DNA of 64,000 nt from Gemmatimonadales bacterium (GTDB lineage: Bacteria > Gemmatimonadota > Gemmatimonadetes > Gemmatimonadales > GWC2-71-9), in assembly GCA_035759745.1 (NCBI GenBank), contig DASTUF010000044.1:6099-70098 (forward strand). The letters run 5' to 3'. Made by a program: the position numbers and the translations under genes. This document shows positions 1 to 64,000 of the stretch, in pieces. The stretch's first letter is position 1. Each line of letters starts with the position of its first letter. A model generated the notes under the pieces. That model was not told the origin of the DNA and searched no databases. It saw only the letters and a program-made list of their open reading frames with translations.

Positions 1-1306
1 GCACGGCGTAACCACCGTGCGGGAACTTGACCGCCCTGTCCGCCTTGTCCCCCTTGTCCGCCTCGTCCGCTTCGACCGCCTCTTCGCCCAGCAACCACAC
101 CAACTCCGCCGCCGCGCCGGGAGAGCAATATTCAGGCCTCCCAAGGAGCCATCCGCCGAGCGCCAAAGTATCACGGAAATCGTTGGCATTCCGTGACTTG
201 AGCCACACCAGCCGGCCGCCATCCTCGTCGCCAATCAGGGGCCACGTGTGGTCGGGCCGCCGGATCGCCACAAGGTAGTCGAGGAGCTTCGTGAGGAGAG
301 GCTCCAGCCACGCCGGCCGCGCTTCTCCGGCTGCGTCGTGAAGCAGCGCCAGGTGGAGATAGAAATCGGTGGTGTAGCGGTGGTAGTACGTGGCCTGTTC
401 GAAATAGACCCCGTCGGGCAGAACCTGGCGGGGGTGTTCGTTCGCGAGAATCGCGAGCCCCTTCCAGCGCCAGCGTGTGGCATCGCGCAGGAGCGGAAGC
501 GCCTGACCGAGATACACCAGACCCAGCGCCTCGCCGGTGAGGTGGGTGTTGGGACTGAACCAGGTGGAGAGGTTGTGTTCGAGATGGCGACCGTGGCGGT
601 GCAGCACGCCCACCATCCGCCGCACCAGCTCGGGCTCGAGCTGGTCTCCCACCAGCGCGATGGTCCAGATCCACGAAATCGAACGGAACGCCACTTCCAG
701 GCTGCTGGCCCAGTTCATTCCCTGGCCCGGCGGGTTGTGATCCATCCAGCTGGTGAGATACCCGGTAGCTGAATCGACGTAGCTCCGATCGCCACTGAGC
801 AGCGCTGCCTGCGCCAGCGTCACCAGGAACTGATGCCGGCTGAGTTCCCAGGTGACCTTGTGGTCGCCCACCACATCGGCGTCGAGGTACGGCACCCTGC
901 TCCAGTGGGCCATGGGGGCGCGCAACCCCGAAACCGGATCGCGGTGCCAATCCACCGGCATGCCGAAATCGAGCCCGTCGAACCCCAGCAGCGGGAAGGT
1001 CCCCGCCGCGATCAGGTCGGCCCGTGCCAGGATGGCGGCGCTATCGTCGGCCAACGAATTCCGAACAATGGCAGCTGCGCCGGAGGAATCGGTCAGTCCT
1101 GGCAGCACTCGCCGAGCTGCTGCGACGACCGCGGCGACATCGACGTCCTCGGCGGTGCTGCCGGATGCGAGCAGGCCGCGCCAGTCGCGGCCAGTCGGCT
1201 CCCGCAACCCGCGATCCAGGCCGGCGCGCTCGCGGGCCAGGCGCACGGCAGAGGCCGAGCGGTCCCGAAGCTCGCGAAGGCTCCTCCCCTTGAGCAGGCC
1301 GATCAT
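1..1306 (-). CDS. heparinase II/III-like family protein (polysaccharide-lyase fold); 3' end runs off the window
   Basis: Absent from the ORF track because no stop lies inside the window. My manual minus-strand translation from ATG 1306..1304 reads MIGLLKGRSLRELRDRSASAVRLARERAGL...GTFPLLGFDGLDFGMPVDWHRDPVSGLRAP...GDHKVTWELSRHQFLVTLAQAALLSGD...QGMNWASSLEVAFRSISWIWT...LPDGVYFEQATYYHRYTTDFYLH. These blocks are typical of heparinase II/III-like proteins in glycan clusters. The start overlaps the GT4 stop (ATGA). Confidence 0.7.
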   Translation of the reverse strand, partial: MIGLLKGRSLRELRDRSASAVRLARERAGLDRGLREPTGRDWRGLLASGSTAEDVDVAAVVAAARRVLPGLTDSSGAAAIVRNSLADDSAAILARADLIAAGTFPLLGFDGLDFGMPVDWHRDPVSGLRAPMAHWSRVPYLDADVVGDHKVTWELSRHQFLVTLAQAALLSGDRSYVDSATGYLTSWMDHNPPGQGMNWASSLEVAFRSISWIWTIALVGDQLEPELVRRMVGVLHRHGRHLEHNLSTWFSPNTHLTGEALGLVYLGQALPLLRDATRWRWKGLAILANEHPRQVLPDGVYFEQATYYHRYTTDFYLHLALLHDAAGEARPAWLEPLLTKLLDYLVAIRRPDHTWPLIGDEDGGRLVWLKSRNANDFRDTLALGGWLLGRPEYCSPGAAAELVWLLGEEAVEADEADKGDKADRAVKFPHGGYAV

Positions 1307-2343
1307 CGCGACAGCTCTCGGTACACATCCAGCACCTGATCCAGATCGTCCCCCTCAGTGCCTGCGTCAGGCGCCGGCCGCTCGGCGTCGAGCGCGTGGC
1401 GAGTGGCCTCGACCAGTCCCGGCAGCGAGCCCACCGGAAAGAGGTGGCAGCCGTCGGGCCGCATGCCCGTGTCGGTGGCAACGACAGGAGTTCCCAGCGC
1501 GAGCGCTTCGCGCACACTGATGGAGTCGCCATCGAAGCGGGTCGTGCGCAGCAGCGCCCCGGCCCGGAGAATCAGCGCCAGGGTCTGCTCATGAGCCACG
1601 TCTCCGGTGACGAGAATGTGCTCGGCCACAGGAGAACTCGCAGCAACCTGCCGTAGCTCGCCATCCAGCGACCCGCTGCCGGCGACCACCAGTCCCGCGC
1701 GGGGGTGCACCTCGCGGATCGCAGCCAGTGCCCCGATCTGCAGGGGGATGTCGTACTCCGGCTCGAGCAGGTTCACCGATACCAGCAGCGGGTCGTGGGC
1801 CTGCCGGAACGACTCCAGGCGTGGCTCCAGTACCTCGCGCTCGGTGCCGGCGCGGTCGGGATGCGGATGGGGCAGGATGACCCGGATGCGGCTCGGCTCG
1901 CAGCCGAAGCGCACAAAAAGCTGCTCGAGTTCGCGATTGACGACGATGATGCGATCGAACCGGCGCAGCACCCGGCCCCGAAGCGTCCGCGGCGAGGCGG
2001 ATTGCCCGGCGGCCGATGACGGATACCCGCCCGAGTGGAACGTCAACACGCTCCGCCGGCCGGCGAGCGATGTGCAGGCGGCGGCGAGCGCAAGGAGCCT
2101 CCCCGACAAGTGGCCGCCAAGATGGAGATGCAGGATGTCGGCGGGCAACGAGACCAGTGTGCGGAGCAGCGCAGCAGCGGATCGCGGGTAGTGCACGCCC
2201 GGCATTCCGCTCTCGGGAGCGCTGGTGATATTCACGACCTGGTTGGGAATGCCGGCGTGGTCCATGCGGCGCCGCAACGCCACCAGGTGGGTCTGGACGC
2301 CGCCATAGGGCGGTGGCCAGGGGCCGAGCTGCACTACCCGCAT
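1303..2343 (-). CDS. glycosyltransferase family 4 (GT-B, retaining type)
   Basis: ORF 1303..2421 trimmed to the internal ATG (MRVVQLGPWPPPYGGVQTH...), which overlaps the upstream stop (TGATG). The C-terminal motif DGDSISVREALALGTPVVATD is the E-x7-E-like GT4 signature region. Confidence 0.85.
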   Translation of the reverse strand: MRVVQLGPWPPPYGGVQTHLVALRRRMDHAGIPNQVVNITSAPESGMPGVHYPRSAAALLRTLVSLPADILHLHLGGHLSGRLLALAAACTSLAGRRSVLTFHSGGYPSSAAGQSASPRTLRGRVLRRFDRIIVVNRELEQLFVRFGCEPSRIRVILPHPHPDRAGTEREVLEPRLESFRQAHDPLLVSVNLLEPEYDIPLQIGALAAIREVHPRAGLVVAGSGSLDGELRQVAASSPVAEHILVTGDVAHEQTLALILRAGALLRTTRFDGDSISVREALALGTPVVATDTGMRPDGCHLFPVGSLPGLVEATRHALDAERPAPDAGTEGDDLDQVLDVYRELSR

Positions 2344-4505
2344 CAGGAACCGGTCACGCCGCGCCAGTCGATCTGCTTCGGCTTCCCGCCGTCGCGGCAG
2401 GACTCCATCAGCCGGAGGCACGCCACCGTGGCGCGGGCTCCGTCCTCCACGCTGGTTGCCGCCGGACGGCCGGTCCGGATCGCCTCGATAAAGTCGCGCA
2501 TCTGGGCGTCGTATCCCTTCTCCGCGAACCAGCGCTTCGAGGTGCGGCGCATCCTGCCCGCTACCGTGGCGGACTTGAAGTCCTCGGTCGCGAGGCCGAT
2601 GCCGGGTGCGAAGACCTCGATCCGCTCGCCCCCCGACGTGGCTGAGCCGACAGTGCAGTACGCGAGGGTGGCGACGGAACCGTCCTCGAAGCGAAAACTC
2701 GCCGCGATGTTGTTCTCGCCGATCGGATCAGTGGAGCCGGTGGGAAGCGACCACGCCGAGACCTCGATCGGCTCGCTGCCCAGCAGCCAGGCAAAGACGT
2801 CGATGAAGTGGCAGGCCTCGCCCAGGATCGCGCCTCCGATAGCGGGGTCGGCCATCCAGAACCCTCCTGAAATCCCCGGCGAGTTCACCCGGCAGTTGAT
2901 GACCGCCGGCGACGAGCGTCCGCGGAGCCGGTCCCGCACCGTGACGTAGTCGGGTGCAAAGCGCCGGTTGAAGCCCACCGAAAGCTGCTTGCCCGACGCG
3001 CGCACGGCGTCGGCCAGCTGGCGGCACTCGTCGTCGGTGAGGCACATCGGCTTCTCCACCAGCACGTGCTTCCCCGCCTTGAGCGCGGCGAGCGCTTCAC
3101 GGGCGTGGTTCTGGTTGCGGCTGGTGATGATCACGCCGTCCACCTCGGCGTCGCCGAGCAGCTCGGCGACATCGGTGGCGGCGTAGACCGCGCCGAACCG
3201 GTTGGCGTACGCCTTGGCCCGCGCACCGTTGCCGGACTGCACCGCGCGCAGGGTTCCCCCTGCCTTCTTGAGCGCCGGCAGGTGGGCCCACCGCGCGATG
3301 TTGGCTGCGCCGATCAGCGCGAGCCGTGCGCCTGGCGCCGCTACCCCGGCGGCGGGCAGATCAACCCGACGCTTCGGCGTGAAGGCTTCCGGAGCCGTGG
3401 TGACCGGATACTCGAGCAGGACCGCCATGCTGGTCGAGCCCGGCTGCATGATGACGTCGTACGCATCCGCTGCCTGCTCCAGCGGAAAGCGGTGGGTTAC
3501 CAGCCGGTCCACCCGGACGCCCCCGGCGCCCACCAGGCGGAGGAACTCCTCCATGTTCCGGTTTTCGGTCCACCGGACGTAGGCAAACGGGTAGTCGCGC
3601 GCTTGCCGCTCGTATTCGGCGTCGTAGCTGCCGGGCCCGTAGGCGCGCGCCATGTAGAGCTGGATCTCCTTGAGATACATCTCCAGCCAGGGGAACTGCA
3701 TCTCGACCGCACCCAGCACCACGATCCGGCCCCGGTCTCGACACAACGACAGTGCCAGCTCGCACGGCGCCGATGACTTGGCGGCAGCCGCGATGAAGAC
3801 AGCGTCGGCTCCGCGGCCGTCGGTCAGCGCCCGCACGGTCTCGACCGCTTCGCTGCCGGCGTGGCCCGCTTCGGCTCCCAGCTCCTCCGCCAGCGCGACC
3901 CGCTCGGCACGGAGGTCGATGGCGATCACCCGTGCACCCTGCAGCCGCGCCAGCTGGGCCGTGAGCTGGCCCACCAGCCCCAGACCGACGACGACGACCG
4001 TATCGCCCAGCCCCAGCTGGGCGATCCGCACGCCGTTCATCGCGATAGCACCCAGCGTGGCGAAGCAGGCGGCGTCGAATTCGACGGTGTCCGGCAGCCG
4101 GGCTACCAGGTTCCGCCCGGTCACGATGCACTCGCCGTGGCCGGTGCCCTCGCCACCGTACGCCACCCGGTCGCCGATCTCGAGATCGGTCACGCTCGGG
4201 TGCTTGCCCACGATCACGCCCGCGCCGGAATATCCCAGCACCGCATAGTCGGAGAACTTGGCCATCACCTCGCGCATGGTGCGAAAGGGTCCGTTGGCCT
4301 TCATCACGTCGAGGACCTTCCCCAAATGCGATGGATTGTGCGCCACTTCGCGCAGGACACCATCCTTCTTGATGCTGGCGGTCTCGGTGCCGGCGCTGAT
4401 CAGCGAGAACCGAGGCTGCACAAGTACGTGGTGCGATGACGGCACCGGATCCGGCACCTCGTCCACCACGATGTCCTTGAAGCCCTTCCGAAGCACCTGT
4501 CGCAT
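2343..4505 (-). CDS. bi-domain oxidoreductase (N-terminal zinc-type alcohol dehydrogenase/MDR domain fused to C-terminal Gfo/Idh/MocA NAD-binding oxidoreductase)
   Basis: 720-aa ORF. The N-terminal half has MDR features (GHGECIVTG, Rossmann VVVVGLGLVGQL). The second half has Gfo/Idh/MocA features (LALIGAANIARWAHLPAL, EKPMCLT, FNRRF). Confidence 0.85.
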   Translation of the reverse strand: MRQVLRKGFKDIVVDEVPDPVPSSHHVLVQPRFSLISAGTETASIKKDGVLREVAHNPSHLGKVLDVMKANGPFRTMREVMAKFSDYAVLGYSGAGVIVGKHPSVTDLEIGDRVAYGGEGTGHGECIVTGRNLVARLPDTVEFDAACFATLGAIAMNGVRIAQLGLGDTVVVVGLGLVGQLTAQLARLQGARVIAIDLRAERVALAEELGAEAGHAGSEAVETVRALTDGRGADAVFIAAAAKSSAPCELALSLCRDRGRIVVLGAVEMQFPWLEMYLKEIQLYMARAYGPGSYDAEYERQARDYPFAYVRWTENRNMEEFLRLVGAGGVRVDRLVTHRFPLEQAADAYDVIMQPGSTSMAVLLEYPVTTAPEAFTPKRRVDLPAAGVAAPGARLALIGAANIARWAHLPALKKAGGTLRAVQSGNGARAKAYANRFGAVYAATDVAELLGDAEVDGVIITSRNQNHAREALAALKAGKHVLVEKPMCLTDDECRQLADAVRASGKQLSVGFNRRFAPDYVTVRDRLRGRSSPAVINCRVNSPGISGGFWMADPAIGGAILGEACHFIDVFAWLLGSEPIEVSAWSLPTGSTDPIGENNIAASFRFEDGSVATLAYCTVGSATSGGERIEVFAPGIGLATEDFKSATVAGRMRRTSKRWFAEKGYDAQMRDFIEAIRTGRPAATSVEDGARATVACLRLMESCRDGGKPKQIDWRGVTGS

Positions 4506-4511
4506 GGATTC

Positions 4512-5636
4512 CTAGCTTGAAGAGCGGCGATTCCAGACATCCCAGCGTCCGGTCAGCCCGTTGACGGTGGCCATCACGATGGCCGCCTGCATGAGAACAA
4601 ACCACCGCGCTCCGGCACGGAGGCGGGGCCACTGGCCCAGCGCGGCGGCGAGCAGCGCCACCGCGACGATCGCGACGACGCCCCAGAGCAGGAGTCGCGA
4701 GCCCGCGGACTGCAGCATCCACCCGCCGAAGCCGATCGCCGCCAGCAGCACCAGCCATGGGGTGAGCAGCCGCAGCAGCTTGTGGCAGACGAACTGGAGC
4801 CAGACCGGATTACGGATCGGCACCAGCAGCTGCGGCATCCAGGCCAGCAGCTGGAAGTTGCCGGTGAGCGTGCGAACCTTGCGCGCGTACTCGCCGGTGG
4901 CGTTGGTGCGGCGCTGGTCGAAGGCCTTCGCCTCCGCGCAGTAGCCCACCCGGTGCCCGGCCAGCGCGAGCCGCATGGGGGTGTACAGGTCGTCCAGGAT
5001 GAGGCCCTCCGGCAACGGCTGCCAGAGGTCCGCCCGCATGGCCCACACCGATCCGCTCACCCCGATGGCCGAATGCACTGCCGCCTCGTCGGCCCGGAGC
5101 CGACGCTCCATCCTCCAATAGCGCTCGACCCACGAACGCCTCGTACCTTCCGGCAGCTCCAGCTGGCCTGACACCGCATCGTACCGCCCAGCGCCCAGCG
5201 CTCCCAGCAGCTGCGGGATGGTATCCCGATCAAACCGCTGGTGCGTGTCGGTAAACACCAGCACCGTGCCGGTGGCTGCGCGAACTCCGGCATTGAGCGC
5301 AGCCGCCTTGCCACCGGCCGGATCGGCGGGCACCACGCGGGCGGAATCGCCCAGCACCTGCGAAACCCGCTCGACCGCCTGCTCCGAATCGCCATCCACC
5401 GCGACCACCACCTGAAAGGCGGCATCCCGTGGACCTACCTCGCGCAGGTTCGCCACCCGGTCGGTGACCGCATCAGCACCGTCCCTGGTGGCGACGATTA
5501 CGCTGACCCCCGGCCACCCGCCTTCCAGGGGAGCAGGCCGCTTGCGGCGGCCAGCCGCGGCCAGCCGCATCAGCAGCGGATAGCCGCCCCAGACGAACAG
5601 CAGCACCGCAATTGCGGCCAGTCCCAGTGCCATCAT
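4512..5636 (-). CDS. membrane-anchored glycosyltransferase family 2
   Basis: ORF 4512..5957 trimmed to MMALGLAAIAVLLF, because upstream residues overlap the divergent gene. N-terminal TM, then VSVIVATRDG...AVDGDSEQ...KAAALNAG...FTDTHQ (GT2 DxD region) and C-terminal TM helices. Confidence 0.8.
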   Translation of the reverse strand: MMALGLAAIAVLLFVWGGYPLLMRLAAAGRRKRPAPLEGGWPGVSVIVATRDGADAVTDRVANLREVGPRDAAFQVVVAVDGDSEQAVERVSQVLGDSARVVPADPAGGKAAALNAGVRAATGTVLVFTDTHQRFDRDTIPQLLGALGAGRYDAVSGQLELPEGTRRSWVERYWRMERRLRADEAAVHSAIGVSGSVWAMRADLWQPLPEGLILDDLYTPMRLALAGHRVGYCAEAKAFDQRRTNATGEYARKVRTLTGNFQLLAWMPQLLVPIRNPVWLQFVCHKLLRLLTPWLVLLAAIGFGGWMLQSAGSRLLLWGVVAIVAVALLAAALGQWPRLRAGARWFVLMQAAIVMATVNGLTGRWDVWNRRSSS

Positions 5637-5745
5637 CCGGTCAGCGGCTCGGTCATCGGGTCGAAAGGTAATCGCCGGTCGGCCTTGAACGAGGCATCGG
5701 CACCAAGCAACTTGCAGGCCCGCTGGGCTCGATGAAGGAGATGGC

Positions 5746-6711
5746 TTGGCATCTGTGTCGGTGGTAATTCCCAGCTTCAATGCCCGGCCGTGGCTGGGCG
5801 AGGCGATCCAGTCGGTGCGGGGCCAGACCCTCCCGCCGGACGAGATCATCGTCGTGGACGACGGTTCCACCGATGGGTCGGTGGAGGCAGCACGTGAGGC
5901 CGGTGCCACCCAAGTGCTGTCGGACGGCACCAATCGGGGGCCAGGTGGCACCCGCAACCGGGGAATCCAGGCGGCGTCGGGTGACCTCGTCGCATTCCTG
6001 GATGCAGATGACCGCTGGCTGCCGGATCACCTGGAGCGTTCCGTCGCTTGCCTGGAGCGGCATCCGGATACCGATATCGTCTTCAGCGGCTATCGCCTGT
6101 TCGGCGAGAGCAATCTCGAACTGCCCTCCCGGGTTGAGTCCGGCCGCGCGCTGGACCTGAGCGTGGAGCTGCTCGACGTGAACCACGTCCTGCAGAGTGC
6201 AGCGGTGGCCCGGCGCGGTGCGCTCCTCGCCGTCGGCGGCTACGATGAGGCCCGACGCTACGGCGAGGACTTCGAGCTGTGGCTCCGGCTCTCGATGAAC
6301 TCGAAGTTCGTTTCAACCGGCGCCATTACCGTGGAGTACCGCACTCACCCGGCACAGGTCACGGCCCGGCCAGCGCGGATGTACCAGGGCGCATGGGAGG
6401 CGCGGGCAATCCATGTGGCGCGGATGCTCGAACGAAACCCCGGCGACCGCGGCGCGCTGCACGCGTTGCTCCAGCGCCGATGGGAGGCCGACCTGCAGGT
6501 GGCCTGGCGCGAGCGGGACGATGAGGTGCTCCGGACCGTGCTCGCCCTGGATCGATTCGTGCCCGATTCCGGGCCGATCGCGGCACGCTGGCGGCGCCGT
6601 CTTCGGCTCCAGCGCCCCGCGTGGCGCGCGCTGGCATGGGTGTACGACCGGGTGCCCATATTGCGGCGCTGGACCGGGCGGCTGCGGGGCGCCGGTGGAC
6701 GTGGCAGGTGA
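5746..6711 (+). CDS. glycosyltransferase family 2
   Basis: MASVSVVIPSFNARPWLGEAIQSVRGQTLPPDEIIVVDDGSTDGS...AFLDADD is a classic GT2 N-terminus. TTG start 5 nt after GAAGGAG. Confidence 0.85.
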   Translation: MASVSVVIPSFNARPWLGEAIQSVRGQTLPPDEIIVVDDGSTDGSVEAAREAGATQVLSDGTNRGPGGTRNRGIQAASGDLVAFLDADDRWLPDHLERSVACLERHPDTDIVFSGYRLFGESNLELPSRVESGRALDLSVELLDVNHVLQSAAVARRGALLAVGGYDEARRYGEDFELWLRLSMNSKFVSTGAITVEYRTHPAQVTARPARMYQGAWEARAIHVARMLERNPGDRGALHALLQRRWEADLQVAWRERDDEVLRTVLALDRFVPDSGPIAARWRRRLRLQRPAWRALAWVYDRVPILRRWTGRLRGAGGRGR

Positions 6712-6860
6712 CTCTCAAGGCGACTCCGTCCGACGCACCTTTGCCACATCTTGTTGCAACATCCCCACGTTTTTGCTTCCTTCCACGCCAGACCGCTGCG
6801 CGCCCGACACATTGGGAGGCGCCGGGCGCATGGAACTTGCACCCTGCCCCCACGACGATC

Positions 6861-7808
6861 ATGCCCATGCTCCAGCTGGAAATCCTGATCGCGACGTACA
6901 ATCGCGACTGGCTGCTGGGCCGCACGCTCGCCAGCATAGCGGCGGCGCGTCGGCCGGCGGAACTTGGCGTGAGCGTACTCGTGGTGGACAACAATTCCGC
7001 CGACCAGACCAGGGCTACCGTCGAGCAGTTCGCCGCCACCGCCCCATTCCCGGTCCGTTACCTGTTCGAGAAGGCCCAGGGCAAGTCGTACGCCCTCAAC
7101 GCCGGCCTGGGGGCATCGAGCGCCGAGCTGCTGGGGATGATCGACGACGACGAGGAGCTCGCTCCCGACTGGCTGGAGCAGGTCCACAGGGCCTTCACCG
7201 ACGACCCCGGGCTGGAATTCATCGGCGGGCCCACCAGGGGCAACCTGGAGGCGGAGCTGCCTGCGTGGGTGCCCGACAGCTATCCCGCCATCCTCGGCCT
7301 GCTGAACCCGGGCGACGAGCAGGCGACCTACTCCCGCGATTTCCCTGGGGTGCTTCCCGGTGGCAATGCGGTGATCCGCCGCGATGCGCTCAAGCGCACC
7401 AGGGGCTACCACACCGGGTTGCGGCGGGCCCAGGACGTGGACATGTACCTGCAACTGCTTGATGCCGGGGCCCGGGGCGAGTACCGACCCGGCCTGGTCA
7501 TCCTGCACCATGTCCCGGCTGAGCGGCTGACCCGCGACTACTTTCGGAGGTGGGCGTTCGCGCATGGCCGGTCCCAGGGTGTGCTCGCCGCCCGTCATCT
7601 GGGACACGTGACACAATTCGCAGGGATTCCCCGATTCCGGGTGCGGATCGCCCTGGCCAGTCTTCGGCGATACTTGCTCGGGCCCTTCCAGCGGAACGGA
7701 ACTGCGCGCCCGGCTTCCGCCGCCTTTTCCGAAGAGTTGCGGCTCCGCGAGTTCGCCGGCCTGGTGGTCGGCTGCTGGCACGATCGTCGCGAGTCCGAGC
7801 CGCAATGA
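6861..7808 (+). CDS. glycosyltransferase family 2
   Basis: ORF 6621..7808 trimmed to ATG 6861 (MPMLQLEILIATYNRDWLL...VLVVDNNSADQT...GKSYALNAG...IDDDEE). Confidence 0.8.
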   Translation: MPMLQLEILIATYNRDWLLGRTLASIAAARRPAELGVSVLVVDNNSADQTRATVEQFAATAPFPVRYLFEKAQGKSYALNAGLGASSAELLGMIDDDEELAPDWLEQVHRAFTDDPGLEFIGGPTRGNLEAELPAWVPDSYPAILGLLNPGDEQATYSRDFPGVLPGGNAVIRRDALKRTRGYHTGLRRAQDVDMYLQLLDAGARGEYRPGLVILHHVPAERLTRDYFRRWAFAHGRSQGVLAARHLGHVTQFAGIPRFRVRIALASLRRYLLGPFQRNGTARPASAAFSEELRLREFAGLVVGCWHDRRESEPQ

Positions 7809-7837
7809 TTTCCTGCATCACTCCCGGGAGTTCGTGA

Positions 7838-8743
7838 ATGGAGTCGTCGTTGACCAGCCCTGTCCTGCCGGCGCCCGCACGCGCGCCCGGATTCCTGCGC
7901 AGCTTCGCCGAGGCCGTCCGCGACGTGCGCCAGCACCGCGAACTGATGCTCGAGTTTGCCCGCCGGGACATCCGGATCCGCTACAAGCAGGCGGTGATGG
8001 GCTTCGGCTGGGCCATCTTCATGCCGATCCTCATCGTCCTCTCCGGCGTGATGATCCGCTACGCCATGGGGCAGGCGTCGGGCGGCGGGATCGGCCAGAC
8101 CGACATCGCCGGCATCGCCCTCAAGGGCGTGGCGTGGTCGTTCTTCGCCGGGGCGATCACGTTCGGCACCCAGGTGCTCACCGCCAACCACAACCTCATC
8201 GCCAAGGTCTTCTTCCCGCGCGAGGTGCTGCCGGTGGCCGCCGTGCTGGCCCAGACCTTCGACACCAGCATCGGGCTCGTGGCGCTGGCGCTGTTCCTGC
8301 CGTTCCTCGGCGTCGGGCTGCACTCGACCCTGGTCTGGCTGCCGCTGCTGCTTGCCCTGCTCTGGGTGCTCACCGCCGGGGTCGTGATCTTTCTCAGCTG
8401 CGCCAATCTCTTCTTTCGCGACGTGAAATACATCGTGCAGGTGGTCCTGACGTTCGGCATCCTGTTCACGCCGGTCTTCTACGAACCGGCGATGATGGGC
8501 GCGAGGGGCAGCATCATCATGTGGCTCAACCCGCTCACCCCGATCCTGGAAGGCCTCCGGCTGGCGGTGGTGGAAGGCCACAACCTGCTGCAACCGCTCA
8601 CGACGATCGCGAAGGACGGCACGACAGTGGACGTCTGGCGCCCCATGTCGTTGCTCTATACCGCCGCGTGGGCGGTGCCGGGGCTGCTCATCGCCACCGT
8701 GATCTTCCACCGCTCGCAGTCGGCATTCGCGGAAAATGTCTGA
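7838..8743 (+). CDS. ABC-2 type polysaccharide export permease (Wzm/TagG/KpsM-like)
   Basis: 301-aa ORF. RRDIRIRYKQAVMGFGWAIFMP is the ABC-2 signature region, with about 6 predicted TM helices. Overlaps the ATPase gene by 8 nt. Confidence 0.85.
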   Translation: MESSLTSPVLPAPARAPGFLRSFAEAVRDVRQHRELMLEFARRDIRIRYKQAVMGFGWAIFMPILIVLSGVMIRYAMGQASGGGIGQTDIAGIALKGVAWSFFAGAITFGTQVLTANHNLIAKVFFPREVLPVAAVLAQTFDTSIGLVALALFLPFLGVGLHSTLVWLPLLLALLWVLTAGVVIFLSCANLFFRDVKYIVQVVLTFGILFTPVFYEPAMMGARGSIIMWLNPLTPILEGLRLAVVEGHNLLQPLTTIAKDGTTVDVWRPMSLLYTAAWAVPGLLIATVIFHRSQSAFAENV

Positions 8744-9989
8744 GCGCGACGTGACGCCGGGCATCGAGTTCGAGCACGTCTGGAAGAAATTCCAGCGGGG
8801 CGAGCGGCACGACAGCCTCCGGGACTTCATTCCGTCGATGGCGCGCCAGCTCGTGGGCCGGGGCCCCACCGCGGCGGAGCTGGGCGCCAACCAGTTCTGG
8901 GCCCTCAAGGATGTGAGCTTCTCGGTCCAGCCGGGCGAGGTAGTGGGCATCATCGGCCGTAACGGTGCCGGCAAGTCCACCATCCTCAAGACCCTCACCC
9001 GCATCATCCCTCCCACCCTGGGCCTGGCCGAAACCCGTGGCCGGGTGGGCGCACTGATCGAGATAGCCGCCGGGTTCCACCCGGACCTGACCGGCAAGGA
9101 GAACGTGTACCTGCAGGGCGCCATCATGGGCATGCCCCGCAGCCTGATCCGCGAGCGATTCGACGACATAGTCGAGTTCTCCGGCGTCGGCCCGTTCATC
9201 GACACCCCGGTCAAGCGCTACTCCAGCGGCATGAATGCCCGGCTCGGCTTCGCTATCGCAGCCCACCTTTCGCCCGACGTGCTGATCATCGATGAAGTGC
9301 TCTCGGTGGGTGACTTCGAGTTCCAGCAACGGGCCTTCGGCCGGATGAAGGCGCTGGCCCGGAGCGGGATCCCGGTGCTGGTGGTGTCGCACCAGCTCGA
9401 GCGCGTGGCCGAACTCTGCACCAGCGTGCTGTTCATGGAGCGAGGAGAAGTACGCTTCGCGGGGCCCACCCTCGAGGCGATTCGCCACTACCTCGCGGTG
9501 GAGCAGGTGCCCAGCGACCCCGACAGTCCGGTGATCCTGGAGCAGATCGCGCTGGAGAGCGGCGAACAGCTGCGCTCGGGCGACAAGGTGCGGGTGCGCC
9601 TGTCGGGCCGGATCAACCCCGAGCGCGCCACCGGCAAGGAGCTGGTAGTGCTCTCGCTCCGGAACCTCCAGGATGGCCGAACCCTGGCGGCCATCACATC
9701 AGACCATGGCGGCGTGACGCTGCCGGGGTCGGGGCCGTTCGAACTCGAGTTCGAGCTGGAGCTCAATGTCCAGCCTGGCCTCTACGGGCTGGACTCGAGC
9801 GTGCGGGTCAAGGCCCAGACCCGGCGGGGCGATATCGCCGCGGGGCCCGGGGCCCACGTGCAGGTGCTGGCGGGACGGCCCTTCGAGGGCACCGTCCAGC
9901 CCAACGCGTCGGTGCGCCTCAGCGCCGAGCCGCCGAGCCGCCGAGCCGCCGAGAAGGCGGCCAGCAACCAACCATCCGGAACCTCATGA
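8736..9989 (+). CDS. polysaccharide ABC transporter ATP-binding protein (Wzt/TagH-like) with C-terminal beta-sandwich extension
   Basis: Walker A GRNGAGKST, signature YSSGM, Walker B LIIDE, plus about 160 aa beyond the NBD as in Wzt carbohydrate-binding domains. The last ~20 codons contain the octamer array 9924-9953. Confidence 0.9.
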   Translation: MSERDVTPGIEFEHVWKKFQRGERHDSLRDFIPSMARQLVGRGPTAAELGANQFWALKDVSFSVQPGEVVGIIGRNGAGKSTILKTLTRIIPPTLGLAETRGRVGALIEIAAGFHPDLTGKENVYLQGAIMGMPRSLIRERFDDIVEFSGVGPFIDTPVKRYSSGMNARLGFAIAAHLSPDVLIIDEVLSVGDFEFQQRAFGRMKALARSGIPVLVVSHQLERVAELCTSVLFMERGEVRFAGPTLEAIRHYLAVEQVPSDPDSPVILEQIALESGEQLRSGDKVRVRLSGRINPERATGKELVVLSLRNLQDGRTLAAITSDHGGVTLPGSGPFELEFELELNVQPGLYGLDSSVRVKAQTRRGDIAAGPGAHVQVLAGRPFEGTVQPNASVRLSAEPPSRRAAEKAASNQPSGTS

Positions 9990-10921
9990 AGACTCTTGTC
10001 ACCGGCGGCGCCGGGTTCATCGGCTCGCACATAGTGCGGCGCCTGCTCGACGACGGCCACCAGGTGCGTGTCATAGACAACCTCAGCACCGGCGACCGTG
10101 AGAACCTGGCGGAAGTGGCCGAGCGCATCGAGTTCATCGAAGGCGACATTCGCTCGCAAGGCGAGTGCGACCGTGCCTGCGACGCGACCGAGATGATCTT
10201 CCATGTGGCGGCGCTGCCGAGCGTGCCGAGATCGATAGCCAACCCGTGGGCGTCCCACGACCACAACGTGAACGGCACCATGCAGCTGCTCGAGGCCGCC
10301 CGCCGCGCCGGCAGCCGGAGGGTGGTGTACTCCAGTTCCAGCTCGGTGTACGGCGACACAGCGGTGCTGCCCAAGGTCGAGACCATGGAGCCGCTCTGCC
10401 GGTCGCCCTACGCCACGGCCAAGCTGGCGGGCGAACAGTATGTGCTGGCGTACGCGCGTGCCGGGATGCTGGAAGGCGTGGCGCTCCGCTACTTCAATGT
10501 CTTCGGCCCCCGGCAAAGTCCCACGAGCGCGTATGCGGCGGTCATCCCGGCGTTCCTCGAGGCGGCCCGTACCGGCAGCGTCGCTACGGTGCACGGCGAC
10601 GGTGAGCAGACCCGCGACTTCACCTACGTCGACAACGTGGTCCAGGCCAACATGAAGGCGGCGTTCGAGCCGGCTGACCGGGTCAACGGGTGGGTGACCA
10701 ACGCCGGCGCCGGCAGCAGAGCTTCGCTCAATCAGCTGCTGGAACTGGTGGAGACGGTGACCGGAGCGAAGGTGCAGCGAAGCTACGGCCCGCCCCGGGC
10801 CGGTGATGTGCGGGACTCCCAGGCGTCGCTCGACCGCGCCCGGAAGGTGCTGGGGTATGAACCTGACGTGGACCTGGAAACGGGACTACAGAAGACGTGG
10901 GAGTGGTTTCAAAACAAGTAG
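9986..10921 (+). CDS. NAD-dependent epimerase/dehydratase (UDP-sugar 4-epimerase-like SDR)
   Basis: MKTLVTGGAGFIGSH (GxxGxxG), SSSSVYG, and YATAK (YxxxK catalytic). ATGA overlap with the Wzt stop. Confidence 0.9.
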   Translation: MKTLVTGGAGFIGSHIVRRLLDDGHQVRVIDNLSTGDRENLAEVAERIEFIEGDIRSQGECDRACDATEMIFHVAALPSVPRSIANPWASHDHNVNGTMQLLEAARRAGSRRVVYSSSSSVYGDTAVLPKVETMEPLCRSPYATAKLAGEQYVLAYARAGMLEGVALRYFNVFGPRQSPTSAYAAVIPAFLEAARTGSVATVHGDGEQTRDFTYVDNVVQANMKAAFEPADRVNGWVTNAGAGSRASLNQLLELVETVTGAKVQRSYGPPRAGDVRDSQASLDRARKVLGYEPDVDLETGLQKTWEWFQNK

Positions 10922-11026
10922 GAAGTGGGGAGTGGGAAGTGGGAAGTGGGATGAAAGAAGCGAGGGGCTCCCGACAGGGGGCCCCTCGCTTCCTTCCACT
11001 TCCTGCTTCCTGCTTCCCACTTGCTA
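10919..11026. repeat. long hairpin with tandem GGGAAGT heptamer arms; probable bidirectional terminator
   Basis: Left arm gTAGgaagtggggagtgggaagtgggaagtggg, inner stem gaagcgaggggc/gcccctcgcttc, right arm ttccacttcctgcttcctgcttcccacttgCTAc. It spans exactly from the TAG of the epimerase to the TAG (complement) of the convergent PEP-CTERM gene. Confidence 0.8.
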
Positions 11027-11674
11027 CTCAGCCTTCTTCCGCCTGATCAGGCCTACGCCCCCCATTCCGGCCAGCCCGGTGGCGAGCAGCGCCATGCTGA
11101 TCGGCTCCGGAATGACGGTGGTCGGTGGGCCGCAGCCCTCCAGGTAGACGCCGCCCGACGGGCCGCTGGCGGTGTTGTTGGCGTCGATGAAGGTCTTGGA
11201 CGATGTGCAGTTCGCAGGACCATCCCGGAAATGGAGGCCCAACGCCAGCGCGCCAATGTTGTCATCGAACGCTGCATCAAAGGTGAAGGTGAACTCGCCG
11301 GTCTCACCCAGCCCCAGCGCACTCGGCGTGTTGTCGGCGGTGAACCCGTAATACGTCAGGCCCAGGTCGCCGGCACCGCTGAGCTCGTTCTGCACCCCGA
11401 ACGCGCCGTAGCCGGTGGCCCCGGTACCCGCGGTCGGTGTGGCGCCGCCGACGCCGATGCTACCCAACGGGAAGGCGCCGTCGTTGGTGACGGTGAGCGT
11501 CAGCACGTTGGTGGCGGGGTCGTATGACGTGGTGAACGTGGCGCACGTATAGAAGCTGAGCCCGCCACAGACCTGGGTGTTGGTCCACGGTCCGAACGCA
11601 TGCGCGCTCGCGGCGGTGCCGACGGCCAGTGCCGCCGTTACGCCAAGGGCTCTCATCCAGGTGGAATGATTCAT
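11024..11674 (-). CDS. PEP-CTERM sorting-domain secreted protein (paralog 1)
   Basis: ORF trimmed to MNHSTWMRALGVTAALAVGTAASAHA (signal peptide). The C-terminus VIPEPISMALLATGLAGMGGVGLIRRKKAE has the PEP motif, a TM helix and a basic tail. Confidence 0.85.
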   Translation of the reverse strand: MNHSTWMRALGVTAALAVGTAASAHAFGPWTNTQVCGGLSFYTCATFTTSYDPATNVLTLTVTNDGAFPLGSIGVGGATPTAGTGATGYGAFGVQNELSGAGDLGLTYYGFTADNTPSALGLGETGEFTFTFDAAFDDNIGALALGLHFRDGPANCTSSKTFIDANNTASGPSGGVYLEGCGPPTTVIPEPISMALLATGLAGMGGVGLIRRKKAE

Positions 11675-11820
11675 ACCTGCCTCGCGAACTCCGGCCCCAA
11701 GGGGGTGACCGCACTGCTGAGTGGCGCGGGGGCCGCTACGCACCAAGCAACAGTGTAACTCACAAGATGGGGGCTTGGTGTGAGGAGCGCCACATGTTGC
11801 ATGTCTCGACGTGGTGACGT

Positions 11821-11855
11821 TGCAAAATGAAAGCGCCCCGGAGGCCGGGGCGCTT
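11821..11855 (-). terminator. intrinsic terminator after PEP-CTERM paralog 2
   Basis: On the minus strand: AAGCGCCCCGG-cct-CCGGGGCGCTT followed by TCATTTTGCA. It lies 30 nt downstream of the stop at 11885. Confidence 0.7.
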
Positions 11856-11884
11856 CAATCCTGCACCTGTACTGCGCTTGACGA

Positions 11885-12532
11885 TTACGCCTGCTTGCGG
11901 CGACGAATCACCCCAGCGCCACCCATCCCGGCCAGGCCGGTCGCGAGCAGCGTCATGGTGATCGGCTCCGGCACCACCGTGGTGGCGCAGGCCGGGTCAA
12001 CCGTGTCGATCTCGGCCTCGGTGCCGTCGATGAACAGCTTGGTGGAGCACTGATTCGGGCCGCCCTGCGAGTGCAGCGCGAACTCCAGCGACTCGAGCGT
12101 CACCGCGGAGGAGAACGTCAGCGAGAACGAGTAGGTGATGCCGTCGTTGGTGATGCCGTCGGTGATGCCGTTGGTCTCGAAGCCCGAGAACTTCGGGTTG
12201 GCGCCATCGGGATCGCCGCCCAGCGAGTTGACTTCGTCAGCGAACGCCCATCCCGAGAGCCCGGCGTCGATCGAGTTGGCAGAGGCCGTGACGTCACGGA
12301 TGCCGAACGCGGTAAAGGTGTCGCCGTTGGTCGAGGTGTTCTGAATGTCGATCGTCAACGTGCTGGTGCCGTCGAGGTTGTCGACATACGTGGTGGTCAG
12401 CGTGGCGCACGTCTGGAACAACGTGCCACCGCAGACCTCGGTGTTGGTGAAGGGGCCGAACGCCATCGCATTACCGGCCGTAAAGGCCAGCAGCGCGGCG
12501 GCGGCACCCACTCCGCGGATGATGTGCTTCAT
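11885..12532 (-). CDS. PEP-CTERM sorting-domain secreted protein (paralog 2)
   Basis: ORF 11885..13006 trimmed to MKHIIRGVGAAAALLAFTAGNAMA (ATG 12532, GAGGAG upstream). The C-terminus is VVPEPITMTLLATGLAGMGGAGVIRRRKQA. It shares AFGP(W/F)TNT(Q/E)VCGG..F.TCAT.TT.Y and NC(T/S)(S/T)K.FID blocks with paralog 1. Confidence 0.85.
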   Translation of the reverse strand: MKHIIRGVGAAAALLAFTAGNAMAFGPFTNTEVCGGTLFQTCATLTTTYVDNLDGTSTLTIDIQNTSTNGDTFTAFGIRDVTASANSIDAGLSGWAFADEVNSLGGDPDGANPKFSGFETNGITDGITNDGITYSFSLTFSSAVTLESLEFALHSQGGPNQCSTKLFIDGTEAEIDTVDPACATTVVPEPITMTLLATGLAGMGGAGVIRRRKQA

Positions 12533-12576
12533 CTCTGTGCTACTCCTCGGTTCAGGGGAATGGTACCACACCTCTG

Positions 12577-13083
12577 CTACTTGCTCCTGCGAATGTGCCG
12601 CAGCCCTACGATCCCCAGCCAGCCGAACGCGACCGGGTACAACACTGCCTGCGCCACCGTCTTGGCCACCGACTTCTTGAGGCCCTGCCGGGCCGCCGGC
12701 TCCTGCACCGTCTGGAACGCGAGCGGCAGGTTCAGTGCCCAGATCAGGGTGACGCCCAGGATCACGATGGCCGCGACAATCGCCACGATCGACCAGATTC
12801 GGAGCCCCATGGTCCAGCCGCGCGCGGCCGCCGCACCTGCCAGCAGCGCCAGTCCCAGCATCGGCACCGGCAGCGCGTTCAGCAGCGATCCGATGGTGCC
12901 GAACTCCCAGTCGGGATTGCCGAAGTGCAGCGGATACGCCGCCAGCGCCATGTCCAGCAAGCCCGAGATGAACAGCACCGCACCGACGAATCCCAGCAAA
13001 CGCCACCCGAAATCGGGCGCTGCGGGAAGCCAGGTCCTCTTGCCAGCCTGCTCGTCCCGCACCAGAATGCGCGGCGCATCCAT
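12577..13083 (-). CDS. small integral membrane protein, function unknown
   Basis: 168-aa ORF with an ATG start, four hydrophobic helices and high GC3. No recognisable motif. Confidence 0.6.
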   Translation of the reverse strand: MDAPRILVRDEQAGKRTWLPAAPDFGWRLLGFVGAVLFISGLLDMALAAYPLHFGNPDWEFGTIGSLLNALPVPMLGLALLAGAAAARGWTMGLRIWSIVAIVAAIVILGVTLIWALNLPLAFQTVQEPAARQGLKKSVAKTVAQAVLYPVAFGWLGIVGLRHIRRSK

Positions 13084-13272
13084 GGGCCCTCGATATGGCG
13101 ATACGGTGAGTGATGCTATGCAGGTGTCGGGCCGAAAATTGCGCGCCGCCGCCTGGGGGACTATCTAGTTTCAGGACAACAATTTACTTGACACCGGAAG
13201 ACTTCTCAACCCGGCCACCCGCAGTCACAACCACACAGCAGGTGTGGCGACAAGTCCGCACCACGGAAGAAC

Positions 13273-14490
13273 ATGCGCCTTCGCGCCCGTCCGCTCACAC
13301 TGCTGATTCTTGCACTCGGAGCCATTCTCTGGCTCACCCTGGAACCGCTCCCGGCCCAGGCTGAGGCTACCCAGCTCAGCCCCTGGACCTGCCTGCTCTG
13401 CGGCACTCAAGGGAGCGCCGATTTTCTGCTCAACGTTGCGCTCTTCGTGCCACTGGGCGCGGCCCTGGCATGGCTCGGTACCGGGCGGCTCAAAACGCTC
13501 GCGTTCGGTGCCGGGCTCTCGCTGGCTATCGAGTTGGCACAGGCCACGTTAGCCGCAGGCCGCGACCCCGCGATGGGCGACGTCCTGGCCAACAGCCTGG
13601 GGGCTTTGGGGGGTAACTGGACGGCGATCGCCCTGCCAGGGTTGTGGTACCCGACCATCAGTCGCGCGCGACGGCTCGCCACGGTTGCTGGAGTTGGCTG
13701 GCTCCTGATGACCGTCGTCACCGGCTGGCTGGTGCTTCCCGCTCCGGCGCCGGCCCAGCCCATCGTGCTGGTCGCCCCCGACCGTCCACTGATCGAGGCC
13801 TTCGCCGGCCAGGTGCTGGGAGTCACGGTCGATGGCGACACGTACGCCGAGGGGCCGCTCCCGGCCGCAAACGCCATGAGCCTGGATCCGCGGCGGGTCC
13901 GGCTGGGAGCCGGGGTCGTCACTGGCGCGCTCACCGAGCGGGTGGCGCCGCTGGTCGAGCTCACCAGCCCCGACTCGACCGTCTGGGCCCGCCTGGCCCA
14001 ACTGGGCCAGAAAGGCACCTTCGCCGTCAGGCTCCACAGTACCAGCGTCAAGCTGATGACCCCGGACGTGCGGGTGCACCGCGCCATCCCGATGGTGGGA
14101 GCAGTGCCGGCAGAGTTCAGTGGCTCGCTCGATGGTGCGGTACTGACTGCGGAAGTGATCGTGGGCGACTCGACCCATCGCCATCGGCGGGCGCTCACTC
14201 CCGGCCTGGGATGGGCGCTGTTGCTGCCGTTCAACTACCCGCTCGATCACATGGGGGCCTGGCCATCGGCGGTCTGGCTGGCGCTGACGCTGCTGCCCTT
14301 CGCCTTCTGGCTGGGGCGAGCCCGGCTACCGCTTCCCTGGGCAATCACCGCCAGTGTCGCGCTGCTCGCCCTCGGCATCCATGGCAGCGCCGCGCTCTTC
14401 CAGCTTCGCAACGACGGCATCGAGGCCTGGCTCTGCTGTGGGCTGGCGCTCGTGGTGGGCCGGGTGCTTGGGCAGGGGAGAACTGCTTAA
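13273..14490 (+). CDS. VanZ-like family membrane protein with long C-terminal extension
   Basis: The N-terminal ~125 aa match VanZ features (FLLNVALFVPLGAALAW...LSLAIELAQ...RDPAMGDVLANSLGALGG). The remaining ~280 aa are unassigned and end in further TM helices. Confidence 0.65.
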   Translation: MRLRARPLTLLILALGAILWLTLEPLPAQAEATQLSPWTCLLCGTQGSADFLLNVALFVPLGAALAWLGTGRLKTLAFGAGLSLAIELAQATLAAGRDPAMGDVLANSLGALGGNWTAIALPGLWYPTISRARRLATVAGVGWLLMTVVTGWLVLPAPAPAQPIVLVAPDRPLIEAFAGQVLGVTVDGDTYAEGPLPAANAMSLDPRRVRLGAGVVTGALTERVAPLVELTSPDSTVWARLAQLGQKGTFAVRLHSTSVKLMTPDVRVHRAIPMVGAVPAEFSGSLDGAVLTAEVIVGDSTHRHRRALTPGLGWALLLPFNYPLDHMGAWPSAVWLALTLLPFAFWLGRARLPLPWAITASVALLALGIHGSAALFQLRNDGIEAWLCCGLALVVGRVLGQGRTA

Positions 14491-14575
14491 CCACAGAGCC
14501 ACAGAGGACACGGAGAGATCGAGCTAGTTCTCCGTGAATCTCTGTGTACTCTGTGGCTCTGTGGTTGCTTTTGTT
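14489..14575. repeat. hairpin with CCACAGAG-type tandem units; terminator between convergent genes
   Basis: aaccacagagccacagaggacacggagagat ... atctctgtgtactctgtggctctgtggtt followed by gcTTTTGTTT. It starts inside the TAA of the VanZ-like gene and ends at the TAA (complement) of the HNH gene. Confidence 0.75.
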
Positions 14576-15165
14576 TACGCGACGACTGCCGTCTCCCCGC
14601 CGAGGGCGCGGAGCGCGTCCTCGCCGTAGAACAGCCGGATGTACTTGGCCTGGATCGGCGTCAGCCGGCGGACCGCCCACGCGAGGTGCACGAAGTGGGG
14701 TTCCATCGGCGGGTGCATGGGGAACATCCCGCACTCCGATGGCAGCCGGTTGCCCTTGCGGGTGTTGCAGCTGCTGCACGCGGTGACGACGTTGGCCCAG
14801 TCGTTCCCGCCACCCCGCGACAGCGGCACCATGTGGTCGCGGGTGAGGCACTCCCGGTGCCGCAGGTCGTGGGCGGTGCGGTGGCAGTACTGGCAGCGGT
14901 AGTCGTCGCGGGCGAAGAGGAACGTGTTGGTGACCTGGCGACGGAACCGGCGGGGAACGTGGACGAACTTGACGAGGCGGATGATGGCGGGTCTCGGATA
15001 CACCGAGCGCGCACTTCGCACGAGGTCGCCCTCGTGAGACTCGACGATCTCTGCCTTTCCTTCGATGACCAGCCGTAGCGCCCGACGCATGGGCACCATG
15101 GTCAGTGGTTCGAAGGAGGCATTGAGCGCGAGACAGCGCACAATTCTTCTCCGGTCCAGGGTCAC
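14575..15165 (-). CDS. HNH endonuclease family protein
   Basis: ORF 14575..15315 trimmed to GTG 15165 (VTLDRRRIVRCLALNASFEPL...). HNH core: DDYRCQYCHRTAHDLRHRECLTRDHMVPLSRGGGNDWANVVTACSSCNTRKGN. Confidence 0.8.
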   Translation of the reverse strand: MTLDRRRIVRCLALNASFEPLTMVPMRRALRLVIEGKAEIVESHEGDLVRSARSVYPRPAIIRLVKFVHVPRRFRRQVTNTFLFARDDYRCQYCHRTAHDLRHRECLTRDHMVPLSRGGGNDWANVVTACSSCNTRKGNRLPSECGMFPMHPPMEPHFVHLAWAVRRLTPIQAKYIRLFYGEDALRALGGETAVVA

Positions 15166-15220
15166 GTGTGCTTGCCGCGGTCCCTGTACGCTAACAAGAC
15201 AGCGACCATGGCAGCAAGCG

Positions 15221-17458
15221 TCATTCAGGCCTGGGTGCGGCCCCCACCGTGTCGGTCTGCTGCAAGGGCTGGGCCCCCGGAGCGCCCTGGGGGAACATCC
15301 CGCCGCCGATACCAAAGGGATTGAGGATCCCCTGGGTGTGGACCGGGCAGTACTGGGTCGGCTCGGTGCCAGGAATGAACGACTCGATCAGGTGCACCTC
15401 GGTGGGGCAGAACGCGGTGGCCAGGAATCCGGTCGTGTTGTCCACTTCCGCGGCCGCGAGGTCGGCCGGCCGGCGCCATGCAGCGGGCGCCTCCCGCCGT
15501 GCATAGATCTCGTTCATCAGCGTGGTCCACGCCGGCGCGGCCAGGCGCCCGCCCTGCGCGTTGTTCATGATGCGTGTGGGCTGGTCGAATCCCATCCACA
15601 CCCCCGTCACCAGGTCGGGAGTGAAGCCGATGAACCACACATCGTTGTAGTCGTTGGTGGTACCGGTCTTGCCGCCGGCCGGAAAGCGGATGCGCGACCC
15701 GACCGAGCCTGCCGCGGTTCCCCGCCGCACCACGTCCCGCAGCACATCGACCATCAGCCACGCCTGCTCCCGGCTCATCACCGGCTCCAGCCGGGGCCGG
15801 GGCTGCCAGACGATCGTGCCCTCGCGGTCCTCCACCCGTTCGATGAAGTACGGCACCGCGCGATCTCCCATGTTGGAGAACGCGGTGTAGGCCGCAACCA
15901 TCTCCAGCGGCACCACGTCGGCGGATCCGATGCTGATCGCCGGCACCGGCAGGATCCGGGCGGTGATACCGTAGCGCCGGGCCTCGCCGACCACGTTATC
16001 GAGACCAATCTCCATGCCCAGCTTGACCGCCGGGATGTTGCGCGACTGATAGAGGTGATAGCGCAGCGTATGGGGACCGCTGAACTCGAGGTCGTAGTTC
16101 TGCGGGGTCCAGAGATCCTGGCCCGGCACCTGGAGGCTGAACGGTTCGTCCACCACCACGTGCGAGAGCGGAATCCCCGAGCGGAGCGCCGCTGAATACA
16201 CGAACGGCTTGAAGGTCGAGCCCGGCTGGCGCTGAGCCTGGGTGGCGCGGTTCCACTTGCTGTCCCCGAAGTCGCGGCCACCCACCAGCGCCCGCACCGC
16301 ACCGGTGCCCGCCTCGACCGTCACCAGCATCCCCTGCAGATACGGCGAGTTGGGGGCGTTGTCGTCACCCCCGTCGGCCCCCTGGCCCTGTTCCTCGAGG
16401 TACTCGGCGTATGTGATATGCCGGAACCCGGGCATCGCCTCCACCGCCCGCAGCTGCTCCTCCATTGCCCGTTCGGCCGCGAGCTGCACGTCGAGGTCGA
16501 GAGTGGTGTAGACCCGGTATCCCTCGCGGTAGAGGTCGGCGCCGAACCGCGCCTGGAGAATCTGCCGCACGTGCTCCACGAAGTACTGCGCGTCACCCGA
16601 GAAGTCGGACTGGGTGGAGAGCGTCAGCGGGTAGGCCTTCCACCGCTCCGCTTCTTCCGCGGTGATGCGGCCGTTGTCCTCCATCAGGCTTATGACGAGG
16701 TTGCGCCGCTGGATGCTGTTGCTGGGATGCCGCCGCGGGTTGTAGCGCTCCGGTGCCTTCGGAATGGCGGCGAGCGTCGCCGCTTCCGCGACATTGAGCT
16801 CGCGCACCGACTTGCCGAAGTAGCGCTGGGAGGCGGCCTCCACCCCGTACGCGCGATTGCCCAGGTTGATCTGGTTGAGGTAGAGCTCGAGGATCTTGTC
16901 CTTCGGATACAGCCGCTCGATCTCCATCGCCACCTTCGCCTCGCGGATCTTGCGGCTCAGCGAGATGTCGCGCCGGTCGATGGCGTCGGAGAAGATGTTG
17001 CCGGCCAGCTGCATGGTGATGGTGGATGCTCCGCCGGCGATCTCGCGCTCGACGATCATGTCCTTGATCGCGCCGAAGACCCGGATCCAGTCCACCCCGC
17101 CGTGGGAATAGAAGCGCTTGTCCTCGGTGCTGATGAACGCGGCGAGCACCGCGGGAGAGATCTCGGAGATCGGCACCACCGTGCGGCGCTCGAGCCCCAG
17201 GTCGCTGATGAGCCGGCCGTCCGCGGCGTACACCTTGGCGGCCTGCACCGGGTCGTAGCTGTCGAGGTTCTCCACCGAGGGGCAGGCGTCGCCCATGCAC
17301 ACCGTCAGCCAGGCGGCGAGCACCACAGCAATGCCCAGTACGAAGAGCCCGCCAAGCCCCAGCGCGAGGGCGCGCCTCACCCGAGGCGTGAACCATCGCC
17401 GTTTCGGGTGGCGTGCTGGGGTGGGCGAACCGGAAGCGGAGTCGACCGGAGGGACCAT
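15221..17458 (-). CDS. mrcA: penicillin-binding protein 1A (bifunctional glycosyltransferase/transpeptidase)
   Basis: 745 aa. GT51 motifs (EDKRFYSHGGVD, GASTITMQL, RKIREA) and transpeptidase motifs (STFKP, SRN, KTGTTN). Confidence 0.9.
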   Translation of the reverse strand: MVPPVDSASGSPTPARHPKRRWFTPRVRRALALGLGGLFVLGIAVVLAAWLTVCMGDACPSVENLDSYDPVQAAKVYAADGRLISDLGLERRTVVPISEISPAVLAAFISTEDKRFYSHGGVDWIRVFGAIKDMIVEREIAGGASTITMQLAGNIFSDAIDRRDISLSRKIREAKVAMEIERLYPKDKILELYLNQINLGNRAYGVEAASQRYFGKSVRELNVAEAATLAAIPKAPERYNPRRHPSNSIQRRNLVISLMEDNGRITAEEAERWKAYPLTLSTQSDFSGDAQYFVEHVRQILQARFGADLYREGYRVYTTLDLDVQLAAERAMEEQLRAVEAMPGFRHITYAEYLEEQGQGADGGDDNAPNSPYLQGMLVTVEAGTGAVRALVGGRDFGDSKWNRATQAQRQPGSTFKPFVYSAALRSGIPLSHVVVDEPFSLQVPGQDLWTPQNYDLEFSGPHTLRYHLYQSRNIPAVKLGMEIGLDNVVGEARRYGITARILPVPAISIGSADVVPLEMVAAYTAFSNMGDRAVPYFIERVEDREGTIVWQPRPRLEPVMSREQAWLMVDVLRDVVRRGTAAGSVGSRIRFPAGGKTGTTNDYNDVWFIGFTPDLVTGVWMGFDQPTRIMNNAQGGRLAAPAWTTLMNEIYARREAPAAWRRPADLAAAEVDNTTGFLATAFCPTEVHLIESFIPGTEPTQYCPVHTQGILNPFGIGGGMFPQGAPGAQPLQQTDTVGAAPRPE

Positions 17459-17516
17459 GGGTGGAAGCTAGCGGGCCGCTTGCCGCCTCACCAGCGCGCC
17501 CCTACTCTTGGCCCTC

Positions 17517-18770
17517 ATGTCCGGTTACTTCGAGCAGCTCTCCCGCCGCGGGCTGGTGCAGGATGCCACTCCCGGCGCCGCCGAGCGCCTGAATGCGGGC
17601 CCGGTCACGGCCTACATTGGCTTCGACCCTACCGCGTCCTCGCTCCATGTAGGCAACCTGGTGCCGGTCATGTGCCTGGCGTGGCTCCAGCGCAGTGGCG
17701 GTACCCCCATCGCCCTGGTCGGCGGGGGTACGGGCCTCGTGGGCGACCCTAGCGGCAAGCGATCCGAGCGCCCGATGCTCACGGCCGAGGAGGTCGCCGC
17801 CAACGCGGCGGCGCTGGCCACCCAGCTGGGCCGTTTCCTCAGCTTCGAGGGTGCCAACGCCGCGCGCATGGTCAACAACGCCGACTGGCTGGCGCGGCTG
17901 CCGCTGATGGAGTTCCTGCGCGAAACCGGCAAGCACTTCACCGTCAATTACATGCTGCAGAAGGAGTCGGTAAAGAGCCGGATGGAGACGGGGATCTCCT
18001 TCACCGAGTTCAGCTACATGCTGGTCCAGGCCTACGACTACTGGCACCTCTTCACGTCCGCCGGCGTCGAGCTGCAGATGGGCGGGAGCGACCAGTGGGG
18101 CAATATCACCGCCGGTGTCGAACTGATCGCCCGAAAGGAACAGAGGCAGGCGCACGCGGTGGTCGCGCCCTTGCTGGTTACCGCGTCGGGCCACAAGTTC
18201 GGAAAGAGCGAGGCAGGCAATGTCTGGCTTGACCCCGCCCGTACCAGCCCGTACCAGTTCTATCAGTTCTGGCTCAATGCGGAGGATCAGGACGCCGAGC
18301 GGTGGCTCCGGATCTTCACTTTCCTGCCCGAGGAGCAGATAGCCGTCGCGCTGGCGGAGCATGCTCACGATCCCGGCAAGCGCGCCGCCCAGCGGACCCT
18401 GGCCTGGGAAGTCACCGCGCTGGTGCACGGAGAGGAAGAGGCCGACCGCGCCGCCCGAACCAGCATCGCGGTGTTTGGCAGGGCCGACGTCGAGTCCGAT
18501 TACGCCGAGCTGGCCGGCACCATGCCCAACGCCAGGCTGTCGCGCGAGGAGCTCGAGAGCGGGCCCGCGCTGGTGGATGTGCTGGTCCACGCCGGGCTCG
18601 CGTCCTCCAAGAGTGAGGCCCGGCGCGGTCTCCAGGGCCGTGGCTTCTCGATCAATGACGAGCAGGAAGGTGACGTCGCCCGCCGCTTGTCGGCCGCGGA
18701 CCTGCGTCAGGGTCGCTTCGTGCTGCTGCGGAAAGGGAAGAAGAATTACGTGATGCTGGTAGTGGACTGA
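17517..18770 (+). CDS. tyrS: tyrosine--tRNA ligase
   Basis: [14 protein letters not shown] (HIGH-type), KFGKSE (KMSKS-type), and a C-terminal S4-like domain. The track start 17508 is TTG; I prefer ATG 17517. Confidence 0.9.
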
Positions 18771-18820
18771 GCGGGAGCTGCGCCCAGCGGGGACTCCGCC
18801 CAGCGGGAAAGCGGGAGGTC

Positions 18821-21019
18821 ATGCGCATAATCCCAAGCGTCCTCGTACCGATGCTGATCGCCGCCGCGTTGGCAGCGACGGCGCGGAGCGCGGTGGCACA
18901 AGGCCCTGCAATCGACGCGCGCACTGCTTACGCCGCACTGCTTCATTCCCACTACCAGGTGGGCAGCGAGCCCGGTAGTCCCGAGGCCCGCTTCGACCGG
19001 GCGATGGCCCGGCTGGAACTCCATCGCCAGGGAGCCTTCTCGCGGCCGGGCGTGGGTGGAATGATCTCGGGCGAGGCGTACTACGCCGGGTTCGTTCGCG
19101 ATCTCGAGGGTGTGTTCGCGCTGGACAGCATGTTCCAGCCGGCGCTGGAGTTCCTTCCCGAGTTTCTTGCCCATCAGGGCGACCGCGAACAGTCACCCAT
19201 CCTGCTCGCCGCGCTGGCGCGCTATGCCCGCGATTCGGCGGCCCCACCCATTACCCACCTGGTGCTGGGCCGTGGTTACCGCACCGCGGGTAGCTACGAC
19301 AGCGCACTCTCCGCCTTCATAGCCTATGAGGAGGCAGGAGGGGACCCGGGTGTGGCCCGGCTCGAGGCCGCGCGCACGCTCGCGGGCCTGGGCCGGCTGG
19401 ACGGGGCGGCCGAGATGTACCTCGACGGGGCCTCCCAGCCGGGCGAGCCCACCCGGCTCTTCTACCGCAACGACCTCAAGTGGGTGGCCAGTGACGAAGA
19501 GCTGGCGCCCTTCGACTCGGTGCCGGCCGAGCGGCGCGCCGACTGGATCAAGCGGTTCTTCCAGCTGCGCGACGCCGAAGCCATTCGCCTTCCCGGCGAG
19601 CGACTGCGGGAGCACCTCCGCCGGTGGGACTACGTGCATCACCACTTCCGGGTGCCCAATCCCGGGCGATGGTCCCAGTTCGTGCAGGTATACGGCCGGG
19701 AGATCGCGCCCTGCATGCGCGGGCTGCCCGACGAACTGAACCTCCGGACTCTTGCCTTTGATCCGTCACGCCGCCATGACGCCCGCGAGGAGGAAGCGGT
19801 GCTGGACCACCGGGCAGTGATCTACATGCGCCACGGGCGGCCCAGCGCGGTGATGGTGCTCAACGGTGTGGCGTCGGACTCCCTGGACGTGCTGATGACG
19901 GAGCCGGGGCTGGCGTCTGATTCGGCGAGGATCGACAGGCTCCTCGGAGCGGACGTGGCGAACTCGGTCTGGGTCTACTGGTTCAGCGGCCGCCCCAGAA
20001 CATTCAGCTTCGGTGCCAGCATCCCCAATAGCCGGTGGGGCGGCAAGGTGCTGTCGCTGAGCAATCCCCCCGTCGCAGTGTTGCGATCGCTGGCTCAACT
20101 CGACCCGCTCTATGGGCGGGCCGCGCGGATGGCGGTGTCGCGCGCCGCCATGCCTTGGCGCCCGGCAGTGCCGACCGCGTGCATGCCCACCTTCTCCCGG
20201 CTCGCGATCCAGGTGGAGGAAGACGCGGTCGAAGGCGCTCACAGCGACAGCTACACCCTGACCTTCGAGTCATCGCTGGGCGCGGTGCTCCAGGCCGGAG
20301 CGGTCGGCGATCCTGCCAAGGGTACGGGGCGCCTGCTGCTGGTGTTCGCGGTGCCCACCGGGCGACTCACGGCCCGGCAGGCCGATGACGGCAAGCGTTA
20401 CGACCTCAGACTTCGGTTGACGGCAGTGAGTGATTCAGGTGAAGTGGTGCTGGCGCTCGATACGCTGCGCACCCTGGTCGCACCGGTGGCTCCGATCGAA
20501 GGCCAGTTCGTCACCTGGCTGATGGAGCTTCCGATGCCGGCCGGCACCTACGACATCCGCGCTGCACTGATGACGCCCGATGCGGCGGCCGGCGGGTTCC
20601 GGGAATGGGAGGGCGTTCGTTTCGGAACCACCGCCAGTGCCCCCGGGCTGAGCGACATGATCCTGGCGCGCGAGAGCAGCGGACTCACCTGGCAGAACGG
20701 CGGCGACCGGGTGGAACTCAACCCGCTGGATGCCTACGACGAGGGCGGCAATGCACTGGTGTACTACGAGGGCTTCAACCTGGTACCGGGCCGCCGCTAT
20801 CGGACGACACTCACGCTCGCACCCAGCGATGGCGACGACGATGACGGCGTGACGCTGCGCTTCACCGAAACCGCCGCTGGCACGTCGCAGCATTTCCGGC
20901 GCGGAATCGGTCTGCAGCAGCTCGACGACGGCCCCCATCGGCTGACGGTGACGTTGACTGACCTGAATTCGGGAGCAGAGGCTCGGCGAACGCGAGAAAT
21001 TCGCATTATCGAGAAGTAG
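18821..21019 (+). CDS. secreted protein, probable GWxTD-domain family
   Basis: Signal peptide MRIIPSVLVPMLIAAALAATARSAVAQ with GGGAGG upstream. ERRADWIKRFFQLRD...LDHRAVIYMRHGRPSAV resembles the FW..RD / GWxTDRG..Y..YG.P blocks of GWxTD proteins, but the motif is degenerate. Confidence 0.5.
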   Translation: MRIIPSVLVPMLIAAALAATARSAVAQGPAIDARTAYAALLHSHYQVGSEPGSPEARFDRAMARLELHRQGAFSRPGVGGMISGEAYYAGFVRDLEGVFALDSMFQPALEFLPEFLAHQGDREQSPILLAALARYARDSAAPPITHLVLGRGYRTAGSYDSALSAFIAYEEAGGDPGVARLEAARTLAGLGRLDGAAEMYLDGASQPGEPTRLFYRNDLKWVASDEELAPFDSVPAERRADWIKRFFQLRDAEAIRLPGERLREHLRRWDYVHHHFRVPNPGRWSQFVQVYGREIAPCMRGLPDELNLRTLAFDPSRRHDAREEEAVLDHRAVIYMRHGRPSAVMVLNGVASDSLDVLMTEPGLASDSARIDRLLGADVANSVWVYWFSGRPRTFSFGASIPNSRWGGKVLSLSNPPVAVLRSLAQLDPLYGRAARMAVSRAAMPWRPAVPTACMPTFSRLAIQVEEDAVEGAHSDSYTLTFESSLGAVLQAGAVGDPAKGTGRLLLVFAVPTGRLTARQADDGKRYDLRLRLTAVSDSGEVVLALDTLRTLVAPVAPIEGQFVTWLMELPMPAGTYDIRAALMTPDAAAGGFREWEGVRFGTTASAPGLSDMILARESSGLTWQNGGDRVELNPLDAYDEGGNALVYYEGFNLVPGRRYRTTLTLAPSDGDDDDGVTLRFTETAAGTSQHFRRGIGLQQLDDGPHRLTVTLTDLNSGAEARRTREIRIIEK

Positions 21020-21039
21020 TCACCGTACTCGCAGACGAT

Positions 21040-21090
21040 CAGGGCGCTCCCCTCCGGCAGATACGTGACCTGCCTGCGGGGAGCGCCCTG
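21040..21090. other. 13-bp perfect stem-loop between convergent genes
   Basis: CAGGGCGCTCCCC (21040-21052) pairs with GGGGAGCGCCCTG (21078-21090), with an inner GGCAG/CTGCC stem. There is no U-tract, so a terminator role is uncertain. Confidence 0.5.
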
Positions 21091-21217
21091 ACCGTCTGGC
21101 TTCCAAGGTCTGATGCCCCGGAGCGCCGGGTCGGGAGCGATGTCGCCGAAGGCGACACGTGCCGAGCAGCGGCTATTAGCCGCGTGCCCAAGCCAGGCTC
21201 GGGCCCCTTCGCTTCGC

Positions 21218-22291
21218 TCAGGGTGACGACTGCCCTACCGCCTCGACTTTTATCGCCGCCGTCGGACAATCGCTCACATAGGGCGCTGACACCGGGCCCC
21301 ACTCGTGCGACTCCTGGACCACCACCGCCTTGTCGCCTTCCATCCGGAACACCGCCGGCGCGCGGGTGGCGCAGAGGCGGCAGCCGATGCAGAGCTCCTG
21401 GTCCACCCGCACGGTGACATTGCGACGCGGGTGGAGCCCGCCGCCGAGTTGGTCCAGCGGCGTCGTGAGCGAGTCCAGGGCCTCGAGCGTGGCCCGATGG
21501 CCCTCGGCCACGAGCGATGCAGTCCGGTTGAACGCGAACATAGGTACACTGGAAACCCTGGGCTCGATCAGCAGCAGCGGCGGGCCGTGCCAGCCCCGGA
21601 GATTGCCCTCGATCTGCGACTGCATCACTATCTCGAGACCCCGGGTGTACGTGGCGGCGAAGCCGGTAGTCTCAGCCTCGGTCCGGACCGTCCCCATGGC
21701 GGTGAGATTCACGGCTATGACCGGATCGGGACTGAGGACACCGGCCAACCGGACCGCCAGGTTCTCGATCACCGCGCCGTCCACGTAGGTGCGATCCCCG
21801 ATGGTCCTGGGCGGGAACATCCCCGGCAGGGCGCACGAGGCATAGACGGCATCGCGGACCCGGGCATCGCGACGCCCGACCATGCCCCAGAACACCTGGC
21901 GCCCGGCGTGCAGGTCTACCGTGTTCACCAGCAGCGGCCGCCAGAGGTCGTCGAAGCGGACATCGCCGATGAGGCTGGTGATCAGTTCATCGAGCGGTTC
22001 GCGCCGGTAGATCGCCGGGCTGTTCATCCGCCGCAGCGCCATGTCCACATGCGCCACCTGGAACACGTGCTTCCGGCGGACCAGTCGCGCGCGGGCTTCC
22101 ATCTCGCGAATCGGCATCCCGCTGGCCCATGCGCCCGCGATCAGCGCGCCCATGCTGGTGCCGATGCTGAGCGCCACCGACACACCGCGTTCCTCCAGCG
22201 CGCGAAAGACCCCGATGTGGGCCAGGCCCTTGAGCCCGCCACCGCCGAGAACCAGCGTGACGCGCAGCCCGCTTGTGGTATGTGAGGACAT
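21218..22291 (-). CDS. patatin-like phospholipase fused to a C-terminal single-cluster ferredoxin domain
   Basis: N-terminus LGGGGLKGLAHIGV (oxyanion GGGxxG) and GTSMG (GxSxG nucleophile). The C-terminal ~60 aa, VRVDQELCIGCRLCATRAPAVFRMEGDKAVVVQ...CPTAAIKVE, show the CxxCxxC...CP ferredoxin pattern. Confidence 0.8.
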   Translation of the reverse strand: MSSHTTSGLRVTLVLGGGGLKGLAHIGVFRALEERGVSVALSIGTSMGALIAGAWASGMPIREMEARARLVRRKHVFQVAHVDMALRRMNSPAIYRREPLDELITSLIGDVRFDDLWRPLLVNTVDLHAGRQVFWGMVGRRDARVRDAVYASCALPGMFPPRTIGDRTYVDGAVIENLAVRLAGVLSPDPVIAVNLTAMGTVRTEAETTGFAATYTRGLEIVMQSQIEGNLRGWHGPPLLLIEPRVSSVPMFAFNRTASLVAEGHRATLEALDSLTTPLDQLGGGLHPRRNVTVRVDQELCIGCRLCATRAPAVFRMEGDKAVVVQESHEWGPVSAPYVSDCPTAAIKVEAVGQSSP

Positions 22292-22310
22292 GCGGGTAAG
22301 CTAATCCGGA

Positions 22311-23153
22311 ATGGCCTCCCCGCTCGCGTCCCGGCTTGCCCGCGATCGCTTCTTTCAGTTCGGCCTCGCGCTCGTGGCCGTGGTCGTGCTGGCAGCGCTG
22401 CTCGCGCCCTGGCTGGCACCGCATGACCCGTACACCGGCGACCTCGCGAATGCCTATCTGACGAGCCCGGATGGCACCTATCCGCTGGGCACCGACACCC
22501 AGGGAAGAGACGTGCTGAGCCGGGTGCTCTACGGCGCACGCATTTCCGTCGCGGTCGGCCTCATCAGCCAGACGGTCGCGGTGCTGCTGGGCGTGACGCT
22601 TGGGCTGGTCGCGGGTTACTACGGACGCTGGGTGGACACGCTGGTGATGCGGCTGGCCGACATCACGCTCGCGTTTCCCACGCTGCTGCTGCTGATCGCG
22701 GTGGCAGCCGCGGTGAAGCCGTCGCTCCCGGTGATCTTCCTGGTGATCGGCGCGGTGGGCTGGGCCGCGATGGCGCGCATCGTCCGCAGCCAGGTGCTGG
22801 CGCTCAAGCACACCGAGTTCGTCACCGCCGCCGAAGCGCTGGGCGCGCGCGGCACCCGGATCCTCACCCGGCACCTCCTGCCCAACGTGCGGGCCCAGGT
22901 GATCATCGCCGCGACGCTCGGCATCGGCAGCGCCATCATGGCCGAGGCGGCGCTCTCGTTTGTCGGCCTCGGCGCCCAGCCGCCGACTCCCAGCTGGGGC
23001 GCCATGGTGGCCGACGGCCGGGACCTCCTCCGCACCGCGCCGTGGGTGTCGTTCGCACCCGGCATCGCGATCGGGCTGGCAGTGCTGGGATTCAATGTGG
23101 TGGGCGAGGTGTTGAGAGAGGTGTATGACCCGCGACTGCGGGAGAGAGACTGA
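22311..23153 (+). CDS. dppC: peptide/nickel ABC transporter permease (DppC/OppC type)
   Basis: LLAPWLAPHDPY N-terminal motif, and an EAA-loop region (EFVTAAEALGARGTRILTRHLLPN). No partner ABC genes are adjacent. Confidence 0.85.
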   Translation: MASPLASRLARDRFFQFGLALVAVVVLAALLAPWLAPHDPYTGDLANAYLTSPDGTYPLGTDTQGRDVLSRVLYGARISVAVGLISQTVAVLLGVTLGLVAGYYGRWVDTLVMRLADITLAFPTLLLLIAVAAAVKPSLPVIFLVIGAVGWAAMARIVRSQVLALKHTEFVTAAEALGARGTRILTRHLLPNVRAQVIIAATLGIGSAIMAEAALSFVGLGAQPPTPSWGAMVADGRDLLRTAPWVSFAPGIAIGLAVLGFNVVGEVLREVYDPRLRERD

Positions 23154-23250
23154 AAGTGGGAAGTGGGAAGTGGGGAGTGGGGAGTGGGTTAGATTCCTCC
23201 TTCCACTTTCCACTTTCCACTTTCCACTTCCCACTTCCCACTTCCCACTC
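23154..23250. repeat. long hairpin with tandem GGGAAGT heptamer arms
   Basis: aagtgggaagtgggaagtggggagtggggagtggg - ttagattcc - tccttccactttccactttccactttccacttcccacttcccacttcccactc. It begins 1 nt after the dppC TGA and ends 11 nt before the TTG start of the next gene. Confidence 0.8.
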
Positions 23251-23261
23251 TGAGCCACAGC

Positions 23262-24407
23262 TTGCAACTCAACGAACTCCGGCGCACCGAGTTCCCCGGT
23301 CTGGCCTCCCGCATCTACCTCAACAGCGCCAGCGTGGGGCCGTTGCCGTTGCGGAGTCAGCGGGAACTGGAGCGCTGGAGTGATCGCCGCGGTCGCCCGT
23401 GGGAGATCTCGGATGCCGAACAATTCGAGACGATGGCCACGGCGCGGGAGCGCTCGGCAGCCCTGATCGGCGCCTCCCCCGAGGAGATGGCGGTCACGAC
23501 CAACACCTCCTTCGGATTGAGCCTCGCCGCCGCCGGCTTGCCGCTCGAGCGCGGCGACGTGGTGCTCTTCTCGGCGCGGGAGTTTCCCGCCAACGCCTAC
23601 CCGTGGCTCGCCCTCAAGGAACGCGGTGTGCTCGCTGAGGTGGCGCCGCCGACGCCCGAGGGCTGGCCCGACGAGGACTATCTGGTCGAGCGGCAGCAGG
23701 ATCCCCGGGTGAAAGTGCTGGCGGTGTCGCTGGCCCAGTTCAGCAACGGTTACGCGGTGGATCTGGCCCGGCTCTCCGCCGCCACCCGCGTCAGCGGGAC
23801 GCTGCTGGTGGTGGACGCGATCCAGGGCCTGGGCGCGATGCCGGTGGATGTCGGCGCCACCCCGGTGGACGTGCTGTCGTGCGGTGGGCAGAAGTGGCTA
23901 ATGTCGCCGTGGGGGAGCGGCTTCACCTACGTGCGCAGCCAGGTGCAGGAGCAGCTTCGTCCCGCAATGATCGGCTGGCTGGCCTACGAAGGGACCGAGG
24001 ACTTCACCCGGCTGACCCGATACGGCGACCAGCTCCACCACGACGCCCGCAAGTACGAGCTGGGCACGCTGCCGTACCAGGACATCGCAGCGATGAACGT
24101 CTCGCTCGAACTGGTGTCGCAGATCGGCGTTCCCGCCATCCAGGTGCAGATTGCGAAGTGCCAGGCGCCGTTGCTGGACTGGGCCACGCGCCGCAATGTG
24201 CGCGTGACCTCGCCCGTGGGACCCAGGTCGTCGGCGATTCTGTGCCTCGCGCCGCCCGATGCGCCCGGCATGCACCGCAAGTTGGCCGACGCCGGCGTCA
24301 CCTGCTCCCTGCGCGAGGGCAGCCTCCGCTTCGCTCCGCACTGGTTCAATACGGTGGAGGAGGTGGAGCGAGTGGTGGAGGTACTCGAGTCGAGAGTTAA
24401 GAGTTGA
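23262..24407 (+). CDS. aminotransferase class V (cysteine desulfurase/selenocysteine lyase-like)
   Basis: FPGL...IYLNSASVGPLP N-terminus. SCGGQKWLMSPWGSG contains the PLP-lysine region. TTG start. Confidence 0.8.
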   Translation: MQLNELRRTEFPGLASRIYLNSASVGPLPLRSQRELERWSDRRGRPWEISDAEQFETMATARERSAALIGASPEEMAVTTNTSFGLSLAAAGLPLERGDVVLFSAREFPANAYPWLALKERGVLAEVAPPTPEGWPDEDYLVERQQDPRVKVLAVSLAQFSNGYAVDLARLSAATRVSGTLLVVDAIQGLGAMPVDVGATPVDVLSCGGQKWLMSPWGSGFTYVRSQVQEQLRPAMIGWLAYEGTEDFTRLTRYGDQLHHDARKYELGTLPYQDIAAMNVSLELVSQIGVPAIQVQIAKCQAPLLDWATRRNVRVTSPVGPRSSAILCLAPPDAPGMHRKLADAGVTCSLREGSLRFAPHWFNTVEEVERVVEVLESRVKS

Positions 24408-24470
24408 GAGTCAAGAGTTACTCTCATCTCTCATCTCTCGGCTCTTAACTCTCAACTCTCAACTCTCGAT
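24386..24470. repeat. long hairpin with tandem GAGAGTT-type heptamer arms
   Basis: cgagtcgagagttaagagttgagagtcaagag / ctcttaactctcaactctcaactctcga. By my alignment about 26 of 28 positions pair. The loop holds ctctcat ctctcat. The left arm encodes the last 7 codons and TGA of the aminotransferase. The right arm ends 2 nt before ATG 24471. Confidence 0.8.
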
Positions 24471-26027
24471 ATGACCAACTTCGCCACTGCGCTAGAAGCA
24501 GGTTACGGCTTCCCCGACGACTCGCTGGTGCTGGGCGCCGCGCTCGAAGGCGAGACGCTCCACCAGGAGCCGATGGTGCGATTCCCGCTGGCGATGCTCA
24601 ACCGGCATGGCCTCGTGGCCGGAGCCACCGGCACCGGCAAAACCCGCACTCTCCAGCTGATGGCGGAGCAGCTGTCCGCGAAGGGCGTTCCGGTGTTCGT
24701 CGCGGACATCAAGGGCGACCTTCAGGGCCTGGCGGTGCCGGGCGAGAGCAGTGACAAGCTCAGGGCGCGGGCCGACTCGATGGCTTATGCCTGGACGCCT
24801 GGCGGATCGCCGGTGGAATTCGTGAGCCTCTCCGGCGCAATGGGTGCGCAACTGCGCGCCACGGTGAGCGGGTTCGGCCCCCTGCTGCTGGCACGGCTGC
24901 TGGACCTGAACGACACCCAGTCGGGCGTGCTCGCGATGGTGTTCAAGTACTGCGACGACCGCGGTCTGCTGCTGCTGGACTTCGCCGACCTGCGGAGCGT
25001 GCTGCAGTTCCTGACGTCGGACGAGGCGAAGGACGAACTCAAGGACTACGGCTCGATGTCGCGCCAGACGGTGGGCGTGCTGCTGCGCAACATGATCGCG
25101 CTGGAGGCCCAGGGCGCCGAGAAGTTCTTCGGCGAGCCTGCCTTCGACATCAACGACCTGCTGGTGACCACGAAGGGCGGCAAAGGCGTCATCACCTGCC
25201 TCGAGCTGGCGGACGTGCGCGACAAGCCCGCGCTGTTCTCGACCTTCATGATGTGGCTGCTGGCTGAGCTGTACCGCAACCTGCCCGAGGAGGGCGACCT
25301 CCCGAAGCCCAAGCTGGTCTTCTTTTTCGACGAGGCGCACCTGCTGTTCGACCAGGCTCCCAAGGCGCTGCGCGACCAGATCGAGCAGGTGATCCGGCTG
25401 ATTCGCTCGAAAGGCGTCGGCGTCTTCTTCGTGACCCAGACGCCGAAGGACGTGCCCAACGACGTGCTGGCCCAGCTGGGCAACCGGGTGCAGCACGCCC
25501 TCCGGGCGCACACGCCCGACGATGAGGCCGCGCTCCGCGCCACCGCGCGCACGTACCCCAGGACGGAGTACTACGACCTGGAAGAGACGCTGACGATGCT
25601 GGGCGTGGGTGAGGCGGTGGTGAGCGGGCTGGATCCCGGGGGACGGCCGGCACCGGTCGTCGCGTGCCGGCTGGTGCCGCCAATCGGCCGGATGGACACT
25701 CTCACACCCGATGAGTTCAAGGTGGAGCTGGCCCAGTCGGACCTGATGCGGGAGTACGCGACCCCGCTGGACCGCGAGAGCGCGCACGAGATGCTGGCGA
25801 AGCGCATGGAAGCGGCAGCAGCGGTAGCGGAAGAGGCGGGCGAGGACGCCGCCGAGAAGCCGAAGAAGCGCGCCTCGCGGCGGCAGAGCACTGCGGAAAC
25901 GGTGACCAAGCGGGTACTGGGCGCCGTCGGCACCCAGGTGGGTCGTGCGATTGCTCGCGGGGTACTGGGTGTTTTCGGATTGAGCACGACCGGAAGGCGG
26001 ACGAGACGGACGCGAAGCTGGTTCTGA
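24471..26027 (+). CDS. DUF853-family (YjgR/HerA-like) P-loop ATPase
   Basis: LNRHGLVAGATGTGKTRTLQ (Walker A), LVFFFDEAHLLF (Walker B), and a basic C-terminal tail. Confidence 0.8.
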   Translation: MTNFATALEAGYGFPDDSLVLGAALEGETLHQEPMVRFPLAMLNRHGLVAGATGTGKTRTLQLMAEQLSAKGVPVFVADIKGDLQGLAVPGESSDKLRARADSMAYAWTPGGSPVEFVSLSGAMGAQLRATVSGFGPLLLARLLDLNDTQSGVLAMVFKYCDDRGLLLLDFADLRSVLQFLTSDEAKDELKDYGSMSRQTVGVLLRNMIALEAQGAEKFFGEPAFDINDLLVTTKGGKGVITCLELADVRDKPALFSTFMMWLLAELYRNLPEEGDLPKPKLVFFFDEAHLLFDQAPKALRDQIEQVIRLIRSKGVGVFFVTQTPKDVPNDVLAQLGNRVQHALRAHTPDDEAALRATARTYPRTEYYDLEETLTMLGVGEAVVSGLDPGGRPAPVVACRLVPPIGRMDTLTPDEFKVELAQSDLMREYATPLDRESAHEMLAKRMEAAAAVAEEAGEDAAEKPKKRASRRQSTAETVTKRVLGAVGTQVGRAIARGVLGVFGLSTTGRRTRRTRSWF

Positions 26028-26164
26028 CGGACAACCCCACGGCGCGAAGCGCGACCACCGACGCCCCCCATCCGTGCGCTTCGCCGCTCGCCCCTCTGCC
26101 TCCCTCCGGCGCCAAAGGCCGGCGGGCTGGCCCCCTTCGGCCGAAGCAATGCGGCGACCCCGTT

Positions 26165-26214
26165 GGGGGCGCCCGCCGAGCCACGCCGCCTGCGGGAGGC
26201 AGCGGGGCTCGCGG
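26165..26214. repeat. REP-like ~50-bp imperfect-hairpin element, copy 1
   Basis: gggggcgcccgccgagccacgccgcctgcgggaggcagcggggctcgcgg. Its reverse complement recurs at 47478-47526 with one mismatch over the ~42-nt core. Confidence 0.7.
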
Positions 26215-26229
26215 TGGAATGCTCTGGCG

Positions 26230-27417
26230 CTACTCTCTCGCCAAACCCTGGTGCACGCTCCCCGCAATCTCCCTCAGCTCCGCGACCGCGCGGTCCCAGT
26301 TGAAGTACTGCTCCACCGCAGCCCGGCCGGCCGCACCCAGCCGCTTCGCACGCGCCGGATCATCTACCAGTGCGGCGATCGCCTCCACCAGCGGGCCGAC
26401 ACGTTCGGGATCCACCAGCAGCCCGGTCTCGCCGTCATGCACCATCTCCGGGATGCCTCCGCTCCGCCCCGCGATCACCGGCAGCCCGCTCGCTGCCGCC
26501 TCCGCGATCGCGATCCCGAATCCTTCCACCCGCCTGCCTTCCCGGCGGGAGACGCCCAGATAGATGTCGGCCGCGGTGTAGAGGCCAGGCAGTTCGGCGT
26601 CGGGAATGTCGGGCGCGAACGTCACCCGGTCGCCCACGCCGTGCGCGTCTGCCAGGCGGCGCAATGCCTCGGTGTGCGCGCCGGCACCGGCCACCGCATA
26701 CCGGATCATCGGATAGCGCTGCTTCAACGCGGCCAGAGCGCGGAGCACCGTGTCCACACCCTTGTGCGGCGCGCTGCCGCCCACCGTCAGGAGCCAGGTG
26801 CCGTCAGTCATCCCCAGCCGGCGGCGAAGCGCTTCATTGTCCACGCCGGGATGGAACAGAGCGGGATCAGCGCCCAGCGGCACCACCTGCACCGGGAGCT
26901 TTGACGCATTCACCTCCAGTTCGCCCATGAGCCCGAGGCACTGATCGCGGGTCCACTCACTCACCGCCACTACTGCGGCCGCCGACTGGAAGAGCCCCTG
27001 CACCGCCCGGCGTTGCCCCGGCAACCGCTGCATCTGGTGCCGCAGTGCCAGCACGTCGGCGCCGTACACCAGCAGGCCGTACGGCGTTCCCAGCCGCTCG
27101 CGGACCCACCGCGCCACATAGCCGGCGGGCTTGAGGTGGCCGCTCCACACGAAGTCCACCCTGGCCGAGCGCGCGAGCGACGTGGCGCGGCGGGACCAGA
27201 GCAGCAAGCCCGGCAGCGTGCGCAGCTGCCGAGGCGACAGCGGGAGCCGATCGACTTCGGCAGCGATGCCTTCCGCGCTGGCGGGACCGGCTCGCTCGCT
27301 GCCGGTGGAGACCACCAGCGATCCAGCGGGATAGCGCCGGGCGATCTCGCCCATGACGCGTGCGACACCGCCCCGCGCGGGCGGAAACTCGTGCGCCAGC
27401 AACAGGGAGGTGGGCAT
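26230..27417 (-). CDS. glycosyltransferase family 4
   Basis: MPTSLLLAHEFPPARGGVARVM N-terminus and EGFGIAIAEAAASGLPVIAGRSGGIPE (GT4 E-x7-E region). Confidence 0.85.
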   Translation of the reverse strand: MPTSLLLAHEFPPARGGVARVMGEIARRYPAGSLVVSTGSERAGPASAEGIAAEVDRLPLSPRQLRTLPGLLLWSRRATSLARSARVDFVWSGHLKPAGYVARWVRERLGTPYGLLVYGADVLALRHQMQRLPGQRRAVQGLFQSAAAVVAVSEWTRDQCLGLMGELEVNASKLPVQVVPLGADPALFHPGVDNEALRRRLGMTDGTWLLTVGGSAPHKGVDTVLRALAALKQRYPMIRYAVAGAGAHTEALRRLADAHGVGDRVTFAPDIPDAELPGLYTAADIYLGVSRREGRRVEGFGIAIAEAAASGLPVIAGRSGGIPEMVHDGETGLLVDPERVGPLVEAIAALVDDPARAKRLGAAGRAAVEQYFNWDRAVAELREIAGSVHQGLARE

Positions 27418-27422
27418 GGGCC

Positions 27423-28988
27423 TCAGCCGCGTCGGGGAGTGAGCAGCGCGATGGGCAGCACGACTTCCTCGGGCGAGACGCCGCCGTGGAGGAACGCGCC
27501 GCGATAGCGCGCCTGGTACTCGCGCAACTTGGTGGGATACACGAAGAACCGGTCGCCGGTGGCGAGCAGCAGCCGGGTGCTCGGCGTTCGCCGGGGCAAG
27601 CCGAAAGTCGCGAGGTCGTCGACCGAAATCGCCGCCTCCGGATCCTGGGCCTTGAGGTCTTCGCCGAACTTGTAGCGCAGGTTGCTGGTGGTATCGCGCT
27701 TGGCGAACACCGTCGCCGGCGTGTGGCAGTGGATCGAGCCGTGGTCGGTGGTGAGCACTACCGGCACCGAACGCCGCGCCGCCTCGCGCAGGGCATCGAG
27801 CAGCGGAGACCGCTCGAACCAGGTGCGGGTCAGGCTGCGCAGCGCCGGCGTGTCGCGCGCCACCTCGAACAGGGTCGAGTTCTCGGTCCGTCCATGGGTC
27901 AGCTGGTCGATGAAATTGAACACCAGCGCCGTGACGCCCGGCTGCGACAAGGCCGCCGGCAGCCGCTTGAGCAGAACCTCACCATCGGCAGCGGTGAAGA
28001 CCTTCTCGTAGTGCACCGGCACCTGCCGTCCGGTGAGGTCCTTGAGTTGCTCGACCAGCAACTCGGCTTCGTGGGCGTTGAGGCTTGCTTCGTCCTGGTC
28101 CGCCCACCACTGCGGGTGCCGTGCCTTGAGCTCCGCCGGGAAGAGGCCACTGAAGATCGCGTTCCGGGCAAACGGGGTCGCCGTCGGGAGGATGGAGAAG
28201 TAATGCGCGGTCTCGACATCGAACTGCTGGCTGATGATCGGACGGATCACGGCCCACTGGTCCAGCCGCAGGCAGTCCACCACCACCAGCAGGACCTTGC
28301 CGTGTTGCTCCAGCACAGGGCGGAGAAACTCGGCGCCGATATCCACCGACAAGGGCGGCCGGTCCGCCCTGGGATCGTTGAGCCAGCTGGCGTAGTTGTT
28401 GCCCAGGAACTTGCCGAAGTCCTCGCGCACGCTCGTCTGCAGGGTGCGAAGTGCCTCCTGCAGTCCCGGTTCGTCGGCCCCGCCCAGCCGCACTTCCCAC
28501 TCGGCCAGCTCCACCACCAGCTCGACCCATTCGCGCCAGCTCAGCCCGACCCCTCGACGACCTTCGAGTTCCCGGAAGCGGGTGGCGAAGTCGCGCGAGA
28601 GCCGCTGCTGCCGGATCCGGTCGCCCTCCAGCAGCCGGGTTACGACCGACAGGATCTGCCGCGGATTCACCGGCTTCACCAGGTAGTCCGAGATCTCGGC
28701 GCCAATGGCGTCCTTGAGGGTGTCGGCCTCCTCGCTCTTGGTCACCATGACGACCGGCATTGCCTGGTCCACCGAGCGGATCGCGCTGAAGATCTCGAGC
28801 CCCCGGCGCCCCGGCATCTGCTCGTCCAGCAGCACCACGCCATAGGGCTGGCGCTGCATCAGGACCAGCGCGTCATCCCCGTTGGTGGCAGTTTCCACGG
28901 CGAAGCCCTGGGCCTCGAGGAAGAGCACCTGTGATGTCAGGCTCTCGACCTCGTCGTCCACCCAGAGAATGCGCTTGGGCCTTGGCAT
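27423..28988 (-). CDS. response regulator with PglZ (alkaline-phosphatase superfamily) output domain, PorX-like
   Basis: Trimmed to MPRPKRILWVDDE. The receiver domain has LLDEQMPGRRG and KP. The C-terminal part has PglZ-type blocks (ATPFARNAIFSGLFP, TTDHGSIH). Confidence 0.8.
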   Translation of the reverse strand: MPRPKRILWVDDEVESLTSQVLFLEAQGFAVETATNGDDALVLMQRQPYGVVLLDEQMPGRRGLEIFSAIRSVDQAMPVVMVTKSEEADTLKDAIGAEISDYLVKPVNPRQILSVVTRLLEGDRIRQQRLSRDFATRFRELEGRRGVGLSWREWVELVVELAEWEVRLGGADEPGLQEALRTLQTSVREDFGKFLGNNYASWLNDPRADRPPLSVDIGAEFLRPVLEQHGKVLLVVVDCLRLDQWAVIRPIISQQFDVETAHYFSILPTATPFARNAIFSGLFPAELKARHPQWWADQDEASLNAHEAELLVEQLKDLTGRQVPVHYEKVFTAADGEVLLKRLPAALSQPGVTALVFNFIDQLTHGRTENSTLFEVARDTPALRSLTRTWFERSPLLDALREAARRSVPVVLTTDHGSIHCHTPATVFAKRDTTSNLRYKFGEDLKAQDPEAAISVDDLATFGLPRRTPSTRLLLATGDRFFVYPTKLREYQARYRGAFLHGGVSPEEVVLPIALLTPRRG

Positions 28989-29056
28989 GAATCGAAGGTT
29001 AGGGCAACGGCGGGGGTGGGGCAACGCGGTGGCAGGCGCTTCTGGCCGGCCGTAAG

Positions 29057-29464
29057 TTGCGATTCGTGACTCCCATCACCACCACTTCCGCGGCCACGGG
29101 CACTGATGAGCTGCTCGCGCTGCTGGCGCACACCGCCCGCGGGCCCAGGCGCGACGGCGTATTCGCGCTCTGGCTGGTGGTACGGGTCGCGGAGGGGCTC
29201 GCGAGTGCTACGCCGGCCACCGAACGGGCCGAGCGCCGGCGGCTGGCCAACCTGGAACGCCGCCTCGCCTCGCTCACCCTGCCGCCGCCACTGCGACGGG
29301 CGCTGGTCGCCAGCCTGGCGCTTTTGAAGGAGCCGGACCAGGGCGCTCCAGGCCTGGCGCTGGGGCAACTGGTCGCACCGGCCAGCGAAAGCCTGGGGGC
29401 CGACGCCGGCGCTTTGCTCGAACGGGTTTCGAAGGCATTAAAAGCGGGAACAGCAACGGCGTGA
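29057..29464 (+). CDS. hypothetical protein (Ala/Leu/Arg-rich, helical)
   Basis: 135-aa ORF with consistently G/C third positions. No motif recognised. The start (TTG 29057 or GTG 29066) is uncertain. Confidence 0.5.
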   Translation: MRFVTPITTTSAATGTDELLALLAHTARGPRRDGVFALWLVVRVAEGLASATPATERAERRRLANLERRLASLTLPPPLRRALVASLALLKEPDQGAPGLALGQLVAPASESLGADAGALLERVSKALKAGTATA

Positions 29465-29580
29465 AGGGAACTGAAAAAGCGTGAACGGAAAAGAAGAAGC
29501 GTGAAAGGGAATCCCTTTCACGCAGTCTCAGTTCCGTTCACGCAGTTGCAGTTCCGCCGTTGCAGTTCCGCAGCTGCGGT
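29459..29580. repeat. long imperfect hairpin built from ~20-nt GCGTGAA-containing units
   Basis: GCGTGAA occurs at 29459, 29479 and 29499 (period 20). The centre is gaaaggga-at-tccctttc. TTCACGC units mirror them on the right arm, followed by the palindrome CCGCAGCTGCGG. The element fills the gap between convergent stops (29464 and 29580). Confidence 0.7.
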
Positions 29581-30029
29581 CAGCGGGGAACTAGTGTATT
29601 CGCCGAATCAGCGCCGGATTGGCGCCGGGCCTGGTAGGCGCTGTCCGAAGCCGGCACCGCGCCCACCAGGTTGATGGTGGAGCCATTGCCAACCGGCTGG
29701 ATCCGCACCCACATCGGCTGGCGGGTCGCGTCCCATTCAACGTGCATGGCAATCACGCCGCTGGTGTCGACGAGATCGCTGAGGATCCGCCACCCTTCGC
29801 GACTGAACTGACCGCGGTAGAACTCGGCGACCTGTTCGGCGCCGACACCGCTCTGGAAGGTGAGTTGCAGCGCGTCCGAGCTGCCGGAGCGCGACACCAG
29901 CGCACCTCTGGGCGGCGTGATGACCGTAGTGAACGCCTCGCCCACCTGGGGCAGGGTGGGAGCGGGCTCCCGGTCCTGGCAGGCGGCGAGCAGGACGACC
30001 AGTACGACAACGAATGACATATGGCGCAT
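29580..30029 (-). CDS. lipoprotein, function unknown
   Basis: ORF 29580..30704 trimmed to MRHMSFVVVLVVLLAAC (lipobox LAAC). The upstream part of the track ORF is antisense to yebC. Confidence 0.65.
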   Translation of the reverse strand: MRHMSFVVVLVVLLAACQDREPAPTLPQVGEAFTTVITPPRGALVSRSGSSDALQLTFQSGVGAEQVAEFYRGQFSREGWRILSDLVDTSGVIAMHVEWDATRQPMWVRIQPVGNGSTINLVGAVPASDSAYQARRQSGADSANTLVPR

Positions 30030-30161
30030 GGGCGAGGAGAGTAAGGCGCGCCGACCTTTGCCGCAAGGTGTGACGGCGCTTATGTTTGGCGCGGCGGCGC
30101 GGACCCCGGAGCGGGCTTCGCGCCGCCGCCGCAACCTTGTGCGTCCGAAGGAGTTGAGGGC

Positions 30162-30911
30162 ATGGCAGGCCACAGTAAATGGAAGCAGATCAAGCGCAAG
30201 AAGGCGGTCACCGATTCCCGCCGCGCTTCCACCTGGACCAAGGTGATCCGCGAGATCACGGTGGCTGCGCGCGCCGGCGGCGGTGATCCCGGCGGCAACC
30301 CGCGGCTGCGACTCGCCATGGACGCGGCCCGCGGCGTGAACATGCCCAAGGAGAACATCGAGCGCGCCGTCAAGAAGGGCACCGGCGAACTCGAGGGCGA
30401 GTCGTACCAGGAACTCACCTACGAAGGCTACGGGCCCGGTGGGGCCGCGATCTTCATCGAAGCCACCACTGACAATCCCAACCGGACCGTCGCGGAGATT
30501 CGCCACGCGTTCAGCCGGAACGGCGGCAACCTTGGCGCCACCGGCTCGGTGGGCTGGATGTTCGATCGCAAGGGCCAGGTCTATCTCGATGCGTCCGGCC
30601 TGGGCGAGGATGCCGCGCTGGATCGCGCACTCGAGGCCGGCGCGGAGGACTTTGGGCGCGAGGGCGACCAGTACCTGGTCTCGATCTCGCCCAACAGCTT
30701 CCATGCCGTGCGGGATGCGCTGGAGGCCGGCGGCCTGACGGTGGAATCGTCCGAGATCGCGATGGTTCCGCGCAACTCGGTGAAGGTCGAGGGCGCCGAC
30801 GCGGAGAAGATCATTCGCCTGATAGAAGCACTGGAAGAACTGGACGACGTCTCCAAGGTCTTCTCCAACTTCGACATCGACGCGTCGCAGCTGGCGGAAG
30901 TCTCCAGCTGA
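30162..30911 (+). CDS. yebC: YebC/PmpR family DNA-binding transcriptional regulator
   Basis: MAGHSKWKQIKRKKAVTDSRR...NPRLR...NMPKENIERAVKKG. Confidence 0.9.
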   Translation: MAGHSKWKQIKRKKAVTDSRRASTWTKVIREITVAARAGGGDPGGNPRLRLAMDAARGVNMPKENIERAVKKGTGELEGESYQELTYEGYGPGGAAIFIEATTDNPNRTVAEIRHAFSRNGGNLGATGSVGWMFDRKGQVYLDASGLGEDAALDRALEAGAEDFGREGDQYLVSISPNSFHAVRDALEAGGLTVESSEIAMVPRNSVKVEGADAEKIIRLIEALEELDDVSKVFSNFDIDASQLAEVSS

Positions 30912-30933
30912 CCCCGGTGCGGAGCGCGCAGCA

Positions 30934-31428
30934 ATGAGGGTGCTCGGCGTGGACCCGGGGACGGCGGTCCTGGGTTACGGCGTGGTCGAGTCGGCCGATG
31001 GGCGCCCCGGGCGGCTGCTGGAATGCGGCGTGCTTCGCACCCGCGCCGGCGACCCCCTGCCCCGGCGGCTTCGCATGCTGCACGACGGCATCGCCGAGTT
31101 GATCGTTCGCCACCGGCCCGACGCGGTCGCGGTCGAAACCGCCTTCCATGCCCGAAATGCCCGGACCACCATGGTGCTGAGCCACGCCCGGGGCGTGATC
31201 CTGCTGGCTGCCGAGCAGGCCGAGCTGCCGGTCCGCGAGTACGCGCCCGCTGAAGTGAAGAAGGCCATCGTTGGCCGCGGCGCGGCGCTCAAGCCCCAGG
31301 TTGCGCAGATGGTGCGGCAGCTGCTCCGTCTGGCGAGCGCACCCCAGCCGGCCGATGCGTCGGATGGGGTCGCCATCGCGCTGACCGACCTGCTGGTGGC
31401 GTCGCGCCCGCGACCGGTGCCGCGATGA
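30934..31428 (+). CDS. ruvC: crossover junction endodeoxyribonuclease RuvC
   Basis: MRVLGVDPGTAVLGYGVVE...EYAPAEVKKAIVGRGAALKPQV. Confidence 0.9.
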   Translation: MRVLGVDPGTAVLGYGVVESADGRPGRLLECGVLRTRAGDPLPRRLRMLHDGIAELIVRHRPDAVAVETAFHARNARTTMVLSHARGVILLAAEQAELPVREYAPAEVKKAIVGRGAALKPQVAQMVRQLLRLASAPQPADASDGVAIALTDLLVASRPRPVPR

Positions 31429-32021
31429 TCGCATCGCTGCAGGGCGTGGTGGCCGGACGTGAGGGCGACCAGGTCACCCTCGAGACCGACGGCGGCGTGG
31501 GCTACGCGATCCACCTGCCCACCGCGACCCTGGCACGGCTGCCCGCCACCGGACAGCGGGTGCGGCTGCACACGGAGCTGGTGGTGCGCGAGGACGAGTG
31601 GTCGCTCTACGGCTTCGAGTCGGCGTCGGAGCGGGAAGTATTCCGGCGGCTGCTGGGTGCGGCCGGCGTAGGCCCCCGACTGGCCCTGGCGCTGATTTCG
31701 GAACTGGGTGCCGAACGTGTGGTTCGCGCCATCCGCGAGCGTGACCTCATCCTGCTCTCCAGCGTGAGCGGCATCGGTCGCAAGAAGGCGGAACGGCTGG
31801 CGCTGGAACTGGCCGATCGCCTGGACGACGTCGCGCTCCCGGCAGCCGCAGCGCCATCGGGCAACGCCGACGCCGTGCGCGCGCTCATGGCGCTGGGCTA
31901 CAGCGCGGTGGAGGCGGACGACGCCGTACGCCTGGCCAGTCGCGAAGTCGCATTGGAAGACACCCCCCAACTGATCCGGCGGGCGCTCGCGTCGCTTGCC
32001 GTGGCCCGCACCGGGAGATGA
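31425..32021 (+). CDS. ruvA: Holliday junction branch migration complex subunit RuvA
   Basis: MIASLQGVV...REDEWSLYGF...ERLALEL. ATGA overlap with ruvC. Confidence 0.9.
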   Translation: MIASLQGVVAGREGDQVTLETDGGVGYAIHLPTATLARLPATGQRVRLHTELVVREDEWSLYGFESASEREVFRRLLGAAGVGPRLALALISELGAERVVRAIRERDLILLSSVSGIGRKKAERLALELADRLDDVALPAAAAPSGNADAVRALMALGYSAVEADDAVRLASREVALEDTPQLIRRALASLAVARTGR

Positions 32022-32025
32022 ATCC

Positions 32026-32199
32026 ATGACCGTGCCAGCCGTGACCGCCGAGTGGGTGTGCACTCGATGCGGCGCCATCAACCGGAAGCTGGTGCCCGCC
32101 GATAGGGACGAAACCGAGGACCGATGCCATCACTGCCGCGCGAAGCACGAGGTCGAGCGCGGCGCCCGGCGGGTGTTCTGGGACGCGGAACTCGACTGA
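32026..32199 (+). CDS. small zinc-ribbon protein (CxxC...CxxC)
   Basis: [46 protein letters not shown]. High GC3. It fits exactly between ruvA and ruvB. Confidence 0.5.
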
Positions 32200-32206
32200 G
32201 GTCGCG

Positions 32207-33224
32207 ATGGAGCGCATGACGGTCACCACTCCCACCGAGCTGCCCGACGAGCAGCGTGCCGACTCGGCCCTCCGGCCGGCGCAGCTGGACGATTTCGTCG
32301 GCCAGGAGCAGGTGAAGACGTCGCTGCGGATCGCAGTGGACGCCGCCCGCAAGCGGGGTGAACCGCTCGACCATGCGCTCTTCTTCGGCCCGCCCGGCCT
32401 GGGCAAGACCACACTGGCGATGCTGCTTGCGCGGGAGATGGGGGTCCAGATGCGGACCACGTCGGGACCGGTGCTCGAGCGGCCCGGCGACCTCGTCGGC
32501 CTGCTCACCCAGCTGGGTCGGGGCGACATCCTGTTCATCGACGAAATTCACCGTCTCAAGCCGACGCTCGAGGAATTCCTCTATCCGGCGATGGAAGACT
32601 TCCGGGTGGACGTCCGCATCGGCGAGGGCGGAAGCGCCCAGACCATCCCGATGGCGGTGGAGCCTTTCACCCTGATCGGTGCCACCACCCGCTTCGGGCT
32701 GCTCACTCCGCCGATGCGCGCGCGCTTCGGGCTGGTGGAGCGGCTCGGGTTCTACCCGGCCGACGACCTCGCCCGCATCGTCAGCCGAAGCGCCGAGATC
32801 CTCGGCGTGCCAGCCGAGCCGGCCGGTGCATTGGAGATCGCGCGGCGCAGCCGGGGCACGCCCCGCGTCGCCAACCGGCTCCTCCGGCGGGTGCGCGACT
32901 ACGCCGAGGTCCGCGCCGACGGCCGCATCACCACCGAAGTCGCCAACGACGCGCTGAGCCGGCTCAATGTTGATGAATTCGGCCTCGACGACATGGACGC
33001 GCGGATACTCTCCCTCATCATCGAGAAGTTCGAGGGTGGCCCGGTGGGGCTCGGCACCATCGCGGTCGCGGTGGGCGAGGACGCCGGCACCCTGCAGGAC
33101 GTCTACGAGCCGTTCCTCATCCAGCAGGGATTCCTCCAGCGCACCCCGCGCGGGCGCATGGCCACGCCGCTGGCGTACCGTCGTTTCGGGCTCACACCTC
33201 CCGCATCCCAGCCGACCCTGCTCG

Positions 33225-33232
<8 letters not shown>
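32207..33232 (+). CDS. ruvB: Holliday junction DNA helicase RuvB
   Basis: [39 protein letters not shown]. Confidence 0.95.
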
Positions 33233-35732
<2,500 letters not shown>

Positions 35733-35733
<1 letters not shown>

Positions 35734-36269
35734 TGGCACTGCGGCCGCTGCACATCCTGGGCTCGCCCGCGCTGCGGGCGGAGAGCGCCCCGGTGGACGC
35801 GGTGGACGATGACGTGCGCCAGCTGGTGGAGGACATGTTCCAGACCATGGACGCGTCGAGGGGCGTGGGCCTGGCCGCCAACCAGATCGGCGTGACCCAG
35901 CGGGTGGCGGTGATCGATGCCGAGGGCCAGCGCTTCGCGATGATCAATCCGCGGCTGGTCGAGGTCGAGGGCAAGGCCACCGCCGAGGAAGGATGCCTCT
36001 CGATCCCCGACGTCTTCGCCGATGTCACCCGCCCCGAGCGGGTGGTGCTCGAAGCGCTCGACGCCGAAGGCAGGCCGTTCCGGCTGGAGGCCGGCGGGCT
36101 CATTGCCCGCGCGGTCCAGCACGAGATCGATCACCTCGACGGAATCCTCTTCCTCGACCACCTCGGCCCGGTCAAGCGCAAGATGTTGTTCTCGCGCTGG
36201 AAGAAGGAGCACAAGGATGACGCGACCTGGCTCAAGGAGGTGACGGCCGAGCCATCGGCCAGCGACTGA
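35733..36269 (+). CDS. def: peptide deformylase
   Basis: Trimmed to ATG 35733. GVGLAANQIG, EGCLSIP, HEIDHLDG. Confidence 0.9.
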
Positions 36270-37198
36270 TGCGGATCGTGTTCTTCGGGACGCCGGCCTT
36301 CGCCGCGTCCTCGCTTACCGCCCTGCTCGAGGCGGGGCAGCATGTCACCGGCGTCGTCTCCCAGCCTGACCGGCCCCAGGGCCGCTCCCGCTCGAACCTC
36401 GTGCCGCCTCCGGTGAAGCTGGTTGCCGAAGAGGCCGGACTCCCGCTGCTGCAGCCGGAGCGCCCCAGCGGCGATGTGTTCCTCGCTGCCCTGCGCCGCT
36501 TCGAGGCCGATCTCGGAGTGGTGGTGGCCTACGGGCACCTGCTGCGGCCCGAAGTGCTCGCGGTGCCTCGCCTCGGCATGCTCAACGTGCATGCATCGCT
36601 GCTGCCGCTGCTGCGCGGGGCTGCGCCGATTCCGTGGGCCATCGCCCAGGGCGAACGCGAGACCGGCATCAGCATCATGCAGATGGAGAAGGGACTCGAC
36701 AGCGGGCCGGTGTACCTGCGGGTGGAGACGCCCATCGGTCCGACGGAGACCGGCGGCGAACTGACGACCCGGCTGGCGGCGCTGGGCGCACACGCGCTGC
36801 TCGAAGTGCTGGCGCGCATGGAAGGCGGCGGGTCGGTCCAGGCGGAGCCGCAGCACCACGAGGCCGCCACCGTCGCGCCCAAGCTCACCCGCGAAACGGC
36901 GCGGGTGAACTGGGCCGCGCCGGCGGAAGAGATTGCACGACGCATCCGCGCCTTCGATCCGGTGCCTGGCGCGTGGACCACGCTCGGCGGCAACACAGTG
37001 AAGGTGTTCGGCGCCCGCACCGCAGCCGGCAGCGGCGTGCCCGGAGCGGTGCTCCAGGCGGGTGACGAGTTGCTGGTGGCCGCCGGTGACGAGCGGGCGG
37101 TGACGATCAGCGAGGTGCAACCGGCGGGCAAGCGTCGCATTCCAGCCGGCGACTGGGTGCGAGGTCGCGGCATCGCCGCAGGCCAGCGGCTGGAATGA
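36269..37198 (+). CDS. fmt: methionyl-tRNA formyltransferase
   Basis: MRIVFFGTPAFA, NVHASLLPLLRGAAPI. Confidence 0.9.
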   Translation: MRIVFFGTPAFAASSLTALLEAGQHVTGVVSQPDRPQGRSRSNLVPPPVKLVAEEAGLPLLQPERPSGDVFLAALRRFEADLGVVVAYGHLLRPEVLAVPRLGMLNVHASLLPLLRGAAPIPWAIAQGERETGISIMQMEKGLDSGPVYLRVETPIGPTETGGELTTRLAALGAHALLEVLARMEGGGSVQAEPQHHEAATVAPKLTRETARVNWAAPAEEIARRIRAFDPVPGAWTTLGGNTVKVFGARTAAGSGVPGAVLQAGDELLVAAGDERAVTISEVQPAGKRRIPAGDWVRGRGIAAGQRLE

Positions 37199-37818
37199 GG
37201 CCGCTCCCCCGGCTGCACGCGATCACCGATCCGTCGGTGCTCGCGCTCGATGACCTCGGCATCCGCGCCGCGGCGATCGCGGCAGCGGGAGCATCGGTGG
37301 CACTGCACGCCCGCGACCGGCAGGCGGGAGGAGCCCGGCTCGCGGCCCTGGCCGCACGCCTGGTCTCGCTGGCCTGGCCACCCGAGGCAAGCGTGATCGT
37401 CGCCGGGCGCCCCGATGTAGCGCTCGCCGTGGGAGCGCAGGGCGTGCAGCTTGCTGCGGGCGAGCTCGCGCCGGCGGATGCGAGGAAGGTGCTGCCGCTT
37501 GGCTGGATCGGGCGCTCGGTGCACTCGGCCGACGAGGCCGCCCGTGCCGCCCACGAAGGCGCAGACTATGTGCTCGCGGGAAATGTGTTCGAGACGGCCT
37601 CGCATCCCGGTCGTCCCGCCGCGGGCCTGGAGTTGATCGCCGCCGCCGCGCGCACCGGCCTTCCGGTGATCGCCATCGGCGGCATTACCGCCGCCAACGC
37701 GGCGGCGGCGCGAGATGCTGGTGCCTGGGGTGTAGCCGCGATCCGGGCGCTGTGGCATGTGGAGGATTCCGCGGCGGCAACATTGGCTCTGCTTGAGCCC
37801 TGGATGGAGGACGTATGA
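37195..37818 (+). CDS. thiE: thiamine-phosphate synthase
   Basis: LHAITD..., [31 protein letters not shown] overlap with fmt. Confidence 0.8.
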
Positions 37819-38024
37819 CGGAAGTTGTCGTAACCCTGAACGGCGAGGAGGCCACAATCCCGGGTCCCGCCTCGCTGGCGGCGCTGCTCGAGCACCTTGG
37901 TCTCGACCCGCGCGCGGTGGCGATCGAGCATAATCGCGAGATCGTGCGCCGCGCGCAGCTGGCGTCAACGCCGGTGGCAGCGGGCGACACGATCGAGGTG
38001 GTGCACTTCGTGGGCGGTGGGTGA
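37815..38024 (+). CDS. thiS: sulfur carrier protein ThiS
   Basis: 69 aa, ubiquitin-like length, ends in GG ([10 protein letters not shown]). Confidence 0.8.
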
Positions 38025-38028
38025 GGCC

Positions 38029-38808
38029 ATGGACATCGACACTCCCTTTGAAATCGGGGGCCGGCAGTTTCGCTCCCGCTTGATGGTGGGCACCGGCAAG
38101 TATGCCGGCAATCAGCAGATGGTGGATGCGATTACCGCTTCCGGCGCCGAGATAGTGACGGTGGCGGTGCGGAGGGTGGACCTCGATCGCAGCAGGGAGG
38201 AAAGCGTCCTCCACCACCTCTCAGCCGATCACTTCTTCCTCCTCGCCAACACCGCCGGGTGCTACACCGCCGATGAGGCGGTGCGGTACGCACGGCTGGG
38301 GCGCGAGGCGGGATTCAACGAGTTCGTGAAGCTGGAAGTGATCGGTGACAAGGAGACGTTGCTTCCCGACGTGGCCGGATTGCTCGAAGCGACGCGCATC
38401 CTGGTGGCCGAGGGTTTCACCGTGCTGGCCTACACCAACGACGATCTCATCACCGCGCTCCGGCTGGAAGAGGCCGGTGCGGCCGCGGTCATGCCGCTGG
38501 CTTCGCCCATCGGGAGCGGCCTCGGGATGCTCAATCCCTATTCGATCCGCACCATCAAGTCCCGGCTGTCGGTGCCGGTGGTGGTGGATGCCGGAGTTGG
38601 CACCGCGTCGGATGCGTGCATCGTGATGGAGCAGGGCGTGGACGGGATACTCATGAACACCGCGCTGGCAGCGGCAGAGGAGCCGGTGGCCATGGCCCAT
38701 GCGATGAAGCTCGCCACCGAGGCCGGACGCGCCGCCTATCTCGCCGGGCGCATGCCCCGGCGCGAAGTGGCAGTACCATCGAGCCCCGAGCTCGGTATGC
38801 TGGCCTGA
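38029..38808 (+). CDS. thiG: thiazole synthase
   Basis: Trimmed to ATG 38029. FRSRLMVGTGKY, KLEVIGD, PIGSGLG, VVVDAGVGTASDA. Confidence 0.9.
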   Translation: MDIDTPFEIGGRQFRSRLMVGTGKYAGNQQMVDAITASGAEIVTVAVRRVDLDRSREESVLHHLSADHFFLLANTAGCYTADEAVRYARLGREAGFNEFVKLEVIGDKETLLPDVAGLLEATRILVAEGFTVLAYTNDDLITALRLEEAGAAAVMPLASPIGSGLGMLNPYSIRTIKSRLSVPVVVDAGVGTASDACIVMEQGVDGILMNTALAAAEEPVAMAHAMKLATEAGRAAYLAGRMPRREVAVPSSPELGMLA

Positions 38809-38828
38809 CGCTTCCGGCCCACCCGACG

Positions 38829-40154
38829 ATGGCCCGCCGCAAGTCCGTTCCCGGCATGGCTCCGCGCCGTGCCGCGCTGAAGGCGCTCACCCAGGTGCGC
38901 GACGGCCGGCCATTCGATGCCGCGCTCACCGCGGCGGTGCCCCGTCTCGCCGACCCCGATCGCCGGCTGGTGCACGAACTCGCCGCCGGCGTCCTGCGCC
39001 ACCAGAGCGAACTCGATGCGGTGCTGTCGCCGCTGGTTCCGCGCGGATGGAAGGCGGTCGCACCGGCGCTGCAGGACGTGCTGAGGATTGGTGCGTTTCA
39101 GCTGACCCGGCTCGATCGCGTGCCGGCGCACGCGGCGGTGAGCACCACCGTCGAGCTGGCGCGCGAAGCGTCAGGCGCCCGCGCCAGCGGCTTCGTCAAC
39201 GCCGTGCTGCGCAAGGTGAGCAACGGGCCGGGGCTTTTCGCCGATACCGAGCCGGCACCCATCGATGCCACAAGCGCCGCGGACCTCGCCGCGCGGCACT
39301 CCCATCCCGAGTGGCTGGTGGCCCGCTGGCTGGATCGCTTCGGCGCCGACGACACCGCGCGGCTGCTGGCGTGGAACAACCGGGTGCCGACGTTGGTGCT
39401 GCAGCCGGCCCGGCAGGATGTCGAAGCGCTGGAGCAGCGCTGGCGCGAGGCCGGAGTGAAAGTGTCGCCGGCGCCTTTCGGGGCCGGGCTGGTCACCGAT
39501 CGCAGCCGGCCCGATGAGCTGCCCGGCTTCGTCGAAGGCGCGTTCTACGTGCAGGACCCCGCCCAGGCGCTCGTGGCCTGGTTTGCCGACTTCACGCCCG
39601 GTACGACGGTGCTCGATCTCTGCGCGGCGCCCGGCGGCAAGGCGCTGGCGCTGGGACGGAGCGCGGGGATGCTGGCTGCGCTCGAGCGTCACCCGCGCCG
39701 AGCCGAGCGCCTCGCCGATAACCTCAGGCGTGCGGGCAGCGGGCGAGAGCATGCCGTCATCGGCGACGCCCTTGCTGCGCCCTTCCGCGCCCAGGATGCG
39801 GTCCTGCTGGATGCACCCTGCCTTGGGACCGGCACCTTCGCCCGCCACCCCGACGCGCGCTGGCGCGTGTCCGAGGAAGCCCTGAAGGAGCTGGCAGCTC
39901 GGCAGGCACAGCTGCTCGACGCCGCCGCCGAGCTCGTGTCCCCCGGAGGGTTGTTAGTTTACGCCACGTGCTCCCTCGAACCGGAAGAGAATCAGGCCCA
40001 GGTGGCCGCGTTCCTGAAGCGGCATGGCGCCTTCCGTCGCGAACCGTCGGATGTGCCACCGACGCTGCTCAGTCCGGATGGCGACCTGGTGCTCCTGCCC
40101 CAGCGGCATGGCACCGACGGCGGGTTTGCCGCCCGGCTCCGCCGCCAGGGCTGA
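38829..40154 (+). CDS. rsmB: 16S rRNA (cytosine967-C5)-methyltransferase
   Basis: Trimmed to ATG 38829. NusB-like N-terminus, DLCAAPGGK SAM motif, DAPCLGTG and YATCSLEPEEN catalytic motifs. Confidence 0.85.
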   Translation: MARRKSVPGMAPRRAALKALTQVRDGRPFDAALTAAVPRLADPDRRLVHELAAGVLRHQSELDAVLSPLVPRGWKAVAPALQDVLRIGAFQLTRLDRVPAHAAVSTTVELAREASGARASGFVNAVLRKVSNGPGLFADTEPAPIDATSAADLAARHSHPEWLVARWLDRFGADDTARLLAWNNRVPTLVLQPARQDVEALEQRWREAGVKVSPAPFGAGLVTDRSRPDELPGFVEGAFYVQDPAQALVAWFADFTPGTTVLDLCAAPGGKALALGRSAGMLAALERHPRRAERLADNLRRAGSGREHAVIGDALAAPFRAQDAVLLDAPCLGTGTFARHPDARWRVSEEALKELAARQAQLLDAAAELVSPGGLLVYATCSLEPEENQAQVAAFLKRHGAFRREPSDVPPTLLSPDGDLVLLPQRHGTDGGFAARLRRQG

Positions 40155-40161
40155 GGCTGCA

Positions 40162-40836
40162 ATGAAATTCCGCCGACACGGCAAACCCGTGCGCGACGAT
40201 GCGGAAGGGGCGCACGTGAGCGCGCCCGATCAGGTGGGTGCGCCCGAGCCAGAGCGCCGCGGCATCGCGCGCCGTGGGGTTGCCCTCGCAAACGCCCCGG
40301 CCGCCGAGTCGCCGAGCCGCCGAGCCGCCCGCCCGCTTCGCGACATCTTCATCATCGTCCTCATCGGCCTGGTCGGATTCCTGGTCGCGTGGATGGTCCT
40401 CGCTCCGGTCTCGATCTGGCAGGACGAGGGTACCGTTCCGCGGGTGGTCGGCATGGGACTGACCGAGGCGCGCACCGAACTGACGACCCAGGGATACCGG
40501 GTGACTGTCGCCGATGGCGACGCGCACATCAGCGCGCCTCGGGGCGAGGTGTACTGGCAGGACCCGCCGCCAGGAACCACGGCTCCACCCGGCACCAGCG
40601 TCACGATCACGGCCAGCACCGGCCTGCTGCAGGTGCCGACCCCTGACGTCGTGGGTCTCGACCAGGTACAGGCCGAGCGGGTGATCATCGCCAGCGGGCT
40701 GAAGGTCGGGGCACGCGACTCGGTAACCGACCGGACCGAAGTCGGTGGAGTGGTACTTGGCACCCGGCCCTCCGCCGGCATGGCGCGGTCGGTGGGTGCC
40801 AGTGTGGACCTGATAGTCAACGGAGCGGCCCGGTGA
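40162..40836 (+). CDS. PASTA-domain membrane protein without kinase or PBP domain
   Basis: Trimmed to ATG 40162. About 60 aa of cytoplasmic tail, a TM helix (IFIIVLIGLVGFLVAWMVLAP), then two PASTA-like repeats (VPRVVGMGLTEARTEL...; TPDVVGLDQVQAERVI...). The tail contains the octamer array 40303-40329. Confidence 0.7.
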   Translation: MKFRRHGKPVRDDAEGAHVSAPDQVGAPEPERRGIARRGVALANAPAAESPSRRAARPLRDIFIIVLIGLVGFLVAWMVLAPVSIWQDEGTVPRVVGMGLTEARTELTTQGYRVTVADGDAHISAPRGEVYWQDPPPGTTAPPGTSVTITASTGLLQVPTPDVVGLDQVQAERVIIASGLKVGARDSVTDRTEVGGVVLGTRPSAGMARSVGASVDLIVNGAAR

Positions 40837-41498
40837 GCATTCGCATTGCGCCCAGCATCCTCAGCACCGATCTCGGCCGCCTGCGCGAGCAGGTCGAGGC
40901 TGCGCAGGCCGGCGGCGCCGACTGGCTGCACGTGGACGTCATGGATGGCCACTTCGTGCCCAACCTGACGTTCGGCTCGCCGTTGATCCGCGCATTGCGC
41001 CGGATCTCCGACCTGCCCATCGATGTGCACCTGATGGTCGAACGGCCCGAGCACTACATCGAGGAGTACGCCACGCTCGGCGTGTCCGTGTTCACCTTCC
41101 ATCCCGAGGCCACGGTGCACCTGCAGCGGCACCTCGCCCGGGTGCGGGAGCTGGGCATGCTCGCGGGGCTCGCGCTCAATCCCGGCACGCCGGTGGCGCA
41201 TCTCGAGGAAGTCGTGGACGATGTGGGCCTGGTGCTGGTGATGTCGGTCAATCCCGGCTTCGGCGGCCAGCGCTACCTGCCCGCGGCCACCGAGAAGATC
41301 GCGCGGGTGCGCCGGCTGCTGGACGCCCGCAAGTCGTCCGCGGCGCTGGAAGTGGATGGAGGCATCACGGTAGCAACCATCGGCGAAGCCTATGCCGCCG
41401 GCGCCGACACGTTCGTGGCAGGCACTGCAGTCTTTGGAGAACCCGATGTGGCCGGCGCGGTACAGGCGCTCCGGGCCGCGTGCAGCGTGCGAGTGTGA
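40833..41498 (+). CDS. rpe: ribulose-phosphate 3-epimerase
   Basis: IAPSILSTDLGRL...HVDVMDGHFVPNLTFG...MSVNPGFGGQ. Confidence 0.9.
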   Translation: MSIRIAPSILSTDLGRLREQVEAAQAGGADWLHVDVMDGHFVPNLTFGSPLIRALRRISDLPIDVHLMVERPEHYIEEYATLGVSVFTFHPEATVHLQRHLARVRELGMLAGLALNPGTPVAHLEEVVDDVGLVLVMSVNPGFGGQRYLPAATEKIARVRRLLDARKSSAALEVDGGITVATIGEAYAAGADTFVAGTAVFGEPDVAGAVQALRAACSVRV

Positions 41499-42082
41499 TG
41501 ATGAGTCAGAACCGGAAACAGTGGGTCGTGGTGGCACTGGTGGTAGGTGGCCTGGCGCTGGGTGCGTGGGCCCTCTCGCGCTTCGGTGGCCCCGATGAGC
41601 GCGTGGCGGTGGGCGGGAGGGCGCCGGACTTCAAGCTGGTCGACCTCGCCACCGGCGACTCGGTCGACTTGCGCGACCAGTACAAGGGCAAGGTGACCCT
41701 GGTCAACATCTGGGCCACCTGGTGCATTCCCTGCCGCCAGGAAATGCCCGCGATGCAGAAGGCGTGGATCCGGCTCAAGGACTTCGGCTTCGCCATCGCC
41801 GCAGTAAGCATCGACGAAGGCTCGGCCGAACCGGTCACCCGCTTTGCCCAGGAACTGGGCCTCACGTTCGATATCCTGCACGACCGGAGCGGCCGGATCC
41901 AGCAGGTGTACCAGACCGCCGGCGTGCCGGAGAGTTTCCTGCTCGACGAGGATGGTGTCATCCTCAAGCGGGTGATCGGCGCCCACGACTGGAACTCTCC
42001 CGCCAACATCGCGCTGATCGAGCGCTCCCTGGGCATCGAGCCATCGGACACGGTCACCGTGAGCCCCGAGGAGCTGAACTGA
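41498..42082 (+). CDS. TlpA/ResA-like thiol-disulfide oxidoreductase (thioredoxin fold)
   Basis: N-terminal TM anchor and NIWATWCIPCRQEMP (WCxxC). Confidence 0.8.
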   Translation: MMSQNRKQWVVVALVVGGLALGAWALSRFGGPDERVAVGGRAPDFKLVDLATGDSVDLRDQYKGKVTLVNIWATWCIPCRQEMPAMQKAWIRLKDFGFAIAAVSIDEGSAEPVTRFAQELGLTFDILHDRSGRIQQVYQTAGVPESFLLDEDGVILKRVIGAHDWNSPANIALIERSLGIEPSDTVTVSPEELN

Positions 42083-43128
42083 TCCGCCGGATCCTCGGTC
42101 TCGAGACCTCGTGCGACGAAACGTCGGCGGCGGTGGTCATGTGGGAGGACAGCGGGCCCCGGATCGAGTCGCTGGTCATCCTCTCGCAGGACATCCACCG
42201 GATCTTCGGCGGAGTGGTGCCAGAGCTGGCCAGCCGCGCGCACGTTGAAGCCATCGGGCCGGTGGTGGCGCAGGCGCTCGGCGATGCCGGCGTCAAGCTC
42301 GACCAGATCGATGGCGTGGCGGTGACGCAGGGGCCGGGGCTGGTCGGGGCACTGCTGGTGGGCGTGATGTACGCCAAGACGCTGGCCTTCAGCCGGCAGC
42401 TTCCGCTTATCGGGGTGAACCACCTCGAGGGGCATCTCTTCGCGCCGATGCTGGAGGCCCCGCTCGAGCCGCCCTTTACCGCCCTGCTGGTATCCGGCGG
42501 CCATACCATGCTGCTGGATGTTCCGCGCTGGGGCTCGTACAACTGGCTGGGTGGCACCCTCGACGACGCCGCCGGTGAGGCGTTCGACAAGGTGGCCAAG
42601 ATCCTGGGGCTGGGCTATCCGGGAGGCGCCGCCATCGAGGCCCTGGCCAGGTCCGGCCGCCCCGGCGCTATCACCCTGCCCCGCCCACTGCTGGGCGCCG
42701 GACCCGACGATCCCAACCGGTTCAACTTCTCGTTCAGCGGGCTCAAGACCGCGGCGCTGCGCGCGCTGGAGACCGCCGATCGCGCCACCTTCCGGCCGGC
42801 CGACCTCGCGCTCGCCTTCCAGGATGCGGCAGTGGAAGTGCTGGTGGCCAAGACGGCCGCCGCAGCCGAGACGCTGCATCGTGAACGGGTGGTCGTGGGC
42901 GGCGGCGTCGCCTGCAACCAGGCGCTGGTCACCGCCCTGCGGGCGCGACTGGCGGGGCGCGCCGAATTGCACGTAGCTTCACCTCGCCTCAACACCGACA
43001 ATGCCGCCATGATCGCCGCCGCCGGCGGCTGGCGACTCCGCCGGGGTGATCGCAGCCGGCTCGACCTCGAGGCACGCGACCATCTGCCCCTACCCGGGTT
43101 CCACGCTCCGGAGGCTGTGACCGCATGA
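42079..43128 (+). CDS. tsaD: tRNA N6-adenosine threonylcarbamoyltransferase
   Basis: ILGLETSCDETSAAVV, HLEGHL, GVACN. There is no in-frame ATG/GTG/TTG near the conserved N-terminus. I place the start at CTG 42079 or ATC 42082, 5-8 nt after GAGGAG. Confidence 0.8.
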   Translation: MIRRILGLETSCDETSAAVVMWEDSGPRIESLVILSQDIHRIFGGVVPELASRAHVEAIGPVVAQALGDAGVKLDQIDGVAVTQGPGLVGALLVGVMYAKTLAFSRQLPLIGVNHLEGHLFAPMLEAPLEPPFTALLVSGGHTMLLDVPRWGSYNWLGGTLDDAAGEAFDKVAKILGLGYPGGAAIEALARSGRPGAITLPRPLLGAGPDDPNRFNFSFSGLKTAALRALETADRATFRPADLALAFQDAAVEVLVAKTAAAAETLHRERVVVGGGVACNQALVTALRARLAGRAELHVASPRLNTDNAAMIAAAGGWRLRRGDRSRLDLEARDHLPLPGFHAPEAVTA

Positions 43129-43955
43129 ACGTCTATCCGTTCATCATCAACCTGGGCCCGCTCGAGATCACCGGCTATGGCATCATGATGATGCTGGGCT
43201 TCCTGATGGGAGGCTGGCTCATCACCCTCGAGCTGCGGCGGCGGCAGCTGCGCGAGGAGTACAGCGCCGACATAGTGGTCGCCGCCGTGATCGGTGGTGT
43301 AATCGGGGCCAAGCTCTGGTACGTGGTGCTCACTCAGGATCCCGGCGCCATCTTCTCGCGCGGCGGGCTGGTCTGGTACGGCGGCTTCATAGGCGCGACA
43401 GTGGCGGTACTGCTGAATGGCTGGCGCCGGCGGGTCCCGGCCCGCTGGACCATGCAGATCACTGCTCCCGCTCTCGCGGCGGCCTACGCCCTGGGCCGGA
43501 TCGGCTGCTTCCTCATCAACGACGACTACGGCCGGCCCACTGACCTGCCGTGGGGCGTCAAGTTCCCCCAGGGCTACCCGCCCTCGACGGTCTCGAACCT
43601 GAACCACGTCGGCATCAGCACGCCGCCAGGGCTGGATCCGACTACTGTCCTCGCGGTGCACCCGACCCAGCTCTACGAGGCGGCGATCATGCTCGGCGTG
43701 TTCGCGCTGCTCTGGACCTGGCGCCGGAAACCCTGGGGTACGGGCTGGCTCTTCGGGGCCTACCTGGTCTTTGCCGGGATCGAGCGCTTCCTGATCGAGA
43801 TTCTGCGTGCCAAGGACGACCGGTTCCTGGGGCCGTTCACCATCGCGCAGCTCACCAGCGTACTACTGGTCATTATCGGCGCAGTGCTGATAGCGAAGTG
43901 GAAGCCGACGCCTGAGTTGGCGCCGGGACCGTTTCTTTCTTCCACGGAACGGTAA
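43125..43955 (+). CDS. lgt: prolipoprotein diacylglyceryl transferase
   Basis: GPLEITGYGIMMMLGF, GGLVWYGG, GRIGCFLINDDYGRPTDLPWGV, HPTQLYE. Confidence 0.9.
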   Translation: MNVYPFIINLGPLEITGYGIMMMLGFLMGGWLITLELRRRQLREEYSADIVVAAVIGGVIGAKLWYVVLTQDPGAIFSRGGLVWYGGFIGATVAVLLNGWRRRVPARWTMQITAPALAAAYALGRIGCFLINDDYGRPTDLPWGVKFPQGYPPSTVSNLNHVGISTPPGLDPTTVLAVHPTQLYEAAIMLGVFALLWTWRRKPWGTGWLFGAYLVFAGIERFLIEILRAKDDRFLGPFTIAQLTSVLLVIIGAVLIAKWKPTPELAPGPFLSSTER

Positions 43956-43980
43956 CAGAACGACGACGCTGTCGAGCTTT

Positions 43981-43995
43981 TTGACGATGAGTCAA
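43981..43995. promoter_or_regulatory. perfect dyad TTGAC-N5-GTCAA; candidate enhancer (UAS) for the sigma-54 promoter
   Basis: ttgacgatgagtcaa. The centre lies about 140 bp upstream of the -24 element at 44126. A/T tracts and an IHF-like AATCGAcgaaTTA (44033-44045) lie between. Confidence 0.3.
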
Positions 43996-44125
43996 GTGAT
44001 TGCGAATTAAAAGGTTGGCGACTCGGAGTGAAAATCGACGAATTACTAGACAGTTTTTCGGAAAGTTCTCGTTTTTTCGCGGCTCCCAACTGATGCATTT
44101 TCAAGGGGTTGACAGAATCGCCAAA

Positions 44126-44141
44126 TGGCACGATCGTTGCC
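44126..44141 (+). promoter_or_regulatory. sigma-54 (-24/-12) promoter
   Basis: TGGCACGatcgTTGCc versus the consensus TGGCACG-N4-TTGCW. It is the only such pair I found on either strand of the window. Confidence 0.6.
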
Positions 44142-44150
44142 CTTAGAGAG

Positions 44151-44296
44151 ATCAACGGGGTGCCGCATCACCCCACGAGGAAAGTGGTAGGTCGAAGAAG
44201 GGTGGAGCAGGCAAATCCGTCTGTCTCCGTTAAACTCAGGGGGCGATCTACCACTCCCCATAGAAGACGGCCCGCGCAAGCGGGCCGTTTTCTTTT
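44151..44296 (+). ncRNA. candidate sigma-54-dependent small RNA (~146 nt), family unknown
   Basis: The predicted start lies ~11 nt after the -12 GC. 5' hairpin GGGGTG/CACCCC (44157-44174), long-range helix AGTGGTAG/CTACCACT (44183-44190 / 44248-44255), and an intrinsic terminator at the 3' end. No ATG in the transcript and no downstream plus-strand gene. Confidence 0.4.
44267..44296 (+). terminator. intrinsic terminator
   Basis: ACGGCCCGC-GCAA-GCGGGCCGT followed by TTTTCTTTT. Confidence 0.8.
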
Positions 44297-44323
44297 GCGG
44301 TAAGCCAGTCGCAAGGCACCACA

Positions 44324-44360
44324 GCCGCCGAGCCGTCTAGCCGTCCAGCCGTCTATCCGC
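44324..44360. repeat. octamer array CCGNCNAG (gccgccgag ccgtctag ccgtccag ccgtctat)
   Basis: Period-8 tandem units. The array contains the stop codon and the last codons of the cyt c/FTR1 gene. Confidence 0.75.
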
Positions 44361-46454
44361 CTCCGCCTTCTCCCCGATGGCGTCCCGCATCCGCTCGACC
44401 TCGGACTTGATCTCCGCAATATCGGTCTCGATCCGCTCGAGCGAGCGGATCAGGTCGCGCGAGGAACTCGGCTCCGCCGGCTGCCGCCCCGCCGGCCGCG
44501 GCGCCTCGGTCGCACCCGGCGCGATCTGCGATGTGACCTTGAGCCGCCGAGGCTCGATCAGGAACACCCACGCCAGCGCAAAGAGCGCCAGCAGCACCAG
44601 CACGCCCTGGGCGAGCATGGTCTCCATGGTCGGATATATCCCCAGTGCCGGCGCCCTCGGCGCCCAGCCCACGAAGGTCGTCCCCACCACCCGCCCCGCC
44701 TGCAGCTCGGCCACGCCCTTGCCGGCGAACACGAAGGCCATGAAGTAGAGGAAGATGCTCGTCACCGCGAAGAACGGCCGCAGCGGCAGCCGCACGCCGA
44801 AGCGGTTGATCGCGAAGTACACCACTCCCAGCAGTATCGCGCCCACCACCATGCCGAGGATGATCGGCGGGAGCGCTGCCGAGCCGCCCGATACCACCAG
44901 CGCCTTGTAGAACAGGATGGTCTCGAAGCCCTCGCGATAGACCGCCAGGAATGCGGCCGATGCCAGCGCGAAGGTCGATCCGGTGGTCACCGCCGAGTGC
45001 ACCCGGCTCTTCACGAAGGCGGTCCACTTCACGACCTCCATCTTCGAAAGCAGCCAGTAGCTGACGTAGAACAGGACCGCCACCGCCACCAGCATGGTGA
45101 CGCCTTCCAGCGTCTCCTGGTGCCGGGGCGACAGGTGGAACACGGACTCGATCAGCACTGCGGTCAGCGCGCTCGCCGCCAGCGCCAGGATGACGCCTAT
45201 GTGGATGTCGCGGCGGCGCTCACCGGCACCAGTCTTCACCAGGAAGGTCAGCAGCGCGCCGACCACCAGGATCGCCTCCACGCCCTCGCGCAGCAGCAGC
45301 ACCATCGACTGGACGAACATTCCCACCGTTGATGGGCGATCGGCGAAGGTCCGCTCGGCCCGCTCCAGCCCGCTCATCAGCGAGGCCTCGACCTCCACGA
45401 GAGAGGCTTCGCCGTCACCCGCGCGGGCGCGAAGCTCCCCGAAGCCCGCTTCGAGGTCGGCGGCGAGCCCGGCATTGCGGAGCCGGAGGGTGCGCTCCAC
45501 CTGCTCGAACGCGATGTACGCATCCAGCGCCATCGACTGGGCCGCGTCCTGCTGTCCGGCAGCGGCAAGCGCGATGGTGGAATCGATCCCGCTCCGCACC
45601 TGCGCGAAGACCCGTGCCGCCTGGGCCGCGTCGGGCCCGCCGGTGCCGGCGCTCCGCACCGCCGAGAGCCTCGCGAGCGCAGCGTCACCTTCGCCGCCAA
45701 GACTGGCGAGCAGCGCGATGTCGGAGAGCCTGGCGGTGGTGGAGAAGTTCCGGAGCGAGTCGGGGATTTCTCCCGCCGGCTCCGGCAGCCGCAGCAACGT
45801 GGCGTACACCGCCGCGGCCCAGCGGTCATCAGCGGAGAGCGTGGTCTCGTAGCCGGGCATGGCGGTGCCGGCCACGCCGATGGTGATGCGGCGATAGAAA
45901 TCCTGGGGCGACGCGTCGGCCAGCGCCTCGCGGTCGGAAAGATTGGCCGGCGGCGGGTCGAGACCCGGCGCTGCCGGCCCATCGCCCGCCCCACGGTCGC
46001 CGTGACAGCTCGCGCAGGTGTTGCGGTAAATCTCGGCGCCACGCGCCGCCAATGGCGTGGCGGCCGGGATCTCCTCGAGCGAAATCCCCAGCCGGACCGC
46101 CATGCCGGCCGTGGCCGACCGCGCCAGGGAGGACACGTCAGCCGGGTCGGCGGTTCGCTGGACCAGCAGCAGAAGCGAGTCGATCGATGCTGCGATCTGG
46201 CGGGCTTCATCGGCGGGCAGCCGCACGGTGGCCTTTCGCGCCTCAGAGAGGAAAAGCCGAGCCTCTTCCACCTCGGGGGCCAGGATGATCCGCCCGTTCT
46301 CGACCCCTATGTCGTACTCCTGCGCGGCGAGGAGCACCATCGACGCCACCCGTCGAGCGACGGGGGCGGGATCGGCGGAGAGCGTATCGGTTGCCGGGAC
46401 CGCTGCCTGCGTGGTTACCAGCAGGCCGAGCAGTCCGAGGTGTGTGAGAATCAT
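44337..46454 (-). CDS. cytochrome c / FTR1-family iron permease fusion
   Basis: Signal peptide, CASCH haem-binding motif, then an FTR1 permease with two REGxE motifs (REGVEA, REGFET) and ~7 TM helices. The track start is TTG 46460; I prefer ATG 46454 (MILTHLGLLGLL). Confidence 0.85.
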   Translation of the reverse strand: MILTHLGLLGLLVTTQAAVPATDTLSADPAPVARRVASMVLLAAQEYDIGVENGRIILAPEVEEARLFLSEARKATVRLPADEARQIAASIDSLLLLVQRTADPADVSSLARSATAGMAVRLGISLEEIPAATPLAARGAEIYRNTCASCHGDRGAGDGPAAPGLDPPPANLSDREALADASPQDFYRRITIGVAGTAMPGYETTLSADDRWAAAVYATLLRLPEPAGEIPDSLRNFSTTARLSDIALLASLGGEGDAALARLSAVRSAGTGGPDAAQAARVFAQVRSGIDSTIALAAAGQQDAAQSMALDAYIAFEQVERTLRLRNAGLAADLEAGFGELRARAGDGEASLVEVEASLMSGLERAERTFADRPSTVGMFVQSMVLLLREGVEAILVVGALLTFLVKTGAGERRRDIHIGVILALAASALTAVLIESVFHLSPRHQETLEGVTMLVAVAVLFYVSYWLLSKMEVVKWTAFVKSRVHSAVTTGSTFALASAAFLAVYREGFETILFYKALVVSGGSAALPPIILGMVVGAILLGVVYFAINRFGVRLPLRPFFAVTSIFLYFMAFVFAGKGVAELQAGRVVGTTFVGWAPRAPALGIYPTMETMLAQGVLVLLALFALAWVFLIEPRRLKVTSQIAPGATEAPRPAGRQPAEPSSSRDLIRSLERIETDIAEIKSEVERMRDAIGEKAEADRRLDG

Positions 46455-46459
46455 TCTCA
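46445..46459. promoter_or_regulatory. Fur-family-like 7-1-7 palindrome over the iron-permease start codon
   Basis: TGAGAAT-C-ATTCTCA is a perfect dyad. It differs from the Fur 7-1-7 core TGATAAT-N-ATTATCA at one symmetric position per half-site. Confidence 0.4.
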
Positions 46460-46482
46460 AGTAAGTTTGTGAAAGACTGGAA

Positions 46483-46511
46483 AAACTAGAGGCATTTGGT
46501 CGGAATTACAA
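46483..46511 (-). promoter_or_regulatory. candidate sigma-70-type promoter for the iron permease
   Basis: On the minus strand: TTGTAA-N17-TAGTTT, in an AT-rich stretch ~25 nt upstream of the dyad. Confidence 0.35.
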
Positions 46512-46588
46512 CGCGCAGGCCTGGTTCCGGTTGCCGAATGGCGGCCGCGGCGTAGGATGGGCGAGAGGATCCATGACAAGGAGGCAGC

Positions 46589-47398
46589 ATGACCCCGCAG
46601 CACTTCGACACGACATTTGCCGCCAGCGCGCCCGAGAACTACCAGCGCTACTTCGTACCCGTGATCGGCGATCCGCTGGCCCGTCATACGATCGCCGTCG
46701 CCCAGCTGCGACCCGGCGAGCGCGTGCTGGACGTCGGCTGCGGTACCGGCGTGGTAACACGGATGGCGGCGGAGCAGGTCGGCCCCGATGGCACCGTCGC
46801 CGGACTCGACGTCAATCCCGGCATGCTGGCCGTGGCGCGCTCGGTCACGCCGTCAGCACCCGATATCACCTGGCATGAGGCCAGCGCCGAGGCGATGCCC
46901 TTCCCCGACGCCGAGTTTGATGCGGTGCTGTGCCAGCTGAGCCTGCAGTTCGTGCCCGACCGGGCCCGGGCAGTGCGGGAGATGCGGCGCGTGCTCAAGC
47001 CGGGCGGGCGCCTCGTCGTCACCCTGCCCGGCCCGGCCGCTGCCCTGTTCAACATCATGGCCGACGCGATGGGCCGACATGTCGCGCCGGAAGCCGCAGG
47101 GTTTGTGCTGGCTGTGTTTGCGCTGCATGAGAAGCCGGAGATCGAGGGCCTCCTGACAGGCGCGGGCTTCCGGGATGTGCAGGTAGAGGCAGAGGTGCGG
47201 ACACTGGCCCTGCCGGCGCCGAAGGACTTCCTTCGGCAGTATGTCTCCGGCACTCCCCTCGCCGCCGTCGTGGAGAAAGCGGGGAACGCGGCCTATGCCG
47301 CCGTCGAGGAGGACGTCGTGGCGGCCTGGGAGCCGTACCGCAGCGACGAGGGAATGGACTACACCCAGCGCATTGTGACTGCGACGGCGCGGAAGTGA
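46589..47398 (+). CDS. class I SAM-dependent methyltransferase (UbiE/COQ5-like)
   Basis: VLDVGCGTGVVT (motif I) and LKPGGRLVV. AAGGAGG lies upstream of the ATG. Confidence 0.85.
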   Translation: MTPQHFDTTFAASAPENYQRYFVPVIGDPLARHTIAVAQLRPGERVLDVGCGTGVVTRMAAEQVGPDGTVAGLDVNPGMLAVARSVTPSAPDITWHEASAEAMPFPDAEFDAVLCQLSLQFVPDRARAVREMRRVLKPGGRLVVTLPGPAAALFNIMADAMGRHVAPEAAGFVLAVFALHEKPEIEGLLTGAGFRDVQVEAEVRTLALPAPKDFLRQYVSGTPLAAVVEKAGNAAYAAVEEDVVAAWEPYRSDEGMDYTQRIVTATARK

Positions 47399-47404
47399 TG
47401 GCGG

Positions 47405-47468
47405 CGGACGGCTGGATGGCTAGACGGCTAGATGGCTGGGCGGCTGGCCTGCCAGGCGGCTGGATGGG
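47405..47468. repeat. octamer array GGCT(A/G)G(A/G)N, complement orientation of 44324-44360
   Basis: acggctgg atggctag acggctag atggctgg gcggctgg cctgccag gcggctgg atgg. It starts 7 nt after the methyltransferase TGA. Confidence 0.75.
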
Positions 47469-47477
47469 TAAGGGTCG

Positions 47478-47526
47478 CCGCGAGCCCCGCTGCCTCCCGC
47501 AGGTGGCGTGGCTCGGCGGCCGCCCC
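47478..47526. repeat. REP-like ~50-bp element, copy 2 (inverted relative to 26165-26214)
   Basis: ccgcgagccccgctgcctcccgcaggtggcgtggctcggcggccgcccc. Confidence 0.7.
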
Positions 47527-47581
47527 TGATGGGCCGGTGCCCTAACGCGACACGGCCGCAGGCCGGTCACCAAGGAAAGCC

Positions 47582-48010
47582 ATGACAAAACACCAGCTCT
47601 CAGCCGCTGACCGGCAATTCCGCGAAGACTTCGAAGCCGGCCATATAGCGCCGGACGCCTTCAACCACCGGGCCCACGTGCGCCTGGCCTATGTCCTCCT
47701 GGCCGAGCACGATGTCGACGCTGCGATTTCCCTGATGCGGAACGCGCTGCAGTCGTTCATTGCCCACCACGGCATCCCGCCGTCCAGGTATCACGAGACG
47801 CTGACTCGGGCGTGGATCCTCGCGATGCGCCATTTCATGGCCGACGCCGTCGACGCCGAATCGGCCGACCACTTCATCGCTCGCAATCCCCGCCTGCTGG
47901 ATGCGAAGATCATGCTGTCGCATTACTCGGCCGAGGTGCTCTTCGGCCCGGAGGCTCGAGCGGGATTTGTGGAGCCGGACCTGGGGGAGATTCCGCGCCA
48001 CGAGAGCTGA
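47582..48010 (+). CDS. hypothetical protein
   Basis: 142-aa ORF with an ATG preceded by AAGGAAAG and coding-like codon bias, though more A/T-ending codons than its neighbours. No motif recognised. Flanked by repeats on both sides. Confidence 0.55.
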   Translation: MTKHQLSAADRQFREDFEAGHIAPDAFNHRAHVRLAYVLLAEHDVDAAISLMRNALQSFIAHHGIPPSRYHETLTRAWILAMRHFMADAVDAESADHFIARNPRLLDAKIMLSHYSAEVLFGPEARAGFVEPDLGEIPRHES

Positions 48011-48034
48011 CGGATTGGCAGGATTCGAACTGCA

Positions 48035-48329
48035 GATTGAGGGGATTCTGACTCGCAGATTTCGCAGATTTTGAAACTGCGATTTTGGGGATAGAGTCCG
48101 GGCCAGGTCCGTCCACGTCGTCCCAGGCAACTTTCGTGTTTGTGTTCTTGTGGGAGCGAAACTGTGGTCCGGAGCCCATTACCGGCCCCAGGCACCGGGA
48201 CCCAAGCGTACTCCCACAAAACAACAACTCTTGAGGCTGCCCTGGGCGCGGAGCCAACCTGGGCGCCGGACATCCCCCAAATCGCAGTACCCAAATCTGC
48301 GAAATCTGCGAGTCAGAATCCCCTCAATC
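48035..48329. mobile_element. MITE-like ~295-bp imperfect palindrome with ~58-bp terminal inverted repeats
   Basis: The left end gattgaggggattctgactcgcagatttcgcagattttgaaactgcgattttgggg is nearly the reverse complement of the right end ccccaaatcgcagtacccaaatctgcgaaatctgcgagtcagaatcccctcaatc. The interior is also roughly self-complementary (ttgtgggag/ctcccacaa, tccgggccaggt/acctgggcgccgga). It contains no ORF with coding character. Confidence 0.55.
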
Positions 48330-48342
48330 ACCGCCGAGCCGC

Positions 48343-48732
48343 CTAGCCGTCTCTCTCCAGCACCGCCACCGCCGCCGCGCTCACATGCGTATGCGTCAAC
48401 GACAGATGCAGCCGGAACGGCCCGTGTGCCGCGGCCGCCTCCGCCGCCAGCCCGCTCAGCGCCACGCTGGGCCGGCCGGTCTCGTCCCGCCAGACCTCGA
48501 TGTCCTTCCACCCCACCGCGCGGCAGCCCGGCAGCGTCTGCATCGCCTTGTACACCGCCTCCTTGGCGGCAATCCGGGCCGCCATGTGCGGCACCGGATC
48601 CTCCCGCGACTCGACGTACACCCGCTCCTGCGCCGTCAGGAACCGGTCCAGTGCCTGCTCGGCCCTCCGCTCCAGCATCCCCCGCACCCGGCTCAGTTCC
48701 ACCAGATCGATCCCCACCCCCAGCACCGTCAT
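48343..48732 (-). CDS. acpS: holo-[acyl-carrier-protein] synthase
   Basis: ORF trimmed to MTVLGVGIDLVELSRV...AAKEAVYKA...SLTHT. ATGA overlap with the upstream gene. Confidence 0.85.
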   Translation of the reverse strand: MTVLGVGIDLVELSRVRGMLERRAEQALDRFLTAQERVYVESREDPVPHMAARIAAKEAVYKAMQTLPGCRAVGWKDIEVWRDETGRPSVALSGLAAEAAAAHGPFRLHLSLTHTHVSAAAVAVLERDG

Positions 48733-49475
48733 CCGATCCCCCAGACCCGCTCCGCCACCGGCCGGAACCAGTCGGGTGATGACAGGAATCCACCCAGCAC
48801 CAGTCCCGCCCAGAGCAGCACCGCCGCGATCGCCAGCGTGATGACCCACAAGGGCAGGCGCGGACGCTTCCACCCCCGCACCTGGCCAACGTCCTCCTGC
48901 CACGCGGCCTCTTCCGCGCGAGCGGCCTCCTCCAGCGCAAACCAGGCCGACTCCAGCCGCCGAGCCACGCCGGTAAGCGCCTTCTTCCACAGCACACCGG
49001 CATCGCTGGTGCCCGCCGCATCCCGCACGGCGCGACGCATTAGCAACTCCATGCGGTCGAGCGCTTCCACCAGCGCGCCACCGCCGCTGCCCAGCCGCAC
49101 CGCGATCCCCCGCCGCTCGTCGTCGGTGAGCATCACCTTCTGCAGCTTGCGCCGCGGCAACCGCGACTCATGGGAGGCCGACGTGAATCGCTGCTCGATC
49201 CGCGTCGCCACGCGCGCAGCCGCCGCTGTCACTGCCCGCTCCCACGCCGCCTGCCAGCCGTGCCGGTTGAGCGACTGCAGCGCAGAGTCGAGGTCTCCGT
49301 CGGCAGCGAAGGCCCGTGCCGCGCCCGCCAGCTCAAAGAGTTCGGTCACCAGCGAGAGCCGCACATCGTCCAGCGGCACCAGGCTGCTGGTGGTGCCGGC
49401 CGGCGCCGCCAGCCGCCCAAGCAGCGGTCCCAGCTCCGGAATGATCGACGCCTCAGCCTCCATTGGCGCGCTCAT
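48729..49475 (-). CDS. hypothetical protein with C-terminal TM helix
   Basis: Trimmed to MSAPMEAEASIIPELG (ATGA overlap with the HAD stop). Helical Ala/Arg-rich body and one TM helix (LWVITLAIAAVLLWAGLVLGGF). Confidence 0.55.
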   Translation of the reverse strand: MSAPMEAEASIIPELGPLLGRLAAPAGTTSSLVPLDDVRLSLVTELFELAGAARAFAADGDLDSALQSLNRHGWQAAWERAVTAAAARVATRIEQRFTSASHESRLPRRKLQKVMLTDDERRGIAVRLGSGGGALVEALDRMELLMRRAVRDAAGTSDAGVLWKKALTGVARRLESAWFALEEAARAEEAAWQEDVGQVRGWKRPRLPLWVITLAIAAVLLWAGLVLGGFLSSPDWFRPVAERVWGIG

Positions 49476-50173
49476 CCCAGGATGGCGGCCATCACCGCCT
49501 CGGTATCGGAAAGATCCGGCAGCACCGCCCACGGCTGGTGGGCGCCGAGGTCCTCGAGGGTGTACGCCCCGGTGGCGACCGCGATGGCGCGAGCGCCTAT
49601 GCCTCGGCCGCAGGTGATGTCGGCCGGTGTATCGCCGATGATCACCACTTCCTCGCCGGTGGGCACGTGGCCGAAGAGCGGCCGCGCCCGCGCGGCGGCG
49701 ATGGCCGGAAGTTCCGTGCGATCGTGCGAGTCGCTGCCGTACGCTCCCACCACGAACTGCCTTGAGTCGATCCCGGCGGCGCGCAGCTTGAGCTCGGCGC
49801 CGTCCACCAGGTTGCCGGTGAGCAGTCCCAGCGCCACTCGCGGCTCGCCGGCGAGCCGGATCAGCAGCCGCTCGATGCCGGGCATCAGCGTGGTGGCGGT
49901 CGCTCCCGAGGCCAGCTCGCGTTCCAGCAGCGCCACGTAGCGGCGGCAGAGCGCGGCGACCCGCTCGCCGTCGTGCGGTGGCTCATGCCCCGCCATCGCC
50001 AGCATCTCGCCCACGATCTGGGGATCGGTCTTGCCGTCGAACCGCATGTGCTGGAAGGACGACACTTCGCCCACGTGCTCACCCAGCGCGGCGGTGATGG
50101 CCCGCCGGCCGGCGCCGGCAGTGAGCAGGATGGTGCCGTCGATGTCCAGCAGGACCAGCCGATCCGGGTTCAT
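49472..50173 (-). CDS. HAD-superfamily hydrolase (phosphoglycolate phosphatase-like)
   Basis: LVLLDIDGTIL (DxDGT motif I), GLLTGN, VVIIGDTPADI. Confidence 0.8.
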   Translation of the reverse strand: MNPDRLVLLDIDGTILLTAGAGRRAITAALGEHVGEVSSFQHMRFDGKTDPQIVGEMLAMAGHEPPHDGERVAALCRRYVALLERELASGATATTLMPGIERLLIRLAGEPRVALGLLTGNLVDGAELKLRAAGIDSRQFVVGAYGSDSHDRTELPAIAAARARPLFGHVPTGEEVVIIGDTPADITCGRGIGARAIAVATGAYTLEDLGAHQPWAVLPDLSDTEAVMAAILG

Positions 50174-50958
50174 CCCCGCACCCGCCTCGCCGCCACCAGC
50201 CGGGGCCGGAGCGCATCGCCGGCGCGAGACCCAGGCAGGAAGGATTCCCGCAGCACGCCACCGCAGCTGATGGTGCTGTGCACCAGCGACACTCCGGTGG
50301 CGGCGAATGCCACATGGGTGATGTGCTCACCCGACTCGCTCTTGAAGAAGAGCAGGTCGCCCGGCTGGACCCGATCCAGCTGGACCGGCTCGCCTGCCTC
50401 GACCTGCTTCGAGGAATCGCGTGGCAGCATCACGCCCCTGAGCGCCCAGGTGGTCTGCACCAGTCCGGAGCAGTCCACGCCCCAGGGCGTGACCCCGCCC
50501 CACTGGTAGGGCGAACCTCGGAACTGTTCCATCGCCCAGTCTTCGGGCGGCACTTCGCTGGCGTCGGCCCGGATCGCCCCCGCCTGGCGCACCCTGCCCT
50601 CCACCACCCGACCCAGCCGCCCGTCGGGCAGCGTCACCATGCCGTCGTCATCCAGCGCCAGCCGCGCCCGCAGGGGAGTCCGCACCAGGTCGCCCCCCAC
50701 GGTGATCAGCGCACCCTCCGACATGGCGTCCGCGCTACGGCGCCACGCCTCGGCGTGCAGGTCGTCGAGCACGGCGACGTAGCCCCGGTGCACCCAGCCT
50801 TCGTAGGCATCGGCATCGGTCAGGATGCGGATCCAGTCGCGATCAGTGGCCAGCTGCTGGGCGGCTTCTCCCAGCACCAGCTGGCTCACCTGCTCTTCGC
50901 GCACGTCCGGCTCCCGATTGATGGGTGCGATGGCGGCCGTGGCAACAATCGTGGTCAC
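50170..50958 (-). CDS. C40 (NlpC/P60) peptidase with N-terminal SH3b-like domains
   Basis: YQWGGVTPWGVDCSGLV (catalytic Cys) and HVAF..LVHS (His). I use GTG 50958, which overlaps the stop of the upstream miniprotein (GTGA). Confidence 0.8.
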   Translation of the reverse strand: MTTIVATAAIAPINREPDVREEQVSQLVLGEAAQQLATDRDWIRILTDADAYEGWVHRGYVAVLDDLHAEAWRRSADAMSEGALITVGGDLVRTPLRARLALDDDGMVTLPDGRLGRVVEGRVRQAGAIRADASEVPPEDWAMEQFRGSPYQWGGVTPWGVDCSGLVQTTWALRGVMLPRDSSKQVEAGEPVQLDRVQPGDLLFFKSESGEHITHVAFAATGVSLVHSTISCGGVLRESFLPGSRAGDALRPRLVAARRVRG

Positions 50959-51161
50959 GCTATCGGTGTCTCCCCGCGGCACGACGCGCACAGCGTGATG
51001 CCGCGAAAGGTGCAGATGAGGCAGATAAATGTGCCGCAGCGGGCGCAGGGATAGCCCTCGGAGGCGCGCTCCTCGTTACCGCAGGAGCGGCACCGCATGG
51101 CGTCCGACGCCGGCACTGGCGGCTCCTGGGCCGGACCGCCGGCCTCGTTCGCGTCCGTCAT
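50955..51161 (-). CDS. 8-cysteine zinc-finger miniprotein (four CxxC pairs)
   Basis: MRCRSCGNEERASEGYPCARCGTFICLICTFRGITLCASCRGE has spacing C-x2-C-x11-C-x2-C-x4-C-x2-C-x7-C-x2-C. High GC3. The start lies 7 nt after the activator stop. Confidence 0.5.
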   Translation of the reverse strand: MTDANEAGGPAQEPPVPASDAMRCRSCGNEERASEGYPCARCGTFICLICTFRGITLCASCRGETPIA

Positions 51162-51168
51162 GGCTGCC

Positions 51169-52515
51169 TCAGTTGGTGATGCCGTACCGCTTGATCTTGT
51201 TGATCAGCGTGGCGCGGGAGATCCCGAGTTCCTGCGCCGAGCGCGTGCGGTTGCCGGCGTGATGCTTCAGGGTGCGATCGATGTGCTGCCGTTCCAGGTC
51301 CTCCAGGCTCAGCGGCGTGTGACGCCGGTCGCCCACGCCGGGGCGGGCCCGGAACTCGCCCGGCAGGTGCTCCACGCTCAGCGCCACGGCGCCCCGCCCC
51401 AGGATGAGCCCCCGCTCCAGCACGTTGCGCATTTCGCGCACGTTGCCGGGCCAGGGATACTGCACCAGCCGGTCCAGCACTTCCGCCGTGAGGGTGGACG
51501 GGCCATCGGGAAGCTCGCGCCGGAGGTCCGCCACGATCCGGGTGATGAGCGCCAGCCGGTCCTCGCGGGTCCGGTCGCGCACCGCCGGCAGGTGGAGCGG
51601 CATGACGCTGAGTCGGTAGTAGAGATCCTCCCGGAACCGCCCGTGCTCCACCGCCTCATGGAGGTTGCGGTTGGTGGCCGCGATCAGCCGCACGTCCACC
51701 GTGGTCTCCCGGGTCCCGCCCAGCCGGCGGAAGGTCTTGGTCTCCAGCACCTTGAGCAGCTTGGGCTGGAGCTCGGGGACCAGGTCGCCTATCTCATCCA
51801 GAAAGATGGTACCACGGTCGGCGATCTCGAACAGCCCCTGCTTCTTCTCCTTGGCGTCGGTATAAGCCCCCTTCTCGTGGCCGAAGAGTTCGCTGTCGAG
51901 GAAGGTGGCGTTGAGGCCGGCGCAGTTCACCTCCACGAACGGCTCCTTGGCGCGGGGGCCGACGTCGTGGATCATCCGCGCCACCCAGCCCTTGCCGGTC
52001 CCCGACTCCCCGGTGAGCAGCACCGTGGTGCGCTCGCTCTGACCCAGCAGCGAGATCTGGTGGGCGATCTCCTGCATCTGGCCCGACTCACCCAGCGACT
52101 CGGGGCCGCGCTCATCGGTGCCCTGCTCCAGCAGGGTCTGGTTGACCCGCCGCAGCCGCACCTTGTCGGAGACCCGCGCCGTGGCCGCGGCAAGGTGCGC
52201 CATGTCCACCGGCTTGGTGAGGAAGTTCTCGGCGCCCAGCTGCATCGCCCGCACCGCCGTGGCCACGTCGTTCTGCCCGGTGAGCAGGATGACCGCCGCG
52301 CCCCGCTCGCGCAGGGTCTCCAGCACCTCCATCCCGTCCATGCCCGGCAGCGCCAGGTCCAGCACCACCACTTCCGGGCGGATCCGGTCGAAGGTGGCGA
52401 GGCCGGCCTCGCCGCTCAGCTCACGGGTGACTTCGTAGCCGAGCTTCTCGAAGTAATTCCCGATCGAGCGCAGCACGTCCACGTCGTCGTCAATCAGCAA
52501 CACCGAATCTGCCAT
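51169..52515 (-). CDS. sigma-54-dependent Fis-family response regulator (NtrC-type bEBP)
   Basis: Receiver domain (VLLIDDD...DLALPGMDG), AAA+ domain (GESGTGKG, a GAFTGA-like ELFGHEKGAYTDA, ETKTFRRLGG), and a C-terminal HTH (AQELGISRATLINKIKRYGI). Confidence 0.9.
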   Translation of the reverse strand: MADSVLLIDDDVDVLRSIGNYFEKLGYEVTRELSGEAGLATFDRIRPEVVVLDLALPGMDGMEVLETLRERGAAVILLTGQNDVATAVRAMQLGAENFLTKPVDMAHLAAATARVSDKVRLRRVNQTLLEQGTDERGPESLGESGQMQEIAHQISLLGQSERTTVLLTGESGTGKGWVARMIHDVGPRAKEPFVEVNCAGLNATFLDSELFGHEKGAYTDAKEKKQGLFEIADRGTIFLDEIGDLVPELQPKLLKVLETKTFRRLGGTRETTVDVRLIAATNRNLHEAVEHGRFREDLYYRLSVMPLHLPAVRDRTREDRLALITRIVADLRRELPDGPSTLTAEVLDRLVQYPWPGNVREMRNVLERGLILGRGAVALSVEHLPGEFRARPGVGDRRHTPLSLEDLERQHIDRTLKHHAGNRTRSAQELGISRATLINKIKRYGITN

Positions 52516-52547
52516 TCAATGTCTCCAGCTCGTTCAGGGGTACGGCG

Positions 52548-52612
52548 TTTGAGTCGAGAGTCGAGAGTTGAGAGTCAAGAGCGACTTCTCTCTCAACTCT
52601 CAACTCTCAACT
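52548..52612. repeat. hairpin with tandem GAGAGT(T/C) heptamer arms
   Basis: tttgagtcgagagtcgagagttgagagtcaaga - gcgacttc - tctctcaactctcaactctcaact. The right arm ends in the TAG (complement) of the DAG-kinase-like gene. This is the same unit family as 24386-24470. Confidence 0.8.
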
Positions 52613-53492
52613 ACACAGGTACCATCACGTTCAGCGCCCCCGGCACCACCGTTGCCGTGAAGGGGGTCTCGCCACCCGGCTCGCCATCCAGCTGCACTGG
52701 CTCTATCGGTTCGGTCTCGACCCGGATCTCCCGGCCCCGGGCAAAGCTCACGAACCGGTCCTGGCCCTGGGCCGGGGCGTCGCGCAGCAGGTCCCAGATG
52801 GCCCGCGTGCTTTCGAGCAGGTTGCCCGCCCGGAGCAGCACCACGTCCAGCAGGCCATCGTCCGGCTGGATGCCGTGACGCAAGCGCACCAGCGGCGGGA
52901 TCACTTCGCCGCAGTTGGCCACCAGCACCATCGCCGCCTCGGTCTCCATCTCCACGCCGTCCACCGTGATCTTCATCCGCGCCATGTGCAGCTCTTCCAG
53001 CAGCCGGAAGGTGGTGGCGACATAGGCGGCGAACTTCCACTTGTGCTTGTGGGCCGCGGCGGTGCCGGCCATGACCCGCGCGTCGTAGCCCGCGCCGCAC
53101 GCCACCGCGAAGTAGTGCTCTCCGTCGCGCCGGCTCATCCGTCCCAGGTCCAGCCGGCGGGCCCTGCCTTTCACGATTACCTCGGCGGCGCGCACCGGAT
53201 GCGCTGGTATGCGGAGGTTGCCGGCCAGCAGGTTGCCGGTGCCGCCCGGGATCACGCCCAGGCTCACGCCGGTGCCGACCAGCGCCGCCGCGGCCTGCAT
53301 GGTGGTGCCGTCGCCCCCGAACACCGCCACCACATCCACGCCCTCGGCCACGCCGTACTCGGCCAGGCGGCGCGCATCTCCGGGGCCGCCGGTCGCGAGC
53401 ACCTCGCCCTGCCACCCGCCCGCGCTGAAGGTGCGCATCACCGCCGCCACCGTGTCGGGGTGGGTGCGCGCCGCCGCCGGGTTGATCACCAC
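52611..53492 (-). CDS. diacylglycerol kinase-family lipid kinase (YegS/BmrU-like)
   Basis: VLVVINPAA..., FGGDGT, IPGGTGN. The track ORF extends into tamB, so I start at GTG 53492. CTG 53507, overlapping the tamB stop, is an alternative. Confidence 0.75.
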   Translation of the reverse strand: MVINPAAARTHPDTVAAVMRTFSAGGWQGEVLATGGPGDARRLAEYGVAEGVDVVAVFGGDGTTMQAAAALVGTGVSLGVIPGGTGNLLAGNLRIPAHPVRAAEVIVKGRARRLDLGRMSRRDGEHYFAVACGAGYDARVMAGTAAAHKHKWKFAAYVATTFRLLEELHMARMKITVDGVEMETEAAMVLVANCGEVIPPLVRLRHGIQPDDGLLDVVLLRAGNLLESTRAIWDLLRDAPAQGQDRFVSFARGREIRVETEPIEPVQLDGEPGGETPFTATVVPGALNVMVPV

Positions 53493-53503
53493 CAGGACCC
53501 GGC

Positions 53504-56500
53504 TCAGAACTCGCTCTCCCAAAGAATGTCGAAGCCGATCTGGTACGCGTTGGTCGGCTGGAACTGGTTGAGTATCCGGCAGTCGCGATAGGTAGGCTCG
53601 AACGAGGTCTGGAGCCGCCAGCTCCGCGAGAGCCGGTAATCGAGGCTGGCGCCGAATCCCACCGGGCTGGTGCCGCCGCTCACCGCCGAGCACACCCCTG
53701 CGTTGAGCCGCACGAAGAGGTCGCGCCCCAGCTGCCACCCTGCCGCCAGCTGAAGAGCGTTTCCGCCGGCCCGGGTGCCGCCGGCCAGCACCGGGCGGAT
53801 CTCGAGCAGGTCCACCGGGATGCCAAGGTCGCTCACGATGGCGCGCTCGATGTCGCTCGACACCGACGCGGTCACGATGGACGTGAGGCTGGACAATGCC
53901 TGCCGCTGGCTGAGGCTCACCTGGGAAGATGGCACGCCGACGACCAGGTAGCTCACCAGGTCCACTTCCGGCAGCGGCGGCTGGATGGTGGGATCGGAGC
54001 GCAGTTCGAGCTGGGGCCGGAGCAGGGTGCCGGTGATCCGCGCGATGACCGGGATGTCCTGCCCCGATTCGGCCCGCACCACGTGCTGGGCCTCGATGTC
54101 GAGCCCGGCGTTGAGGTCGGGTGTGCCGAAGTAGCTCACGCTCCCGCGCTGCACGTCGAAGTCGCGCGACACCGGGCCGATCTTGAGGGTATAGACTCCG
54201 GGTCCCGCCTCGAGCACGCCATCCATCCGGTACTCGCGCCGCACCTTGTTGGCGCGCACCTCGCCCGCCAGCTTGATGTTGGCCTCGCTGGACCGGAGCC
54301 AGAAATCGCTGCCCAGCTCGAGGTTGAAGTTCTCGACCCGCAGCTCCTCGATGAACTGGTTCTGGATTCCTTCACCCAGCCGCTGCCGCCGAATGGCGAG
54401 CGTGTCCACCAGGTCGAGGTTGGTGGGATCCTCGAGGTCGATCACCTGCTTGTTGAGCAGGTCGGCAAAGTAGAGCACACCGTCGTTGGCGACGCCGGAG
54501 CCGGTGAGCGTGGCGCCGAAGAAGGGACCGGTGATCCGGAATCGCCCTGAGGCGGTGAGGTCGAGGAAATCCCGCTGCTGGATCGCCTCGAAGTTCTGCG
54601 CCACCAGGTCGAGGTTGAGCACCGGCCGCGAGAGCTCCTCCAGTTTCACCACGCCGTTGGCGCCGAGCGCGCCTTCGCCGCTGGTGACCCGCAGGTTCTC
54701 GACCAGCACCGAGTCGCCCACGAACCGGGCGGAGCCTTCCATCCCCTTCCACTCGACGTTGAGCCCCCGCACGAGCATCCCGCCGTTCTTGACCGTGAGA
54801 AAACCCGACAGCGCCGGGTCGGCCCAGGTGCCGCCGATGCTTATATCGGCGTCGAGGAAGCCGCTCACGCGGTCCACCGAGGGCACGAACGGCTCGATGA
54901 TGGCGAGGTCCACGCTGTCGCCTAGCGCATGGATGCTCACCGGGCCATCCAGCCGTCGGCTCTCGACTTCGCTGGAGCCGAGGTAGTACGGCAGCGCCGC
55001 CTGCAGGGTCATGACCTGGTTGCCGGTGCGCCACAGGAGGATGTCGGCGTTGAGCCGGCGATCGGCGTAGTTGAGCACGCCCTCGAGGTACGGCAGGTGG
55101 GAGTCACCTATGGCGAGGCCGTCCAGCTGGGCGCTGCCGGTGAAGGTCGGCTCCACCGCGGTGCCGCCCAGCTGGAAGCTCCCGCCCAGCCGGCCCTGCA
55201 CCCCTCCCGGGTCATGGCCCGCGATGGCATAGAGCGCCTTGAGGTCGAGCCCGAATGCATCGATGGTCATGTTGCCGGGGCCGTCGAACGGCAGCCGCCC
55301 GGCCACCCGGAGTTCGCCGCTCCGGTCCAGCGCCGCGATGACCGTAGTGTCAAGCAGCGGCGCGCTGTCGCTCAGCGCAAAGGTGGTGGGCGCCAGCAGC
55401 CGCCAGACGCCTGGCGCGAGATCGGCGCGAAGCGTGTCTATGCCCAGCAGCATGGAGTCGCCCAGGCGAAGCCAGCCGGCCCCGTCGAACCTCGGGCCGT
55501 TGCCCACGCCGGTGCCGGCGCCCCACGACACCGAGTCCATGGTGCCGTCCAGCACCAGCCCCAGCGAGTCAAAGCTCCACGGGGTGCCAACGGTGTCCGG
55601 CTGCACCGAGAACGAATCAGCCCGCACATCCAGCTGCACCCGCCCGCCGTCGCCACCCGCGGAGCCGAACGAACCCCATAGCCTCGGCGCGCGATAACCC
55701 TGGAAAGCCAGCTCGCGCGCATCGAACGATCCCACCACCGCCAGCGAATCGAGATTGCCGCTCAGCGCCAGCGCGCCGGTGGCGGTGCCGGCGAGCGGAA
55801 CTTCCCAGTGGCGGCTGCTGTCGCGGGCCTCACCGGTGAGCGCCAGCAGCAGCGAGTCGAAGGCCACCAGGCTGTCGGCGGCGAGCCGGAAGCTCATCAC
55901 GCCCTCGTGCGGCGCCGCCCAGCCCAGGGTTCCGGCGCCGCCGGCACGGGCGCCCTCCCATTCGGTATAGAGCGTGTCGACCGTGATGACGCTGTCGGCC
56001 ACCGCCGCCCGAGCGAAGAGGGTGTCGATGGTCCACTCCCGCACCGCGCTCTGCCGCAGCACCAGCTCGAGGCTTCCCTCGGGCGCGCTGATGCTGTCGA
56101 TGGTTCCGGTGGCGAGCGCGGTGCCGGTGAGGCGGGTTCGTACGCCCTTTCCCTGCAGTGCCTGGAGATCGAGACCGGAGAACTCCACCGCCAGTGCGTC
56201 GGCGCCCCAGCGGGGCGGCATCATGGTCATTCCGCCCGAGGCGCGGATGGTCCCGATCTCGCCGGTGAGGTCGGCATCCACCTGCATCTGTTCCAGGGTG
56301 CCGTTCATCGCCAGCCGGCCGCGCACCGCACCGGTGGTGGCCAGCCCGGGGAATCCCCGCCGGATCCCCTCGAAGTCGAGCGGCTCCAGCGCGACATCCA
56401 TATCCACGCCCAGCACCTCGCCCCTGGTGTCGAGCCGTACCTGGCCGGTGAAGGCGCTCACCGGCCGGTCGCCGTCGTGGTGGCGGGCGTTGCCGACGAA

Positions 56501-57919
56501 GGTGACGTTGCGCATCGGGCCGTTGAGCGAACCCACCGCCTCCAGCCGCCCGGGCACCCTCACCGCCGGCGCCATCCGCTCGACCGTGCCGAGGTCGATG
56601 TTAGACTGCCTGAGACGGACACCATCGAAGTAGAGCCCCTCTGGCTGGCGGAATCCCACCACGCCCTGGGCCACGATGCTGCTCACCGGATTGCCGGCGA
56701 CTTCCGAGTCGACGAAATCCCAGTCCACCGCTATCTGCATCCGGTCGAGCCAGCCGGTGCCTGCCAGCGTGCCGCTCACCGTGCCGTAGAACGGCAGCGT
56801 GTCGGCGTAGGGCCGGGCGTGGTCGAGATCGAAGCGGGTGAGGATCACGTCCAGGTCGCGGAAGCCGAGCCCGCGATCCTTGTCCAGGATTGCCACCAGG
56901 TCGCCGGTCACCCGCTCGGCACCGCGCCCCAGCTCCAGTTGCCGCAGTACGTACTCGGTGCGACGGCCGGAAAGCGACTTGGCCGCCATCACCCCGCTGC
57001 CGGTGAAACCGGGGAAGTCGGGCGAGACCCAGCGGAGGTCCGCCAGGTCCACCCGGGGCGACTCCAGCTGGAAGTCGTAGAGGATGGTGTCCTGGGGCCA
57101 GGTGACAGCGCCGCCGCCGGTGAAGTCGGTCGCGGGAAGGCTCCCGTGCTCCAGGCTGAAGATCGCGCTGTCGCCCCGGAGCCGGACCCGTCCCTCGAGC
57201 GCGGTGATGGTGACGCCGGGATCGTTGATGCGCGCCGCCAGCGAATCGAGGTCGAGCGTGAACGGCCGCCCGTCGGGCGACGAGATCAGCAGCCGCGACA
57301 TCACCGTGGTGAGGTCTTCCAGCGCGATCACCCGGCGATACCCCTCCGGAGTTTCCTCGATGATCCGCCCCGGCCTGGCGCGCTCGAAGGCGAGCGCGCT
57401 GTCCAGCTGGTCCGGGCTCCACTCCGGCCTGGGCCGCCATGGAATCGCGATCCGCAGCGTCGCATCCCGGAGCCGCACGTTGCGGAACTCCACCAGCGGC
57501 GACGGGCCGGTGCGTTCCTTCTGGCCCAGCCGCAGCACGTCGGCGTAGTTCATCCGGCCGTTGTGGTGCTGGATGATGTGGATCGTCGGCCGGTCGGCCT
57601 CGAGGTCACTCAGCACTATGTCGCCGGCCAGGAGCCGGGGAATCGCATACGACACCCGCGCCCGCGGCAGGATCGCGAGCAGCACGCCCTGGGTGTCGCG
57701 CACCACCACGTCCTCCAGCGTGAGGCTGGAGATGAACGATCCCGAGATCCGCCCCACGTCGATGGTGCCGTTGACCACCCGGTCCAGTTCGGCCGACACC
57801 ACCCGCGCGAGGAGGTCCCGGCCCGGCGGCGTCAGCGTCATGCTGGTGAGGATCCCGAGCACGGTGGCCACCGTGCCCAGGAGAATCACGAACAGGAAAC
57901 GCGCGGGGCGGAATTTCAT
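53504..57919 (-). CDS. tamB: translocation and assembly module protein TamB (AsmA-like, DUF490 C-terminus)
   Basis: 1471 aa. N-terminal signal-anchor MKFRPARFLFVILLGTVATVLGIL, a long beta-rich repetitive body, and a conserved C-terminal block (...GASLDYRLSRSWRLQTS...). Lies directly downstream of an Omp85 gene. Confidence 0.8.
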   Translation of the reverse strand: MKFRPARFLFVILLGTVATVLGILTSMTLTPPGRDLLARVVSAELDRVVNGTIDVGRISGSFISSLTLEDVVVRDTQGVLLAILPRARVSYAIPRLLAGDIVLSDLEADRPTIHIIQHHNGRMNYADVLRLGQKERTGPSPLVEFRNVRLRDATLRIAIPWRPRPEWSPDQLDSALAFERARPGRIIEETPEGYRRVIALEDLTTVMSRLLISSPDGRPFTLDLDSLAARINDPGVTITALEGRVRLRGDSAIFSLEHGSLPATDFTGGGAVTWPQDTILYDFQLESPRVDLADLRWVSPDFPGFTGSGVMAAKSLSGRRTEYVLRQLELGRGAERVTGDLVAILDKDRGLGFRDLDVILTRFDLDHARPYADTLPFYGTVSGTLAGTGWLDRMQIAVDWDFVDSEVAGNPVSSIVAQGVVGFRQPEGLYFDGVRLRQSNIDLGTVERMAPAVRVPGRLEAVGSLNGPMRNVTFVGNARHHDGDRPVSAFTGQVRLDTRGEVLGVDMDVALEPLDFEGIRRGFPGLATTGAVRGRLAMNGTLEQMQVDADLTGEIGTIRASGGMTMMPPRWGADALAVEFSGLDLQALQGKGVRTRLTGTALATGTIDSISAPEGSLELVLRQSAVREWTIDTLFARAAVADSVITVDTLYTEWEGARAGGAGTLGWAAPHEGVMSFRLAADSLVAFDSLLLALTGEARDSSRHWEVPLAGTATGALALSGNLDSLAVVGSFDARELAFQGYRAPRLWGSFGSAGGDGGRVQLDVRADSFSVQPDTVGTPWSFDSLGLVLDGTMDSVSWGAGTGVGNGPRFDGAGWLRLGDSMLLGIDTLRADLAPGVWRLLAPTTFALSDSAPLLDTTVIAALDRSGELRVAGRLPFDGPGNMTIDAFGLDLKALYAIAGHDPGGVQGRLGGSFQLGGTAVEPTFTGSAQLDGLAIGDSHLPYLEGVLNYADRRLNADILLWRTGNQVMTLQAALPYYLGSSEVESRRLDGPVSIHALGDSVDLAIIEPFVPSVDRVSGFLDADISIGGTWADPALSGFLTVKNGGMLVRGLNVEWKGMEGSARFVGDSVLVENLRVTSGEGALGANGVVKLEELSRPVLNLDLVAQNFEAIQQRDFLDLTASGRFRITGPFFGATLTGSGVANDGVLYFADLLNKQVIDLEDPTNLDLVDTLAIRRQRLGEGIQNQFIEELRVENFNLELGSDFWLRSSEANIKLAGEVRANKVRREYRMDGVLEAGPGVYTLKIGPVSRDFDVQRGSVSYFGTPDLNAGLDIEAQHVVRAESGQDIPVIARITGTLLRPQLELRSDPTIQPPLPEVDLVSYLVVGVPSSQVSLSQRQALSSLTSIVTASVSSDIERAIVSDLGIPVDLLEIRPVLAGGTRAGGNALQLAAGWQLGRDLFVRLNAGVCSAVSGGTSPVGFGASLDYRLSRSWRLQTSFEPTYRDCRILNQFQPTNAYQIGFDILWESEF

Positions 57920-57923
57920 GGGA

Positions 57924-60086
57924 CTAGAACGGCTGCCCCACGGCGAAGTGGAAGGTGAACTCGTTCCTGTCTTCCAGCCGGTACGGGGACCGGCCAGGAT
58001 CCGCCGTCAGCCGACCGTCAGGCTCAACCACGTAGAACTGGCCCTGCTGCAGTCCCAGCGGGTTGTAGGCAACATCGAACCGGGCCGGCCCCAGGGGCGT
58101 GGAAACCCGGATCCCGATGCCCGGCGTGACCCGCAAGTCCACCGCCGTCACGCCCCGCTGCCACACACCGCCCACGTCCACGAATGCCGCCAGCCGGAGC
58201 CGCTCGCTGAACACCGGCGAGGGGATCCGCAGCTCGAGGTTGGCCACCGCCATCGTGTTGCCCCCGGTGGCGGCGATCTGGACTGTATCGGAATTCAGCG
58301 GCAGGCCAAGCGAATCCTGCTGGCGCACATGCTCCCGGCTGGCGTAGTAGACCACCGGCCCCAGCTGGTTGCGCTGGTAGCCCCGCACGTCATTGGGGCC
58401 GCCGCCGTAGAACCGCTGCTCCGGCGGCACGAACTGGACGTCGCTTCCCACGAGCCGCACCGGCGAGAAGGTCATCCCGCCCCGCACCCGCCAGCTCAGT
58501 ACCACGTCGCGCAGGATCGGGCGATACCAGGCGTAGTCGGCCAGCACCTTGGTGAACTGCTGCTCCGACGACGACCCTATGTAGCGCGACGCGACAGTGA
58601 CTTCGGCGGTGGCGACGTATCCGCGGGTGGGATCGACCGGGTTGTTGGCCCGGGGGATCGTGGCGGTGGCGCTGAGCGACGCCAGCCGCTGGGTCCGGCT
58701 CAGGAACGCGACGTCTACCGGCTCGCAGCTGTTGAAGAAGACGCAGAAGCTGAAGGGCGACGCCACCGTCTGGCCGAACAGCAGCGTGTAGGTCAGCGCC
58801 ACAGGGAGCCGGCGCACCGGGGTCTCGCGGGTGATGCCGACGCTGGCGCCGATCTCGCGCCGGCGATACACCTTGAACTCCGATCGCCGCTCCACGAACC
58901 CGGTCATCACCAGGGTATTGTTGGGCGACAGGAAGGCCGGCCGCCGCAACGCCGTCGTGACACCGTAGTTCAGCAGGCTCGAGCCGATGGTGTCGTCCGC
59001 GATGGGACTGCAGAGGCTCTCCTCCATTCCCCAGTCGAGCGGGCTGCCCACGCCCACCTTGGACACCCGGCCGGTGATGTCGAGGATCCGGCCCGCCCCG
59101 GCGAAGTCGCGGAAGGTGATGCCGGCGCTCCCGCGGAGGCAGTCGTTGCTGCCGTACCCCACGCTGGTGCGGGCCCGCCTGGGAGGACTCTCGGTGACCT
59201 GCACCCGGAGCGGCACCTGGTCGTCGCCCGGCACGAAGCGGGCGGTGTCGAGCTGCACCGACGCCAGCCGGAAGAGGTTGGCGCCGTACAGGTTTCGCTG
59301 GCTTTGGAAGAGGTCGTTCTCGGAATACCACTCGCCCGGGCGCGCCGTGATCAGGCTGACCACGGTGGAAGGATCCACCCGCTCCTCCCCTTCCACCACC
59401 ACGCTGCCGATCCTGGCCCGTACACCCGGAATGGCATCCAGCGTGACGCGGGCCTCGAGTTCGGAGGTCCGCACCACGTAGCCCACCAGCACGTCGGCCG
59501 AGGGGTAGCCCCGGTTGCGGAGGCGCTGGGCGATGGTGTCGGCCGATGCCTGCATCGCCGCGCGGTTGAAGACGTCGCCCTCGACCAGCGGGAGGTCCAC
59601 CTCGAGATCTTCGCGGACCTCGGGCACCAGGCTGTCGAGCCCGGTCACGGTGATTTGCCGGACCCGGATCGGCTCGCCTTCGGTGATATTGAAGGTGATG
59701 AAGACATCCTCGGCGGTGCGCTCGACCAGCGTATCCACCTGCACCGAGGGAAACCCGCTCCGCTTGTACAGAACCTCGAGCCGGAGAACGTCCTGCTCGA
59801 AGTCGCGCTGGTTGAAGTAGCGCTTCGCACCCAGGCCGATCCAGCGCAGCAGCCCCGAAGTGGCAAAGAGCGCCGACTTGGTGGTCTCGATGCTGGCTTC
59901 GAGCAGCTGGGAGGAGATGTTGTCGTTGCCGGAGAAGGACAGCTGGCGCACCACGAGGGCGTCGGTGCGCGCCTGCGCGGACGCGACCGTGGGCAGGGCG
60001 GCCTGGAGCATGCAGGCCAGCACCAGTGCCGCGCCGCAGATCTGAGGCGCCCGTCCCCGAGGCAACTGTCCAAAAAGCAAACGCAT
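57924..60086 (-). CDS. Omp85-family outer membrane protein with POTRA domains (TamA/BamA-like)
   Basis: ORF 57924..61472 trimmed to MRLLFGQLPRG...ALPTVASAQA (signal peptide). POTRA-like repeats (VRQLSFSGNDNIS..., IRVRQITVTGL..., ARIGSVVVEGE...), a 16-strand-type barrel, and a terminal aromatic residue (FHFAVGQPF). Confidence 0.85.
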   Translation of the reverse strand: MRLLFGQLPRGRAPQICGAALVLACMLQAALPTVASAQARTDALVVRQLSFSGNDNISSQLLEASIETTKSALFATSGLLRWIGLGAKRYFNQRDFEQDVLRLEVLYKRSGFPSVQVDTLVERTAEDVFITFNITEGEPIRVRQITVTGLDSLVPEVREDLEVDLPLVEGDVFNRAAMQASADTIAQRLRNRGYPSADVLVGYVVRTSELEARVTLDAIPGVRARIGSVVVEGEERVDPSTVVSLITARPGEWYSENDLFQSQRNLYGANLFRLASVQLDTARFVPGDDQVPLRVQVTESPPRRARTSVGYGSNDCLRGSAGITFRDFAGAGRILDITGRVSKVGVGSPLDWGMEESLCSPIADDTIGSSLLNYGVTTALRRPAFLSPNNTLVMTGFVERRSEFKVYRRREIGASVGITRETPVRRLPVALTYTLLFGQTVASPFSFCVFFNSCEPVDVAFLSRTQRLASLSATATIPRANNPVDPTRGYVATAEVTVASRYIGSSSEQQFTKVLADYAWYRPILRDVVLSWRVRGGMTFSPVRLVGSDVQFVPPEQRFYGGGPNDVRGYQRNQLGPVVYYASREHVRQQDSLGLPLNSDTVQIAATGGNTMAVANLELRIPSPVFSERLRLAAFVDVGGVWQRGVTAVDLRVTPGIGIRVSTPLGPARFDVAYNPLGLQQGQFYVVEPDGRLTADPGRSPYRLEDRNEFTFHFAVGQPF

Positions 60087-60126
60087 CACGCTCCCCGCGG
60101 CGCGCTGACCGCCCCGCGAACCCTCG

Positions 60127-60155
60127 TTGACGAGCCGTTCTAAGGTCCGTAGTTT
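60127..60155 (+). promoter_or_regulatory. candidate sigma-70-type promoter for dppA
   Basis: TTGACG-N17-TAGTTT, ~40 nt upstream of ATG 60198. The -10 hexamer is the same as in the candidate at 46483-46511. Confidence 0.35.
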
Positions 60156-60197
60156 GAGCACCTTACGCCTTACTGTCAACTTTTTGACGAGTCCGCC

Positions 60198-61727
60198 ATG
60201 CGCCGTCTTGCAATTCTGCTGGTTCTGGTCGCCGCCTGCGCCGATGCCGGCCGGGATTCGGGGACACTTCGATATTACCTGACCGCAGACCCGGTCACCC
60301 TCGACCCGGCGCTTTCGACCGACGTGCAGTCGGGCGAGATGATCACCATGCTCTTCGACAACCTCGTGCGGTTCGACGTGGATGCGAAACTGGTGCCCGG
60401 GGTTGCGACCCGCTGGGAGGTGGACTCGACCGCTTCGGTGTACACCTTTCACCTCAGGTCCGGTGTCACTTTCCATGATGGCCGGCCCCTGACTGCGAAA
60501 GACGTCGAGGCTTCGATTCTCCGGGCCCTCGCGCCGGGATCTCGCGGGCGGCACTGGCCACTCCAGCCGATCCAGGGCGCGCTCGACTACGCCGAGGGCC
60601 GCGCCGACGGCATCAGCGGCCTGGTGGTCCCCGACGATTCCACCGTGGTGTTCACCCTGCGCGAACCGCTCAACATCTTCCCCAAGTTCCTCGCCATGCC
60701 GGTGGCGGCCATCGTGCCCACGCCCGCCGGCGCCGACTTTTCCGGCAATCCGGTCGGCAGTGGCCCCTGGAAGTTCGTGAGCTGGCAGCACGACAACTCG
60801 CTGCTCTTCGCCGCCAACGACTCCTACTGGGGGGGCCGCCCCGAGAGCGACTCGATCCGGGTGCGGATCATCCCCGAGGCCTCGACCCAGGCCGCCGAGT
60901 TCGAGACCGGCCAGTTGAGCGTGGTGGAGATTCCCTTCAGCGAGACTCAGCGCTGGGAGCAGGAGCACGGCGACCTGCTGCAGCGCCGCGCCGCCATCAG
61001 GGACTTCTACATAGCCATCAACACGACGAGGGGGCCGCTGGCCGACGTCCGGGTGCGCCGGGCCCTCAACCACGCCGTCAATGTCGAAACCATTCTCGGC
61101 ACCATCATGGCCGGACGGGGCGTGCGCGCCGCCGGTGCCATTCCGCCCGGCGTGAGCGGCCACGATCCCTCCCGCAAGCCCTACAGGTACGATCCGGAGC
61201 GGGCGAAGGAGTTGCTGGCCGAGGCCGGCTATCCCAACGGGTTCCCACTCCAGCTCTGGCGCTCGCAGCGCACCGAGATTGCCCGCGTGTCCCAGGCGGT
61301 GCAGCAGGCGCTCGGCGCGGTGGGCATCACGGTGGAGATCCTCGAGCGCGACGCCACCAGCGTCCGCGCCGCGGTCCGGAACGGCGAAACCGACCTCTAC
61401 ATCGGCGACTGGTATGCCGACTACCCCGATCCCGAGAACTTCACCTGGCCGCTCTTCCACTCGCGGAATCACGGCCCGGGCGGCAACTACGCCTTCCTTT
61501 CTGATCCCGCGCTCGATGCGATGATCGTCGAGCTGCGCACCACCGCCGACGAAGCGCGAAAGGAAGAACTTGCCCGTCAGGTGGATGCCCGCGTGTTCGA
61601 GCTGGCGCCCTGGATCTTCCTCTGGTTCCCGGAGGACATGTGGGCCACCCAGCCGGATCTCAGCGGCTGGCGGATTCCCGCCGTGTTCACCGGACAGCGC
61701 TGGACCGAGGCGGTCGTTTCCCGGTGA
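60198..61727 (+). CDS. dppA: peptide/nickel ABC transporter substrate-binding lipoprotein (family 5)
   Basis: Lipobox LVAAC. Blocks LRSGVTFHDG, GSGPWKF and ADYPDPENF are typical of SBP family 5. Confidence 0.85.
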   Translation: MRRLAILLVLVAACADAGRDSGTLRYYLTADPVTLDPALSTDVQSGEMITMLFDNLVRFDVDAKLVPGVATRWEVDSTASVYTFHLRSGVTFHDGRPLTAKDVEASILRALAPGSRGRHWPLQPIQGALDYAEGRADGISGLVVPDDSTVVFTLREPLNIFPKFLAMPVAAIVPTPAGADFSGNPVGSGPWKFVSWQHDNSLLFAANDSYWGGRPESDSIRVRIIPEASTQAAEFETGQLSVVEIPFSETQRWEQEHGDLLQRRAAIRDFYIAINTTRGPLADVRVRRALNHAVNVETILGTIMAGRGVRAAGAIPPGVSGHDPSRKPYRYDPERAKELLAEAGYPNGFPLQLWRSQRTEIARVSQAVQQALGAVGITVEILERDATSVRAAVRNGETDLYIGDWYADYPDPENFTWPLFHSRNHGPGGNYAFLSDPALDAMIVELRTTADEARKEELARQVDARVFELAPWIFLWFPEDMWATQPDLSGWRIPAVFTGQRWTEAVVSR

Positions 61728-62644
61728 AGAGCTTCATCGCGGTGCGGCTGGCGCTGATGGTGCCCACCCTGCTGGGTGTCCTCATCGTGACCTTCCTGCT
61801 CTTGTATGTAGCGCCGGGTGATCCGGTCCAGGCCATGATCGGCGAGCGCGCCGACCAGGCCACCATCGATCGGCTCCGCGCCGAGCTGCGGCTGGACGAC
61901 CCGCTGCCGGTGCAGTTCGGTCGCTACGTCTCCAGTGTCGTCCAGGGCGACCTCGGCACCAGCTACATCACCGGGCGGCCCATCGCCGACGACCTCATGG
62001 ACCGCTTCCCCGCCACGCTCAAACTCGCGGCCAGCGCCATGCTGTTCGCCGCGTTGTTCGGCATCTCCATCGGGATCTACAGCGCGTGGCGGCCGGGGTC
62101 GTGGGGCGACCGGATCTCGGCACTGATCGCCTACGCCGGCGTGTCGTTTCCGGTTTACTGGGTGGGGCTGCTGCTGATCCTGATGTTCGCCGTGACGCTG
62201 CGGTGGTTTCCCGCCTCCGGCTACGGCGGATTCGCCTTCCTGGTGTTGCCCGCCATCACCCTCGGCATGCGCTCGGTGGCGTTCCTGTCGCGCATGACCC
62301 GCGCGGCGATGCAGGACGTGCTGCGCAGCGACTTCGTGCGCACCGCCCGCGCCAAGGGCCTGGGCGAGATGCCGGTGGTGCTCTCCCACGGGCTCCGCAA
62401 CGCGCTGATTCCCATCGTGACCGTGCTCGGACTCGATTTCGGCAGTTACCTTACCGGATCCATCCTCACCGAAACGATCTTCAGCTGGCCCGGCGTGGGG
62501 CGCTATGTGCTCACCGCCATCGAGAAGCGGGACCTCCCCGCGGTGCAGGGCAGCATCCTGTTCCTGAGTTTCGTGTTTGTCCTCGTGAACCTGGTGACCG
62601 ATCTCGTCTATGCGAAAGTGGACCCACGTGTGGCGTATGACTGA
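61724..62644 (+). CDS. dppB: peptide/nickel ABC transporter permease (DppB/OppB type)
   Basis: Trimmed to GTG 61724 (GTGA overlap with dppA). VKSFIAVRLALMVPTLLGVLIVTFLLLYVAPGDP and the EAA loop FVRTARAKGLGE. Confidence 0.85.
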   Translation: MKSFIAVRLALMVPTLLGVLIVTFLLLYVAPGDPVQAMIGERADQATIDRLRAELRLDDPLPVQFGRYVSSVVQGDLGTSYITGRPIADDLMDRFPATLKLAASAMLFAALFGISIGIYSAWRPGSWGDRISALIAYAGVSFPVYWVGLLLILMFAVTLRWFPASGYGGFAFLVLPAITLGMRSVAFLSRMTRAAMQDVLRSDFVRTARAKGLGEMPVVLSHGLRNALIPIVTVLGLDFGSYLTGSILTETIFSWPGVGRYVLTAIEKRDLPAVQGSILFLSFVFVLVNLVTDLVYAKVDPRVAYD

Positions 62645-64000
62645 AACCAGTGGGAAGTGGGAAGTGGGAATTGGGAAGGGATTTCTGGCGGGGCTTGTTG
62701 CGATTGCCTTCCTGCTGCTTCCCACCCCAGCTGCTGCTCAATCGCTCTCGCAGCGCATGGATGCGCTGCTGGACCGCCCGCCGTTTCAGTCGGCGTTGTG
62801 GGGCGTGGCAGTGGTGGATGAGAACGGCAGGATGATCTACGGCCGCAACGCGGACCGGATGTTCGTGCCCGCCAGCAACACCAAGCTGGTGGTGACCACG
62901 GTAGCGGCGTCGCTGCTGCCGCCCGACTTCACCGTGAAGACCAGCCTGTACGGCACCGGCCCGGTGGTGGACGGCGTGCTCCAGGGCGACCTGGTGCTCT
63001 ACGGCCGGGGCGATCCCGCATTCGGGGTCCGCTGCTACGCCATCGACACCACCAGCACCGATGCCTGTGATCGCGACCCCGCAGAACACCTTCGCGAACT
63101 GGTCGCGGGGCTCAAGACCCGCGGTATCACATCCATCACCGGTGCGGTGGTGGGCGACGGCAGCTACTTCGAGCCGCAGATCCTCCATCCCGGCTGGGAT
63201 CTCTTCGATACCTACTGGTGGTATGCCGCGCCGGTGACCGGCCTGGCGCTCAACGACAACAGCGTGGACATCCACTGGGAACCGGGCGAAACGGTAGGCG
63301 CACCGGCGAAGATTTCCCTCTGGCCCGAGTACCACGGGCTGCGGTTCGAGAATCGCACCCGCACCGCGCCGCGGGGCGGCGTCACCGACGTGGACAATCG
63401 CATGTGGCGCACGCCGGGGACTTTCGATGCGTGGGCTGAGGGGACGGTGGCGCTGGGCCACCGTGGGGGCACCGACTACTTCGCCATGTCGGACCCCAAC
63501 CTCTTCGCGGCACATGGCCTCCGCGCGATCCTCGCGGAGGAGGGCATCTCCGTGGGCGGTGAGACCAGCTCCACCACCGACTCGCTGGCTTACGCTGCGG
63601 CGCGGCGCTCGGCACCGCTGGCCGAGGTCACCAGCCGCCCGCTCAAGGACTGGATCTTCCCGATTCTCAACACCAGCCAGAATCTCTACGCCGAAATGCT
63701 GCTGAAGCAGGTGGGGCGGCAGTTCGGTGGAGAGGGCAGCTGGGAGAGGGGCATCGATGTCGAGCGTCGCTTCCTCATCGATTCGATGGGCGTGGATTCG
63801 ATGCAGTTCGCGCTGAAGGACGGCTCCGGCCTGGCGGCCGACAACCTGGTGAGTCCGCTGGCCTTCACCCAGATCCTGCGGTTCATCCGCCGGCACCCCC
63901 ACTATGAAGCCTGGGCCGCGGGGCTGCCGCGGAGCGGGCAGCGTGGCTCGCTGCGCTCACGCTTTGTCGGCACTGAGCTGGAGGGGAAGGTCTCCGCCAA
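62637..64000 (+). CDS. dacB: D-alanyl-D-alanine carboxypeptidase/endopeptidase (PBP4, peptidase S13); 3' end off window
   Basis: Absent from the track because no stop lies in the window. My manual translation gives ...GFLAGLVAIAFLLLPTPAAAQSLSQRMDALLDRPPFQSALWGVAVVDENGRMIYGRNADRMFVPASNTKLVVT (SxxK) ...LVLYGRGDPAF. The start is uncertain (ATG 62610, ATG 62637 or GTG 62664). Confidence 0.8.
   Translation, partial: MTETSGKWEVGIGKGFLAGLVAIAFLLLPTPAAAQSLSQRMDALLDRPPFQSALWGVAVVDENGRMIYGRNADRMFVPASNTKLVVTTVAASLLPPDFTVKTSLYGTGPVVDGVLQGDLVLYGRGDPAFGVRCYAIDTTSTDACDRDPAEHLRELVAGLKTRGITSITGAVVGDGSYFEPQILHPGWDLFDTYWWYAAPVTGLALNDNSVDIHWEPGETVGAPAKISLWPEYHGLRFENRTRTAPRGGVTDVDNRMWRTPGTFDAWAEGTVALGHRGGTDYFAMSDPNLFAAHGLRAILAEEGISVGGETSSTTDSLAYAAARRSAPLAEVTSRPLKDWIFPILNTSQNLYAEMLLKQVGRQFGGEGSWERGIDVERRFLIDSMGVDSMQFALKDGSGLAADNLVSPLAFTQILRFIRRHPHYEAWAAGLPRSGQRGSLRSRFVGTELEGKVSA
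62647..62680. repeat. unpaired GGGAAGT heptamer half-array
   Basis: cagtgggaagtgggaagtgggaattgggaaggg follows the dppB TGA directly. No complementary arm lies nearby. It sits inside the possible 5' end of dacB. Confidence 0.75.

Follow-up and report, generated by a model that had tools for sequence, protein, structure and literature searches.

The analysed stretch, referred to as the window, comprises 64,000 nucleotides of contig DASTUF010000044.1 from a Gemmatimonadales bacterium and is about 87% coding. It contains six long hairpins whose arms are themselves tandem arrays, five built from units of 7–8 nt and one from units of about 20 nt. All six lie between genes and touch a stop codon with one edge. 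Two occupy convergent spacers and four extend from a stop codon toward the next co-directional gene. The window also carries a single array and a much longer, mostly non-periodic hairpin. The features are listed below in positional order.

10916–11029: hairpin in the convergent spacer between an epimerase gene (plus strand) and a PEP-CTERM-like gene (minus strand), with stop codons TAG at 10919–10921 and 11024–11026.
14487–14568: hairpin between convergent VanZ-like (plus strand) and HNH endonuclease (minus strand) genes, with a TAA stop codon at 14488–14490 and the opposing stop at 14575–14577.
23150–23254: hairpin between the stop codon of an oppC-like gene (TGA 23151–23153) and the start codon of a class V aminotransferase gene (TTG 23262).
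24383–24472: hairpin of GAGAGT(T/C) units between the aminotransferase gene and a HerA-like ATPase gene.
29444–29582: nested hairpin of about 20-nt, GCGTGAA-containing units, adjoining the stop codon of a minus-strand gene (29580–29582).
48008–48346: hairpin of 339 nt, mostly non-periodic, filling a convergent stop/stop spacer.
52548–52614: hairpin of GAGAGT(C/T) units between a lipid kinase gene and a sigma-54 response regulator gene, in a minus-strand operon.
62649–62678, plus strand: single array of 4.3 AGTGGGA units, without an inverted partner.

The outer arms of the 10919 hairpin pair five (A/G)AGTGGG units with CTTCC(T/A)(G/C) units and enclose a GC-rich core hairpin of 16 bp (10953–10996). 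Tandem Repeats Finder reports 5.1 copies of AAGTGGG at 10916–10951 and 2.7 copies of CTTCCTG at 10999–11017, and the segment 10916–11029 folds at −95.5 kcal/mol (z = −14.2 against shuffles). The 23154 hairpin is formed by five AAGTGGG/GAGTGGG units and seven TTCCACT/TCCCACT units, recovered by the same program as AAGTGGG × 5 and TTCCACT × 7 over 23154–23249; its fold (23150–23254) has an energy of −67 kcal/mol and a z score of −8.4 against shuffles. The 14489 hairpin has octamer arms, CCACAGAG and CTCTGTGG (Tandem Repeats Finder, 14491–14564), and is followed on the plus strand by the T-rich tail GCTTTTGTTT. Its fold (14487–14568) reaches −52.4 kcal/mol (z = −8.9 against shuffles).

The 5′ arm of the 24386 hairpin constitutes the final six codons of the aminotransferase gene together with its TGA (24405–24407), and the 3′ arm stops 1 nt short of the ATG of the HerA-like ATPase gene (24471). 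Its arrays are AGAGTTA and ACTCTCA (Tandem Repeats Finder, 24393–24467), and 24383–24472 folds at −41.6 kcal/mol on the plus strand and −45.8 kcal/mol on the minus strand (z = −6.5 and −7.0). The right edge of the 52548 hairpin overlaps the lipid kinase stop codon (CTA 52611–52613), and the left edge lies about 36 nt from the start of the response regulator gene (52515). This hairpin contains 4.4 copies of GAGTCGA and 3.3 copies of CTCTCAA (Tandem Repeats Finder, 52551–52612), with fold energies for 52548–52614 of −34.2 kcal/mol on the plus strand and −42.7 kcal/mol on the minus strand (z = −5.2 and −6.4). In the 29459 hairpin, a 20-nt unit is repeated 3.2 times (Tandem Repeats Finder, 29446–29511), and 29444–29582 folds at −77.1 kcal/mol (z = −9.6 against shuffles). 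The 339-nt hairpin has a fold energy of −185 (z = −13.6) and carries TCGCAGATT doublets in both arms. The single array at 62649 begins 4 nt past a stop codon (62642–62644), in the start region or 5′ end of a gene for a Peptidase_S13 protein. In the open reading frame that opens at ATG 62637, the Pfam match starts from residue 38, and a signal peptide follows the array.

The initial annotation of this DNA had described long hairpins with tandem-repeat arms at these six loci. The arms are borne out by Tandem Repeats Finder, and the hairpins are all very stable folds, with z scores from −5.2 to −14.2 against shuffles. Several details read on the sequence also agree: both stops lie in the base of the 10919 hairpin (TAG 10919–10921 and CTA 11024–11026), the 14489 arm begins inside the TAA, and the arm at 52612 ends in a TAG, seen as CTA on the given strand. 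The 24386 arm had been assigned the last seven codons of its gene plus the TGA; the TGA is inside the arm, but the codons number six. A placement from stop codon to stop codon had been proposed for the elements. This describes only 10919, 14489 and the long hairpin 48008–48346 and is wrong for most loci; 23154, 24386 and 52548 run from a stop to a co-directional start. It fails at 29459, where the hairpin abuts one minus-strand stop and the downstream gene starts about 460 nt beyond it. The half-array annotated at 62647–62680 is a single array and does not form a hairpin (fold z = −1.6). The doublets described in an element at 48035 are present, at 48053 and 48293, but are made of the 9-mer TCGCAGATT.

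Hairpins were detected by an ungapped Watson-Crick stem scan with a score of at least 15. The scan returns seven regions in the window, against none in 30 dinucleotide shuffles, and all seven are intergenic. The seventh stem region, at 21032–21098, is a non-periodic, ordinary GC hairpin. An RNALfold-style energy scan is not discriminating at 68% GC, where hundreds of segments fall below −30 kcal/mol, and half of the loci escaped a detector based on chaining exact 7-mer seeds. The covariance models of Rfam 15 have no match at gathering score in the whole window.

The comparative set consists of the window and 80 related loci (about 1.36 Mb), with genes called by a simple caller of our own. Shine-Dalgarno motifs are rare in the clade, at 19% of called starts compared with 15% in a control window. 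The stem scan finds 49 long hairpins in the set, many of them from three orthologous junctions, so that the comparative counts are not independent. The elements occur throughout Gemmatimonadales. About half of the long hairpins (24 of 49) have strictly periodic arms, with period 7 dominant (19 hairpins, against three of period 8 and two of period 9). A looser periodicity threshold, used for the analysis of gene context, gives 29 periodic and 7 semi-periodic hairpins among the 49. Array pairing with Tandem Repeats Finder yields 31 inverted pairs and no direct pairs. Intergenic DNA (181 kb) contains 68 period-7 arrays and coding DNA (1,179 kb) contains 22, a roughly 20-fold difference in density. 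Of the 125 intergenic arrays, 68 are of period 7. A metagenome scan detects GGGAAGT arrays in contigs of 33–71% GC.

The 29 periodic hairpins occupy 22 co-directional and seven convergent junctions. None is found in the 191 divergent spacers, which hold 30% of the inter-gene spacer bases. The 5′ edge of the periodic hairpins usually falls between −5 and +12 nt relative to the stop codon. At co-directional junctions the G-rich arm comes first in 19 cases and second in two; at convergent junctions the orders are balanced, five to five.

Most relatives have a spacer of 0–14 nt or an ATGA overlap at the orthologous junctions, and some have a hairpin of 64–98 nt that reaches from stop to start. The PBP1A–amidohydrolase junction was compared in 49 genomes. 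Its spacer is no longer than 14 nt in 26 of them, and a stop-to-start heptamer hairpin of 64–98 nt is present in 15, with units that include GGGGCTC, GGGACTA, CGGTGAG, AGGTGCC, and GCTATCG. A single array occupies the junction in one genome (L045). The junction tree displays inheritance within a clade, unit change, and several losses. At the oppC–aminotransferase junction, most relatives have an ATGA overlap.

A close relative, L002, shares 87–91% nucleotide identity with the window. Site B is built of different units in the two. Site C is a GAGAGTT hairpin in the window but a lone CCCACTT array in L002, and at site E the L002 counterpart of the 29459 hairpin is one 20-nt unit shorter. L002 also contains a two-tier hairpin of 180 nt. 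Unit and copy number turn over at the junctions while the hairpin architecture persists, and presence or absence is polymorphic between genomes that are 87–93% identical in protein sequence. In other genomes the same junctions hold a dispersed, non-periodic palindromic element flanked by TGA...TGA; the copy in L017 has no match in Rfam. These comparisons agree with the initial proposal of a family defined by architecture and not by a single sequence, since the relatives share the layout with many different units. The suggested comparison of orthologous spacers reveals variation of unit number between close relatives, and the slippage-type dynamics that had been suspected are visible as unit drift along the arrays.

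The two arms of a hairpin remain largely complementary. The stem-based counts, which are biased toward pairing because stems were picked by Watson-Crick score, give Watson-Crick pairs at 887 of 1013 stem positions (87.6%) and intact pairing at 21 of 21 positions where both arms leave the unit consensus. In the flanking genes, third-codon positions are 55–69% identical, and divergence at synonymous sites is about 40%. The sense strand shows no G·U bias, with 22 G·U-type transitions sense and 33 antisense, and the sense and antisense fold energies of the hairpins display no asymmetry.

Units are also shared between sites. A unit family is common to 12 of 63 site pairs within a genome and to 110 of 2148 pairs between genomes, a roughly fourfold excess within genomes. 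The window alone contains at least four unit families, with genome-enriched units. Identical 19–20-mers occur at different loci of one genome; three loci of the window carry the 20-mer AGTGGGAAGTGGGAAGTGGG and two carry GAGAGTTGAGAGTCAAGAG. Slippage alone cannot place the same unit family or identical 19–20-mers at separate sites, so arrays must to some extent be copied or dispersed within the genome. The earlier statement that the elements are not one mobile sequence is therefore right as to the many units, but has to be qualified by the recurrence of unit families within a genome.

On balance, the sequence comparisons favor a reading of the elements as palindromic heptamer or octamer microsatellites that are produced by slippage and arm-to-arm copying and are tolerated only 3′ of stop codons. 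Replication slippage would expand and contract the units. Arm-to-arm copying, that is, template switching within the quasi-palindrome, would keep the arms complementary at the DNA level, and arrays would be dispersed to further stop-proximal sites inside one genome. Selection would purge arrays where they disrupt genes or promoters. Once transcribed, the elements would form very stable RNA hairpins at mRNA 3′ ends or between cistrons, and at convergent sites they may extend or duplicate terminator-like cores (29459, 14489, and 10919). A flush hairpin in a junction that was ancestrally overlapping or 0–14 nt long would leave the stop and start codons adjacent at the base of the stem, so that termination–reinitiation coupling could survive the insertion. 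With the G-rich arm first, as at co-directional junctions, no exposed C-rich, Rho-loading RNA would follow the stop codon. A point against this reading is that ancestral spacers of 0–14 nt offer little seed material for an array.

The persistence of arm complementarity could equally be due to selection for pairing in RNA. In this view the elements would be selected chiefly as RNA, the repeats being only a route to long stems that act as terminators, barriers to 3′ exonucleases, RNase III processing sites between cistrons, or hairpins at the stop codon that throttle translation of the gene before it. Such a primary RNA role is conceivable but doubtful. It is consistent with arms that are about 88% complementary despite saturated synonymous divergence, with mirrored variants that always pair, and with the strict adjacency of the elements to stop codons. 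Liang, Rudd and Deutscher reportedly found in 2015 that REP hairpins lower expression in E. coli when they lie no more than about 15 nt from a stop codon. The tip of the 29459 hairpin is a canonical terminator on the strand of the adjoining gene, the 14489 hairpin has a T-rich tail, and the 10919 hairpin has a GC-rich core hairpin. However, a terminator consensus scan of 10001–30000 flags only the 29459 tip, on the minus strand, and leaves 10919, 23154, and 24386 unflagged; the loop at 14489 is too long for the scan. Inspection of 52548, which lies beyond the scanned interval, finds no T-rich tail, and a U-tract is absent from most elements. At operon junctions the stem directly adjoins the start codon of the following gene, and an efficient terminator there would silence housekeeping genes. 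Selection on RNA also fits poorly with the lack of a sense-strand G·U excess over A·C (22 versus 33) and of an energy asymmetry, with the presence/absence polymorphism among genomes that are 87–93% identical in protein sequence, and with the 0–14 nt spacer that suffices in most relatives. A more radical functional reading is an active, sequence-programmed process in place of passive slippage: a genome-encoded factor would write palindromic arrays of its preferred heptamer at stop codons, and the hairpins would serve as operon punctuation, the stem base keeping stop and start together for reinitiation and the G-first polarity acting as a Rho shield. Such programmed writing is improbable, although it would explain the genome-specific units at many loci, the replacement of units at one junction between 88%-identical genomes, and the rise of hairpins in ancestral ATGA overlaps.

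The elements are unlikely to be small non-autonomous mobile elements of a MITE-like or REP/REPIN-like kind, inserted by an enzyme at or next to stop codons and reshaped by slippage later. Such an origin is suggested by each genome having its own unit families at several loci, by the different families at site C in the window and L002, and by the TGA...TGA-flanked non-periodic palindromic element that takes the same junctions elsewhere. However, the heptamer hairpins possess neither conserved termini nor terminal inverted repeats other than the array itself, and their copy number and unit order vary continuously. The fixed ends and consistent target-site duplication of a MITE are not found when filled and empty heptamer junctions are compared. 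No transposase is seen alongside the elements, the HNH gene (14575–15315) being a single case, and no Y1 transposase (RAYT) is present among the flanking genes scanned in the window. Rehm et al. likewise found no association of the Xanthomonas GGGAATC arrays with IS elements (PMC4692102). G-quadruplex-forming regulatory repeats, proposed for GGGAATC and GGGGAYT, would make the inverted partner incidental. Units such as GGGAAGT, GGGGCTC, GGGACTA, and GGGGACG do provide at least four tracts of three or more G with loops of 3–4 nt, and the G-rich arm adjoins the stop codon, as in Xanthomonas. The pattern is present in the GGGAAGT-type arrays (10919, 23154, and 62649) and absent from the GAGAGTT, CCACAGAG, and GCGTGAA units. 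About half of the families lack a G3 tract (GAGAGTT, CCACAGAG, CGGTGAG, AGGTGCC, GCTATCG, CACGACGC, and CGGTAAGG), and hairpin folding pairs the G tracts with the C arm. The G-quadruplex was rejected as a general explanation because half of the units have no G tracts, and the reading is very unlikely. The idea that the elements are artefacts of short-read metagenome assembly is scarcely credible. The 10919 hairpin is found in two unrelated public sequencing runs. The contig from one of them (Logan contig L001) breaks inside the array, indicating that assemblers struggle with it, but about 100 nt, most of the hairpin, are identical in the other, independent run (L202). The elements are contig-internal and flanked on each side by intact syntenic genes, more than 20 independent assemblies from separate studies contain them, and finished Xanthomonas genomes display the same layout.

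Two other classes were considered and rejected. CRISPR arrays were excluded since the units are contiguous, with no spacers, and integron attC sites since there is no GTTRRRY core and the flanks are housekeeping genes in conserved synteny. The small noncoding repeats of Deinococcus were also set aside, as the sigma-54 and PEP-CTERM genes and a genome scan place the window in Gemmatimonadales.

Across dozens of related genomes, one gene junction is seen empty, with a single array, with a hairpin whose units belong to one of several families, or in decay, which makes an unusually clean natural experiment. The series opens to comparative test how a palindromic microsatellite originates, how its arms are kept up, how it spreads, and why it is tolerated only at stops. 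The hairpins also matter for annotation, as they alter the ends of genes. The 24386 array adds a C-terminal extension to the aminotransferase, which appears to have lost its ancestral start at the 23154 junction, and the start region of the Peptidase_S13 gene contains the 62649 array. In addition, the arrays break short-read assemblies, as in L001.

The elements resemble several known systems to different degrees. Like intrinsic terminators, they are GC-containing stem-loops directly past stop codons, and the 29459 (minus strand) and 14489 hairpins have T-rich tails. Unlike terminators, their stems of 23–39 bp far exceed what is needed, most lack a U-tract, and several are followed directly by the start codon of the next gene. 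REP/BIME elements, too, are palindromes outside genes, found at the 3′ ends of genes and between the members of an operon. REPs stabilize mRNA, terminate transcription weakly, modulate translation when adjoining a stop codon, and are mobilized by RAYT transposases. According to the account in PMC3733652, REPs are 20–40 nt long and have a conserved family consensus with a GTAG or CGTC tag. The elements described here differ in having no shared consensus, internally tandem arms, and no RAYT among the flanking genes scanned. Neither a REP/BIME consensus nor an end tag was found across the loci, GTAG being present only where a TAG stop supplies part of it.

The closer relatives are heptamer repeats. 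Period 7, intergenic enrichment, stop proximity, inverted pairs, and variation between genomes at a locus, which characterize this class, are all found here. Heptanucleotides are the commonest long simple-sequence repeats in most prokaryotic genomes, in the summary of Mrázek 2007 given in PMC4679880, and the repeats of that survey have units of 5–11 nt as related in PMC4679880 and PMC4692102. In the accounts of these two papers, replication slippage is the proposed generator, and 7 nt is suggested to be the length of polymerase contact. The STRR heptamers of the cyanobacteria Calothrix and Nostoc, GGGGA(C/T)T, are likewise intergenic tandem heptamers with genome-specific units. However, the cyanobacterial repeats and those of Mrázek are mostly single arrays on one strand, with few inverted pairs in Nostoc (PMC4692102), whereas in Gemmatimonadales hairpins are the prevailing form and take up the whole of stop-to-start spacers.

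The Gemmatimonadales hairpins are of the same kind as the inverted GGGAATC arrays of Xanthomonas, and the layout itself is not new. The initial view that no described class has such a layout is superseded by the pairs already reported there (PMC4692102). Xanthomonas campestris and X. axonopodis contain 70–75 convergent pairs of GGGAATC arrays per genome that can form stem-loops (Rehm et al. 2015, PMC4692102). [quoted passage not shown] The two systems thus share convergent tandem heptamers, stop proximity, a G-rich strand on the coding strand, scarcity in divergent spacers, and variation at a locus. They differ in that Xanthomonas has essentially one unit per genome, read as a G-quadruplex, whereas a Gemmatimonadales genome, in a different phylum (Gemmatimonadota), has several unit families, half of them incapable of forming one. 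Composite forms are also found here, namely a GC core enclosed by heptamer arms, units of 20 nt, and the two-tier hairpin of L002, and the series of orthologous junctions displays gain, unit replacement, and loss.

Tandem Repeats Finder detects short-unit arrays at every locus for which the initial annotation described tandem-repeat arms, and that observation is essentially right. Each of the six array pairs forms a single long hairpin with a stability far above that of its own dinucleotide shuffles. The hairpins, named by their starts (10919, 14489, 23154, 24386, 29459 and 52548), are listed with flanking genes identified by family searches, arrays from Tandem Repeats Finder, and folding energies with z-scores against dinucleotide shuffles.

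10919-11026, between convergent genes for an NAD-dependent epimerase (plus strand, TAG 10919-10921) and a PEP-CTERM-like protein (minus strand, stop 11024-11026); AAGTGGG x5.1 (10916-10951) facing CTTCCTG x2.7 (10999-11017); fold of 10916-11029, dG -95.5 kcal/mol, z -14.2
14489-14566, between convergent VanZ-like (TAA 14488-14490) and HNH endonuclease genes; CCACAGAG facing CTCTGTGG (14491-14564); fold of 14487-14568, dG -52 kcal/mol, z -8.9
23154-23250, from the oppC-like stop (23151-23153) to the aminotransferase start (23262); AAGTGGG x5 facing TTCCACT x7 (23154-23249); fold of 23150-23254, dG -67 kcal/mol, z -8.4
24386-24470, from within the aminotransferase end (TGA 24405-24407) to 1 nt before the HerA-like ATPase ATG (24471); AGAGTTA/ACTCTCA (24393-24467); fold of 24383-24472, dG about -42 to -46 kcal/mol, z -6.5 to -7.0
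29444-29582 (hairpin 29459), adjoining the stop of a minus-strand gene, with the next gene start about 460 nt off; 20-nt unit x3.2 (29446-29511) facing 20-nt and 14-nt units (29517-29577); fold of 29444-29582, dG -77 kcal/mol, z -9.6
52548-52612, minus strand, from the lipid kinase stop (CTA 52611-52613) towards the sigma-54 response regulator start (52515); GAGTCGA x4.4 facing CTCTCAA x3.3 (52551-52612); fold of 52548-52614, dG -34 to -43 kcal/mol, z -5.2 to -6.4

The gene context of these hairpins corrects the proposed general layout "stop codon to stop codon": the rule is one edge on a stop codon. The stem base of 10919 does contain both stops, at 10919-10921 and 11024-11026. The 24386 arm was said to encode the last seven codons plus the TGA; the TGA indeed lies in the GAGAGTT arm, with six codons.

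The window has 66-72% G+C. A purpose-written detector of ungapped Watson-Crick stems (score at least 15) picks out seven regions, no more, in the 64 kb, whereas 30 dinucleotide shuffles give none. Six are the hairpins above and the seventh (21032-21098) is an ordinary GC-rich hairpin. All seven fall between genes, and our own gene calls make this DNA about 87% coding. A further array, AGTGGGA x4 (62649-62678), lies 4 nt past a stop in the start region of a Peptidase_S13 gene, and 62644-62730 yields no significant hairpin (z -1.6 versus shuffles). The ORF opens at ATG 62637, its Pfam match begins at residue 38, and the array is followed by a stretch resembling a signal peptide.

The 10919 hairpin is present in two unrelated public sequencing runs, so an assembly artefact is rejected for it. 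In one contig, L202, about 100 nt comprising most of the hairpin match the window base for base. The other, Logan contig L001 (SRR22742207), stops exactly inside the GGGAAGT array, at 999-1027. Such arrays break up short-read assemblies, and MAGs probably contain too few of them.

Several other features of the window deserve description. Arrays have remodelled gene ends at 23262, 24386-24407 and 62637-62680. The aminotransferase has apparently lost its ancestral ATGA-overlapping start and about the first six codons; its present start is TTG 23262. The Peptidase_S13 array occupies the start or signal-peptide n-region (62637-62680). The HNH endonuclease gene (14575-15315, minus strand; Pfam HNH 3e-14) ends 8 nt from the 14489-14566 hairpin and has weak NCBIfam similarity to the HNH part of IscB/Cas9d. 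A 339-nt hairpin (48008-48346; dG -185 kcal/mol, z -13.6) fills the entire convergent spacer between a 142-aa gene without Pfam match and a phosphopantetheinyl transferase gene; both arms carry 9-nt TCGCAGATT doublets and are otherwise non-periodic.

A genome-collection scan with the aminotransferase as query gave 80 loci, almost all from Gemmatimonadales MAGs, the closest being L002 (91% protein identity). Where arrays pair in these loci, 31 pairs are inverted (arrays with reverse-complementary units) and none direct; inverted pairs occur in 23 of the 80 loci, with a different unit in nearly every one. The stem detector finds 49 long hairpins in the window and the 80 loci (1.36 Mb), 24 of them with periodic arms at a strict threshold (period 7 in 19, period 8 in three and period 9 in two). 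Intergenic DNA (181 kb) has 68 period-7 arrays of at least three copies, and coding DNA (1,179 kb) has 22. At a slightly looser threshold, used for gene context, 29 hairpins are periodic (22 at co-directional and 7 at convergent junctions) and seven semi-periodic, all convergent. None of these 36 lies in a divergent spacer, though such spacers supply 43.6 of the 144 kb of spacer between genes (30%). The stop-side edge usually falls -5 to +12 nt from the stop codon. These counts are not independent, as many come from three orthologous junctions, and genes were called with our own codon-usage caller.

Shine-Dalgarno-like 4-mers at -18 to -4 precede about 19% of called starts versus 15% in a control window (all 81 sequences). 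The median spacer of co-directional and convergent gene pairs is 9 nt in the window and the 80 loci. The clade's gene organisation thus appears compact, largely Shine-Dalgarno-independent and coupling-rich.

The PBP1A-amidohydrolase junction was compared in 49 genomes. The spacer is 0-14 nt in 26; in 15, a 64-98 nt spacer consists of a heptamer hairpin running from stop to ATG, with units including GGGGCTC/GGGGTTC, GGGACTA, CGGTGAG/CGGTAAG, AGGTGCC and GCTATCG. A lone GGGGACG x3 array is present in one genome (L045), and two contain a different, non-periodic palindromic element. In a neighbour-joining tree of the flanking proteins, most hairpin carriers fall in one clade, which also includes hairpin-free L076, L050, L032 and L030, decayed L043, and the sister pair L020 and L031 with a replaced unit. 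L040, L060 and L062 look like separate acquisitions.

At the oppC-aminotransferase junction, the TGA stop overlaps the ATG (ATGA) in most relatives, and heptamer or octamer hairpins occur only in the window (AAGTGGG), L002 (8-mers GGAGTGTG/GGAAGTGT) and L008 (AGGGACT). The aminotransferase-herA junction is a 4-nt overlap in L003-L007, a GAGAGTT hairpin in the window and a single partnerless CCCACTT/CCCACTC array in L002.

The window and L002 share 87-91% nucleotide identity. The 14489 core is conserved in L002, where an extra outer tier of CACGAAGG octamers extends it to 180 nt; this two-tier orthologue (L002 1290-1467) holds the CCACAGAG/CACGGAGA core inside the octamer arms and suggests growth via a new unit family added at the stem base. 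The 29459 element differs by one 20-nt unit, confirming that copy number varies between relatives. After the herA-like stop, a CGGTAAGG octamer hairpin in L002 stands in place of the window's GC-rich, non-periodic spacer. Together, the junction comparisons indicate lasting architecture and position but rapid turnover of unit, copy number and even presence.

The window spacer past the herA-like stop (26028-26229, about 200 nt) contains a 44-nt imperfect inverted repeat (26084-26127/26171-26214). The one-strand arrays in stop-to-start spacers of L045 (8738-8760, GGGGACG x3) and L002 (11132-11170, CCCACTT/CCCACTC x5), where relatives have hairpins, might have preceded the palindromic form or be left over from it.

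In other genomes (L017 9850-9952, L023 9856-9997, L058 9862-9952, L038 15185-15278 and L044 15374-15532), the stop/start junctions used by the heptamer hairpins carry a palindromic element that is non-periodic and made of several hairpins. Its layout is CCNGGGC-TGAAG-CCCGGG, an outer stem CTCGGC...GCCGAG around GCGTCC-TTAA-GGACGC, then CCGGCCC-TTCAG-GGC. Where it sits at the oppC/aminotransferase junction, TGA...TGA brackets the element, which supplies a GGAGGA-like motif immediately ahead of the start. The element has no Rfam match and looks dispersed and possibly mobile.

Local slippage alone is insufficient to account for the recurrence of genome-specific units at several sites. A unit family is shared by 12 of 63 site pairs within a genome versus 110 of 2148 between genomes. 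In the window, three loci have GGGAAGT and share an identical 20-mer, and two have GAGAGTY and share an identical 19-mer; CGTTTCC is found at three sites in L045, and GCTATCG at two sites each in L060 and L062. This calls for some form of intragenomic copying or a genome-specific bias. The unit itself is not special to this organism, as a metagenome scan with three GGGAAGT units recovered contigs of 33-71% G+C among the matches listed; most of these are solitary arrays, which often merge gradually into adjacent heptamers, and a few are hairpins.

Watson-Crick pairs account for 887 of 1013 positions (87.6%) in the 36 stems classed as periodic or semi-periodic, and third positions of conserved four-fold-type codons show only 55-69% identity between the genome pairs compared. 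Unconstrained arms would be expected to have lost far more of their pairing, and the arms must therefore be maintained in some way. Where both arms depart from their own unit consensus at mirrored positions, 21 of 21 still pair, a count biased upwards by stem choice. Transition mismatches at co-directional junctions show no G·U excess on the sense RNA (22, versus 33 that are G·U only on the antisense), and fold energies show no sense-strand preference. These results speak for a strand-symmetric process at the DNA level, copying from arm to arm, rather than for selection on the individual base pairs of the mRNA, and are compatible with selection for a hairpin as such.

Because a palindrome reads the same on both strands, a G-rich arm coming first is intrinsic to the element. 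This order prevails 19 to 2 in co-directional junctions and is balanced (5 versus 5) in convergent spacers; it likewise holds in Xanthomonas and Nostoc (Rehm et al. 2015, PMC4692102). A C-rich arm directly after a stop would possibly offer an unstructured Rho-loading site within the operon and hence be avoided.

Scanning 10001-30000 for the terminator consensus yields a single terminator-like site, against an average of 7.7 for shuffled sequences. The site is formed by the tip of hairpin 29459 on the same strand as the gene upstream of it (GCGTGAAAGGGATTCCCTTTCACGC then TTCTTCTTTT), and the 20-nt units of this hairpin resemble a terminator stem and T-tract duplicated in tandem. GCTTTTGTTT follows the 14489 hairpin, and 10919 encloses a 16-bp GC core. 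Hairpins 23154, 24386 and 52548 and those of the PBP1A series, all at operon junctions, lack a U-tract and have the next start codon 1-36 nt away; on these sequence features they would not be efficient terminators.

No Rfam family matches the window hairpins, and a literature search on Gemmatimonadetes repeats, hairpins and intergenic regions found nothing relevant. The layout is nevertheless not undescribed, as had been supposed. In Xanthomonas, inverted GGGAATC heptamer arrays form 70-75 convergent, stem-loop-capable pairs per genome, are enriched between aligned ORFs and rare between divergent ones, and lie at most 50 bp from a stop codon or overlap it; their length differs between Xcc and Xac, with no link to IS elements and no known function (Rehm et al. 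2015, PMC4692102). According to later summaries of Mrázek et al. 2007, heptanucleotides are the most abundant long simple-sequence repeats in most prokaryotic genomes (PMC4679880), and polymerase slippage was proposed, with 7 nt as the stretch in contact with the enzyme. This class of element is hence already known. The best-supported reading is that of palindromic heptamer microsatellites, kept at the DNA level and confined 3' of stop codons, which would act secondarily as 3'-end or intercistronic RNA hairpins. Compared with the Xanthomonas and other known heptamer arrays, what is new here is the phylum, the many units, the composite forms and the orthologous-junction series.
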